Source of the DNA: Schmidtea polychroa
Lineage: Eukaryota
Assembly (NCBI GenBank): GCA_044892525.1
Contig: CM097885.1
Span: 202,244,001-202,308,000, forward strand
DNA: 64,000 nt
Direction: 5' to 3'
In this document: positions 1 to 64,000 of the stretch, piece after piece
Numbering within the stretch: the first letter of the stretch is position 1
How the letters are laid out: every line of letters begins with the position of its first letter
Translations under genes and position numbers: made by a program
The notes under the pieces: model-generated
Told to the model about the DNA's origin: nothing
Database searches by the model: none
Seen by the model: only the letters and a program-made list of their open reading frames with translations

Positions 1-3000
1 GATAGAAAATATTTCTGAGTTTCATAACCTACGATGTTGCGAGCTGAAAATGCTTGATTTGACTTAGACATTCAAGATAGAAAAAGTTATGCGAATTTTA
101 TGACACTAGAGTTCGTAATTCCAACTTTCTTGCTGATTCAAACAAGCAAACAGATTTTCACTTTATGGTTAAGATAGCTACAGTAAATGTCAGTGTTATT
201 CCTAACACCGTGTTAAAGTAGTTTATAAATTTCACAAACAAAACTTATCATTGGTAAAGCATTCAGAATTTTTTTGGGAGCCATCTTTTCTATATATCTT
301 AAGTTATAAAAGTCTTTTTAAACTTTCTTTTTACGTACTTATTTGGCTGACAATCGGGAAAATTTTTGTTTTGATGGCTCCCATCAACACTGCAGATAGT
401 GTTTTTTTTAAATAATTTCAGTTAATTTGACATTGCATTTCCATTAAAGGATTGCCGTAAAACATGTATTTTCTTTAGTAATTACCATTATTACTGAAAC
501 GCTGTTAAACTACAAATGAAAGATTTCAAGATTAGTTAATAAAGTTATTTTAAGACATGTCAATTTAATAAATTTTATGATCATGAACTGTAAATCCCAA
601 ATCAACATTCGTATGACACATTATATAACATACAGCACTTCAATAAATATACACTCACATTATTTGATAACCACGTTAAAAACATCGTGCCAATTCTATG
701 ATGACAATAATTTTATAAAATGTATAATAAATTTTGTGAAATTTAAAATTAGACTTATCTCAGTTTTAGATTTCTATTTTTGTTTTAAAATATTTGTAAG
801 GAAATGATTTTGATTAAAAATTTTCTGTTCGATTAGAATACTTGANNNNNNNNNNNNNNNNNNNNNNNNNNNNNNNNNNNNNNNNNNNNNNNNNNNNNNN
901 NNNNNNNNNNNNNNNNNNNNNNNNNNNNNNNNNNNNNNNNNNNNNNNNNNNNNNNNNNNNNNNNNNNNNNNNNNNNNNNNNNNNAAAATAATTCAGTAAA
1001 TTATTTATTCCTTTTCTAGTTTCTTTATAATGAGATATTTTTTTATTTGAATTATGAAAGCCGAATTTTTGCTAGCTTAAGATACAACAAATTCCTAAAT
1101 TGATTGACAAACTTTTCAAGGACAGCAATTTTATATTTTCTCCACATAATGAATTAAAACACAAGTCATGAAATGGAAATAATTACAACAGCAAGCATAT
1201 TATGGGTGAAATATTAGAAATGTTTTCATAAATTGAAATTGCAATATTATATGAACTGCACCGCTGAATTCAATGAACTATCATTAATATCAATTTTGGA
1301 GAAATCTAAACACTAATAATGACATAAAACATTATCAAAATTTTGGAATGCCCATTATGTCATAAATTCACTGTTGTAATGTGCTAAAATATTTTAAAAC
1401 TGTCAAATATATTTCAAACCAGTTTCTCTTGGTTTACTATATTTCCAAGAACTAAAAATTTATATTTATAAGTTATTTATTATTATTTAAAAGGTAGCCT
1501 CAAGTATTGGATAATAACAAGTTTTATATATTTCTTAACTTTATTGCACTTCCAAATGTTTGAGTGGTATAACTGGTTTTTGCCTATTATTTCATTTTAA
1601 AAAATAAATTGAGAATCTTTTATATTTGAAAAAATTTTTTTTTGAAATTACTTGTTGAATTTGCAACGTGCCTCCCTAGTACTAATGCGACAGTTGAAAG
1701 AGTATTTTCAATTATTAATGATTTTTTAAGTAGTGTCAAATTTACATTAAATAGACATCTTATCAGCAGTGACTTCAGTGAAGATTTCTCCATTATACAC
1801 ACATGAATACTTCTGTAATGTTTCAAAAGAAAATCATTTTCTTTTTATCATTAAAAAAATTAATTCAAATGAAAAATATTATATAAAATAAAAATATGAA
1901 ATAACTTTTTTTACTTAACAAGTTTTTGTAGAACGCATAATAGCTCGCACGTTTCCATACATTATACCACTTTCGAGTATAGAAATATCTGGCCACTATA
2001 ATCTAACACCATGTTTAAACGTTAATAAGTCAAATTTTCAGGATAAGTCCCATTTTTATAATAACATTTTTGGTCTTCGGGATTTTTTGCAATTCAAAAT
2101 TATTTCAGTTAATAAAATTTTAGATTAACATCAAATCTTTTATTTGAAAACTTTCTACATTATTATTTATTTAAAATATTTAGAGCAATAATTTGTAAAT
2201 TGTAAAAAAACATAGGATATATCCCGTTTTATAAATGACACTAATAAAAGGTTCTCGGATAATTTTTACTCAACATTTCAATCGAATCTTAAGGAGTCTA
2301 TTTCATTTTCCGTTTTTTGATCCAGTCTTTTATTTTAATTAATTTTTAAAAAAAAACCGGAACATAATCATAAATTTATTTTCTGTAGAAAATCTCTACA
2401 TCCAACCCTAGTAGACTGTACAATGTCAAAAAATTACCACTAACTAAAAATGTTTGTGTCGAATGATTCAAGGGTGTCCAATAATTTTAAATAACTTTAA
2501 TTCCAAAATATTTTAAGTGTTAAAACAAACAAAGTTGGGCCAAAGAGCTCACTGTATTTTATTATATATCAAACATTTGGCTATTTCTAATTGGTTGGTT
2601 TAGGTGCACAATCTATACAATGGTCCGGATTCATTGAGAGCATCTCTGATTTTACGAGCAGGTAAATTTAATCAATTCTGTTATTTGTATTTTAACCAGT
2701 TATTAATTTAAAAATCGGCGAGTGTGCAAATGTTCATGTTTGAATAAATAAAACGGACAAATAGACACAATTCCAATTTGAACATTGACAAAATGCGAAA
2801 TTGAATGGATTTAAATGCGCAATAATTAAAGCGCTTGCTAAAGACATGTATTTGTATATATAATTGAACTATATTGTCTACTAATCATTTTTATAATTAA
2901 GTCCGCGAATTTTAATAATCGCTTAAAAAACCAATGTCCGATACTTGAAATTTTTCGAAAAAACTGCTTTACAATATTCTAGTTAATTCTGTATATAAAC

Positions 3001-6000
3001 TCCAAATAAATTTAATTTTCTTCCAGTTTCAGATGTCAATTGATCCATAAATTAAAAATAGAATACTTTTCGGCACAAAGTCTTTTTTAATTAAATTGTA
3101 ATAAAACGCATAACTGTAGAACAAATCTGAGCCACAGATTCTTTTCATTTAGCACTTCAGCATAACCATAACATTGGAGGTTATATTTTATTATATATTT
3201 GACTGACAGACTTTTGATATGTTGACAGATGAATTCTAACAGAGAAGCTTAATTAACCTTGACAAATGACTTCAGAATAACAGATATACTTCTTGTAAAT
3301 CTTGTAACAGGATTGATTTTAACATTTAGTACAATATTTCCCGTGCAATACAATATTAAAACCTGGAATTTTTCACAGCACATCTAAAATCATTAATGTT
3401 TTTATGAAATAACGCTTATTTATTTTTGAGCATTTATTGAATGAGATGGGTGAGTTTGCTTTCCCGAACAAATCAAATTGATACGAGTTTCCAAAGTTGA
3501 TAAACAAGCTCACATTTCAAATATTAAATGAAATAAATGATTGATAATTTATTCAAAACTTTAGAAAACATTTAAAAATTATGCCCAGCCTAAATGTTTT
3601 ACATGGCTTTCTAAATTAAAAAATACGAATTATTAAACTGGAAAAAATAAAGCAGTTTTTTAATATACAGTTCAAGGTTTCAAAACCCTATTTAAAATAG
3701 TCTGAAAAGTCTTCGCGAAACATAGTTTGGGATAAATAATACTAATCTAATATAACTTATATTAAGGATTTGCAATTAATATTAATAGTAGAATTTAGAT
3801 TATATTTTGACCTAGTTTTGTGAATTTTGAATTTCATGTTGGATGGACTTATATTACTAATCATCAACATCAACTATCTTATTATAATGAAATCATACAT
3901 AACGCGTTTAAAGATCATAAGTAGTTGCCACCTCCCCATCTATCCTCATCTATTGTCATTTTTTTTTTGAAAAAAAGCCTCTAGGTTTACTGGCTAAAAC
4001 GCTTAAGACAATGTTGAGCATAATTTCATGTCTCAATGATTCTTCGTGATTCAATTATCATATAGAATTATATAGAAGTTTGTATATTCTATTCATGAGA
4101 AACATTAATGTATTAAAATAAATATTATAATAGGCATGTTTTTTTGTTTTCTATATTCATGGACTGTCTTTATTTTACTTTTCCTGCAAAACCAAAAATA
4201 TAAATCATTTTCAGTCTAACCTGTCTCCAATTTCCGGTTTCTAATTTGAACGTATCTTAAAAGAAATATGAGAAATCAAGCATCAATGAGGATCACATAT
4301 CAATAACAAATATCGGCATTCATTAAATTTTTGTCAATAGTTTCTATTAGATCATAATTAAATGATCTAAGGCGATGAATCTATCAATAAACATATTTAT
4401 TCCCAATAAATATGGCTGTGGTCCTTATCTATTACCACATTTATTTAACGATCCAAATTGTAAAACTGCTCCATAGTATCAAAAATTATCAAAAGAAAAT
4501 TTGAATTTATTTATATTTTGCTATTTTTCCTTTGAGCAACATGACGAATAATTGTAGAGACAGATAACATAAAACTTGCATATTTTAGTAATTAAATATT
4601 GCAATCTGTTCGATATGTTGGCTTCATTTATTCCCGAGAATTTCGTGAAGCAATGTTATGATTCACGTAAAAAGAATATTAGTTGTTTACGCCACTTGCG
4701 TTTTAAACAACTATGCGCATTCTGATCATGCAGTTTCATTCTTATGATCAATTACATTAGTTTTAGTTTCGAAAGGATATTTACCATTTCTACATTCCGA
4801 ATCAATCATAATCCTAATTAATTTTTACACGATTTCATCTTTATTTGCATTTCACACCCAACGCGGATTTTATAGACATCTAACAGATTATATTTACTTT
4901 GTTGTATTGGTACATTATCAAAGTCGAAAGCATTAAGATCAGGGCTTTGAAATGTTATTTTTTCGATCCGATTTTCATTCATGTTTACTCTAAATAAAAA
5001 ACTCGGTCAAGTGCCGGTTTTTGTCCCATCAAAATATGGGTTTTCAGTTTTCGGTTCAGTTCCAAAGTCCCAAATTTATAATTTATTTCCTATTATGGTA
5101 TTTTCTCTTGTAGTTTTCTTCAGACAATTGGAATTTTCATCTTTGTAGTAGTTTGAAGGCGGCTATTAACCCATTCAAAATGATGTTCGAATGCTTTAGC
5201 TTCTCTGTCAGTTGGCATTGAGGAATCCTAAATTACTTTACAAACATTTCTCATGTTTTCAACAGAGCTACACCTCACGCCATTCAAATTACAATTTTGC
5301 TGATGCAATATCTTAAAACCTTTTTGATACATCAGTTGGTTGAGAACAAACGCATTGATTGTACTTGTACATTAGTGTACTGGACATGTGACCTACAGTT
5401 GTCATTTGCTGCGAAACAATTAAAATTGGATGACTTTTGTATGAATTTATACTTCCTAAATTTAAATTGCAACATTTTTAATAAAATGTCATGTACATGA
5501 TTCAATTTATTATCCATTCAATTTATTTTCAAACATGAATTTCTAATAACTACAAACAACAACCAATTCTTAATTTGATAAGACGATATTGGTTTGACAT
5601 TTTTTATGCTATAATATAATTCGAAATCGAAGAGTTAAAAAACAACATTTACCCATAAAAATGTTGATCGGCTGATTAAAATTTAGGTCAACATTTTTAC
5701 TATTATATACAGTAGAAGTGAATTTGTTACAATTTTCAATTTATCAGCTATTCATTTTTAGACAATATTAATCTTCAAGTAACTCAAATTCCAATGCACA
5801 AATTAAAACATTGAAATTACAAGATGCCAGATAAATTTAATAAAAATTACTTGTGTAATTATATAGGTATTTGGGACAAAATTTGCCAATTTTAGCACAA
5901 TATTAATTTGTGTAATATAAAGTGTTAGAAACATAACCATATTTCTTACAATATTTTTATGAAATGATTGCATAAATTATACATGTCCACCAAGTAAGTT

Positions 6001-6046
6001 GAATTTTGACTTATTTTTAGTTATAGATTGTATTTTATTTTGTATG

Positions 6047-6048
<2 letters not shown>

Positions 6049-6131
<83 letters not shown>
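6049..6131. repeat. (ATT)n microsatellite
   Basis: Uninterrupted tta/att run read directly. Confidence 0.97.
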
Positions 6132-6668
6132 GAAAATTTAATCTTAAAATCTGAATAAAGAAAAAATATTTTATTAAAAAATAGAATATTAAAATTAATA
6201 TTTTAGTTTTTATAGTTTTTTAAAAATTTTACAACATTAATATCCTTTTAAAATAAAAAGAAATAAAGATAAAGGAAATTAAAAATAAAAATAGATTAAT
6301 AATCAAAAATTAAAAGATGTTCCTAACAACTTATATTTTAATGATTGACAATATTATAATTATTTGAGGGTTCAGTTCTTCATGAGTCACAATGAAAAAT
6401 TTTGTAAATTGACTAATTTCAGAGACATTTTTCATCAAATTTTTTTATTGCGATGTAAATGAGTTAAATGAATTAATGATTTTCTATTACTTGGTGGCCA
6501 ATTTTACATTTGAATGTCTTGTTAAATCAAACTTAATAGCACGAGAAAAGTAATATAACAGAGTATTTATAACAATTATGCTTATTCGCGTAGAATATTT
6601 TTCCGCGACCGGAAACATTTTTATTTATACATATTTCCATTTTAATGCAAATGTTCAAGGCTATAGAC

Positions 6669-6908
6669 CAGTTCTTCCCGACCTTCTTTATACCATGCCC
6701 CACCGTAGTATTTTCAAAAATCTGTCAAAATAATCAGTATTGCTAGTATGCAAAAATAACGGTCGATGAAATTATTGTATGCATGTTATTATATTTAATT
6801 GTGAATGAGAATATTATATGTGGAATAGTTAATAATTGCTAACGTGTCCCACCTCTGAAGCGCGGTGCCCCACTTATGAGGTGTGAAGCCCCACCGTGAG
6901 AAACACTG
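6669..6908. mobile_element. hAT-type MITE (240 bp)
   Basis: Imperfect TIRs CAGTTCTTCCC / CAGTGTTTCTC (revcomp of right end); perfect 8-bp TSD CTATAGAC at 6661-6668 and 6909-6916; internal GCCCCAC motifs. Confidence 0.88.
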
Positions 6909-8549
6909 CTATAGACAATGATTTTGTGTATTCAAGGTCAATGCAATCATTTTATATTACCGACATGCCTGCATTACATGCGCAAAATTTGACACTAAAA
7001 ATAGAAAATAGCATGGTTAGAAAAAAAAATTCAGCGACTGTATTCCTTTGACCAGGTGCCATTGAGTTTGAAAAATTATCTTGGTGGGAGAAAATTGAAA
7101 ATTTATACGATATAAAAAAGTCACTGTCTAGCTTTGGGGTCTAGTCAAGAAATTTCGGAAATGATTGAAAATATATAAACTAATAATTATTAATAAATTA
7201 TTTTATTTAAAGTTTTCAAAAATGTTATAAAGCCTTAATACTTATGAGATGACATGATAATTTCTAAAGCAATAAACCAATAAAAACAATCTAAAATATA
7301 ATTTAAACTATTCTCATTCATATACATAACAAGTAAACCAAGTCTCTTGATAAAGGTTGAACCTAAAATTTATGATATTTTATTGTCTTATTGTAATCTA
7401 ATTCGATCAATTATCATTATGATAAAATCTCAAAATTGGAAATATTTTTAAGAATTATTCCTGAAAATTTTACACAAGCAGTTCTTATTGAAATTTTATT
7501 ATTAATGTATCTTCTCATAAAACTTTGTAAAACATTACTTGTGAATCATAATATTAATTCACATAAAGAACATTCTGTTGAACTGCTTTCCTTGCAATGT
7601 AGTTATTGGGCAATATCTGCTATTCGTATATCATGTGCGCTGCGACTAGCTAGAACTGGTGCGGCCGAAATTCATCATATAATTATTAATACATACCAAA
7701 TCATATAATATCTTGGCCGCCGATTTATTTACGATTAAAAGAAATGTCAATGCATTTAAGAAGAAATTATTCCAAGTATTAATTTCAATAAATATCAATT
7801 AAATTAAATATTTGCCACGTATTTCTTCAAAGTGATATTTAGATTTTTTTTAAATATATTTTTGGTTTGAAATAAATTTTCAATTCATAAGCATTGTCAA
7901 CAAAGTCTGCATGTCTATTCAACATGCCATTGGATTTTGAACTCTTGTTCATTTTGAATTATACACTTTTGGGTTGGTTTTTCGGTTTTTCAAATATTCA
8001 AATTTGATGTAGTATTTTAATATTCTTCATTAAAGGTATTCGTTGAAGTGATATAAAAACTGGACTTGTTTGATGCATCTTTTTGAATGCCACTTTAAAC
8101 ATTTTATTAATGACAATAGTTTGTTTAATTAAATTAATTAATATCGTTCTTGGCAAAATATTGGCTATATAAGACCAAATAATGGATAGGAAATCTAATA
8201 AAAGTTATTTGGTGTTCGAAATAGAAACTTTCTTCGTCGTTAATATTTTATTTTTATTTTATGTTACTATTTATCAACGGAAATGGTTGAGCAAGATTCT
8301 TTTGCTTAATTTTTCATCTAATGTAGTTTTTATTTGGAAAGATACATATGTTTGATACATGAGTCACTCCTTTACCAAATTTATTTAACACTGGTACTAT
8401 GATGTCGGTCAAATTGACCTGCATTTACATGTGAAACTTTTTTGAATTATAATACTAGTGTTAAAAAATTAGAGTAGATTTATGAACAATATTTAATGCT
8501 GTTTTAACGTGATTTACATGAATATTTGCTGCAATATATAACCGTTGAT

Positions 8550-8974
8550 GGTTTTATATTCATCGAATATTTTCCAAAAGGTAGAAAAATCGCCATTGAA
8601 TACTATTTAAAACTATTGGATCGTTTAAAAGATAAAGTCAAACAAAAACGACCACATTTAACGAAGAAAACCTGATTACGCACTGTTACACAAAGGTGTA
8701 ACTGCAAAAGCAAAACTAGTGCAGTTACGTTACGAATTACTTTCCCATCCGCCATATTCTCCAAATTTGGCTCCTTGAGGCTTTCTTTTTTCCAAACTTG
8801 AGGAAGCGGTTTACAGGTAGGAAGTTTCAGTCAAATCAAGTAATCGAATGAGAAACAAATGAATGTTTTTCTGAGAGTATTAAAAACTTGAAAACCGTTA
8901 GATGAAATATATTGTGGGATTTTTCAAAAAAATTATTTTTTCTTATGTAGACCAAAGACTTATCAAACCGCCTA
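8550..8974 (+). pseudogene. mariner transposase C-terminal remnant with 3' TIR
   Basis: Translates to FIFIEYFPKGRKIAIEYYLKLLDRLKDKVKQKRPHL and HPPYSPNLAP (mariner YSPDLAP motif) with stops and frameshifts; ends in a TIR-like sequence followed by TA. Confidence 0.85.
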
Positions 8975-11663
8975 ATGTGAAAAAATTTAACACATGGTCG
9001 TTGAATGAAATATTATTTACTTGTCTCAAAAATAAAAATGAATATTTTTTGCTGCCATTAATCAAAACTTAACGTCATATGTGAAAATTGTTTTTGCAAG
9101 AATCGTTGCCATTATGATCATATGATTCAAAATGATCTAATTTAGTTTTTGGGCTTTTTATGTTATTTAAACATCCACTTGACTTTAAATGGCGTATCAA
9201 TACTTTGTTTATTTTTAACGAATTTGCACTTATTTATTATAATTTAAATAAATATATAATATTTCAATCTATCCCATTAAAGATCACCTTTTTTGCATTA
9301 TTTTCATTTAAAAATATTTTAAACCAATGAAATCGATCTATTCAACAATTAAAACGGTTTAGTAGATTGCCGAGTTTTTTTTAATATCAAGATTTAACTT
9401 TTCAAATTTATGAAGAAAATGCGCAATAGTTTTATTCTGACAATTTTGAATCTTATTCATTAATTGGCTTATTTTTATTTTCCAGAATTTTAGTAATACA
9501 TTTATTGGAAACGATAAAAATATACATTTTTTCACTATTGTGTAAAATTATTTAAAATTCAAAAAGCATTTCATGTACATATATTTTTCGTAAACTAATT
9601 TAATTTAATATTATTTTATTTAATTTTTAAAGTTCAATAAAATCAATAAAATTAATTTGAATAATTAATAAACCTATGATTAATAAGTAATATTGATTGA
9701 CTAACATATGTTAAGGGCTGTCCTGAAAAATTGTGGCCATCTTTAAGACTTATTGAGTAATTGTTATCTAAAACATTTAGTTTTGCTCATTTGATGAGAT
9801 AGAAAATTTAGAATTTTACTGTTAAAACATTTTTAAAAATTTAATTCCATGATAGATTAAAAATTTTCTAAACAATATAAACTGAAATTGAAGTATAAAA
9901 CAATTTCAATGTTCATTTTCAAATTGACCCCCCAGTTGGGCGTGGCACCCACTCTGGGAAACACTATATACTTATATAAATTAATTATTTGTTTAAATAT
10001 TGTATAAAAGTCGTTAAATCAAACTTGTTTTCAAATTAATTTTATGAGGCCAATTTTCTGAAGGATACGTTTTTTAATTCGTTTTTAAAATTAATTGAAT
10101 CATTCGTCTAATGGTTTATCCTTTTAATGGCTTATCCTTTTCAATTTTTAAATCTAAGTTCATTGTCTCAAGTTTTTATGATGAAAGTTACCTTGATTAT
10201 AAAGGCTAAAGTTTTTAACATATAAAACCCTATAAATCTGTAGTTTGCGGATATCAAAATGTCTCTGAAGTGGCCATTGTATTTAAAACTATATTCTCTT
10301 TTGTTTCTATACTGTTAATGTGAATATTACAATGTATTTTGGGCTTAAATTATAAAAGATCAATTTTCTGCAAAAACGCGTTTAGACTACATTTGTCTAT
10401 TGTAAATATTTATGCTTGTAAAAATCACAATATAAATCTCTAAAATGTTTCGGCTATTATTTTATTCTTTTCAAACAAATATTCTCCTTGATTTTAGATT
10501 TATTTAAATTTCTTAATATAAAAACTTTTTTAACTCACTATTTTTCGTCAAAATTTGCAAAATTTTTAACACGATCCAACCGAGGTTTGATACTTATTAA
10601 TATACATAATGTGTTCATTACACAAATTAGAGATAATCCTATTACTTAAATTACCAGACTGTTTTCTTATCATCCTCTTAAAATCTTAATAATTCTCCGA
10701 GTACAGAATTACTAACACAAATTTAGATTCGACTTACTTACACGCACTATTAATGTTATTTATTTCACCATCCGATTTACACACTAATCAAATTACACCC
10801 AGACATACGCAAACATGTATCCTTAGAATCCATAGTTAGTAAAAAACCCTTCTATTCTTTAGTGAAACGAAAAGAAATTCATAGATTGTGTTCTTGGAGT
10901 TGGTAATTCTGCGCAAGGATTAATATCACGAGACAGATATTTAGAGGAACTCAACCGATACTGGCCATTTTACTTCGCCTGAAATTTTTTGTGAATATAG
11001 TAAATTGACTATTATGTGCAAATCAGAAGGTGAAATAAATAGCATTAATATAGTGCTTGTAAAGATTTATGTTAGTATTGTCGTATTTGGAAGGTTATAA
11101 AGAGCATTTGGGAAATTTCACTATTAAGGTTGTTTATAATTCGTCTAAAGTATGCAATATGTTGATTACTGAGTCTCAAACTCCGGTTAGATTGTGTTCG
11201 GATCATTGAATCCTAAAACTAAGGTGTTGTGAACTCACGTTTTGAATGTTTTTTTAAAATTTTAAATGTTAAATTGAGAGCATATGAATTGTAGATGTTT
11301 TGAAATGTGTTGAATGGTTAAATTGAAATATTATAAACTTTGTTTTTAATATTTTCAAATATTTAGATTGATGATTAAAAATTAAAATTATTTTGGATGT
11401 TAATTATATGTCATTTAAAAAAATTAGATTTTATAAATAATTATTTAAATTGAAATTAAAATTAAAAATAATAATAATAGGTTTTTATAAAAGAATTTGG
11501 TGCTATATGAATTAACGTTAAACATTCGTTAAAAGAAACAAGTTAAAGAATCTTGAAATTATATTCAAGGCCAAATAAATCATTAATTGACGTAATTGCT
11601 AGTTCTTATTTATCACAGGAAAAATAAATAAATTTTAATAAATCTATTTTTATATACATTAAT

Positions 11664-12088
11664 CAGTGCCGTTCCTGTGTTGCTGGCCGCTTAGGTGCAA
11701 AAACAATATTGGTGCCCCTATTAATTTAATTTTTTGATTAGAATTTGCTGATGTACGGATCACCCGATGGGGATTATTATCTTGTAAAAATTAACCCTTA
11801 TGGGATTGAATATAGAATATGAAAACCTAATAAAAATGAGTGAAGAAAAAGTTAATAAGCACCAGATTTCCTTTTTGTTTTTCTTTCTGACATCTAAGAA
11901 GGTATAATATTTTTTTTATTCATAATAAAATTTCTAAATAGTAAAACTTACTTTTATTAAGTATACTTTATTTGTTAGATTATCTAAAATCAATTTTTTA
12001 ATATAATAATAGCCGGTCGGCGGTCGCCCTTCAACTTGGCCTCTCACGTGCGGGGGCACCTTCTGCACCCCCACCAGGAACGGGCCTG
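11664..12088. mobile_element. hAT-type MITE (425 bp)
   Basis: TIRs CAGTGCCGTTCCTG / CAGGCCCGTTCCTG; perfect 8-bp TSD ACATTAAT at 11656-11663 and 12089-12096. Confidence 0.88.
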
Positions 12089-12937
12089 ACATTAATTAAT
12101 GTGCTGATTATAATAAGTATATACAGATAAAGCTTATAATAATAGTTTATTAAGACATTTAAATATGAGAAAATTTCAGTGATTAAAAATTTTGGGAAAT
12201 ACCAAGTAAATACAGTTCGTTTTTTACTCTTATCGTGACATTTAAGCGAGCCCCAAATATTTCATTTATAAAACCGCTTTATGATCCATTATAAGTTTAT
12301 ATTTAATTATATTTCCTTATTATTTCAAAGTTCCCAATTTTTAAAAAAAAATCATTTATACAGTATAAAAATTATATTAATTTTTAATATAACCGATTTA
12401 TAACATTCGATAATAGAATAATGAAATGGATACTTTTGTTTTATTTTATTGAATAATGCGTATTTCAATCTAGATAATATTATTAAAAATTCTCCTAATT
12501 TCAAATATTTTGAGTGATTAAACAATTTCATTTAAAATTATTTATGCCAATTTTAATCAATAAAATGAAACAAAATTATTATTAATTTTTTATTACACTC
12601 GAAGAATTTTTCACTGATTAGATTTTTCAGCTTTTATGCTTAACTTATGTCGCCGCGATTTGCGTAAATAACTATTTCAGTTACAAATTTCTTTTATGGA
12701 CTCAATGTTCATTTTTATGGTAAAATGTACCAGCCACATTTTGTGATTTATGTAAAAATGATATGTATATACAATTTTTCAAGGTTTAATAGACCTGAAC
12801 ATAAAATTGTGATGTTTATTTCAAATGAGTGCACAAATTAATATTATTATAACAATTTTATTTATATCAAAAATCAATAACTTTTCTAAAACATGATAAT
12901 AATCTAATTATAATAATAATATAAAATGATGATTTCT

Positions 12938-13129
12938 TGGTAGCAGCATTTATTATTTAAAACAATAAAATGATAATTTAAGCCTTTTGCTGCAAATAAT
13001 GTATTTAATGAAAAAATTTTCGACTATAAGATAGTCTTTGTCAATCTCAAGGATTATTCTTATAGTCGACAATTTTTTCATTAAATACATTATTTGCAGC
13101 AAAAGGCTTAAATTATCATTTTATTGTTT

Positions 13130-13131
<2 letters not shown>
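12938..13131. repeat. long-palindrome repeat family 1, copy A
   Basis: 74-bp inverted arms 12958-13031 / 13058-13131 (one mismatch), 26-nt spacer; same sequence at 24215-24399 and 35495-35574. Confidence 0.92.

Positions 13132-13132
<1 letters not shown>

Positions 13133-13205
<73 letters not shown>
13133..13205. repeat. (AAT)n microsatellite abutting palindrome copy A
   Basis: Direct reading. Confidence 0.97.
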
Positions 13206-13206
<1 letters not shown>

Positions 13207-15840
13207 CAATAACTAACTAGAAAATTCAATACATTCGATTTTATGATTTTTATGAACTATTTCTGGTTAAGTCTAAATTGAGTCTATACTAAAAATATTT
13301 TTGTGATTTTCAAATATATTAAATTGTATTTCTTATCCTTAAAAGTTTATTAAATTTTTGAGTCTTTCTATATTATGTCCGTAGATCTCTTTGAAAGAAA
13401 CTTTATAGACATTAATTGATTACCAATTGGTCACTCGTTGCAAATGTAAACAAATATATATGAAATAAAAATAATTCGATTTAATCTGTGTTTCATGATG
13501 ACTTGTAAAATTATTTCATTTAAGATATTATCTTAGGAGAATAGTTTAAGATAGTTTGTTTGATGAAATATGAATATTTTATTTACACATCAGTTGCGTA
13601 CGCGAGGTTTCAGAATATACTGAAATTATTACGTTATTATGCATTGTTTATCAGTTCATGAATTAAACGTATTTCACCAAATTTCAAATGCTTAATGTAA
13701 TTTTTCGATGCTTAATAAACACATTTTTCTCGATTATGATAGCGGTAAAACCGCGTGTAACAAATAAAGGTTTCCCAATGAGAAAACTGATATGTGACTA
13801 ATAAGTCAATCAATGAGTATTTGTGTAATAAGTAGTTTATTATTTTATTACGCTTCACCCTACAATTTATTATCGCAATATATAATTCAGCCAATCATTA
13901 GATAATAAATAAAATCAATCTATTTCAGAATCCAATGGAGATTTGTTTAATGATCAATCGATACTGACCTCAGATTCCGATAACTGCAACAGTGCGTCTG
14001 AAGAGTAAGAAATATATTTATCACTTTCTCATTAAAAAAATATTATTTAACCGTGAATTTATTACGTTATTGATTTGTTTTAAATAATAAATAAAATTAG
14101 TTAAAATCATTGACTTTTTAAATGAAAATAAATTTATCAATATTTGTTGCCATCAGTCGGACAAAGACAATTTTTTATCACATGATTTACTCAGAGATGG
14201 TTTTGTGTTTGAATTCAATAAGTATACATTCTCCTAATTTGTCTTTGTTTCGCTCTATCTCGTAAGACAACCGCATGAGTTAATTTTCTCTGCAACTCCT
14301 GGTTTTTTTTAAATCATTTTCTGAAATCAACTAGAATAGCAATATATTTAATTTCCTCAGCTCTAACTGATAGATGATAACACGACACTTATTTCCCTAC
14401 TNNNNNNNNNNNNNNNNNNNNNNNNNNNNNNNNNNNNNNNNNNNNNNNNNNNNNNNNNNNNNNNNNNNNNNNNNNNNNNNNNNNNNNNNNNNNNNNNNNN
14501 NNNNNNNNNNNNNNNNNNNNNNNNNNNNNNNNNNNNNNNNCATATTTATACAACTACATTAGACATGTGCCATAAAAGATTTCTATATCATTACACATAT
14601 TCGATAATGAATAGTGCAGACTTTTTCAAGTCAATTGTACCTTGAGATGATAATTAGATATTATGAATTGTTATAATTCTCTTTCTGCATTTTTAATATC
14701 ATCTCAAAGCATAATAATTGCTATTATCCACCATTGCTATGGGAGATCTAGTGGCATACCGAATGGATCGATCATAATAGATAAATTCTGCACATGTCAT
14801 CTGTGTTTGTATTGAAATCGCATTGCTGTGGAAAATTGATTTCCCTATCATTGGTTAAGTCGATTTTATTTTTCCTTCGACTAGAAAGAGTAATTAATAT
14901 GTTTAATACTTCCCCAAACATAGATTAAGTTTAAAATTCTATTTTATTTTTTTTATCTACTTTTTACAATGATTTGACAAGGAAATTAGTCTACAAGTGA
15001 GCAAAGTCGAAGGGATTTTCCATGATGCATGTACTCCGTGTTGTGTAGGTGTCGATTTATGTCAAACTGTTCGAGGGGGAGAGACAGAATATTGAAATTT
15101 CAACAGTTTCAAAACTACATCTGTAATGTGCGATTTATGACTGTGTGTGTTTATGTGTGTGGTTGTGTCTGCATAACTTTGTGTGTGCGCTCGTGTGTGC
15201 ATAGCTATGTTTGTGTGTTCGTAGTTGAGTTTCGTTGGTTCATTTTTCTAAATTTGGCCGTTTCATCAAGTAGGTGGTGACTTTTACAATGTGATTTGTT
15301 TTATTGTTATTTATTGCAGCTCAGCTCATCAATTATTATTACAGTTGTCAAAATTAAGTAGTTCTCTGATATCACATATATTTATTTTTAATTGTAATTA
15401 ATTTCTTTTCTTTCAGCATTTCCATTTTTTTAATTCTTGAATTCTATATAAATCAAATTTTTCTGTGGAGAATTTTAGGAAATTATTTTAAATTAATATG
15501 TTTTTGCCTTCGATATCAATAACTGATTTTGTTGATTTCCCGTGCCTATATGTATAAATATATAAATCTATGTTGATTTGATTAGTTTGTTGTGCCACTT
15601 TAAAAAGTCAATAAACATTTTTTTATAATTAAACTTTTCTGAATTAAATATTGATTTTTTGAATTTCCGTTATTTGATTTAATTAATTGATTACATTTAA
15701 ACAATTTTCTATGTCTATTGAATATATAATAATTTATATTTAACAATGTTATTCGAAAGTAATCATTATTTCAATTTCCTGAATTCTGATAACATTCTAC
15801 TTGTTTGACCATGAAGCTAGAAAAGGTAAAATGTATAATC

Positions 15841-16973
15841 CAGGTCTGCGGAGATGGAGTCGGAAAAAAATGTAACGACTCCAACTCTGATTCCAGATTT
15901 CATTAAAATGGGAAATAAGAATTTCTGAGATCGTGCTCGTCAAATATACAATAGTTCAACCAAGGTCTCTTAAGAGTATATATATAATTGCAGCTGCGCA
16001 CCAAATCAACAATAATAACAAAATCACCTGAAACGATTTTAAATAAACAATTTAAAATAATTTGCACTCTTAATATAATCTGGTAATATGTAAAATGTGT
16101 GGACAATAGACAATATTGCTGTTTTTGTTGGTGTGGTGTGGGCCTGAAGGTTACAAGTATATGCGATTTTTGAATCACGGAATAGAAATATTGAATGTTA
16201 TAATGACAGCTCGGAATTTCCTTTGAAAAATGAAGAAGTAAACTTCAAAATATATTTGGATAAATTTTAACTTTCAAAGAAGAAGCGGAGACGTTTAAAT
16301 GAAATAACGGTACTAACAAATGTCGCAAAAAATTTTTAACATTTTTTAAACGGATTATTTGAAAAATATGACCATTTGTTATAATTGAATATTGAAGAAG
16401 CCATGGGAATTTACCCAGAAATTATTCACGAGACGGCTAAATCTATTGTGTATATGCCAGGAACACAAGTCAGCCTTGAAAATAATTAAAATGGATTTTA
16501 GGGCATCTATAAAAGAGGATTTAATTGAATCCATTCTGTATCTTATAACCATTTAGTAATATGCCGAATTTATTTTAAATGAAAAATTATAGAAGGAATA
16601 ACAATTTAATTTTCTTTTACACCGAAACTGGAGTCTGTTTTGTTTTAGTACTGTTTTAGTTCTGTAAATAGCTCGATTTTATTTATTTAAAAATAAATTA
16701 TTTTCTTACTATTAGGTTAATTAATCCTTTTCCCACTCGTTTTCTTCTTTAAATACTTTGATTTTCAAAAGGTAACACTGAAGGAAAAAGTGAAGGGAAA
16801 ATCATGATTAAAAATAGCAACTTTCAACTCACCTAAAATCTCTAATTTCCCACAATATCTTTATATTTATTTTCATTTTCATTAACACATCATAAAATCA
16901 AAACACCTATTTAAGTTTGTAGAGTTGGTGTTGGAGTTGGAGTCGAATGTTTTTTATCGACTCCACAGCCCTG
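15841..16973. mobile_element. hAT non-autonomous element (1133 bp)
   Basis: TIRs CAGGTCTGCGGAG / CAGGGCTGTGGAG, subterminal GGAGTCG/GGAGTTG repeats, perfect 8-bp TSD GTATAATC at 15833-15840 and 16974-16981. Confidence 0.87.
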
Positions 16974-19400
16974 GTATAATCAATAAATTTATTAGCCCAT
17001 TTGTAGTTAGTATTCCCAAAGGATTTATTATAGTTGATATAAAGTTTAAAAAGTTATTAATTCTAACACTGGTTTGACATTTAACATCAAGGCAGGATTG
17101 ACCCAGAGGAATACATGGATAAAATTAGAAAAAATTAAATTAGTAACAAAACAAATCGATATAAAATTAACAAATGATGAGGTTGTATATAGTATTATTT
17201 ATTTATATATATAAGCAGCGTTTATAAATGAGTGACATGGTCAATACCAGGTTATGAGTCTTTTAACGTGGGTGCGATCAACACGATAGATAAAATTTGA
17301 TAAAATCTTTTGACTATTTTTGTCTTCTTGTTTTTCAAGTACAATAGTTTTTAAGGTTTGCTTTATCTGACATCATTTTCTTAACTAATCAATTCAATAC
17401 CGTACAATTAAATTGTGATTATTGCTTTTGGAATTAAATTAGCTGATTAACTATAAGTTAAATGTATTGAAGATTTTTTTTTAGTTTTTGATTTATAGTC
17501 TGACTTACTTTAGCCAGTTTTCCTGGTATTAAACATGCTCTAGGTTCACGTCTAGTTAGTATAGTTTAATTCTAAAATTTACTATTCATAAAAATTTGTA
17601 ACATTAAAAGAAAATATATTATTTCTAGATGTTATAATAATAGTCTGTTAATCAATATTTTGTTTTAATCTTCTGAGTTGTGAAAATTCACAGAGAACTT
17701 GTCTTTGACTTTTGACATAATTTAGATTTTTCACTGAAAAAATTATTATTATAGATTAAATTTAATGACAAATTTGGTTAATCTCTAAATTTATATATGT
17801 TTTAGTTTTCAAGTAGTAATTTTCGATTAGTAATTTATTATTCATTTCTTTCATACTCCAGTTTTACTTTCACTTTTTCGGCAGTTTCTAGTATGAAATT
17901 GATGAGAAAATAAAGTGTGCAAATAAATCACTTGAAGTTTATTGAAATTTCATTTATTTTCATTTTGACAAAAGATCAAATATGTTATTATACTCAATAC
18001 AAATTTCCGACTTAGGCGTTATCGATAACACTCAATAAAACATTTTTAATATTTTTGTTGCCGAATTATTTGTTTTAATTTCTCATCTCAATTTGTACGT
18101 TTGTGTTGTATAAATTTAATGCTTTTTGAAATAATTTTGAAATGTTATACTTTATAATGTCGGCGTAATAATATCTTCCTATTTTGTGAAAATCTCGGTA
18201 AAAATATGCACTTAGATATTATTATCTATTGATTAGTTATAATGAAGTGTTCACTAGTGATATTTAATGAAAGTTGAAAATCGACACTGTAAGTGGATTT
18301 GTCCATACCATTATTGCACAGATGTCTTTGAAAGCATATTAGCGTCGCAAAGTAATAGAACAGATTAAAATTCCGTAAATCGATTTTAATAGTGATGACG
18401 GAACGGGTGAATGCATAGGCATCCCATTGCTATTCCGCTGTATTGGGTTATGTCAGTCATATCCCATTTATACTGATCAATAAATCCTAGATATTAATCA
18501 TTTTCTCTCATGGATGATTCGATGAGTAATTGAATTTCTCTTTCATTTACTTGTTGACAATTTGCATTGTCAATTCCGAATTATTCAATTAGATTTTTGA
18601 ATTTTGTTTCAAATTGTGTTGTTAATGATTTCAGTTGGCGCAATGACACGGTTTGTTTATTAATTCGGCACTCTGATTAATGCGTTTTGCAAATCACCAC
18701 CACTAGCAGCAGCATCGATAATCGAGCCAATGAGATCTACAATTTCAACAATGCTGACACGCAAATCATTATCAATCGATTAGCACATAAATTCTTTTAA
18801 AAATGTTTTATTCTCAGAAAAAATTATCTTTAGCTAAAATTTTATTATCAAATCATTATTACGGATTTATTTTGAGTCATTTTTATTTCAATACAAATCT
18901 TTTTAGAATAATCAATAAATTTTTTTTTGTAATCTGATATTTTAGTATTTTCAAATAAGACCTAACCTAATTATTGTTCTGACTTTATAATTTCTTTATG
19001 AAATATTTTATCACAAATATAGATTTTAGTTTTTACGAATTTAGTAAATAATTATAGTAATTATAATTATTTGCTTTGTTATTCTTTATCCCGATGCAAT
19101 TTTTATTTTACTACAATTTATATGTCCTATGATTGTAGTATTTATCACAATTTTCATCAATTTCACACAAGTAATTATTTAGTCTCCTTCAAATTCAATT
19201 ATTTAAACTTCGAAATTACTTTTGAATTTATAAATTTCTTTGAAGATTATTTTATTTATATCTTCGATCTAGCTCATTGAAAATTTTATAATTTCACAAT
19301 ACTTCAAAGTCGGAATTATTTATATAATTTTATCCCAAGTATACAGTTATGACTTACGGAAGTTAATATAATCTTTGTTATTTCAATTTTTGTTTTGTAG

Positions 19401-20342
19401 TTATCAAATCAATTTTAACCAAACTTCTCATCAAGATTTTGGGTTAAGCTATTGGATAAAGCATACAAATCCTCCTCCGTATGAACCAAAAGTTTCACAT
19501 TGCAATTCCCCCAAAAATTCAGCATTTAACCACAATTTGTCAGGCACACATAAACCTGTCGACAAAGCAATTACAAAACTTATATCAGATTCATCTTGTA
19601 AAGAAAATTCAAAAAAGCCAAAGCATAATTCAAAATCGAAAGGTAAACAAAAAGCCAAGGAAAAAAAACACACAAAATCTATTACCGCTGTTTCTTTATC
19701 ACATAGCTCAAAATCTAATTCCAGATCAAATTACAACATTCCACCTTTAAAAATACCAAAAGAAGTTGTAAAAAAATATCTCAAAACTCTCCCTCCATCA
19801 TGTTCGTCATCATCGTCATCATCGGAAGCAGAGTCACCACATAATCAAAATATCACTCATAATCTCGACAAAATTAAAAAGAAATCCAAATCTAAAACTT
19901 ATATATCAGATATGCCTTTATCAGACCACGATGATTCCAGCTGCCTTCAAAAGTCTTTCCTAAGTTCCAGTAATTCCAAACCACAATCAGTATATTCTCT
20001 ATCAACTGCTAGTCACGACAACATGCTTTTTACCATGACGATAGATAGTCAATTAGTTCATAATATCTCAAGTCTTCCTGTGATAAATAGTAATCCACCT
20101 GATTCATCTAAAATAATAACAGATTCTCTTCTATCGGGATCGAATGAAAACGATGCCTTAAAAACCTCTGGGAAGAGGGAAGTTGGAACTATGAAACACA
20201 ACATCATTAACAATAATATCAACGATGTTGTTAGAAAATCAGAACGAAATGAAAATCAAATTTGTCTTTCAACAAACTGTGATAAACAAGACTTGAAAAT
20301 CGATAAAATTAATGACAATGATGACCAAATTGAAAACTTTGA
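19401..20342 (+). CDS. internal coding exon of a host gene; Ser/Lys-rich low-complexity, nuclear-protein-like
   Basis: Open frame of about 314 codons between acceptor ttttgtag (19400) and donor GA|gtaagt (20343); phase 2 at both ends. Confidence 0.72.
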
Positions 20343-21025
20343 GTAAGTTAAGTCATTAATAAAGATTTTTCATTCTAAAATTTGGATGGTTTTTAACGAT
20401 ATCGTGGTCAGCTAATATACTTCTATTATAAGTTTTTGTATATCTTCTATGTGGATTGTTCTTTTACATTTGTTTTCTTATAGTCACTGCTATTGAGAAA
20501 TTGTCATTTATTTTAATAATAATTTTTGATAAAACATTTAACGGTGCCAAGAATTCTAGTTAATTATAGAACCAAATATTGATCAACTGCTTGAAAAAGA
20601 AACTAAAATAAAGTAAATTGAGGATAAATCGATAGTAAATATAAAAATTAATTTGATAACAATGAAAATTTTAACTTAGCATTCATATAATGATACCGGA
20701 ATAGATTAATTTTATGCATGGTTTTATGTGCTGGTCTGAAATATTCAAATAATAAGGCAAACAATGAATTTTTTGTTTTCTCTTGTAATAAAAAATAAAT
20801 CAATAAATGAAAAAACATCCAAATAAACCACGTTTGAATATTGATAAGTTTATTGGAAACTTCCTTGATTCTGCTAAACGGTCGTTTGAGAAATAACATT
20901 TCTTGCTCATGTTCCGATTATTAGACACCAATTGGAATTTTAATTAATAGCCGCCGTATGTAAAATTGAGTTGATTTTATTTGCTGCCTCATTATGTGGC
21001 GGTTATTAATTGATTTATTTCACAG

Positions 21026-21238
21026 ATCAACCAATCAATTATCAGCTGTCAATAACAGAAAACGAGTACTCAATCAAAGATCTGAATGCGACCAAGAAAT
21101 CGGAGTTGCTGCCAAAAAACAAATGCTAGATTCTACGAATAGAAATAGTCAAATTTCTGATTATCAAAGAACCGCTGTATATTATTTGAAATTTTTAATG
21201 GAGAAAATGAAGAACTTTGAAGAAATGATTCATGAAAA
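21026..21238 (+). CDS. coding exon of the same host gene
   Basis: Acceptor tttcacag (21025), donor AA|gtaaat (21239); GA+A forms GAA in frame with the previous exon; open frame STNQLSAV...EEMIHE. Confidence 0.7.
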
Positions 21239-21681
21239 GTAAATTATTATATTATCATTGATGTTTATTTAACAATTAAATGAAGTTTTAAAAAAATAAA
21301 CAACTAGTTTATTTTAAAAAGTTTCTTTAATTAATGATAATCTGTGGTTAGTTACAAATTCATAATTTTGTCAATGAGTAGAGGATACGTTGTAGAAAAA
21401 TCCGTTTAAAAACATCACATACCTAACGAAGAATGTTATGATAAATCAATTTTAAACAAATATAGAAATCAATTTCTGTTTTAATAAAAAATAAATCATT
21501 AAATTAATTATTATTAATGAAGCGTTCGATATTTCTATATTTGTTCGTACATACTAATTTTTAATACATTTCCTATCATTTGTGTTAGGTTCCAAGTCTG
21601 ACGACTTGGATTTATGGTTAATAGCATTGGTGATTAGGTTTGATAGAATATCAAAGACATCTAAAATTTTCATGTCAGTAT

Positions 21682-21802
21682 CGAAAATTCGTGAATATCA
21701 AAAACATCAATATATTTACTGATTTATAGTCTTCAAGATCTTTTCAATAAATTCAATGGGAAAAAAATCAGTGGTGAAATTGGAAAAAAAGTTCTTATAA
21801 TT
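21682..21802 (+). repeat. repeat family 2, single-arm copy
   Basis: Aligns by eye with 22120-22241 and 36253-36393. Confidence 0.85.
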
Positions 21803-22027
21803 CTTAATGGTGTTTATTAATCTACGATGAGGTTTCATCCCACTCAGTAGAACTGTTACCATTGAGAATATGATACTTACGATTTTTTCGCTTTTATAGA
21901 GGTCTTTTTTAATAATTTAAGGTAGTTCTGATATCTAGTGATTACTACAACTTTATTAAATGGCATTAAAATGAATTGAATTGTGTAGATGCATTTGCAT
22001 AAAATTTTTAAATAATCATATTATATT

Positions 22028-22241
22028 ATTGAATTTATTTAAAAAGAGAGCTTGAAGACTATAAATCAGTAATATATCGATATTTTTTGATGCTCAAATT
22101 CACTTGAAAGAGGCAGTGCCGAAAATTCGTGAGTATCAAAAAACATCGATATATTACTGATTTATAGTCTTCAAACTCTCTTTTTAATAAATTCAATGAA
22201 AAAAATAATCAGTGGTGAAATTTGAAAAAAAGTTCTTATAA
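22028..22241. repeat. repeat family 2, hairpin copy
   Basis: Inverted arms 22028-22096 / 22130-22197 (3 substitutions, 1 indel), 33-nt loop. Confidence 0.88.
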
Positions 22242-24214
22242 TATTATAATTATTGATAAAATATAAAGCAAAGAATCATAATTAATATCATAATTAGAAT
22301 TCAATACAATTTATAAGTGAATAAAAAACTAATAATAACAATGGTTAATTAGTTTCGTGTTATATGAGACTTAAAAAAATTAAATTAGAAAATTACATCT
22401 TAAATTACGATAAATTGATAATAATTTATGAAAAATAAACATTCACAAGTTATATGCCAAATTATTTAACCATTAACCGTGAAATTTGAAAGATTTTAAA
22501 AACCGTGTAGTTGAACTAGTGTATAATTCGAGAGATATTAGTAATAATAATAATGAACTGCTAAAATAATAAGAAAAAAGTTTTGTTGTTAAGCGATGTC
22601 AAGGTTTATGTGTGATTGTTGCATTCGATTTGAAAAGTTAGAAAATAAATAGCAACCGTTTATTTAGTTTAATTCTATTTTAAATCTTTCCCGATTTTAA
22701 AAATATAAATTACGCCTAGCATATAATTAAAAATCCTTATCCAGAAGAAAGTTTGCAATATCGAAAGGTTGTGAACAAAATAATGTATCTCAATAGCAAT
22801 TACAGGATGTCAGGAAAGTTGCGAAAATTACTAGCAAAGCCGTGAGTGAATTCAATGGTTTAGAAATTGAAGACACAAGGCCGCTAAGAATGTAGTTCTG
22901 GAACTATAATTTATAATTTAAAATTTATTGGATTTATGAAAATTTATTTTGTACAAATTTTGTTGGATAACTTATTTAGGAAATTTAAAAAATTTATTAT
23001 AATTATTATTACTTAAAAAATTGTATGCTGGATAATCGATAGAGGGGGGGAATTATTTATAAAATTATAATACAAATAAATATTGTTAATAATTATTATT
23101 ACAACTAATTGCATTCTTTCTTTTACAATTGGTTTGGCAAATTTCTACAAATTGCACATTTAATTATTTTTTTAATGAAAATTATTATCGATTATTATGT
23201 GTTACACAGTATTAAATAAGCATATGCTAATAATTTCATGTCGTTACTTGCTCCACTTGTTAATTCTCAAATGTAATACGAAATTATTAGCATTGATTAT
23301 TATAATTATTAAATATATAATTTAATTTATCAATTATTAGTAATATTTTCTTTATTCATTAATTTGATAATGAAACAAATATTTCTTCACTTGAATTAAA
23401 TAATATTTTCTGCAATCAAGTGACATTTCTACATAATTTTCATTTGTTGTTTTGTTTATTGACAATTTTGAATCATGTTTCTTTAATAAATTTATTATCA
23501 ATAACACTTACTTTTGTTAAAAATAAAATATCTTATTTATTGACCTTTAACTAGTCGTACAGCAATAACCATTATTATGTTCTTGTTCGGTCATTTTGAA
23601 GCGAAACATAAGAGTTATCATTTTGACAAATATGAATTTTATGTTTGGATAGGAAGAGGATAAAATCATACTATAATACTTCAGTTGGTCTTTATTATTA
23701 ATAATAACAATAAATGAATTGATTGAACACATGAAATGTGGTATTTACAACCGGATCATATTGACCTGACTCGACTTTTATAATATTTTCAATTAAACTT
23801 TTATAATATTCTCTTGCTATCATTATAATAAAATTATTCATATATTAATTTTTGGAATATATGCTAAATAACAAATAATATATTTGTTAACATTAAAAAA
23901 TGTTATTAATACCCAATGTGGGCATAGTAACAATTGTTGGGAAGCTCATAAATCAATGAAATTAACATTAAATCACAAAAATCGATATTTATAATTAAAT
24001 ATATTTTCATTTATTGACTAAAATGGTAAAAAAAAACAATTTTCTATTAAACTAAAATAAAACCATTGAAAAACTACGAAAANNNNNNNNNNNNNNNNNN
24101 NNNNNNNNNNNNNNNNNNNNNNNNNNNNNNNNNNNNNNNNNNNNNNNNNNNNNNNNNNNNNNNNNNNNNNNNNNNNNNNNNNNNNNNNNNNNNNNNNNNN
24201 NNNNNNNNNNNNNN

Positions 24215-24399
24215 TTGGTAGCAGCATTTATTATTTAAAACAATAAAATGATAATTTAAGCCTTTTGCTGCAAATAATGTATTTAATGAAAGAATTTTCG
24301 ACTATACGATAGTCCTTGTCAATCTCCTCAAGGAGATTGACAAGGACTATCGTATAGTCGAAAATTCTTTCATTAAATACATTATTTGCAGCAAAAGGC
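24215..24399. repeat. long-palindrome repeat family 1, copy B (perfect hairpin, gap-bounded)
   Basis: Perfect 69-bp arms 24260-24328 / 24331-24399 with a 2-nt loop; N-gaps on both sides. Confidence 0.93.
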
Positions 24400-25137
24400 N
24401 NNNNNNNNNNNNNNNNNNNNNNNNNNNNNNNNNNNNNNNNNNNNNNNNNNNNNNNNNNNNNNNNNNNNNNNNNNNNNNNNNNNNNNNNNNNNNNNNNNNN
24501 NNNNNNNNNNNNNNNNNNNNNNNNNNNTGTTCCTAATGAGTCTCACCACTTGCTGTATTCACCATTCAATCATGCCCATTAAATAACAAAAATATACAAA
24601 ATAATTTCGGTGCATTCATTAAGAATGTTCCACATGGAAGGACAAGTGTTAAAACAAAGCGGATATTCAAGTTAATTATGTAATGAGGTCCTCCAAAAAT
24701 TAAAAAATAAATAATTTACATCTGTTGCTGACGTTTCTTATTTGTGTCGGAAACCATTTGACTTAGTTTTGCGGTCATACTTCAATAACTAATATATTCT
24801 TCGATCACAGTAAAAAGACTAATGTAATTGAGAGGAAAGTTTTTGTTATTAATGTAAAATAACATCATAAAAACTTAGATTCCTAATTCTAATAGTTGGT
24901 ATATAAATTTTAAACACCTATCAATATCGAATTACTCTTTGGTGAGGAGTTGAACAAAAAGTCATAATGTGTCAGTGGGATAAAAATTATCCTTTATAAG
25001 ATGAAGTCCTTAATATATGGGTCTTCATATTAATATTGATGTTTTATATATTAAAAAGCAATAACAACTTGATACAATTTAGTATTTTCCTGTGCATAAA
25101 TCTTACATAATGCTATTTTATTTCGATACCCTTATAG

Positions 25138-25456
25138 CAGTGCTTCTTAAACTTTTTTCATTCGCGACCCCATTAATGATTGTAAACCTTTTTTGCGACC
25201 CCTTATAATTTAAAATAAAGATATATAAATTTTTTGTGAAGATTTATTAATTAAGTAATAATATAAATACATATGACAAAATTGACGTTTCAGAGTTGGT
25301 CACTACGGACAAATTTCCATTTGCCTAATGAGTAGGGAAACATACGACAATTATGCAATTTTATGTATTTGAATATTTTATATAAAAATTTCGCGACCCC
25401 AATATTTCGCTAGGCGACCCCAAATGGGGTCGCGACCCATAGTTTAAGAAGCCCTG
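25138..25456. mobile_element. hAT (Charlie/Buster-like) MITE (319 bp)
   Basis: TIR CAG(T/G)GCTTCTTAAACT 15/16 identical, repeated GCGACCCC subterminal motifs, perfect TSD CCTTATAG at 25130-25137 and 25457-25464. Confidence 0.93.
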
Positions 25457-26328
25457 CCTTATAGTGTACATTTTTGGTTATTTGTCGTTATAATTCACTG
25501 TTGTAAAACTCGATAGATTAAAGAAATAAATAATTAAAATGATATGTTCTACCGAATAAAACTTGAGAATAATTTTCTAATAACATAATGATCAGTAATT
25601 CAGATAGAAAATAGTCATTCCTAGTAAATAATTACTGCTTGAATCTGGACAGGTGTCGGTGATAATTCACAGTAATGCTATCACAATATCAAATTTATCG
25701 AAGTTAATTAAATAAAAATTTAATATCACATTTAAATAAACATTTTCATTTTTTTGATAACATCATACCGACTTGATATCAATATTTATGTTGTATTCAG
25801 TATTCACCCAAAAATATTTGTACTAGTAACTATATTAACAACTATGGCAGTTCTGAGGTTTTGATCAATGTACAGTTTCTTCAACACGTTCGAAGTCAAT
25901 GTTCTTATCGTTCGGATTTGCCTCCATCATTTTATTATAAACTAAGATTGATCGCTATAATTAATACGTGACAAATTCTACAAAACATCAATATTCGAAA
26001 AATAAATTTTAATAATAAATTGTAATATGTAGACGTCTTGACCCGTAAGGAAGCAATCTATTTTCATGAATAAAAAAATCGAATATTCAAAATTGTTTGA
26101 ATTACAAAATAGCGAAATAATAGTTGCGTAAAAAAAATTCGTATAACAGTTAAATATTAGTTGTGGAATTTTGCAATATACAAATTGTGGAACAAAGTGA
26201 GAAAATCTTATGTTAGGTGTGAGGTGTTTTTAGCTGATAAATAATTGATTATTTAACCCTCTCCGTGTAAAAAATAATGCTGATATTTATAGTGACCCGT
26301 TCTATTCCCACAAAAACGGTTACAAAAT

Positions 26329-27232
26329 GTGCCTTCAGCTTCATCCCGATGGATTCAAAGCTGGAAAAGGGATGTTGAAGCATTCATTAAAGGATGCGAT
26401 AAATATTTTAAAGTGGTACAAATGCATACTTCAAGACAAGAAGTGATGATCGAATTACTGATCGATAAAGAAATCAGAGATATATATACAGGAGTTGACC
26501 AAAATATCAAATGTTATAAGGAAAGATTGCGGAAGGCATTCGTCAAGAAAACAAGTTTGGCAGAGGATTTCCAATCTGCTATGTCTTATAGACAAACGAG
26601 TGAGGAGTCCGATAAATATTTTACTATCATAAACGAGTTAGTCGATAAAATATTTGGGCATGAGTACAAAAAGGAAAGTTTAACAGAATATCTGCTGGCA
26701 CATTGTGCAACCGAGAAGACTTTAAAAGGAGAATTGTGTCTAAGTGACACCAAAGGAACAACAGAAGTGAAGAAAAAAATCAAAAAGTTACGAATCTCGT
26801 ATAGTTGCAGAAGAGATCTATGCAGTGAGAGAAAGGCCACAACAGAATATAGCAAGAAGTTACAGAGACGCGGTAACAAATCAAGCGAGAAATATTGTAT
26901 CACCAAAATATAATAGCGAGCCGAGAGAGTATGGAGAAGAAAGACCGAACAGAACTAAGAACGAATGTTGGACATGTCACAAGGTAGGACATTTGAGTAG
27001 AAATTGCATAACAAAGAAGGCAGTTACATGTTTTACATATGGAAGACAAGGACATGTAAGAATTCAGTGTCCACAGATGCAGAGAAAGGTAGTCGAATGT
27101 TATGCGTGTGGTACCCCGGAACACGTGAGAAGAGATTGTCAAAAAATAAGGTGTACGAGGTGTAGATTGGGAGGTCATAAAGAAGCAGATTGTTACACAA
27201 ATTTGGAGAAAATGAGATTGGAGATTCAATGA
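26329..27232 (+). pseudogene. gag: Gag with four CCHC zinc knuckles (frameshifted)
   Basis: ORFs 26329-26913 and 26825-27232; knuckles CWTCHKVGHLSRNC, CFTYGRQGHVRIQC (degenerate), CYACGTPEHVRRDC, CTRCRLGGHKEADC. Confidence 0.82.
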
Positions 27233-27499
27233 GAATTTTTGAAGACAACAAGAACGATACGAAGCAGGGCATGGTTATCAAGGAACTAGAAAGGATACAA
27301 GTCAAGTAGACAAGAGATACGTAGCATTCATAGACGAACCAATTGATGAAAGAATAGAAGATAAATACAGAGAATACCCAAATATCAACGCCCTGATAGA
27401 AGAGGAGATAGTCGGGGCAGTGTATTAAACAGCGATGCTGACTCCCAAATTATTAATTATTATAATAAAAATAAAATATCATGTATTATAGAAAAAGAT

Positions 27500-28039
27500 G
27501 TGAAAGATACAGAGGTAACGGAAGAAGAAAATAATGTAATAAGGAAAGTAAACATATTCATAAAAAAGGATTTTGCAGAAGTAGAAAGAGACAAAATACA
27601 AATACTCACATTTGATGAATGGAAAAATGATATTATTAGTTATGATAAAATGCAAGGCCGGCCAAGTGTAACTATTAGAATACAAGACCAGAATATGGAA
27701 TGGTTGCTCGATACAGGAGCTACAGTAAATGTCATGAGTTGGAGTAAATTTGAGAAACTTAAAGATGTAGAACTAACAACAACGACTGATATATTGAGAT
27801 GTGCAAATAATAGTGTTTTAGAAACGAAAGGTAAAGCAATATTAGAAATAGGAATAAATGGCAGGAAAAGAAGTGTAAAGTTTACGATAGTAAGATATAT
27901 GACTCCAGAGGTAATTGGTTGTATAGAGTTGCAAAAATCAATTTGGTATGCAACTAAAGTTGCCAGTAGAAGAGGTCGAGAAAACGAATATTTTGATATT
28001 TACAGAAACGATCAATCATCACTAGGAAGTTTTAAATGA
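27500..28039 (+). pseudogene. retroviral-type aspartic protease
   Basis: WLLDTGATVNVM catalytic motif followed by the ANNSVLETKG flap-like segment. Confidence 0.85.
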
Positions 28040-28040
28040 A

Positions 28041-28286
28041 GTGCTGGATAAAATTTGGAAGACAGGTCTTAGGATAAACCCTGAAAAGTGCCATATCCTT
28101 AAAGAGGAAGTCAAATTTTTAGGTCACATAATCAACAAAGATGGAATACAGACGGACCCGTCAAAGCTAGACGCAATTAAACCATTTGAAAAGCCAAAAA
28201 GTGTTGAGAATCTGAGAAGCTTCCTAGGAATATGCAATTACTACAGAAGATTTATAAAGGAATACGCAAAAAAGGCAAGAGTTTAA
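28041..28286 (+). pseudogene. pol: Ty3/Gypsy reverse transcriptase C-terminal fragment
   Basis: GLRINPEKC, VKFLGHII and LRSFLGICNYYRRFI motifs; the YxDD region is deleted. Confidence 0.88.
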
Positions 28287-31200
28287 AGAAACTATACTTG
28301 ATTGGAAATGTAAACAATATTGTGTCCAATAACATTTATAACTTGGATATCTGAAAATCAGATAATAAATATATAAAATGAAAACAAATTTTATGATTTT
28401 ACCTAAAGTTGTTTTTCAATTCATCTAAACAATGATGCATGTAATTTCGTTGTATGTTTGTAATGGAAGTTGTTTTTTTATATTTTACATTTGTATAAGG
28501 TTTTTTCAATTTATTAAAAGATTAAAATTTATTTCACAAAGGAAGAAATTCAAACGATATTAAAATATGTCAAAGTTAAAAATTTTAAAATTAAACGAGA
28601 TGAAGATATCAAACAGCATTGGTTTGAAAATTTAAATCATTCTTAATTATTTTCAGTTACATTTTGATTTCATGAATCAGCCATAATATGTATTACCTAT
28701 CTTTAAGTTTCACATCCATTTGACAAGATTATATGTGAATTGAACTAATATTTAAAATATTTACCGGGAAATAATTGGTTCGAAGAATACAAGTTGAATG
28801 ATGATATTAGCCAGTTATCACATTTGTTTTAATTCAAAGAAGCAAAAATTTTCTTTATTTTAGAAATTTTTTTTTAATGGATGATTAAATTCACTAGTTT
28901 TCTGAAGGAACATTGTCATATTAAATCAAAAACTTAATCGAAAAATTCAAATTATTGTGAAATTTATACTTATGATCTTGAATTTGATAATTATAGTCTA
29001 GTTATATGCAATCTATTGTGAAAAATATGGGTTATCAAAAAATATTACTTATGAAATTACGAAACTTAATTTTAAATATTAAGCATTTCCATATTTATTT
29101 TGGATTAAAGATTCGAATAATGAAGTAATTGAAGAATCCACTGCTGTAATTGGAAATAAGGACTTCGAAACACATTCTAATTGCATCAAATTTAGCAATA
29201 CTAGTTTATCATTTCTTGTTTCAATTATGTTTTAGTCAAATGGAGTTTGAATTCAATGTATGAAGTGTTTTTATTTGATTGATTGATAGTTCTGTTCAAG
29301 TTGTTTATTCCGGTAAAATATTTCTGGGATCCGGATTTTATGTACTTTTCCTTTAGATACGCTTCTTTTAATAGGTGTAAATCAAACTTTCATTGTAAAT
29401 ACTCATTTGTTAATATTGAAACTGCAATTTGTCGAATACAGTCGGATTTGTTATCAAAATTCGATGGAAATTATTCGCAGACAACGCCAATGAGGAACCA
29501 GTGAATTGTATACGAAATATTTGAGAAATAGTATAAACATATTTATTATGTGATATTTTTAAAAATTTTCGAATTATTTACTTTGTATTGATTTGTAAAA
29601 GTTATTGTTATATAAGAAATATGTATGAGGAATTTCAGCACGATTGGGTGTTTAATTAAATAAGATTCTGTATAGCCTGTGCTGATTCGGTTTAGGAAAT
29701 TATAGCAAAAAACTTCCTTTTTGTGACTAATGAAAGAAAATAAATGATTTTGAAATATTATTTCCCATTACGAATTGTGAGCTATATTTTGAAGGATTAA
29801 CAGGAGGTATCAAATAATATTTAATGTCTAGATCAAGGTCATTATAACTATTTATAAAAATAGCATATTAAAAAGTTTGGATAATTTAATGATGTAAATG
29901 ATATTCTTTTCAATCCTGATCTATTTTATTTTTAATTTCCTTCATTTTCATTCTTCATTGTCTAAATATAAATGAAGATAAAATATGTGTGTGTGTGTGT
30001 GTCGTGATTAATTTTTTTCGGATTTGATTGATATATTAATTTATTTGGTAATTTTTATGTAATTATGGGTATATGATGTAAAGCATTTTATTTTTTCAAT
30101 CATCTTTCTAACAATCCAACTTTTGTAAGTTTTATTTTATTTTTAAAATTAATTTTATTTGAAGTTTAGATTGTATGAATCTAAGAAATACTAGAAGAAA
30201 GATTGATTTATATGATGAAAGAATAATTGTAGTTAGATGTAAATTTTTTTATTATTATTTGAGTGAATATTACTATTTTTTTATAATTAGCTTTGTATAA
30301 TAGTTTGAAATGTAAAAAGTTTTGTTAAATATATTTTAACAAAATAAAGTTATTTTCAAACTAATTTTAAGAGTCTCCAATTGACTTGTTTTAAGACATG
30401 GAAATGTATAATTTCTTAGAAGGCGAGTTGCATGGTTTGTTAATTGCTGTCAATAAATATTGAATGTTAACAAACCTACATAAAGAATTATTGGATATCA
30501 TTATCAGTAGTCATTATGAATGTGCACTTTTTCAAAATTAAATTTCTGGAGAAATATGAATGGATGTCAGAAAAGAATAAATCAAATAAAATAGAGTGCA
30601 GGAAAACAGTCTAATTAGATTTATTTTCATACAATTATATTGTAAAAGTGAAACTAGATATATTCACCTATTCAAGACAAGTTGATAGATTAAAATTTTG
30701 TCTCTGAAAATATATTTGAACTTGACTCAATCGACAAGTTAATATTTTTGAATTATCTCATAAAGAACCATGTTCTTCATGGAGACTTCTATATTTATTT
30801 TGGGTTGTGACTGTTTTAGACTTCTTAACAGTTTGTATGTCGAAATTTTGGAAAGTTGAAGAATCAGATGAATTGGATTACGTATGACTTGAGAAATACG
30901 TTTTCGAAAATGTCCATAATATTCACCAACATAATTGCCATTGTTAAATAAAGAATAGCTCTGCATCAACAGATAAAATTGTTCTGTCAAAATGCACGGT
31001 GTCTATCCCAGCTTAGAATGTACTCGAATAAGTTTCACAATGAATTTAATTGTGAAATCAATATTGCATGGGACACCAAATCGTTTTTTCTCGAAATTAA
31101 AACTCCAATGATCAGGAATAACCTATCGGACATTTTTAATTATCCGCTGTATTCAAAGGAACCTTGACTCTGTTATTGGTACACTTAAAGACCTTGGTAC

Positions 31201-33313
31201 ACGTAAAGAACTTGTACAATACGAGTGAGTATTTTTAAGACCTAAATGAAAAGTAGTAGGTGATGTGTGAGAAGTTTAACATTTAATTATAAGAATCTAA
31301 TCCATTGTCTGAACCGCGTTACAATAACAACTATCACAATTTTACGTTGGGTAAAAGCCACCTGTTGTTTAGTATAAAATGTCTGAAAACTGATTTAACG
31401 CTGATAATTATTGAATTGAATGGGAAAAGCTACATGTGAGATGGTTATAGCTAATGTATCAGATATTATAATTAGGAAATTGAAATTTTCAAGGTGGTAG
31501 ATAATTTTTAAATCAGCATCAGCAATTGAAAAATCAGGATGGTTTTTCAGTTATCAGAATATATCTTGTTCACAATAGGATGTATTTATCCACTGACATT
31601 TTATTTGTCAATGCATTTTAGAATACAATAAATATCCGCCAATACCAACTTTCCAAGTAAAATATTATATCTAAAATTCACCGGGAAATTCTGGTGTTGA
31701 ACTAATAGTTTACATTTATACATATCATTGTATTTAAAAATAATAAATTTTATAATGTTTTTTATTGGGTTAAGCACAATGTCGCATAACACATCCATAT
31801 TGGATTTAAAATAATTGAATAATTTCAATTATTCAACTAATAAATATGGAAATATTAAGATTTTTAATGTTAGTTGGAATGTCTCATAAAAAAGAACCTA
31901 TTTGAAGAATAGCTGGTGAAAAATAGATTGATGAGAATAGTGATATTATGTTAATCAATTGAGAAGAAGCTCCAAAAAACTTTGCTTGTTTGGAGCAATG
32001 ATCAATAAGCCGGTCAGCCATGAAGATTATTTTAATTGTGTTTGTTATTAAGCATGTGAAAGGATCATGGTAAATGAATATATTCCCAAGATGAGGTTCA
32101 GAGAAAAGAGACTGATAAAACTAAATCAAATGATTTTATGACAAAATGTGAAATGTAAAGTTATACAATAGATCTTTATATTCATGTTACTTTTAAAATT
32201 TTAAAAATTTAGGAATAAATTTTAAGCAATGACTTTAAAATTATTTTTTATTACTTTTTGAATGATGATTCAAAAATTCGAAAGAACAAAGAATCTTTAT
32301 TTTCTTTAAATTACGAGTACATATCAACATATTTATGATTTTTAAATAAATATTAATTTATAGGGATAAATATTCTTATAAATATTTAATTGACATCAAA
32401 CTCTAAATCTATATCGAACAACCTTTAATTCCATATCCTTTCTGTACCCTTTAAAAATTCGAATTTATACGGGGTTCAACGTATTTACAATATTTTATCG
32501 AAATGCCATATTTAAAATGGCAGAATTACTAATATTATCCACTAATAATGAATAGTGAAGGGAAATTATATGTATGTACTTTTTAAAATGATGACATCTA
32601 ATTCTTGAGTTATTACTTCTTGTCAACGTTATTTTTGCCAATGGTTTAATTAAAATAACAATTAATAAATAATTTCGAAAACGGTTCTATATAACAGTTA
32701 TTTCCATTATGGAATTTAAGCTTAACGATTTTCATATTCACTATAAAATAAGTTTAGGAAGTTTCATTTAAAGAAAAACAATTATTAATTTTCTCAAAAA
32801 ATTTTATTGAGTTTTCTAATTAATAATTTTTTAATAGAAACTTAATGGATTAATGGAGAAAATTTTATTCTTATTGCTCTTATTATTATTAGATTGATAT
32901 TTACGCGTTCCTTGTTAGTAACTTGCCTATAAATGTCACTTGCAATATAGAACCGAAGCTAATTCTGTCAAATTGATCACTAATCTATATTTAGTTTGTT
33001 TTTAGTAAATTTGCAATTTTTTTCTAACTCAAAACAAATTCATTTTCTCACCATATTTATTTCTTACAAATTTCATCTTGTTTTTTACATCATCACAATC
33101 CCTTTTCCTTCAGATGACTGAGTTTTACACTGAACACAATCTCTCAGTATAATATGAGCGGAATAGTAAGGACTGTCATGAAATTTCAACTCAGTCTATT
33201 TACGTCATAGGTATTAAATATAACTATTTATACATACACTTTTCATTTACTCACATTTTGTAGGTCAAAAGAGATGAATTAATATAATTTTTATTGTTTG
33301 ATAATAATAATCA

Positions 33314-33315
<2 letters not shown>

Positions 33316-33357
<42 letters not shown>
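33316..33357. repeat. (ATT)n microsatellite with degenerate extension to about 33500
   Basis: Direct reading. Confidence 0.95.
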
Positions 33358-33359
<2 letters not shown>

Positions 33360-34112
33360 TAATGTAATTTTTATTACTATTTGTTAATACTATTTACTAT
33401 TACTATTTGTTATTACTATTATTATTAACATTTATTATTAAAATTATTATTATTATTATTATTACTATTTGTTAATATATTTATTATTACTAATGACTTA
33501 TTTCTAGTTTTAATTATCAATGTTCATGTAACCATATTATGTAAGACGATTTGTGAAGTGTTTTCTAATCCAATTTGGTCATATTTTATTAGCACTTGAT
33601 TACAATTATAATATTATTTGTATTGTTTATTATAAGCTTAAGTTACATTATTTATCAAATAATGGTTAGAGTAACAAATTTGATTTTATTTTATATTAAG
33701 ATAATTTACTTGAGTAAATTAATAATTATTTAGTTATTCCTCTAGTCCTATGTATTACAAGATATTCAACATCTAACCAAATTTGATCTAAAGCATTTTT
33801 ATTGTTAGGCCCTTTTTATCCATGATAATTATTAAATAAATTTTAAAATATTGTCTAAATATCTTTTATCAGTTGCAATCTTGAAGGGATTGAATTAGAA
33901 TTTTGAGAAATGATTTATTTCACTAATGTGAAATTAGGACACCATCATCTTAATAATTTGTTTAGATTATCATCAGAAAGTTAAAGGTAAAATTAAAAAA
34001 GGTATATCTTGATTATTGCTAGATTATTACCATTACCAATATGTTAATATGGGGCTGGAAACTTGTAAATTATACATATTTTACCTTCTTTTGAAGTTAC
34101 CCCAACATTTTA

Positions 34113-34115
<3 letters not shown>

Positions 34116-34156
<41 letters not shown>
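34116..34156. repeat. (TA)n microsatellite
   Basis: Direct reading. Confidence 0.97.
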
Positions 34157-34157
<1 letters not shown>

Positions 34158-34765
34158 TACAATATATATACTACAATTATAAAATATTAAATAATATGCC
34201 ATATGATATTGATTTAGTATTAAATTTTTCTTTTCATCTAAATAATGCCTGTAGGTTAATTTGACCCAGAATTTCATTGCTATTCTGCTCTAATAAATTA
34301 TTGATTAAATTCACGGCCTTGATTTATCAAGAGGAAATTGACTATTCTGTCAAAAAGTGAATTAAAGAATAATTTGTCTGGTTTGGTGTTGTTTTTGCAA
34401 TGAAAATTGGTTTTATTAGATGGTCAATTAAACATGGATTGGCATTCAATCATCCGATAAAATTTGTATGGTTGCAATTTCAAATATATGGTAGGCAACA
34501 TCATTGTTTGCTAGAAGGGGGTAGAAAATTGGGAATTATACTAAAATTAATGGCAGGTTATTAACATTTTAAAGCACGTGTAGAAAAATTAATGTTTCTG
34601 TTATTAATATAGAAATTTGACAAATCAATGTACGAAAAAATACTTCCATTAAAAAATATGCTATTTAATAAATTATAAAAAAATTTACTTGCAATTTTAA
34701 CAATTAGTATTTTATTATATTTTATATTCGGTATTATAAATTATATTATATTTTCTGTTATATAG

Positions 34766-35000
34766 ATACTGTCTTAGTCAACCAAATGCCATGAAATACT
34801 TGGCGCAGAATCACGCCACCCAATGGGAGTCTAACAAAAATGATTCAAATCAATTGCATTTAGTGCCTTGTGAATTCATAGCTGAAATTTTTCATCGAGC
34901 ACTTCACTGTTATGGATTAGAAAAACGGCTTTTAAAAGAAACAATACAAGTAGACTCGTCACCTTTTAGTAGATTCGATAATACTCATTCTACGGAATAT
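34766..35000 (+). CDS. coding exon of the host gene
   Basis: Acceptor ttatatag (34765), phase 2, compatible with the donor at 21238; donor TAT|gtaaaa (35001). Confidence 0.65.
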
Positions 35001-35054
35001 GTAAAATCAGTTTTATCGTTATTTCATTCAGTTAATGTCTTCATTTTCTTGTAG

Positions 35055-35387
35055 AAAAAAATCAGAGATGAGTATTCATTCAGTCTCAAGCGTGTCCGAT
35101 ATGGAATCGGTGTGATCGATGATTTGTTTAAACGCAAAATCAATTTTCAAAGTACTTTACCCAATAGCGATGTGATAGTGGTTCGGAAATGGAAGCATCT
35201 CATTTATTATCTGTGTCTACAAGCCAAAGCGGTGTTTATGACCAAAGAAATGCAATATCATAATTATGCCAATTATGTAAATCAGTCTAGTTCTTTTGAT
35301 GGAGATTGTAATATATTATTCAATGGGACTCCCACTGCAAGGTATTCATCATCCAGCTTAGTTGTTGAGACGAACAATAAACTACAG
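35055..35387 (+). CDS. coding exon of the host gene
   Basis: A 54-nt GT-AG intron (35001-35054) removes the in-frame TAG between ORFs 34791 and 35112, which share a frame; donor CAG|gtaaat (35388). Confidence 0.68.
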
Positions 35388-35494
35388 GTAAATAATAATA
35401 ATAATAAAATAATAATAATAATAATTGGCGCTTTCTTATAATTAAATCATTGCCATATATGTTTAACTATTTATTCAATAATAATATTAATGAT

Positions 35495-35574
35495 AATAAT
35501 ATAAAGTGATGACTTTTTGGTAGCAGCATTAATTTATAGTTAAACAATTAAATGATAATTTAAGCCTTTTGCTG
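35495..35574 (+). repeat. long-palindrome repeat family 1, copy C (outer part of left arm only)
   Basis: Matches about 12914-12991 (ggtagcagcatt...atgataatttaagccttttgctg); preceded by AAT-rich sequence. Confidence 0.85.
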
Positions 35575-35839
35575 TGAAGTATATATTCAATATGCAAACA
35601 TAATTATATTTCGATTTTTATTCCTAATGATTCTTATATTATTTTTAAAAAGAAAATATTGAAGATCAACAAAAACTGATCGGACTGGTGATTTCTATGA
35701 TCTGTTCCTTAGTGTTTGGCTGTTTGTTTATGATGAGAATTGCCTCTTTAAATCTGACATTTTTATTTTGGATATTTCCATTGGCTAAGATTTCAGTTAC
35801 AATATTTTTTCTTTCCTTCTTTGGTTGACATTGTTTGAG

Positions 35840-35927
<88 letters not shown>
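35840..35927. repeat. (AAT)n microsatellite
   Basis: Direct reading. Confidence 0.97.
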
Positions 35928-35929
<2 letters not shown>

Positions 35930-36252
35930 TATTGAAAAGAAATTGATACTATATATTTTGTTTCTAATTTTATAAAGCTTTGCTCAAAATATTATTGAAT
36001 CAATAAAATGTAGTCAATGAGTTCAAAATGTGCAAATAGAAATGCATCATAAAATCAGTTAATTATATTATGAGCAAATTTGGCTTATGTTTTTGCATTT
36101 CAAAATAGACAAGATTATATAAATTATAGATTAGGCAAATCATAATGAAATATTGAAAATTTAAAAATACGACCAATTTTGTATGACAAACTTATTTCTT
36201 GCTTTTTGTGTTGTTGATTTGACTAAAACGATGAATGTTATTTATTATGAAG

Positions 36253-36393
36253 TCACTTGAAAAGGCTGTGCCCAAAATTCATGAATATTAAAAGACATTG
36301 ATATCTTTAGTAATTTATAGTCAATTTTTTTTTATAAATACCATGCCAATTGAAAAGAAATCAGTGGTGAAAATCAAAAGAAGTTCTTATAAT
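36253..36393 (+). repeat. repeat family 2, diverged copy
   Basis: Aligns with about 22100-22241 (tcacttgaaa...gtgcc(g/c)aaaattc...tcagtggtgaaa...gttcttataat). Confidence 0.78.
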
Positions 36394-36722
36394 ATAATAA
36401 ATAAATAATTCACTTTGCAATCTGTAGAAATTAAGGTTTTTCAGTTATTGAAAATATGGATAATTGTAATCAATGGTTTTGTGGGAATTATGTAATTTTG
36501 CATGATGAGTTACAAAAAGAATTTTCTGTGAGAAAAGTATTTTCTTTAAAAGCGATAGGGGTCATTGCGTAATTACGTCACGCCAGTGGACCAAGTAAAA
36601 TTAATTTAATCAACTGGTTCTTCGAGGTCAGGAATCCATGGAGAATTACCACGTTGTTCCGAAGGTAAAACTAAAAAAGATCCAAACAGTTCAAACAGCG
36701 GTTTCCGGTTCACACAAGCGGG

Positions 36723-37040
36723 TTAACCGACGTGTTTATCTGAACTGTCGCTGTTGTCTGCGACTTCTGCTACTTCTTGCAATAGTTCAGATCGACGCCC
36801 AGAATCAGCTCCAGCTTCATTGGAACAAACGACTTCCCAAATCACATTGAGAAGATCTGGATAAAACGTAACACCAACATTATTATTTGCATCTTTCCAA
36901 CGACACCGTCCTGTACAATACATTCTAAAACCGTATGTAGTAGCGTCTGGACCAATAGAAAGGGAGACTCCAGCCGTACGAGTGTTGTTTACGGTTGTTT
37001 GCCTGTAGGTCCACTTGGTCCTTGGCTTATAAGTTCGCGG
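36723..37040 (-). CDS. unidentified open frame (at least 105 codons) running into an assembly gap
   Basis: GC-elevated island; frame open from the gap edge (PRTYKPRTKWTYRQ...GFRMYCTGRCRW...DKHVG*). Product unknown. Confidence 0.35.
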   Translation of the reverse strand, partial: PRTYKPRTKWTYRQTTVNNTRTAGVSLSIGPDATTYGFRMYCTGRCRWKDANNNVGVTFYPDLLNVIWEVVCSNEAGADSGRRSELLQEVAEVADNSDSSDKHVG

Positions 37041-37519
37041 TNNNNNNNNNNNNNNNNNNNNNNNNNNNNNNNNNNNNNNNNNNNNNNNNNNNNNNNNNNN
37101 NNNNNNNNNNNNNNNNNNNNNNNNNNNNNNNNNNNNNNNNNNNNNNNNNNNNNNNNNNNNNNNNNNNNNNNNNNNNNNNNNNNNNNNNNNNNNNNNAACA
37201 GCATATGTAGGCTATGTAATCGTCCTGTACTGTATCGTGAGTGTACACTTTTCAGTACTTTTTCAACAACACTAAGAATTTTAGTTGTTTCAATTTTCAT
37301 TTTATAGAGGATATTGTAGGTTTTTAGTTTCGTAATAGACATAAAAATATTTTTAATATCTAAAGCTGATTTAACTGAAACTGGGTGCACCAATAAGAAA
37401 TTAGAGGAAATGAATAACTAGGATATAATAACAGTTTCTGAATCCGAGTTCAAAGTCGACAATGAAATTTTCATCCAACTCTTAACCTACTTCTAACTGC
37501 GATATTCGAGTTTTTATTT

Positions 37520-37917
37520 ACAGAATCACAACTTAGATATCAATTTTTGTCAAATGTTTTCGAATCAAAAGAAAATTATAACTTTAAAGAAAATGTAACT
37601 GAAAAAACCCGAAGTTTTAGCCAGACTTAGCTTTCTCAGTACTCTCATGGGCTAGCATAATTAAATGCTAAAACCATATTCAATCTGGATATTTTCAACG
37701 AATGATATTTTCGCATATGTTAATTATTTCATTTTGTGTCACATGGTAAGTATAATATGCATTACGAGGAGCTAAATGCGTTTTTAATACACAGTCACCG
37801 GGGTCTATAAAAAATGAAAACAATTCTTGTATATTTCCCATATCGCTTTCCATTTCCCTTAGAGCTAAGTCATTCATAACACAAAATATTGTTGAAAATA
37901 AAATACTCTTTTCATGA
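37520..37917. pseudogene. rearranged hAT (ZMYM1/TTF-zinc-finger-like) transposase fragments
   Basis: Minus strand 37695-37877: LALRE...GNIQELFSF...GD.VLKTHL..RNAYY...QNEII; plus strand 37520-37690: N-terminal-like segment. Confidence 0.7.
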
Positions 37918-40023
37918 AAATGCTAAAACCATATTTAATCTGGGTGGCACAGAGGATCTTAACAAGACACAAAAACTTTTATGGCTGTTAAGAAAGATAG
38001 CAGTAAGGATATTTTATTTCGACTTGATAATTCTGTACAAGCAACTGTGGTAGAGAATAGAAAAAAGTATGCCCTATTTTATCTTTTCTGCCGGCGCCTA
38101 TCGTATTTTTTAACGTAATTTAATAAATGAACAAATGATCTGAATTTCTATTTTTAAACAATAATGTAACTAAAATTCTGATATGCATTTTTTATTATCA
38201 AATTTCTCGGTAAATATTAATGGTGTTCCATGATTAATTTAGAATACTTTTAAAAACACTGATCTAGAGCGACATATGTCACATGATAATTACAATATAA
38301 TTAAATAATATTAATTCTTTATTATTATGAAATTTGCTTTTAACAGAAATTAAAGTGTAAAATTGAAAATTTTTCTTGGTTTTTATTTTGATTACAAAAA
38401 ATGATGTCTCATTTTCAATGGGGCCCCCTGGATCTTATTGCTGCACATTTAGAGTGTGTTGCAAAGAATAAATGACTAAAAGATTTATAAGACTAATTTT
38501 TGTTACCTCGAGAAAAGCTTGAAACAGAAAAAAATAATAATTCATAAATCTAAAGGAATTAATTTCATTTCCGTAACACATATAAGCTTGAGATAGTCTT
38601 GAATTTGTCTGAATTTTAATAACTATTTTAAAGGTTAGTTAAAAACTTATATGAAACATAAAATAAATATTTATTTTTTGATGAATTCATAATAAATAAA
38701 GCGTGGGCTTCTGATTCATTCAGATGAAATCAAAATCCAAACATCTGTAAAATCGGTGTCTAATTTCGATTAACATAACTTTCGGTTTGCTTTTCTGTGC
38801 GACTTTTAGAGATTTTTAATGACAGCTTAAAACAGCAATTGGAAACATTAAAATATATTAATTTTATTTCTTTTATTCTTGTTTCAAAAGTGAATGTCGA
38901 GCCCTTTTCATCTATTTTAAAAAGTTTTTATTATTATATATTATTCAAAATTTTATTTCATCTTGAATTGCAGATTGAACTGATTTTCCCGAAAACTTTC
39001 AAGAATATCAGATAGAATTGTTCTTCAATTAATCCATAGTAACTTCTTTTTTAATTAATAACCTATAGATTCTTTTGCATAAATACTGATTAATTCTAAA
39101 TTTTCCTCGAGTAATTACTATCATGTTGCAAGTAGTAATTCATTTCTGTGATCCTCGTGTTTCTTCAAATCAAATCATTTATCCCAAGAAACTATTTTAC
39201 AGGCAAACAATATTACAAATATTATATTATACATAACATTATACCGTGTTTTTGCATCAGTTATTCCAGAATGTCATTTGTAATATTTTATTGGAATGAC
39301 TAAAGTATAAAAATAAAAAAGTATAAAGTATTAAAAATAGGTGCAAACGTTCCATTAATTGGTCATAATCTAAAAGTCTTTACTTGCTAAGATTCATTCA
39401 TATCGAAAAGTATATTATTCCTTATTTTTGATATCGGGAATTTTTGCATTTGGCCACTGTAAATCATAACAACGGGTTAATAATATTTTATTTCTAAATA
39501 TCAAATCCTCACATTCATTAACATTTCTTAAAATTCCTTTAAGTATGAAATGTCCAAAACGGAAATCTGTCTGTATTTAATTTTATTTTCATTACTAAAC
39601 AAAATGACAAATTAATGATACTCGAAAAAAGTTTTGAATTTTGCTGACAAACATAAATTATGTTTATATTTTCTAATGTGACTTTACATTACAAATCATT
39701 AACAAATAGTTGGTTTTTGTCGTTTGACCATAAATAGATAACAAATGTACGGCAGCTTTAAAGGTAGTGTTTAAATTTCAATTTTAGCAATGGCGATTTC
39801 AGGCGGTTTTTTCGTCAAAATGTTAAGTTTTTATTTTAATGGTGATTTGTGCATTTTAACATTTCAAATAACATTTTCGAATTTAGATAGTGAGGAAGTT
39901 ATTTGATATTAAATTTTCTCTGATATTCCATTTTCAGTTTTTATTGTTAAATTAGATCGAGGTTTAATATGTAACAAAATGCAATTCAAAAATTTTACAC
40001 AATTAAATTTTATAATTTTCCAG

Positions 40024-40491
40024 TTTCCGAAAGACAGCTCAAAACTGTTTGAATCAAAATTTCCTAAAACAACTCCTGAACACTTATCTCAATTCGATAT
40101 GGATGTATCACCGCATTCATATGACAGCGGTAAAGGTTCGAGTATTAGATTATCTTCAAATGGCAATAGCCAAGTTAGCGGATGTCATACGACTTCTTCT
40201 TTAAATTCCACGCCTCACAGTTTGAACGAGGCACAACTGAACTTGCCAGGATTTCATATGTATCGAATTGATGAGTATTTAAAAACCGCCAACGAATATG
40301 TACAGTTTTTGCCAGAAACATTTCAATTGCATTCAAAGGTTATCTCGAAAATTGGGTTCGAACCGAACGCAAATAGTTCCGATAACATGTTACGCTTTAT
40401 CAATTATACTGAGGTCTGTCAACAAATCTGTAAACAGGAAGCCATGTCCGAGTGCCTACAACGTTTGTTGAATCAAGCAGTTCGATTGTGA
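40024..40491 (+). CDS. putative terminal coding exon of the host gene
   Basis: Acceptor ttttccag (40023), phase 0, compatible with the donor at 35387; open to TGA at 40489-40491. Confidence 0.6.
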   Translation, partial: FPKDSSKLFESKFPKTTPEHLSQFDMDVSPHSYDSGKGSSIRLSSNGNSQVSGCHTTSSLNSTPHSLNEAQLNLPGFHMYRIDEYLKTANEYVQFLPETFQLHSKVISKIGFEPNANSSDNMLRFINYTEVCQQICKQEAMSECLQRLLNQAVRL

Positions 40492-41804
40492 TTTCGCAAT
40501 TATCCTCCACTCTGTGTGCTCTAATGATTCTCAGGCTGCAAACCGAGCCAGGAATCTGGTGATAGAATAATATATCAACTGGCGGCTAGCTATACAATGT
40601 CAGCATCACTTCTAGATCCTAATTAATAAAATAACTATTATTCTAATCGTTTATATTTAATTTCACTTTTTGATAACCATTTTTATTACTTAATAATAAC
40701 TAATAATCATAATAATGTGCTTAGTAGAGTTTGTGTCTATAAAATAAATCGAAATGCAAATCTGAAAGGGTAGCAATACAAGAAATGAGAATTCTCTGAA
40801 AGTTTCTGAAAGAAAAATTTAAAATGTTGCACTTTAAATATTTAGTAAAAGTTCGATAATTTGTGATTTTATGAATCAATATTTTGTGTGGTAAATATTA
40901 GTTTGTATAATGGTTGTTTCTCGTGCCTGGTCCAATTTGTTGTCTCTCTTGGTTGACTTTATTTTGCAGAATTAACGAAGTGTAAAAAGATGATAATTAT
41001 CAATATATTTGGTATCAATTATTGATATAAAATAAATATTTCCGATTTCTTTTCATTTGAGCTTTTTTTTTATTTCGACTTGGGTCGCTTTTAGATCGCT
41101 CGTGGAAAGGATAAGGACTCGTCGGATGGAGTTATGGATCAATTTTAAAAATGTAAATAAAGCAGTCCTCAGATGTTAGCGATCAATGTTGGTAATGTTT
41201 CGTTTGGGTGAATACTTGCGAAAAGTAAGCGTACTCCATTACACTATAGTAGTCGAGCATTCGGGCGCGTTCGTGTCCGACTTAAATTCGGTACCCTTAT
41301 CTCATACTCTACTAATTCGAAACCGTGAATTTAAGGCAAACGGAATTATGTCATACGCTATAATATTTATTACGAAATCTTTCAATCCACTCACACGTAC
41401 AACAAATCACAACTTAGACCCAGAAACTTCATTTCAAAAACACCGATTCCTTGATTAGTTAATGGGTGCAGAATCCGGCTCATCCACAGTACCGAGAGTG
41501 TGGTAGGAGTGGCCAAGGATTTAAACATTCTTGCGCGCTCGTCACATGGCGCGTTCATACTTTCCTGATCTATTGAGACTCTTTCCTAGCCAGTGATAGT
41601 GAATAAATGGGACGTTGGGTTAGTGTTAGTTACTTGTTCCGCCAGATATCGGTCAATGAGAGCCTGATTGTTCTGAACCCTTTGTTGTCTGAGTTGAATT
41701 TTAGAGTCTGAATCTCTGTTTAGTCATGCGCCGCTTGCAAATGGAGCTGCTTTATATGTTGTCGAGACTGAACCACGTCCCTTTTCAACTCGCGGATCCT
41801 GTCC

Positions 41805-42460
41805 TTGAGCTTTTTTGTCTTCGCCCGTGTTTCACAACCAAATAGAGGACCACCACACCAGCCCTTCACCTCATCAGCATCGTCAAATCAATTTCATATC
41901 AGAACTTTGAATCGGATTTATTCCAAGTTCTCACCGAAAAGCTCGACATTCAACACCTTCGTTCATCATCTACAAACAAAGGGTTTAGTCCAATGTTTTC
42001 ACTGCACTTTTAAAGCTTCTCTTGGTATTCTTTCTGAAAAACAGGAATGGACTAAAGCTCTACCTTTTGTTTTGTTAGGTTGGCGGAATACTCCTTCCAG
42101 GACATCCGGTTCATCGCCAACTCAATTGATTTTTGGAATAGCTACTTCTTTGCCGAATCAACTAATTGACTTTGATAATTCTCCAACTTTGGAAGATATC
42201 TCAATCGCCAGGGATCATCTTTTGTCAATAGTAGACATTAATCCCAGTTTCTCTACGGCTTACCGTACGTTCCAAGAACATTTGAAAAGGCATTACATGT
42301 TTACGCCCGGAATATTTCAGATTCAAGTTTGCAATCTAGATATTCAGGACCATATAATCTAATTGAAATCAAGGATAATAATGCCAAAGTTTTCATTAAT
42401 GACTCAACGCAGACCTTTATTCTCTGGCGTTTTAAATCAGCCTTTGTTTTGCTTGACGAC
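41805..42460 (+). pseudogene. Ty3/Gypsy integrase C-terminal half
   Basis: HHLQTKGLVQCFHCTFK (YHPQxNGLVERFHRTLK-like), WTKALPFVLLGWRNTP, SPTQLIFG, then frameshifted YSGPY (GPY/F module). Confidence 0.82.
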
Positions 42461-42728
42461 ACATCTTTCTTCGATGATTCTCGCACTACGATAAACAAAT
42501 TTCCAGAAACCAACCGAGAACTCATCCATTGAAGAACCATTGAAGAACCATAACCACATTCTTGATTTCTCTAATGATACAACTGCTTTGCATCCTCTAT
42601 TCGGATTTTGGATTTTATTTTTCATCGCTATTTACAATTGTCTAATTTCTACAGTGAAAACTTGTCAAGAAAATTCTCTACAAATGCATCGATATTTCAA
42701 TATAAGCAATTTTATTCTCGTATCTTTG

Positions 42729-42922
42729 CTGACGAAAGATATGTTCAGGAAAGATAATCTATCTTTCATTAAATGGCATCTACTGGCGAATTATGTTTTG
42801 ACTATGATTTTATCTTTTGATGGATCTATTATTATTAACTTCTTGTACGTTGATTCTTTGGTATTGATTCTACAGAATCCAGTTGATTTAGTTCATGCCT
42901 CAATTATCTCGTATTTAATTCA
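42729..42922 (+). repeat. 194-bp direct repeat, copy 1
   Basis: 193/194 identical to 44328-44521; followed by an A-tract (42922-42947). Confidence 0.95.
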
Positions 42923-44327
42923 AAAAAAAAAAAAAAAAAAAAAAAAATCAAATTTTATTTTAATCAATTGACGGCACTTGGCCAGGAAGGGGAGAACTTC
43001 TCACCCTTAGAGTTCTGTAGCTTTTAATTCAATGACCGATGGATACCAGAGTTATAAACTCAGGTATCAGAACGTGGGTTTCCAAATGGGTTGGAGTAAT
43101 TGGAGTAATTGGAGTAATTGGAGTAATAGGAGCATTTGGAGCAGTTGGAGTAATTGTAGCAATTGGAGTAATTGTAGTAATAGGAGCAATTGGAGTAGTT
43201 GTAGTAATAGGAGCATTTGGAGTAATTGGAGCAGTTGGAGTAATTGTAGCAGTTGTAGCAGTTGGAGTTGGAGATCGTCATTTAGTTGGGAGAAAGATGG
43301 TGTCAGAGTTATGGATTCTGCAATAGTGGTAACATTGTCTTGGTAGAGTTTTGGAAGTCATCATCGTAGGAGTTTTCAGTAGTTTAACGATTTGGTGCAG
43401 GTGTTCAGAATTTAGAGGTTTGGATTGGGCTTGATAGGTGGAGGTGATCGATATTGCAAGATTATTGATGTTGGTGTATATTTCACTGTTTGGATTGATT
43501 GTAGTAGTTGGAGTGAATGGAGCAGTTGGAGCAAATAGAGCGGTTGGAGTAAATGGAGCAGTTGGAGTAGATGGAGCAGTTGGGGAGGTCCGCCATTTGA
43601 GAGGAATACCGGATCGTATATGATAATATCTGAAATAAATAAATGTCGGGGCAGGAAGGCTCCCTTGCAAGGTTTATATATCGCATATTATATTACTTAT
43701 TATAGTATATATTGGAAGGAGTTGGTGAAGGTTGGGATAAGTATGGATAGTAGTATTAGTTCGTAATGTTAGTGATTATAGTAGTGATAGTATAATAAAG
43801 ATCATTATAGTATTGATAAGAACAACTAAAAAGACCACCAAATAGGCAGAACCCCTACAAGGATTCCTACATTAACCCATTCGGTGATTGGCACACGCAG
43901 TACATTATTAATNNNNNNNNNNNNNNNNNNNNNNNNNNNNNNNNNNNNNNNNNNNNNNNNNNNNNNNNNNNNNNNNNNNNNNNNNNNNNNNNNNNNNNNN
44001 NNNNNNNNNNNNNNNNNNNNNNNNNNNNNNNNNNNNNNNNNNNNNNNNNNNNNNNNNNNNNNNNNNNNNNNNNNNNNNNNNNNNNNNNNNNNNNNNNNNN
44101 NNNNNNNNNNNNNNNNNNNNNNNNNNNNNNNNNNATTAGCAATAACAATAATAATATTATATTAAATACATTAAGAATAATAATATTACACCATTAGGAA
44201 TTATGGTCATTAAGTTAATTTAGAGAGAGTTGGTTGAATTAGAGAGTTTAGATATTTATATAGTTGATTAGTAATAGTAAATAATATAGATAATAGCCAT
44301 AGTACACAAATAAAATAGGATAATGCT
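42923..44327 (-). mobile_element. putative retro-insertion with Pro/Thr-rich frame and 9-bp tandem repeats
   Basis: Lies between the 194-bp repeats; A-tract at left end; minus-strand frame (43670 to about 43040, one stop) rich in TPTAP/TPI repeats; contains an N-gap. Confidence 0.45.
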
Positions 44328-44521
44328 CTGACGAAAGATATGTTCAGGAAAGATAATCTATCTTTCATTAAATGGCATCTACTGGCGAATTATGTTTTGA
44401 CTATGATTTTATCTTTTGATGGTTCTATTATTATTAACTTCTTGTACGTTGATTCTTTGGTATTGATTCTACAGAATCCAGTTGATTTAGTTCATGCCTC
44501 AATTATCTCGTATTTAATTCA
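44328..44521 (+). repeat. 194-bp direct repeat, copy 2
   Basis: See copy 1. Confidence 0.95.
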
Positions 44522-44764
44522 TTACTGTCCTGATGATATCGTTTAAAAATTGTGTAATTTTTTGACGATCTTCACAATCATATGCTTAATGAAAGAATTG
44601 AAGAGATGCAAAATATATATCCCGGCATTGATGAAGCAAATGAGAGATTTCCTGGTTTGTATTTAGTGTGGATCATTTCAGGAAAGATGAAAGACAATGA
44701 AATCTGAGTTTTTATTTTTAATGGGAAAACTGATTTAAAACTGATTTATGATTTACTTTTCCAT

Positions 44765-45085
44765 TGTAAAGCGTCACAACCGCCCGACCCGCATGTGCGC
44801 TTGTACTTGGATGTTTAAAACATAAATTACTGAATTCTTGATAGAAACTTAAACATCAGGGGTTATTTAGAAATCAGTTGATGCAATTGAGAATTAATTG
44901 AGATTTACAAATAATACTTTAACCGTTTTATTTCAGCACTGAAAGGTTGGGTATTATTAAATGTCACAAATCGTTTTATTGTGTTGATTTTGTCTGATTA
45001 GATGAACCAATAATAAAATAATGTGTTATTATATTATTACAGCGGTAACTTATTGTCATACAGGCTCTTGTCAATGGCGACTCGG
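44765..45085 (+). mobile_element. possible LTR (TG...CA, 44765-45073) plus PBS-like TGGCGACTCGG
   Basis: TG/CA ends, 1-nt spacer, then TGG; second LTR not found in the window. Confidence 0.3.
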
Positions 45086-46462
45086 ATTTTTAGATTGATA
45101 GTGGTCGTTTAATCGTTTTTGTTACCACACTCGATCGATATTCGTTGCTACTACCTTGTCTCAGTTTTACTTTAGATTGCTTCTTTTGGGAATTTGATTC
45201 TAAGTTTTAATGTTAGCATCAAAATTTGAGCAAGGATCCGCTTTTGTTTCTCGGGTATAAAAACCCAGTTTCAACTTTCTGTGATGATAGGTACAACACC
45301 TACGCCTTTTAAGTAATGATCCACCCTGATTCTCACTTTTATTTAATCTATATCAGATCTCTTATAATAATTGTCTTTATTTAAACTGTCATTCCAAAAT
45401 TTGCGCAGGGATCCACCTTTATTTTCAAGCTTGATTTAAAGTTATTTTAGGTTCTCGATACCCATCGTCGTTATTTAAAGCTACGTTTCCAAAGTTTTGC
45501 GCAAGGATCCGCCATTATTTTCCACTTTTATTTGATCCACCTTAGGTTGACATCATTCAAGATTATTCATTTTTACCCAACACACAGTTCATCATCACGA
45601 CTTTTATATCTTTTATAAATATAACACTCTGAACTATTTAATTTGTAGTTAGATCAATTGTTTTATTCCATCTTCTAATATTTGACTCAGTTTGTTAACT
45701 CTTTCCATTTGATTAAGTCATCAGTTACAGCCGTCAGTGAGTTGGTAGACAAAGAAAAAAACGATTGTGTTTGCTTAATTTTCATTTACGCAGTTTAATT
45801 TTTTTATGAATATATCGTTTTAGCTGTCTACTCGGTGGAGTACAAATTGTCTTCCAAGGGGATATTAATGCGTGCTTTACTATTATGTCACTCTTTCGCT
45901 GTTGTCCGTCACCCCCTTCTTTTGTGATTCGCTCAAGTCTCATTACGATGATCGATAAACAGAAATGTCACTTGACTTTTCACACCGTAGGTCAAGTATG
46001 ATGACTGGTAAGTTATTTGACCAACTAACTAAGTGTTGGGTTGCCAACTAGGTCAACACTCTTTTATCGTCAACTAGGGGATGAAGGTCAAATATCCTAT
46101 TACCCAGAAATGAACCGAAGTACATGTCATCGACCGCTAGCCAGACCCCCATGATCGTTCTTGCATCCTGACACCCATGATCTGCATCATGTTGGTGATG
46201 TGCCATGACGGCGGAACGTAGTGAAGCAGGTAAGCCCCTGCCTTAGGACTACTCCTTTACTACGTTTCGACTTTTCTATTTCCCTGACGGTCGATAGAAG
46301 GTCTTACGTCGCCTGCTTTGAAGTTCAGCGAAATTTATCTCTCTGGCATCAATTTATTCTCTTGGCCATCGTCATTGTCGAAGTGTCACACACAAAAGTG
46401 AATAATTCAGATAACAAAACGAAAGTTATAATTAAGCACACAATATTTAAAGCAGTACAACA

Positions 46463-47271
46463 GTTTGGTCAGTGATAATCACATATAAACATAGATATAA
46501 GACAACGCACCGTGTCATGAATAGTATCCCACAGACTAGACATTTATGGTCGTGAGTAGGTACGACTGGTGACAAAGTAGATGGAGATGTACCAGCAAAT
46601 AGTTTCTCCAAATCGACAAAATCAGAAGCATGCTATTCCCATGAGGTGCTGGAAGGGGGTACGATCCGAAATCGGCGGACAAGCATGGTTGGTACAGCTG
46701 CTAGTGCTTGGAGAGCTGACTGGACGTTTTCTGCAATCAACCTGGCTTCACGCTCGGCTTGTAGCATTTTCCGTTTCCGGGAGAGTGACCGGATTCGGTA
46801 GGACGATGGGCCTTGGGGCCGCTTGGCTGACGCTGGTGATGCTGACGTCAGGTGTTGTGGGCGATAGAAGAGTGTGCACACAACTTTTACAGGCTTAACT
46901 TGCTGATCGAACCGGGTCCAATGGATAGTAATGACCCGGAAAGACATTATCTTCCTCTGATATCGGCACAGTGGCGATTTTTTCGTGATCGTCGCCTGCA
47001 CGTAGACCTTGTGCAGGACTTCCGATTGTTCCTTAACTAGCAGTCGTAAAGATCGGCTCTCATCGACAGGACTGTCACGGCAGTGCTAGACCCTTGCCAA
47101 CTTCTTCCTCGTTTCCTTCATCTGCAGGGGTGCGAACCAATTTCCTTCTAGTTCGTTTATTCTTTTCTTCAATAATCCAATTTGTCCCTGCAGCGTCTTG
47201 ATGATGGTGTTGTTATCGGCACAAGAATAGCAAGGCTTGAGTGCCGATGATGTGGTGGGCTTTCCAGACAT
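46463..47271 (-). pseudogene. GC-elevated accessory ORF (CxxC, coiled coil, C-terminal CxxC) with two in-frame stops
   Basis: ORFs 47086-47337 and 46633-47001 are in one frame; it begins MSGKPTT...CYSC...LKKRINELE and continues past the second stop to HKCLVCG. Confidence 0.5.
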
Positions 47272-47399
47272 TTCTATGGCAATAAAAAATATATATGGGC
47301 GAACAATACTGACAAACATAGAAACATACGACTGCAAATAGATGGTTAAAATGAATGATCAAGCTAGGAGTTTTCTATAACCCCGATGTCACGCCAGAG

Positions 47400-48800
47400 G
47401 GGATCACGACCATTTTGGCACATACATAAAAATCCCGGGGGAACAAACATGGACCCATATTCGTATACTCCTACGAGAAGAGATAAAAGATGAAATGAAG
47501 AACTCGTTTACGACAGTAATCTGTCCATTATTAGAAAACAGTTTTTCCAACGACATCATAGAATATTTCCTTTATATTTGGCAGTTATCGAACTATCCGG
47601 TGGAAATATTTTTCTATCGTCTATCACTAGCTAATGAACGTGATGGAATTCATGATACCAAATCGACTCACTGTCCAACATACGCGACCTAAATATTCGA
47701 GACAAATCAAAAAAATTTTTGTCACCACTACAGGATTTAAGACAGTCGATTTAAACGAACAAGAGAAAAGATTTTCTAACTGATCTTTAATTTAAAATTA
47801 AAGGCAGAAATCGGAAAGATTAATCGATATTTATTGCAAAATGCATATTTAAATTATGAAGGGTTAATTGATTTTTGACCTTTATTGAGTGAAATTCTAG
47901 ACACGAGTTTATGCTCGTGATTCAGTGGCTATTAATTTGCGTTTACAATTTATACCTCTGCATGTTTTAATGCTTTATCGATAAGTTGATATCTAGCGAC
48001 TGTTACTTCAACGACTACCTCACGTGCTACTATCTCATGGATATACTGATTAGGGACTTGTGCAGCACCGACGATTGAATTTATTTATCACTTATTAGTC
48101 TAACGGATGTCACTACTCTGATCAATTTGAGTCGACTAACGTGGTACTTTTTAGTCGTTGATTGGCATTATGTGTATACTGCGTGTTGTTTCTGAGTCGG
48201 CCTCATACTCGGACTCTTATCTGTCGATCGTCTACTGTTAGCGTGGGAATTTTCGATTGTCAAAATGTCTAATTTCTGTCTTATGAGCGGTGAAATGTGT
48301 TAAACTGACGAAAATCGGATCGAATTGTCGGTATTGCAGTTAATGCAATTGGATCTTACCAACTATGTTCTACGTTGGAAAGTGATGTTAGAATACTCCA
48401 TGAAAAGTAAATCGTTTGCTCTGCTGTTTGGCTATTGTTTCACTCCTCACACCAATTTTGTTGGCCGATTTATCTTCCTTACTCAGCTGTTATGCAATTA
48501 AACGTCGAAATCAATTTTGATGTACAAAAATTCAAACTAGCTGATGAAACACAAGATTCATGGATTTTTCTATGATCTAAGAAAACGGCGATTCAATTCT
48601 CGTCGTTGAAGAGAGGTGAAGTACAGGCTTCCCTAGTCGTTGCGAGATTTTCTCTGAGTAGTTCATTTCATTCAACTATTTTCGCATCGAATTTTATAAC
48701 TTACCTGGCGGCGACTGATCAGTGGAGAAACCTCCACGTGATGACCCGATCAATTTTGCCGCGATTCTGAAACGCAAATTGACCTACTTGCAAGGGGAAC
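47400..48800 (+). pseudogene. highly degenerate gag/pol-like remnants
   Basis: Only weak motifs, e.g. YVLRWKVMLEY resembling the RNase H C-terminal RWxxxLxEY. Confidence 0.3.
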
Positions 48801-51599
48801 TATGAATGTCCCTCAAGTTGTGGCCTTTCGGGTGCCAGTTTTGCAAATTGTATAAAATAAAATATATCGAAAATATATTTTATTTTATACAATATCTTGA
48901 CTTGAAATTTTACTACATCATTATTATCCAAATAATCCAATTAAAACTTTTACTATGTAATTATTAAGGTTTAATATCCGAACAGAGGAAACTTTTATTT
49001 TTTAAACATTAATAACCGAAAAAAAACTTTTATTATTACCACTATCATCATTTATGCATTATTAACCGAAAAAAGAATGAACCTGTGGACTTGAAAAAAT
49101 TTAATTCATTATAAACATATTACAGCTATGAATACTTAACAAAAAGGAAACCATAATATATACAAAAATAAAAATTTACTATCAAATTTCCTCCTGAATT
49201 ATTGAAAATGGTTTTCTCCGAATAGAATTGTTTTCACGTTCTGTTTGGAATCCTCGAGTGATTTGTTCGCTATAATTGGTACCTAAATTTGTTTGAAATT
49301 AACATTGAAAATTTCATTTCAATGCGGTGCTTATATAGCTGATCGTCAAATTTGCGGACCAATCAAAATCAAGGTGTCGCAAAATTAATTAATTTAATTA
49401 AAATTGATGTATTTTTGCTAATTTTGTCTCTATTTTTTATGTTTTCTTCCTATTATATTAACTTTTCTAAATCTTTGTATTAAATGGATACGTTTGGTGT
49501 TATTTCCATCTTTTATCTGCGTTTAAATGTTTTTTCCTAATTCTTTTAATCCTATTTTAGTTCTATTATTTATTTTTATTATTTATTTTGCTGTTTTATT
49601 TTTTTAACGAACTTCCTTATTTTGTTTTTAGGTATTTTTTAGTTACTTATCGGTTATTCCTTTTCCTATTATTATATTATATTTTGTTTAAGTCTCACTT
49701 TCTAGCCCAACATAAGCTTCAGAGATAGAATCAGGCTATTATATTTCGGCAATCGGTGTTATAAACGGTTTTGGTATATTTAATAGTTCATTTTAATTTC
49801 ACTCTCATTGGTCTTAGAGTGGTCATGTTAAACATAATAAATAGACAGTTTTGATTTTTATTACTACTAATTATTTCACTGTAAACTTAGAAAGAGTTTC
49901 GTGACTTATTCTATTTATAAGTTGAGAGTCAGAGTCGTTCACAGAACATCAGTAGTATTGGACTTTTAATGCTACTAAAAATTCTCATTTTATAAATTCA
50001 ACGAAATATGATGATAAATGAATTTGCCTTACTTCATTGGTTAGAAAATTTTGTCATGATGTTCAGCTAACAATAGTGTATAATTTCCTATAATATAAAT
50101 GATTCTAGAATTTCGCGAGTGAATGTTAGTTTATTATTGAGAAGTGAAAGTTGATTTAAACTTTGAAGGTTAATTCGAAATCTTTGTTGAAGTCAAAAGG
50201 TCTGTACAGTTTATATATAATTATGTCCTTCCACTTCCATGTGATCTCACGACGATATCATCTTTGAAGCACGAGTAAACTAGGATCCCCAAAGAAAATT
50301 AATACTGAAATTCTAGCATACTGTCAGATACTGATGTTTTTTTCATTTTTATTACATATATTATATAAATTTTCATTTTTCTCAATAATATGCAGTGTTT
50401 CGGAATCATCAAATTTTATTTAATTATTTAAAATTAATTTTAGAGTTGTGTATCATGTCTTTTCACAAAGCTTAGAATTCAAGTTTTTATGAAAGTTTGT
50501 TTAAAAATATTAATTATTTTAAAATAATGTAATGAATTTAAATTTGTGGATTTTAATGAATTGAAATTATGAAAATTGAAATAATTCTTCTCATATCCAT
50601 ATTTTCAGAGATTAATTTTGTTTTTGGAGGTAAATCATTTTTATTTAAAATATTTTTACTTTATATATCTAGATTGGCAGAATCAGCTATCTGATTATGA
50701 TATTCTGCCCAACTTAAATATTCGAGTATCTAGATCAACATTTGACAACAAACAAATACATTTTTCGACGAAATTCAGGTATTTCAAAATTTATTTTAAA
50801 AGAATACTTTAAAAATTAATTATCTAAAAGAAAATTTAAATTAATACTCAAGCCTTCTGTGGATTTATTTACAAAAGATTTTAAATCAGTAAACATCGAT
50901 AGATTTGGTCGTGAGACCCCAGTGCCAATCGATGACAGCCAATTTTACCAAGGATTCGTTTCAGGTAATTGAATTAAATATACTTTCTTTAAAATTTAGA
51001 TATACTTCAATGTGGCATTTATCATTTTCAATATTTGAATATTAAAGAAAATTTTTAATTTTTAATTAATTAAATATTCCTTTTGTATGATTTTGATTAT
51101 TCATGACGGCCTTCAATGAGGTCTTTTGGTCGATATCACAAATTTTAACTGGAAACATAGTTCTGATTGTAATTCAAAGTCTGAAGTTATCAATGTTGGA
51201 TTTGTTATTTACGAGAAGGAACATAATATGTGTTATTGACTTATTCAGGAACATTTAGGTAATTTTTCCTTATATTAAAACATATTGAAGCTGTAAACAG
51301 CTTTCATTATCTCAGTTTCTGGGTGAATCACAACTAAAAAATGATTAATATTCCAAATAATTCATTATTTAATTCCCAAAAAAAGATTAAATAAAAATCA
51401 ATTTTAAATTCTGATTCGACACAATCACTAACTTTTACGACAAAGACTGATTAGGAAATCCAATTTTATTGAAGAAGCCTAAACCGATCGATAGGAAACT
51501 TTTATACTCAATATGCAACGACATTGATAATTCCGATTGGCTGCATACAGCATATTAAAGGAAATGCTTTATCGATTCCAAAACATCCCATGACTCTTA

Positions 51600-51955
51600 G
51601 GGTCCGTCTACAAAGTACGTAACACTCCAGCAGGGGGGTGTAAGAAAATGTGACGGTTTGCGACAGGGGGAGGAGGGGGTTTAGGCCACGTGTGACGTCA
51701 CACATTTGTTTTTTTAAATTTTCTAATTTTTTGATGTGTGCTATATAATTGTCTAGTCTAATTTTACGTAGAATTTTATATTTTAATACTGAAGTGTGTT
51801 TTAGATTAAATTTTAATTCGATGTTAATTAAAAAAAAGTTTTCTTTGAAAGTGTGACGTACTTTAGATGAGGGGGTCCGAGATTTGTGACATGGGGGGAG
51901 AAGGGGTGGTTCAAAATGGTAAAAAAATAGCATGACATACTTTATGGACGGCCCA
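51600..51955. mobile_element. PIF/Harbinger-type MITE
   Basis: TIRs GGGTCCGTCTACAAAGTACG / GGGCCGTCCATAAAGTATG; flanking TTA at 51597-51599 and 51956-51958. Confidence 0.8.
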
Positions 51956-52316
51956 TTATTTGAAAATCCTTGAAAATATATTGATATTTTTTTACTGAAA
52001 AAAACCCTATTGAAAAGTCCCTATTGAAAAAATAGTATTACAATAAAAATAATCGGAGCTGAAAGCATTAAGAGCTAGAAAGTTAAAATGTGTATAATAA
52101 TACTCTAATAAGATGGAATTGCTAAGATAATTTAAAATGAATATTAAAATTTGTTCATTATTGTTTTTATTTGTTATTAGTGATCACCCAGTAGTCGGAA
52201 TTAGACTGTAATTCATTTAATTTTTAAGTTTGAATTGTTCTGAAAGTTTTTCATTATTTTATATAATATTTACACTATTTATATTAGCGTTTGGACTATT
52301 ATTATTTTGACTTTCA

Positions 52317-52319
<3 letters not shown>

Positions 52320-52373
<54 letters not shown>
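52320..52373. repeat. (TA)n microsatellite
   Basis: Direct reading. Confidence 0.97.
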
Positions 52374-52375
<2 letters not shown>

Positions 52376-52692
52376 TCTTCTTTGTCTCTCACTATGTCAA
52401 AACATAATGAAGTTAGGTGTGAATTTGTGAACAAAATTAGACAAGGTTTAAATAATAAAACATACTTACTCACTTTGTTGAATACACAAAGAAACAATAG
52501 TTTAATGTGAAATATTTAATTTAATTTAATGTATTTGTAATACATATTATATATAAATTTTAGCTCTCTGAACTCCTTCATATAAACTTTGACTATGCCA
52601 AATCTCACACTCTTACATGTGCGCAATATGCTTAAAAAGAGTAAAAAAATTCCCTTCAGGTATAAATGGTTACAAATGTTTAATTTCATTTT

Positions 52693-52982
52693 AGTAGTGG
52701 ATGTATGGCCTTCACGGACCCAACCCCCCCTAGCCCCCAGTGCCAAGCCCCTTCACATCCAGACTAAAAAACTAAACTTTTTCATCTTTTAACCCCCTAT
52801 ATTTACATCTTTTAGTCATAAAACCCTCAAATACACGGCTCCAATCCTCACAGACCCAAGTGATTGAAGTGGGAAACTTGAAAAGGGTCAGCGTCCGTGA
52901 AGGCCATACATCCACTACTATAAAAATATAAAAAATTTAAATCTTAAAAACTAGCAAACTGCGCAACTTGCTAATTTAATAG
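52693..52982 (+). repeat. left TIR (290 bp)
   Basis: Reverse complement of 57745-58035 apart from two substitutions and one homopolymer indel. Confidence 0.96.
52919..52982 (+). promoter_or_regulatory. putative TIR-borne promoter (TATAAAA plus palindrome centred on TGCGCA); mirror copy at 57745-57808
   Basis: Motifs lie just upstream of both start codons (52992 and 57715); function is inferred. Confidence 0.45.
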
Positions 52983-52991
52983 TATTTAAAA

Positions 52992-54283
52992 ATGGCTAAT
53001 AAAAATAAATTAAATCTTGATTACAATAAAGAGTTTATGCATGAAATTAAAAAAATTGATATTTTAAAAATATCACCAACTTCAGGATCTATTGCAAACT
53101 TAAATCGTAGGGGTGATATAGTTTTTCAATCTCTTCAAACATCAAACCCTATAGATATTTGTAATGCTAAATTATATTATAAAATTGAATTAGAAATTGA
53201 AGCAAACAAAGATATAACCCTAGAAAACAATTTCTTTCCAAATTTATTCTCCAACATGAGATTAAAACTAGGATCATCAGAAATTGAAACTGTTTTATAT
53301 CCAGGAATATATTCTACAATGTTAAATTTTATATTAACTGGTTGTGATTATAAAAATGAATATGGTGAATTAACAGGTTGGATTCCTGATGTTAATAAAG
53401 GGGATTTAGATAAAGATGGTTTAGATATAAATTATGGTTACCATAAAAGAGTTGAACTTTATAAATCTAAAAAATTTGAAGGTTATTTTGAATTAAAACA
53501 CTTATTTGGATTCCTTCAAAACTATAACCGTATACTTCATAATGTTTTTATAGAATTAACCTGTAATAGACTAGAAGGTGATAAAAAATTGTTCTATGGA
53601 GGTGTAGATACAAAAGCTAAATTAAAATTATCTACATATACCTGAATGGACTTTAAATCCTCAATATGAAATTAAACTCCTTGAAAGATTAAATTCCAAC
53701 AAATCTATAAATGTAAATTATTTAAATAGTCTGTAGTGAATTTAGTATGACAGAGGGTTCAACATATTCTATAAAGGTAGCAAATTTAGCATACCGACCG
53801 AGATATATCTTTATTGGATTCAAAGAAGTAGATTCATCTTTCCAAAAAAATAACTTGTTTATTCAAAAGATTGGAAATGATAATTTAAAATCAATACAAA
53901 TTCAATTAAATAGTTCTTATTATCCAATAAATAGAATGGAATTTAATATTGAAAATAATGAAAACATATTCCCATATCTGAATTATATTGAAACATGTTA
54001 TGATTTTAAAGTTGAACCACAATTAAGTTTAGAAGATTTCAAAAATTTATATTCTATATTTTGTATAAATGTATCAGATCAAGATGATCGTCTAGCTATA
54101 AATAATGTTGATGTTACACTTCATATAACAAAGGATTCTAATTTTAAAGCTAAAGTATATACATTAATATTAGAAGAAAATAAAATAGAATCTTTTGGAC
54201 TATTTGTCAACAACTCTACTCGAGTATATTTATCAACATTTTTCATTGTTTTCCCAAAGACTGAATTATTTAAAAGTTTATAA
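52992..54283 (+). pseudogene. Polinton-type double-jelly-roll major capsid protein (two frameshifts; C-terminus fused to antisense polB)
   Basis: Motifs LENNFFPNLFSNMRLKLGSSEIE, GWIPD, LKHLFGF..Y..IL.N, RPRYIFIGF, LNSSYYP, YTLILEE resemble Polinton capsids; bridging frame 53641-53736 PEWTLNPQYEIKLLERLN. Confidence 0.78.
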
Positions 54284-57200
54284 ATCATGTCTAGAAAAGC
54301 ATTTCCATTTCTTTTTGCTTCATTCCTAGATTTAATATTTCCCTCTATAAACTTTTTCATAAATGGTCTTTGGGAAAACTTTATTATAGAATGGATATTT
54401 TTTATTTTCATCCCATGAGAAAGATAAAACTTCAACAACCTATAGTGACAAAGATAATAAGTTTTATCAGTTTGATCACATAAAAGTTTTGTGGTTGTTG
54501 GTCTATCTTGTTGGGATGATAATTCATTGGAATCTACTTTCCTTTTTACTGGAGCAAAAGGAAAGTATCTAGTAACATATTTTATATCATTGGGGTATTC
54601 TAAATCACATTCTATTATATATCCCACTTCTGAATCTTTTTCTGTTGATAATATTTGATTCATAAGTTTTCTTAGGAGATCCTTTTCCTTGGGGATATCT
54701 ACCTGAATGAACTTATCAATTGGAAGGTATTGAGTCATTACTCCTGAATATAATGCTGTTGCATCTATATACATTATTTCTGATGGATTTGATAATCCTT
54801 CCTTTATTAATTTAGAATCCTGTTCTGTTTTTATTTGTATATAGTCTGCTTCAGGATCTTCACTAAAGAATTTCTTATAGAGAGATAGGAAGTTGTTTGC
54901 AGTGATTTCTCGGTCTCCCATCACGGAGCTAACACCCCCTCGAATATTTTCTTTAAGTACATTAAACATGTCGAGTTCAGTTAATAGTTCTATAGATGCT
55001 GTCTCGGAGCCAGAGGTCCACATAGTATATAATAATATATCCCAAGCTAGAGATGGGGATGTTATATAGTTGTAGGGTTTTAATTCAAATGCCTTGCAAA
55101 ATCCTTCAAAACAGTCTGCAAGGATATAAACATCGAGGGTTAAATACATGTCAGTATATTCCCCAATGTTTTTACATTTGAATAATTTGAACATTTTGTT
55201 GGCTCGGGTATATTCTTGATCACTTATACCCATTTGATTTAATTTTGAAAAGAATTCCTCTTGACCTGGTAATTCTGTTTCATTATAACGATCAAAAGAA
55301 TCTATATAATCATAAGGATAGATTCCTTTAGCCAGACATGTTTTATATTCCTCCTGGGGAATCTTATTTTTTACTAATACTTTTTCTATTGTATATGTAA
55401 AGTCTTCTGGTTTCATAGTTTTAGCTATTCCATCCAAAGACATTGATAGAAAGTTTAATGGATCTATAAACTTCAATCGTCCATATTGTACATATTTATA
55501 TTTCTCTTTTGTAAGTCCTATGACTTTAAAAGAGTTTTTAGCCTTTGCAGCTAAATGCTTTATGAATAAATGTATATCATATCCAAAAAGATTATGGAAT
55601 ATGACAGGGATAAAGTTTGGTTTCCTACAATTAATATTGCAGTTTTTATGGGCTGCACCCCTAAAGTTGTTTAGTTTTTTAAAATGGTCGTGATCTGGGA
55701 CTTTTATGTTTTCTTGTCTTTCTTGTCCTTCGTGAAATAGTCTTTGTTCTTCCTCTTCAAGACTTTCAGAATGACTTTCAGGATGGGGATCCTCAAATGG
55801 TTGTTTGCACATCCAACAAGTTGTTGCGTTTTCATATTCTTCCCATTGTTGTTCTGAAAAGTTTATTAGAAAGTTTGTTTTTAATATTTTAAAGAGTTTA
55901 TGTTCTAAATCGTTTATATCTTTAGTAAAATGATTTAGAGTTTCTTCTTCTGAGGATCCTCTATATGAATATTCTTTAGATTCTATAAGTTCGGGGTAAT
56001 TACTTTTAAAAAACAGTTTATAAGCTGATGCTACTTGTTTTGTTAGTTTTACTGTATAAGATTTATTATTTAAGTCTAGAAAGTTTTTCATACTTTCCCA
56101 TCCTGTTGATTTTCGTTGATTCCATGATTCTAATAGATTATTTTTTTCTATTATTTTTAAATATTCTTGCTCTAAATCTTGTTTTATAGTTATAGCTTCA
56201 AGGTCTCCATATATTACACCTAATGATTCTAGTAAGTTTGAAAAGTTTTTAAAGTGCATATTAGACTTTTCTTTGCTTGGCATTTTAATTAATGCTGGTA
56301 GGTTCTTACAACATAATCTTTCATGTTTAAATGCTGCAATGTCTGAGGCTGAATAATATAGACAACGTTCCACCGCTGTGGTGATTTTTTGATCGCATAA
56401 AACTTTGAAAGTTTTTTATTAGAATATAATGTTGTTTCATCTCAATGTCTTCTTGCTCTTCTTCAAGGTTTGACTCTTGAATATTTAAATATTGTTCTTC
56501 CTCATCTAGATCATCATATTCCTTATAAGTTTGTTCTCCTTTTTTATTTTCTTGTAATATTAAAAGATATATTTCTCTATTTTTATCTTGTTCTAATAAT
56601 TCCCTATTTGAAATGTGAATTGGGATGATGTGTTTCCTATCACCTACCTGACAAATATATTCATAAATTTTAAGTTTAATATTATTTAATTTTTCAAATT
56701 TTGGAATGTATTCAATCTTCATTGGGTGTTTAAATCCTTTTGGATATATTAATTCATTTTCATATTGCTTATATTTTGTAGGTCTTTCATTATGATTTCC
56801 TTGATGATGTAAATGTGCTAGTATTGACCATTGGAAACATTTATTATCCTTATTTCGAATATTTATAATGTGAATAGAAGTAAAGGGGGTAGGGATATAT
56901 GATTTAGGGTTTGGAAGTGCTCCTCTCCAATATTCAATTTCAAGTGATTGAAATGAATGAAATTTTAGGTTTGACTCTCCTAATTCTTGTTCAACCACTC
57001 TATGCTCTTCTCCAACTTTATGAATAATATTTTTAATTGTTTTTTTAAATCCCTTGGTTGAGAATAAATAATTATAAGGTGTTTCAATAATACGGTCTAG
57101 GACTGCTGTGTTTACATCTTCACCCCTCCAATATTTTGAGAGGATTCTAATTTTATATTTAATAACATTAAATCTTGATTTACCAAATTTTTTTATAGCA

Positions 57201-57715
57201 TCTTCCATTGATTTTTTTATTTTTTGTTTATTTCTTTTTATATACTCTAAAGATGAAGAGGATATAAATGGTTGTTCAAATTTATCTACATGGTTAAAGT
57301 TATCCCAATTATAATTTTCTTTTTCAAAAGGTTCTTCATCTTCTTCATCTTCTCTAATTTTTATATATTTTTCTTCTTCAAGGTCTTCAGGATCTCTTTT
57401 AACAATAGCACATTGTTTTAAATGTTTTAAATAATAAGATTCTGTGGTGAATTTTAATCTACATATAGGACATTCAAATTTTTTTCTATTTCTTTTAATC
57501 CCAATACAGTTTTTAAAATGGTTATCATATCCTAAAAGTAAATATTTTTCTTTACATTTAGGACAAAGTTTTGAGTTTGTATCATTTAGTCCAACTGTCT
57601 TTAATAAATGCTCTTTAGATTTTTGGTGTGATATTAGTGCTGTTCTATTTTTAAATTTTTTATTGCATATACTACAATTATAAATATTCAAAATTTTAAA
57701 GTTGTTAATATTCAT
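54121..57715 (-). pseudogene. polB: protein-primed family B DNA polymerase (one frameshift near 56375; truncated after motif B)
   Basis: N-terminal zinc fingers; ExoI YGDLE, endonuclease-VII-like CWMC...DHDH...HKNCN, ExoII FHNLFGYD, KGIYPYDY, ExoIII YLTLDV, PolA DATALY, PolB KLLNNSVFGK; no YxDTDS motif C. Confidence 0.92.
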
Positions 57716-57744
57716 TTTTTTAAAAATTTTTTTTATTGGGTATG

Positions 57745-58035
57745 CTATTAAATTAGCAAGTTGCGCAGTTTGCTAATTTTTAAGATTTAAATTTTTTATA
57801 TTTTTATAGTAGTGGATGTATGGCCTTCACGGACGCTGACCCTTTTCAAGTTTCCCACTTCAATCACTTGGGTCTGTGAGGATTGGAGCCGTGTATTTGA
57901 GGGTTTTATGACTAAAAGATGTAAATATAGGGGGTTAAAAGATGAAAAAGTTTAGTTTTTTAGTCTGGACGTGAAGGGGCTTGGCACTGGGGGCTAGGGG
58001 GGGGTTGGGTCCGTGAAGGCCATACATCCACTACT
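57745..58035 (-). repeat. right TIR (291 bp)
   Basis: See left TIR. Confidence 0.96.
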
Positions 58036-58077
58036 CATTTTGTTTCATTAGTTTAAAATAAATAATTCATATTACCA

Positions 58078-58440
58078 ATGATGAAATGTATATCCAAACC
58101 TAAAAACTTAATTTTAAAAGAAAAACATGAGGTAATTATCATAATCAAAGAAAGGAAAACGTCTGTAAATAATGTAGTAACTTTTTTTGAGTGTGGAAAA
58201 CGTCAAATATATAATATTTTGAAGGATGAGAATATTAAGCATGAAAAAATACTTGTTAGGAAATGAAAGCATTCATGATTCAAAGAACCGTTTGAGGATT
58301 TAGTTTTCGAATGATTTTGTAAAACAAGAGTTAAGCATTTCCCTTTTTCAAGATCAATCTTCCCAGAAAAAGCACTCCAAATTTCAAATAAATTGAATAG
58401 AAATGATTTTAAAGCGTCAAACGGATAGTGGTTAATTTGA
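58078..58440 (+). pseudogene. Tigger/pogo transposase N-terminal remnant (psq/CENP-B-type HTH)
   Basis: LILKEKHEVI...FECGKRQIYNILK, then frameshifted EKALQISNKLNRNDFKASNG*WL. Confidence 0.78.
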
Positions 58441-59564
58441 ATTTTTGGTAAAAACCCTCTAGATTGCTCTGCAAGCCTTGAACTGTTATATTTTATTAAT
58501 AAAAGGAACATGTTTCATTCTTTCATGTTCTGATACAGTTTCTGTTTGAATGGGCGAGACCTCGATCAGTGACTATTAATTCTGTCACTTCACTAATAAA
58601 AGCAACGTAACCACAAGAATCATTTAAATTGATTGGAAATGATATAAAAAATCATTTAAAACAATAGATTGAACAACTTTGACGGTTTATAAATTATCTT
58701 TATTCACAAATTCAGCCATTTTTGCATCGTTTTCATCTTCTCTGTCGATAAATGATTCTGGTTGTAAAATAGATGGCTTCATTTGGCAAATATCTAATAA
58801 TAATTTGTTTTTTATTCAATTTAGCAAAAGTTCAATATCAACTCAAAACCAGCTTTAAAATAAAATAAATCCAATATTCCAGAATTTTTAAGACTTCCTC
58901 TCTCGGATTAAGTAATTTAATACACTGTCCCTATTAAAAAAATTAATTTTTAACGTCATTATTAATTGATTTATTACATAAATTAATTGGTTGAACGTCA
59001 ACGTGGAATAATTTTAAAAGTTTCAGCTTTCACATTAAAATGGTCTCGGCATCTTTGTATATGGATTTCAATGCTACAACTTTATATAGGGAGAAATGGT
59101 TTTGAATTGATTTTTTAATACAAATTTCATGGACAGTAAAAAACGTGTTATTAATGAAATATTGAATTTGGCCATAAATATTTCTATATATAGTTTTCAA
59201 TGACCTAAGCCTGACTTTATTAAAAACACATAGATGATTTTAAATAGGGAGTTATGGACATAATCCAGGAGGCTTATTGACCTGTACTTTTGGTTCTGAT
59301 GTGGTTTCCATATTAGAGTTAGAACGCTTCATTTGAAAGTCGAGTCAGAAAGTTTATTATTCAAAAATATAATGTTTTTGAGAAATAATGTTTTAATATT
59401 TTGAGTAATTCAATAAAATATTTACAATAAAATTAAAAATTCCTAAATATTGTATTCAAAGTAGCAAAATTATATATTTAACCAAATTCTTATAAAATCT
59501 TTGTTTAATCAACATTAAACATATTTCCAATAATTTTTAGTGGAGTTTTGCTATGAATTTGCTA

Positions 59565-61142
59565 TCAACCAATGAGAATATTGAAATTTTCTACTAAAAT
59601 TACAAGTTCGGAAATTCGAATTCCTATTTTCTTAGATTCGTTGCAAATCTCTATTATTTTATCCAAATTGGTAACAATATTGGATTTTGAGTTTAACCAG
59701 AATTTTTTATTAAAAAATATTTTACCTGATTTATAAAATATTGTTTCAAGTACAATTTTTAATAGATTTTCTAATAATTGAAGTGAAGAGTGAGTGTTTA
59801 ATAAATTACTGTAAGCTTCATTTGACTCAATCTTATGCAAATATTCTTTCCTTCTCATTAATACAAAATCATTGATAAAAGATTCTTGGCACATAGTTAA
59901 CCATTGGAGTTTTAATTTATGAATAGAATCAAACAAATCGTTCTTGTAAAATTGTAACTCTAATTGGTTTTTACACAATCTTTCTATGAGTTTTACTGCA
60001 CTCATTAACATTTCTAATGTGCTAAAAATAAGAGAAAGGTTTTTCTCTGTTATTGAAGTCACTATACTTGGTCCTAATTCCGAAATATTTTTCAAATATA
60101 AACTTAATTCTTCAATCTTTTGCCCGTAATTTGTGGATATTAATTCATTATTGTCAATGCACGTCATATAGCATTTATTGGTGACAAATTGAAATGTCAA
60201 AACACAATTACAGCAGAGACCCTTTTCACAATTTTGGCATTGATATCCACCGATTATTATGAGTGATGAGGAACATAGTAGACATTTAAAATCTGTGACG
60301 TTGAATAACTCGCAAGTTACGTCCGTTGGCAAATGGTTTGTTAAATGTAACAACACTGCCTTACTCAATAAAATCTGCTTTTCTCTAAAAATATTATTCT
60401 TTTTTAAATGAATTATTGTATATTTTAAAGATTCTAATATAATTTCTTCTGTTTGTTTAGGATCCTTTTGCAAAAAAATAATTATCCAATTAAAACATTC
60501 ATAATGCATTAAATTTGAGAGTTCTAAACATTGTAGGCATCTTTTAAACATGCCTACTTTTTCTAAATGATCACCAACAACTTCGTACTTTTCACCATCA
60601 AAAAAGAATTTATTTTTTGTTAATTTATCTTCAATTATGCTCAATTTATTAAAATTCTCCTGTGAGTTAAATTCTAAAGTTTCTAAATGACATTTGAATA
60701 AAAGAGAGCTTAAAATTCCAAATCTTTGTATGAGTATTTTGGATTTTGAGTTGAACTCTTTCCTATCGGCACAATGAAATTTATTTATCAAATTTTCATA
60801 CATCGATTTACACTTTAAACTGTAATATTTTTCGAAATATTGGAAAAAAGAATTTTTACGAATAAATTCTCTAGAAATATTCAAAATCATATTATTAAAG
60901 TTCTGTAATAATTCTTTCTGTAATTTTCTTCGTATAGGTTTTAAATTCTTTTTCCTACTTGTTGAATCATAAAACGTCAATGATGAAATTTGTGATCTAT
61001 CGAATGGGCAATTAATATTTCTAGACAACCAAGATTTTGTACATTCAACACATAAAGAATGACCACAGTTTTCATATCTTACCATGCAGTCATGAGACAC
61101 TAATAAAGTACATACTAAGCATTCAATATCTTCATAATTCAT
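59565..61142 (-). CDS. intronless 525-aa protein with an N-terminal RING-HC finger and a second degenerate RING; putative E3 ubiquitin ligase
   Basis: Intact ORF; CLVC-x14-CGH-x2-CVEC-x10-CPFD; second unit CLLC-x14-CEKGLCCNC-x10-C. Confidence 0.85.
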   Translation of the reverse strand: MNYEDIECLVCTLLVSHDCMVRYENCGHSLCVECTKSWLSRNINCPFDRSQISSLTFYDSTSRKKNLKPIRRKLQKELLQNFNNMILNISREFIRKNSFFQYFEKYYSLKCKSMYENLINKFHCADRKEFNSKSKILIQRFGILSSLLFKCHLETLEFNSQENFNKLSIIEDKLTKNKFFFDGEKYEVVGDHLEKVGMFKRCLQCLELSNLMHYECFNWIIIFLQKDPKQTEEIILESLKYTIIHLKKNNIFREKQILLSKAVLLHLTNHLPTDVTCELFNVTDFKCLLCSSSLIIIGGYQCQNCEKGLCCNCVLTFQFVTNKCYMTCIDNNELISTNYGQKIEELSLYLKNISELGPSIVTSITEKNLSLIFSTLEMLMSAVKLIERLCKNQLELQFYKNDLFDSIHKLKLQWLTMCQESFINDFVLMRRKEYLHKIESNEAYSNLLNTHSSLQLLENLLKIVLETIFYKSGKIFFNKKFWLNSKSNIVTNLDKIIEICNESKKIGIRISELVILVENFNILIG

Positions 61143-62046
61143 TTTATAACTTCTATTACCGTTGACAAATTTTATTAAATTCCAAATATCATTTTTTTCA
61201 CATTTATTGAATGATGATTGGTTAAAATTAATTCATTTAGATTCTTTAAAATTTTAATATTTAGTAAATTAAAATTTCAAGCAATTGTTTTTAATTTGAA
61301 AATTAAAAATTTTCATTTAATTCATAAAAATTTTTGAAGTTTTAAATTAATATAAAAATACATTTTTAGTTAATTAAATAGAATATTATTATAATTTTTT
61401 AAACGATAAATATCAATATTATAGTTTATAGCAAAAAATTCACTTCATATTCGACATAGAAAGTTTAAAATTTTTCAATAACTTTTGATTCTAATCGACA
61501 TTAGATTTTCATTGAATGTTATCTGAAAATCGACTTATTTATTGAATGATGCATAATTCATCCAATTTATATTTTAAAACTGTTTCACTTTGTCAAATAT
61601 TAAGTTATTTAATTAAAATCTACTTATTTCTTTTAATTTTTGCTTAATAATGTTTAATTTAAAATCTACATCATAATATTTTTGTTTCAACCTTATTTGA
61701 AAATCGACTTTTCCTTAGAATATATAATTTATTTAATTTAACCATGACTTTTTTTAAATTACATTGTTAAATTTTGTTAAAAACGTTTAAAATAAATTTA
61801 ACTTATTATTATATCAGTATGATTGTATCAAATTACGTATTTAATATTAACAGGTGATATTTTAAATTATACATTTACTCATTGTAGAACGATCTTATTA
61901 TTATTATTTTTCAGCACCACAAATTATCGCACTCCCCATTCAATTAGTTTTATTTAACAAGATAAAAGCAATTATAAATTTTAAAATATTTTAATTATTA
62001 AAAAATAACATAATTTTAAACGTTAATAAATAAAAACCAAATAGTA

Positions 62047-63644
62047 CAGTAAAATCCCCACATAAAGTACACCCTATTGGCAAACAATTCTTCGGGTGTA
62101 CTTCTTAAAGGTAGGTGTACCTATAAGAGAAATATTGAAAAATAAAAAAAGTTTGATACATCATATTCAATAAAAATTGAGTGTCTTTATATATGTTAAA
62201 TGTCGTGAAGTTTAAAATTCTAGCAAATAAATAGTTTCAGTCATGAAAAGAGATAAAAATTAAATTTAAAGGATACAACAATTATTTTTTAATTAAGAAT
62301 TCATCAAGATTTTGCCTTTTTTTTCTTACTTTCTGATTAAACTGCAATAAGTAATGCTCTTCTTCAATTAATCTCTTCGTTTTAGCATAAACAGCAAATT
62401 TTGAAATCATTTGCATTGCTTTACAATTAGTTATGGGTTGAATTTTTTCATCTTTCTAATTTATCATCCTTACTCTCATTTTCTTCATCATCCTGATTAG
62501 TTAGATAATCATCTAATCATCTAATGTTATTTTTTTATAGGTAATTTATAGGTTAATTTAACAAGCGTGCACGGACAAACCACCTATATAAAACTACATT
62601 AACCTCGTCGTTTTTCGATAGTCTGCCTCTTTTTAATGAACCTCCTCTTTCAGCAATTGACATTATTTCTGATTGTTTGTCCTTCACCGCCTGGACACAT
62701 CAAAATATTTTGCAGTTTCTCTTACACTTTTATTCCTTCATAGATATTCTATAATATTTATCTTCTCCAAATCCGCAAACTATCTTTTTTTGCTGTGGTG
62801 TTGTGATTTTCCATTTTGGATTTTTTTCCAAATTGGATGGTTAGTGGTATACATACATTCACTAAAACAAACAAAATAAGACGCGCGAGTTATGAAGATG
62901 TTTGCAATTGGGTTCTTGAAAGTTGGAATGAAGTCACTCCTAAATGTGTAAAAAATAGCTTCAAGAGAGCATTGCTTCATATTTATAGTGATAACAATGT
63001 TAGTCAAACAAATGAAGATAATAGTGACGATACAGATTCCGACAATTATGATGATGAAGAATTAGTTCCAATTCTTGAGCAATATAGTGATATTCTAGAA
63101 ACTATTATTATTGAGTCTGACGAAGAGTTTCATGGTTTCGAATAAAATTTAATTAAATTATGTGATATGCAATACTCTATTAATTCATCTAGACTTAAAA
63201 ATGTACGAAACTTTTGTAACTTTTAATAAAACTTTTAAGACAAATATTAAAACTTAAAAATTATATTTAATAAAAAAATTCATGTATTACCCACACTATT
63301 AAATTTTCCAGAAAAGTAACTTTTTGTCTTGTATAATCCCCGGGTTATACGCAAGAAATTAGGCTAATTGTTTTTAATATTTAACCTTTTAATAATATTA
63401 TAAATATATTTCACTAATAAATCTCTAAATAAAATTTTAAAGATTATAAAAATATAAGATGTTTAAAATAAGTATATTGATATTCTTTCTATTGAGTTAA
63501 TTAATATTTTTTAAAATTATATAAATAAAATTGTGTACTTTGCGATGTACTTTGTATAGAGTTAATACCCCTTAAAATACAAATGCGGTTCATTTTCATT
63601 TTTTTGTACCTTTAATAGAGGTGTACTCTAAGGGGGTTTTAATG
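62047..63644 (-). mobile_element. deleted Tigger-like element with a nested pogo fragment
   Basis: TIRs CAGTAAAATCCCCACATAAAGTACACC / CATTAAAACCCCCTTAGAGTACACC, TA on both flanks; minus-strand HTH remnant LEKINIIEYL*RNKSVRETAKYFDVSR from about 62814. Confidence 0.72.
62816..63145 (+). pseudogene. pogo-family transposase C-terminal fragment
   Basis: HTFTKTNKIRRASYEDVCNWVLESWNEV...VKNSFK, acidic tail ending EFHGFE; TIR-like gggttatacgc near 63340. Confidence 0.8.
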
Positions 63645-64000
63645 TACTACTTATCTTTCACCTTTGATCTTTTCCTATTAATGTTTGTAAGATTAAAGCT
63701 AAAAACAATAATTAAGGTACACTGTACACTATAAGGGTCGTTTATTAAAAAAATTGGTTTTGACAAATAATCTAAATCAACGTTTCCTAAAGGTTTTTCT
63801 TCGTGACCCGGTTTTTTAATATTTTTCCTTCGTGACCTAATACCTAATTTTTTTTATTATAGTTATTGTTAAAATGAAAGTAAACAATGGGTAATTTTAT
63901 TAATGGTAAAACCAAAGTAGCTCTAACAAAGATTTCATGCAAACAATGCAAATAAGCATAAAAAAAATATGAATAAAAGTGTTTATGAATAAAATAAATA

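Follow-up and report, generated by a model that had tools for sequence, protein, structure and literature searches.

The window, a stretch of 64,000 nucleotides of Schmidtea polychroa DNA, contains a Polinton-like element of 5343 bp (52693-58035) that begins with AGTAGT and ends with ACTACT (Table 1). It is flanked by an exact 6-bp target-site duplication (TSD), CATTTT; the probability of an exact 6-mer match by chance is ~0.001 at 25% GC. The left and right terminal inverted repeats (TIRs) align with 290 matches, 3 mismatches, and 1 gap. Two convergent genes lie between them, one encoding a major capsid protein and the other a protein-primed DNA polymerase B (pPolB). The capsid gene starts 7 nt from the left TIR (ATG 52992) and the pPolB gene 27 nt from the right TIR (ATG 57715, minus strand). 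These features bear out a preliminary description of the locus, which had reported the termini and the TSD, TIRs of ~290 bp that were ~99% identical, and two convergent genes no more than 30 nt from the TIRs. It had also reported no integrase, ATPase, or protease in the element. We searched the whole window by tblastn with 12 proteins of long relatives, and capsid and pPolB were the sole matches. No rve integrase, packaging ATPase, or cysteine protease was found in the window element, and all three are present in its parent family.

Table 1 Features of the element in the window.
Feature	Position	Strand	Basis or remark
Left TSD, CATTTT	52687..52692	.	sequence
Left TIR, 293 bp, AGTAGT at start	52693..52985	+	repeat search and alignment
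Inner inverted copy of left TIR terminal 27 bp	52893..52919	-	pairs with 52693-52719: 27-bp stem, 173-nt loop
Major capsid protein gene, double jelly roll	52992..54190	+	Pfam PF21738, tblastn
Deletion junction, 2-nt overlap of the two sides	54189..54190	.	comparison with relatives
pPolB gene, N-terminal C2H2 zinc fingers	54189..57715	-	PF03175, tblastn
Right TIR, 294 bp, ACTACT at end	57742..58035	-	repeat search and alignment
Inner inverted copy of right TIR terminal 27 bp	57808..57834	+	pairs with 58009-58035
Right TSD, CATTTT	58036..58041	.	sequence

Two broken genes and a deletion junction found once

Polintons/Mavericks are recognized by an (AGT)2 or (AG)3 motif at the TIR end, a 6-bp TSD, a double-jelly-roll capsid, and a polymerase matching PF03175. 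The window element has the motif and the TSD. Its capsid gene matches PF21738 on two pieces (E 1e-07 and 9e-11), though the gene is broken, and its pPolB matches PF03175 (E 2e-14), with the polymerase truncated and frameshifted. Both genes end at one common junction, where 8,881 bp are missing relative to a 14.3-kb relative. The capsid gene has lost its last ~20 codons there, and pPolB its last ~340 codons, including polymerase motif C. The capsid gene also carries frameshifts near 53633 and 53730 and a small in-frame loss near 53852; pPolB carries a frameshift near 56370 and a small in-frame loss near 56452. The window copy cannot produce either capsid or polymerase. The shared cut and the frameshifts were additional to the preliminary description, as was the inner inverted copy in each TIR.

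With at most 2 mismatches allowed, the deletion junction has 1 match in the 781-Mb assembly, and the small-lesion junctions near 53633 and 56370 have 1 match each. The lesion near 53633 was absent in all 16 compared copies, and that near 56370 in the 14 of these that cover the site. The assembly holds no further copies derived from the window copy. Among its private substitutions, 13 change an amino acid and 3 are silent, where neutrality expects 12.9 of the 16 to be changing; the corresponding ratio for variants shared among copies is 246:388 (Fisher p 0.001). The private substitutions thus look neutral.

Among the matches listed for four sequencing runs (all contigs), there was no contig spanning the junction, and no RNA dataset with the element was among the matches listed. 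Runs X1 and X2, both from one study that may itself be the source of the assembly, cover the boundary between host and TIR with no difference, and their depth there is close to that of the flank. In runs X5 and X6, cover of the window TIR type was low, which was not counted as absence. Summed depth, which does not give a copy number, was 10-100x higher on the capsid gene than on pPolB, and this fits with capsid genes being common to sister subfamilies. No match to pPolB was found among PDB sequences, and no relatives of the element were found in viral contigs.

The parent family and the origin of the window copy

Relatives of ~14 kb in the same genome share the end genes and termini of the window copy and have exact 6-bp TSDs; the TSD was exact in 13 of the 18 loci checked, window copy included. 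Between capsid and pPolB, the long relatives carry a PLA2-integrase gene (PF08398 and PF00665), an A32 ATPase (PF04665), and an adenain-like protease, the last called from Atlas clusters (PF00770 on 12-62% of members, score 0.95-0.96). The capsid comes first, followed by the integrase, the ATPase on the opposite strand, and pPolB last and convergent. An ORF of 238-257 aa after the protease matches unnamed viral clusters alone (0.98) and is a candidate penton; its single-sequence structure model was unusable (pLDDT 34). A weak match to protein X (PF05829, E 0.005) was also found in the family. The search for full-length relatives that the preliminary description had suggested recovered the integrase, the A32 ATPase, and the adenain-like protease, and the ORF as a candidate minor capsid. 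Since capsid and polymerase occupy the two ends throughout the ~14-kb family and its sister subfamilies, this layout is not a product of miniaturization.

In a pPolB tree, the window copy falls within a clade of four copies (100/98), and two of its three sisters retain the middle genes. Large deletions (at least 300 bp) were found in 10 of 20 compared copies, which were chosen non-randomly from top matches and paired termini, and the breakpoints were all different. Microhomology at the deletions of other copies amounted to one 2-nt overlap, the remainder being blurred by divergence or inserted sequence. A sister copy at C1:245222936-245234626 also lacks most middle genes. Descent of the window copy from this sister was considered and rejected, as the two have no breakpoints or lesions in common.

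The window element is a deletion derivative of a Polinton/Maverick member family and not an intact member. Although the order of insertion and deletion cannot be read from one haploid assembly, the element is a copy of the ~14-kb family that lost its middle 8.9 kb at a single junction, likely through ordinary host-side deletion following insertion. A complete ~14-kb molecule would have been inserted by the family's own rve integrase, giving the 6-bp TSD. Afterwards it would have accumulated ~0.4% point changes and five small deletions; a single large deletion, end-joined with a 2-nt overlap, would have removed the middle genes. The private lesions and junction, the neutral substitutions, and the frequency of separate deletions in the compared copies all argue for decay after insertion. 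In vertebrates, 96% of Maverick loci are degraded, according to excerpts of PMC8097293. A copy deleted after insertion was one of two options in the preliminary description, and it is supported by the ~14-kb relatives holding the middle genes and by the single-copy junction.

It is unlikely that the deletion instead arose during extrachromosomal copying, with a single defective molecule being integrated by a helper integrase, decaying later, and never being recopied. Such an origin would fit the intact ends and TSD of the window copy. It would also fit the mobile elements of this genome that have few genes, Polinton-type ends, and 6-bp TSDs, and the polB-lacking polintons that, in excerpts of the Pannagram preprint (10.1101/2025.02.07.637071), are apparently still mobile. 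Another relative, at C1:151127902-151138054, lacks 4.6 kb, is flanked by an exact TSD, and bears TIRs of two different subfamilies (69% alike). Recombination before integration would account for such ends more easily, which suggests that deleted molecules may sometimes integrate in trans. However, the window copy does not require this explanation: its five other private deletions and its neutral changes post-date insertion, and large deletions with differing breakpoints are common in relatives.

An assembly error collapsing a full-length copy at the junction is very improbable. The family is high-copy and the matches listed held no contig across the junction, but both ends belong to one subfamily with an exact TSD, runs X1 and X2 cover the host-TIR boundary, and private lesions lie on either side of the junction. 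Still less credible is the other option of the preliminary description, a multi-copy non-autonomous family of two-gene mini-Polintons mobilized in trans, which that description had said would fail with a single-copy junction: the intact ends and the gene loss in the sister at C1:245222936-245234626 point towards it, but a non-autonomous family is defined by several insertions with one common deletion junction, the junction and small lesions here are single-copy in the assembly, the sister has different breakpoints and none of the 5 small lesions, and both remaining genes are non-functional and appear to evolve neutrally.

Of the earlier interpretation, the deleted copy was retained and the novel mini-family was not. 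The window element does not represent a new family of mini-elements; it is one broken copy from a common family of this genome. As a dead element it carries no weight as a two-gene mini-virus, and it cautions that intact TIRs and an exact TSD do not demonstrate mobilization in trans. The pPolB-only palindromic family of this genome is a better mini-Polinton candidate than the window copy.

A fold-back repeat inside the TIRs

The stem formed within the left TIR had a z of -7.6 against 200 shuffles. In 49 of 52 TIRs, the terminal 27 bp recur in inverted orientation ~200 bp inside. The terminal 27-mer had 232 matches. Across the lineage, the terminal 26-35 bp are repeated inverted ~200 bp inside, and the fold-back is kept across terminal types differing at 12-15 of 27 bases, with outer and inner copies changing together. 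The loop separating the 27-bp repeats showed no flip-flop, its orientation being the same in 62 of 62 TIRs. Solo 220-bp fold-back units were also considered as tiny mobile elements and rejected: none of 20 suspected loci held a fold-back unit bounded on either side by a 6-bp duplication, and most of these loci run into element sequence on one side.

We tentatively suggest, from the repeat pattern, that the fold-back may have a role in replication or end repair. With a fold-back at each terminus, a single strand freed when the element is copied by protein priming could locally restore a duplex origin or mend its end, with no need to pair ends 14 kb apart. If so, a molecule would need no more than its ends to be copied and integrated in trans, and the window element and other deleted copies could be defective genomes from that cycle. 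To our knowledge, the start and finish of Polinton replication have been modelled but never shown; the fold-back, if functional, would be a short, conserved, and testable cis element for this process. Kapitonov and Jurka reportedly named non-autonomous Polintons in 2006. A search by title and start of abstract, with Kapitonov and Jurka 2006, Pritham 2007, and Repbase outside its scope, listed no paper on fold-back, palindromic, or non-autonomous Polintons.

Comparison with known systems

The window element resembles Polintons/Mavericks (class Polintoviricetes), as described in PMC8097293 and PMC4028283, in its (AGT)2...(ACT)2 motif, 6-bp TSD, and TIR length, and differs from them in the absence of the middle genes. 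The parent family shares with them pPolB, rve integrase, packaging ATPase, protease, and double-jelly-roll capsid, and most copies are degraded in both. Its size is consistent with that of intact vertebrate Mavericks (12.7-24.6 kb). The gene order differs, since in vertebrate Mavericks pPolB, ATPase, and PZ lie in one module of two (PMC8097293, section 7).

Adintoviruses, in excerpts of PMC8502044, are likewise animal-associated and encode PolB, rve integrase, FtsK-type ATPase, adenain, and a PLA2-like domain; the weak protein-X match of the parent family is a further resemblance. The PLA2-like domain lies in their PLA2X gene, whereas in the parent family it lies within the integrase reading frame. 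The parent-family pPolB scores weakly against pfam03175 (44-54 bits), and endonuclease VII (PF02945) is carried by many of the relatives listed for it, at 30-36% identity. This suggests that it may fall in the divergent adintovirus Beta class, which is defined by <30% identity to the pfam03175 type and grouping with Beta references.

Endogenous virophages and PLVs of Halocafeteria, in excerpts of 10.64898/2026.07.28.741278, have self-complementary TIR ends like those of the parent family, proposed to aid replication. Their palindromes are tight (52 nt; search gap limit 10) and mostly occur with non-pPolB replicases, whereas here a 26-35-bp stem encloses a loop of ~170 nt in a pPolB element. 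Finally, the polB-lacking butterfly polintons (10.1101/2025.02.07.637071, in excerpts) are flanked by TIRs and miss a core gene, like the window copy. They comprise several related insertions, whereas the window copy is single-copy.

The element and its parent family

The ends, TIRs and TSD of the element at window 52693-58035 were found to be as the preliminary description had them, with capsid and the protein-primed DNA polymerase B (pPolB) as the sole family genes in the window. The TIRs, of 293 and 294 bp, align with 290 matches, three mismatches and one gap. A tblastn search of the window with 12 proteins of long relatives detected no family protein other than these two, and this copy lacks the integrase, ATPase and protease that form part of the Polinton definition.

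We used the left end of the copy as a query against the genome assembly of the same animal (G000, with contigs C1 to C3) and obtained 418 candidates, the best 40 of which were scored as relatives. At two mismatches or fewer, this genome has 232 matches to the terminal 27-mer, at most four of them per element. An exact 6-bp TSD was found in 13 of 18 loci checked, the window included; it was absent in two, and a single end was located in three. The long relatives that had been proposed as a search target, with integrase, A32 ATPase and adenain-like protease, were found in this genome. One of 14,306 bp has an exact TSD and itself carries stops and frameshifts. The parent family is a Polinton family by the definition, as set out also in PMC10748475, PMC11161782, PMC4028283 and PMC11296320. 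Because the 14,306-bp relative has the same arrangement, a capsid gene at one end and a polymerase gene at the other represent the usual layout of the family; they are likewise terminal in sister subfamilies with other termini.

For the sister subfamilies (C1:210.2 Mb, C1:177.6 Mb and others; loci L057-L074 and L093-L104 of G000), protein identity is about 85-95% in capsid, integrase and ATPase and about 65-70% only in pPolB, and their termini are unrelated past AGTAGT. It seems that the ends diverge along with the polymerase and that the capsid-integrase module remains similar.

Features of the window and of related loci in G000
Feature	Position	Strand	Details
Polinton copy	window 52693-58035		5343 bp; starts AGTAGT, ends ACTACT
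TSD of this copy	both flanks		CATTTT
Capsid gene	window, start 52992	+	7 nt from TIR
pPolB gene	window, start 57715	-	27 nt from TIR
Fold-back, left and right TIR	window 52693-52919; 57808-58035		first 27 bp recur inverted; inner copy ends 227-228 bp into the TIR
LTR retrotransposon	window 26296-28039	+	gag and protease broken (PF00098, PF00077)
555-aa open frame	window 59565-61232	-	N-terminal RING finger (PF13639, E 3e-05); 1.5 kb right of element
Long relative, left half	C3:137079810-137094115		TIR, capsid, PLA2-integrase, A32 ATPase (opposite strand), weak protein-X match, unknown ORF
Long relative, right half	C3:137079810-137094115		adenain-like protease, candidate penton, three ORFs, pPolB (opposite strand), TIR
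Integrase frame of family	L009:3991-5535	-	N-terminal zinc-finger-like segment and parvovirus-type PLA2 domain (PF08398) preceding rve core
Closest copy by TIR	C1:245222936-245234626 (L001, L002)		7.8 kb lost at other breakpoints; 3.6 kb reverse-transcriptase-bearing sequence (PF00078) at deletion site
Copy with ends of two subfamilies	C1:151127902-151138054 (L037, L038)		exact TSD TATGTA; TIRs with only 69% likeness to each other, each close to a different subfamily (93-98%)
Palindrome nested in Polinton	C3:80929098-80941915 (L064, L063)		12.8 kb; divergent pPolB per arm; exact 6-bp TSD
Inverted repeat pair	L069-L070:8894-19177 (C2:138.54 Mb)		4.8 kb, 99.7%, without long ORFs; adjoins truncated Polinton

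The deletion, its origin and the decay of the copy

Compared with the 14,306-bp relative, the window copy lacks 8,881 bp. At the junction (54189/54190) the two sides overlap by 2 nt when set against the two closest copies covering both sides. The capsid gene has lost its final ~20 codons there and pPolB its final ~340, including the DTDS motif, which is located just past the break in a relative. Among the best 40 scored places, a 601-base query around the junction matched end to end in the window alone, and a 28-nt pattern over it had one match in the whole assembly at two mismatches or fewer. The copy belongs to the family, its deletion is single-copy and its genes are dead, which bears out the deleted-copy option of the preliminary description.

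The copy also carries five small deletions, three frameshifting (near 53633, 53730 and 56370) and two not (near 53852 and 56452). The first was absent from 16/16 compared copies, and the second and third from all 15 and all 14 copies covering the site, respectively; patterns across two of the five each had one match in the assembly. Over 1,496 codons we counted 16 private substitutions (0.36%), 13 amino-acid-changing and three silent, where neutrality predicts 12.9 of 16 amino-acid-changing. Variants common to at least two copies comprised 246 amino-acid-changing to 388 silent (pN/pS 0.12-0.47 by segment; private versus shared, Fisher p 0.001). The private changes, small in number, fit neutral evolution after insertion in a lineage under selection while active.

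In the pPolB tree the copy falls within a four-row clade (support 100/98); the capsid tree omits one row because of a duplication. All three sisters carry deletions of their own; in two of them the middle genes remain. Ten of 20 compared copies, the window included, lack at least 300 bp, all at different places; the 20 were picked from top matches and paired ends and do not give a genome-wide rate.

Polintons are described, in PMC8097293 and PMC6431247, as integrating by an rve integrase with 6-bp TSDs and as mostly degraded. In the window, a full-length molecule would have inserted and a large deletion would have followed later by end joining, which is the probable course of events. It is rather unlikely, though worth weighing, that the deletion arose while the element was copied outside the chromosome and that a helper integrated this defective molecule once. 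The copy at C1:151127902-151138054 speaks for this: it is a recombinant that may predate its integration, with ends of two different subfamilies, a deletion of 4.6 kb and an exact TSD. So do polB-lacking polintons that are apparently mobile according to a preprint (10.1101/2025.02.07.637071). An assembly error at the junction is very improbable: no junction-spanning contig was among the pieces listed, but contigs of the sequencing runs X1 and X2 (one study, which may be the assembly source) show an exact match across the boundary between host and left TIR, at a depth close to that of the flank. The multi-copy, trans-mobilised mini-Polinton family of the preliminary description fails on the single match of its junction in the assembly and is the least credible account. 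The window copy is a real element, a single decayed, internally deleted Polinton, and the ordinary explanation holds.

Palindromic pPolB elements

High-copy palindromes of ~13 kb with ends AGTAGG(T/G)AGT have 651 terminus matches in the genome. We examined ten copies, C3:80929098-80941915 and nine more (L077-L092), and found an exact 6-bp TSD in 10/10 and, in eight, arms of 6.2-6.9 kb at >99% identity. Each arm carries a divergent pPolB with 27% identity to that of the window family. No ORF of at least 150 aa was found beyond pPolB and frames overlapping it, and no capsid, integrase or ATPase match in any of the ten. This element is a candidate for a helper-dependent, trans-mobilised mini-Polinton, which it would fit far better than the window copy does.

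Fold-back ends and comparison with known systems

Each window TIR contains an inverted copy of its own first 27 bp, and the left TIR as single-stranded DNA has a fold z of -7.6 versus shuffles. Both copies were present in 49/52 TIRs of G000, where likeness to the window's was 96% (median) for stems and 82% for loops. The same variant occurs in both the outer and the inner copy 28 times, over eight columns, versus 3.9 when inner copies are permuted between TIRs; this control takes no account of relatedness. Of 14 further loci, 11 showed the same fold-back, with 26-35-bp stems. Among them are four terminal types in which 12-15 of the 27 bases are not those of the window; in the three loci lacking it the end may fall outside the stretch examined. 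This recurrence across differing terminal types is stronger evidence than the shared variants. The 58.5 kb of flanking window sequence held no such build. Loop flip-flop was rejected (one orientation in 62/62 TIRs), and none of 20 loci checked for a stand-alone fold-back unit had one flanked by a TSD.

The fold-back could serve protein-primed copying as a local origin in duplex form or as a template for repair of the end; an additional site bound by integrase or by an origin-binding protein would fit as well. In the titles and abstract openings listed by the literature searches, a set without the original Polinton papers and Repbase, we found no description of it in Polinton TIRs. Of this finding, the fold-back ends are what deserves to be kept.

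In the protein database, the capsid is closest to unnamed proteins, at 93%, 72-73% and then about 50%. For pPolB the matches are likewise unnamed at 41-51%, followed by others at 30-38%; many of the relatives have endonuclease VII, and a few carry names, from insects. These matches make pPolB a candidate member of the divergent (Beta-like) PolB class described in PMC8502044. No relatives of the family were found in viral contigs. The gene order of vertebrate Mavericks is unlike that of the parent family, which is known from this genome. Within the literature searched, the report nearest to the Polinton fold-back (10.64898/2026.07.28.741278) is of tight palindromes that lie at the ends of the TIRs in virophages and PLVs of protists.

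Follow-up and report, generated by a model that had tools for sequence, protein, structure and literature searches.

The window analysed here, a 64-kb stretch of AT-rich, eukaryotic DNA, harbours an element of 5,343 bp with two convergent genes, both of which are broken. The element is bounded by long terminal inverted repeats (TIRs) and a perfect 6-bp target site duplication (TSD), and each TIR holds an inner, inverted copy of its own terminal 27 bp, which is referred to as the tip. The features of the locus, from left to right, are as follows.

52687-52692, no strand: left TSD, CATTTT, the same as 58036-58041 (the 7-mers differ)
52693-52985, + strand: left TIR, 293 bp, 98.6% reverse complement of 57742-58035
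52693-52719, + strand: left outer tip, 27 bp, begins (AGT)2; the TSD abuts it; integration end
52720-52859, + strand: C-rich part of the loop (9 G / 53 C), read as ordinary outer subterminal sequence
52860-52892, − strand: G-rich part of the loop (12 G / 3 C), read as the subterminal sequence of a putative second, reversed end
52893-52919, − strand: left inner tip, perfect inverted copy, with junction variants in other copies
52920-52985, + strand: inner 66 bp of the TIR, 20% GC, TATAAAA boxes at 52919 and 52927, imperfect palindrome
52992-54190, + strand: double-jelly-roll-like gene in two frames (52992-53645 and 53726-about 54190)
54190-57715, − strand: pPolB gene with N-terminal zinc fingers (PF03175, E 2e-14)
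57742-58035, − strand: right TIR, 294 bp, 4 differences in 294 relative to the left TIR
57808-57834, + strand: right inner tip, copy of the 27-bp tip
58009-58035, − strand: right outer tip, ends (ACT)2
58036-58041, no strand: right TSD, CATTTT, perfect 6-bp match to the left

The jelly-roll-like gene matches PF21738 (E 1e-7 and 9e-11), and matches to it were found in seven Polinton-type loci; its matches to capsid-like Atlas clusters are a lead only. The pPolB gene suffers a frame break near 56387-56370 and is cut off at about 54190, ahead of the DTDS motif, which lies at residue 1166 of the 1,341-aa L047 polymerase and is absent from the element. It matches residues 8-346 and 359-1091 of that polymerase with identities of 46% and 31%. 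ATG start codons follow the TIRs at a distance of 6 nt on the left side and 26 nt on the right. The four long ORFs of the element match pPolB, zinc-finger and jelly-roll entries only, with no match to an integrase, ATPase or protease, and no Pfam match to a HUH/Rep nickase was found in the same four ORFs. Since there is no integrase and both genes are broken, the element would have to borrow its enzymes.

By its long TIRs, (AGT)2//(ACT)2 ends, 6-bp TSD and pPolB gene the element qualifies as a Polinton/Maverick; in vertebrate Mavericks (AGT)2//(ACT)2 is the commonest end, TSDs measure 6 bp and TIRs range from 46 to 1,447 bp (available text of PMC8097293). It lacks the integrase, ATPase, protease, full capsid set and 13-25 kb length of an autonomous Polinton (general size ranges from the available text of PMC10748475). 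The element is a non-autonomous Polinton/Maverick deletion derivative.

Several other features of the window are worth recording. A frame with an N-terminal RING finger, uninterrupted over 555 codons (59565-61232, − strand), lies 1.5 kb from the element. A small, MITE-like foldback with 82-bp arms and a 26-nt spacer, which also has partial copies in other parts of the window, is recorded at 12950-13139, 24215-24399 and 35542-35591, and the remains of an LTR retrotransposon, comprising a zinc knuckle and an aspartyl protease, occupy 26296-28039. A 194-bp direct repeat (99%, 1,599 bp apart, 42729-44521) encloses an N gap (43913-44134) as well as a tandem array of 9-bp units, and may be an overlap artefact across that gap.

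Anatomy and predicted folding of the ends

The tip occurs in direct orientation at 52693-52719 and 57808-57834 and in exact inverted form at 52893-52919 and 58009-58035, all four copies being identical. The first-pass annotation had described precisely this, a terminal sequence present four times in a mirrored layout. No fifth copy exists in the 64-kb window, even allowing 7 mismatches, and the chance probability of an inner inverted tip copy within 300 bp is about 1e-14. The end units delimited by the tips measure 227 bp on the left and 228 bp on the right and enclose loops of 173 and 174 nt; the stem of both ends breaks off inward at exactly 27 bp, and same-direction tip copies are separated by 5,115 and 5,116 bp. 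The 227-bp unit opens with AGTAGT and closes with ACTACT, the motif of vertebrate Mavericks, in agreement with the initial suggestion that each end unit has two correctly oriented Polinton ends. The TSD flanks the outer tips only, and neither unit has a TSD of its own, the flanks being CATTTT and ATAAAA on the left and TTTTAT and CATTTT on the right. Both TIRs run 66 bp beyond the inner tip copy.

That the unit can fold at the terminus, as was also suggested at the outset, is borne out by structure prediction. The left 227-bp unit has a predicted fold of −37.9 kcal/mol with a z-score of −7.4, and 0 of 200 shuffles were equally stable; the z-scores of the unit range from −7.4 to −8.0, and the 27-bp local stem is predicted at −35 kcal/mol. 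In the predicted fold the 3′ end of the strand is able to fold back on itself. The full TIR duplex is far more stable, at a predicted −364 kcal/mol, and the local stem would therefore need a kinetic advantage in order to form. The loop is unstructured, folding no better than shuffled sequences (z +1.3 and +0.6), and its best self-inverted match is only 8 bp, so that the end is not mostly palindromic in the manner of a parvovirus terminus. A search of Rfam over 52400-53100 returned 2 matches, both far under the gathering score.

The composition of the loop is not uniform. The C/G skew flips at 52860, a change point that was reached in 0 of 5000 permutations. In 7 of the 9 other Polinton termini counted, the sequence adjoining the tip on its inner side has more C than G, and the last 33 nt of the loop together with the inner tip thus read like a reversed end of about 60 bp. 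The sequence beyond the inner tip has no significant similarity to that beyond the outer tip (340 of 2000 shuffles were as good), which, combined with the skew reversal, argues for two different Polinton ends placed back to back and joined to the promoter part of the TIR. From the tip inwards, the TIR consists of the tip itself, 140 bp, a reversed block of about 60 bp that ends in an intact tip, and 66 AT-rich bp. The inner tip is complete to its last base and abuts 20%-GC sequence; judging by its sequence, this 66-bp segment is the probable promoter of the gene beside each end. Near 52848-52859 lies a degenerate direct copy of the inner half of the tip (11 of 12 positions match; 47 of 5000 shuffles were as good). 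The tip motif CCTTCAC, at 52709, recurs in the loop at 52750 and 52848, and these repeats are possible candidates for protein-binding sites.

Other copies and related loci

Contigs from 4 of the 17 listed sequencing runs (X1, X5, X7 and X9) were compared with positions 51700-57741, a stretch that ends where the right TIR begins. Run X1, which may be the sample from which the window came, contains three single-copy flank contigs at a depth of 209-278 and a 183-nt contig that crosses the outer junction with 0 differences, also at single-copy depth. It also contains variants of the inner junctions, namely a 1-base gap at 52893, where the loop meets the inner tip (2 contigs, depth 2,587), one base inserted behind 52921, just past the inner tip (2 contigs, depth 5,481), and a joint of 52926 to 52986 via a different short spacer (1 contig, depth 673). 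The variant contigs over both inner junctions reach 9 and 20 times the single-copy depth, and neither end of the element in the window has these variants; the nest is therefore a trait of a multi-copy, diversifying subfamily. A one-off duplication, which the first-pass annotation had named as an outcome that would undo its reading, does not account for other copies that carry both inner junctions. The summed depth in X1, 58,602 at 52819 and 60,456 at 52893, is about 210 times that of the single copy and is not a copy number. At 52921 the depth is 3-fold higher than that of the loop, which was considered as a copy-number signal and rejected, since overlaps among short contigs raise the depth wherever contigs branch.

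In X5, X7 and X9, jelly-roll contigs depart from the window sequence upstream of 53001-53003, in two records with 148 and 974 letters that do not match, and the TIR-gene junction of the window is hence not universal. The bin means over the loop are 11.6, 0.96 and 0 in these runs, with both genes covered, and the contigs attest presence, not absence. The arithmetic of the X7 bin mean fits one contig matching only about 52894-52926, that is, the inner tip and at most 7 further bases. Such a contig could mean that the inner-tip junction also occurs with a different loop, in which case the nest would be of greater age and generality; an ordinary outer end adjoining AT-rich host DNA would explain it just as well. 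On either reading it hints that the 27 bp are a block common to sister families. No strand-changing joint is present among the 15 of 71 joints listed, and the contigs break at the shared tip, which would hide flips and solos. As a separate observation, the summed X1 depth over the jelly-roll gene rises to 1.7 million against mostly 0.06-0.35 million over the polymerase; the excess is large in three of the four runs and smaller in X9, and suggests that the jelly-roll-like gene is common to many families.

A survey of relatives took in 127 loci (1.09 Mb), 118 of them surrounding related polymerases and the other 9 surrounding ATPases, with some from the same contig; these are distant relatives with about 24-59% polymerase identity. 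The criterion was a perfect inverted repeat of at least 15 bp with a Polinton-type simple-repeat start, closing within 700 bp. A nested inverted tip was found in 0 of the 127 loci, and the window, used as a positive control, scored positive. The other outcome that had been named as damaging, a nested repeat common to Polintons, is thus not what these loci display, and the nest does not seem to be a design general to the family, a statement confined to distant relatives. A tip was recognisable in nine loci (L006, L012, L024, L030, L036, L045, L048, L069 and L089, with L048 doubtful), none of which has an inverted tip copy of at least 18 nt within 1.5 kb; L006 has a 14-nt match with up to 2 mismatches. 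An ATPase-based scan of 10 loci for further termini recognised no new tip. In viral contigs, the exact 27-mer had 0 matches, and a single-protein scan gave 5 stretches, none of them confirmed.

Three of the surveyed loci have ends with features of their own. L086 is a Polinton that has genes for a polymerase, an ATPase, a protease and an integrase-chromo protein, and about 330 bp before its polymerase (L086:1-255) 77-bp arms, about 90% inverted, surround a loop of about 95 nt made up of short tandem repeats. This stem-loop lies at the contig end and is similar in size to the nested end, to which it is a partial parallel; the true tip is not visible, and the other end was not found in that locus. 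The contig of L048 (L048:1-240) starts with an AGTAGT-type sequence, of which a direct copy lies at about 213. At L089:3750-12723 a second pair of inverted repeats, 136 bp in length, encloses a Polinton (5031-12214) that has AGTAGT tips and is flanked by a perfect 6-bp TSD.

Origin and possible use of the inner tip

The reading we favour, at a probability of roughly 0.5, is that the TIR took up the end of a sister element, which was shortened, reached both sides through TIR homogenisation and was multiplied in trans, with the inner tip as a passenger. The end of a sister Polinton that shares only the conserved 27-bp tip would have been joined to the AT-rich promoter part of the TIR, either through a nested insertion, subsequently cut down to about 60 bp, or in the form of a mini-element that already had two ends. 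Pairing between TIRs during strand-displacement replication could then carry the new end to the opposite side, and the polymerase and integrase of intact relatives would amplify the subfamily via the outer tips. The inner tip would be tolerated, and the single-stranded end may form a stem of 27 bp closed by a loop of 173 nt. Precedent for the homogenisation step comes from truncated virophage elements that regained TIRs (available text of PMC8547959), and polymerase-less polintons appear to remain mobile (available text of bioRxiv 10.1101/2025.02.07.637071).

Besides the two unlike ends within each unit, a capture of this kind is favoured by the complete inner tip, which is set against 20%-GC sequence like an integration junction, by the TSD solely at the outer tips, and by the extension of the TIR 66 bp past the unit at both ends, as homogenisation would give. 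The inner-junction variants of X1, the non-universal TIR-gene junction in X5, X7 and X9, the loop without a fold of its own and the lack of a nest in the 127 related loci point the same way. The identity of the four tips, which selection or repeated pairing could account for, counts against it, but weakly, because a TIR divergence of about 1% predicts about one change in 108 bp. It also counts against a capture that the X7 contig could make the nest older and more general, that neither the donor end nor a parent TIR lacking the nest came to light, that the survey consists of distant relatives with just nine recognisable tips, that L086 has a terminal stem-loop of similar size, and that X1 may be the window's own source sample.

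The evidence bears differently on the other explanations. An assembly artefact or a one-off duplication at the locus is very improbable and already largely refuted: there are six N gaps elsewhere in the window and no contig among those listed spans the whole stretch, but the outer junction is covered without differences at single-copy depth, the variant contigs over both inner junctions have 9-fold and 20-fold that depth, and the TSD is perfect. We consider it quite unlikely that the inner tip arose as a copying error, in which the polymerase jumped onto the nascent or displaced strand of the same molecule, read its terminal 27 nt in reverse and jumped back before homogenisation; such an event would give the perfect identity and the sharp stop at 27 bp, and an adenovirus mutant with embedded ITRs is reportedly on record, judging by a title alone, but it requires two switches, one of them exactly at the tip, and leaves unexplained why a further 33 bp have the reversed skew and are unlike the subterminal sequence of the outer end. 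It is rather improbable, too, that the 227-bp unit is an independently mobile mini-Polinton (a MITE) with 27-bp TIRs, two of which bracket the genes as in a composite transposon with usable inner and outer ends. The 227/228-bp non-coding units with their correctly oriented (AGT)2 ends have the form of a MITE, and the summed loop depth in X1 is some 210-fold that of the flank (not a copy number); against this, the missing TSDs and the 66-bp continuation of the TIR at both ends indicate that the two units are not independent insertions, and the 64-kb window contains no solo unit. In addition, the X1 depth over the polymerase start beside the TIR (127,192) is, as a rough comparison, above the approximately 60,000 over the loop, so that no excess of solos is needed. 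Recombination between the same-direction tips would also leave a solo with a TSD, and solos alone would therefore not prove MITE mobility.

A further possibility, which we regard as doubtful, is that the fold is used: the 3′ tip of the displaced strand would pair with the inner copy 200 nt away, and the advantage so gained would have driven the spread of the subfamily. The fold might rebuild the duplex origin locally, without end-to-end pairing across kilobases, or it might provide a 3′-OH at 57808 with the interior as template and hence self-priming like that of a parvovirus ITR; snap-back molecules, inverted dimers and flipped loops would be the expected products. The geometry follows from the sequence, the predicted stem is stable, and the nest is present in many copies. 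The order of a hairpin followed by a unique inner segment parallels the 125-nt palindrome and 20-nt D of the AAV ITR (available text of PMC11575299), and hairpin priming has already been proposed for the terminal palindromes of virophages and PLVs (available text of preprint 10.64898/2026.07.28.741278), even if these published palindromes mostly go with non-pPolB replicases. On the other hand, the long, unstructured loop is unlike a parvoviral hairpin, the full TIR duplex outcompetes the local stem in predicted stability, the element encodes no hairpin-resolving nicking enzyme, and no nest was found in the 127 related loci; the identical loop orientation at both ends also speaks against use of the fold, weakly, as it concerns one molecule. 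The preferred reading, capture of a sister end, and a later use of the fold are not mutually exclusive.

More speculatively, and we think improbably, the element could represent an animal Polinton lineage with self-folding ends, whose strands form dumbbells, whose 3′ ends self-prime or locally rebuild the origin, and whose 5′ stem-loop templates a free, two-ended minireplicon of 227 nt. If so, defective copies could replicate beside or without terminal-protein priming and would give rise to inverted dimers and flipped loops; this would be a step from adenovirus-like towards parvovirus-like replication. If the inner tip is merely a relic, the case shows how Polinton TIRs grow by capture of sister ends. 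Polinton excision and replication have been modelled, not shown, and the model is still cited as a proposal (available text of 10.64898/2026.07.28.741278); two candidate ends per side amount to a natural experiment. Counts of TSDs, flipped loops, dimers and solos in one genome could test integrase end choice, TIR homogenisation and snap-back priming. For annotation, the case carries a warning, as such ends mimic MITEs and solos can come from recombination.

Known systems with repeated or folding ends

Four-ended transposons, such as the bacterial composites Tn5 and Tn10 and the double Ds of maize, have an inner and an outer end on each side. The 227-bp units differ from these in having neither a transposase nor a TSD of their own and in lying inside a longer TIR. 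An adenovirus 5 mutant with embedded ITRs was reportedly described by Haj-Ahmad and Graham in 1986; this laboratory mutant of a non-integrating virus is said to have a linear, protein-primed genome in which the ends are repeated at internal positions, whereas the element is natural, integrated, symmetric and multi-copy.

Folding termini offer a second set of comparisons. AAV ITRs are the working model for fold-back priming and flip-flop (available text of PMC11575299), and AAV2 and other parvoviral ITRs resemble the element in a terminal fold-back followed by a unique inner segment within the ITR and in a 3′ end that could prime. In AAV, however, all 125 nt are palindromic and the Rep nickase resolves the hairpin, whereas the element pairs 27 bp and encodes no nickase. 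The ITRs of bidnaviruses, which are Polinton-derived, form no hairpins according to the available text of PMC4061559. In the available text of preprint 10.64898/2026.07.28.741278, virophage subtypes 1, 2, 5 and 6 and PLV subtype 4 of Halocafeteria seosinensis have palindromes inside the TIR and next to the TSD, with an inverted repeat of 52 nt in subtype 5, a proposal of hairpin priming and a gap limit of 10 nt in the search. These share with the element an inverted repeat inside each TIR that adjoins the TSD; they differ in gaps of at most 10 nt and in mainly non-pPolB replicases, where the element has a 173-nt loop, a pPolB and an inner copy of the whole tip. Casposons are likewise self-synthesising, and some of their TIRs hold internal palindromes, but they are prokaryotic and use a Cas1 integrase, and the available text of PMC4046053 does not describe the palindromes as tip copies.

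The first-pass annotation knew of no nested TIR of this kind among described Polintons, which stands in part: short-loop palindromes in relatives of Polintons are already reported in the available text of preprint 10.64898/2026.07.28.741278, and full-text searches, with few subscription papers in their scope, turned up no animal Polinton whose TIRs are described as having a long-loop inverted tip. The available portions of PMC11296320, PMC6431247 and PMC3014272 contain nothing on a nested-tip design. With animal Polintons/Mavericks (polintoviruses/adintoviruses) the element shares its tips, the 6-bp TSD, a TIR length within range, pPolB and the jelly-roll gene; it differs from them in its length of 5.3 kb, the lack of integrase, ATPase and protease, its broken genes, and the inner inverted tip in each TIR, which the available text of PMC8097293 leaves unmentioned. 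The nested tip is real and multi-copy, in its long-loop form apparently undescribed, and most likely amounts to a structural variant within a single defective subfamily.
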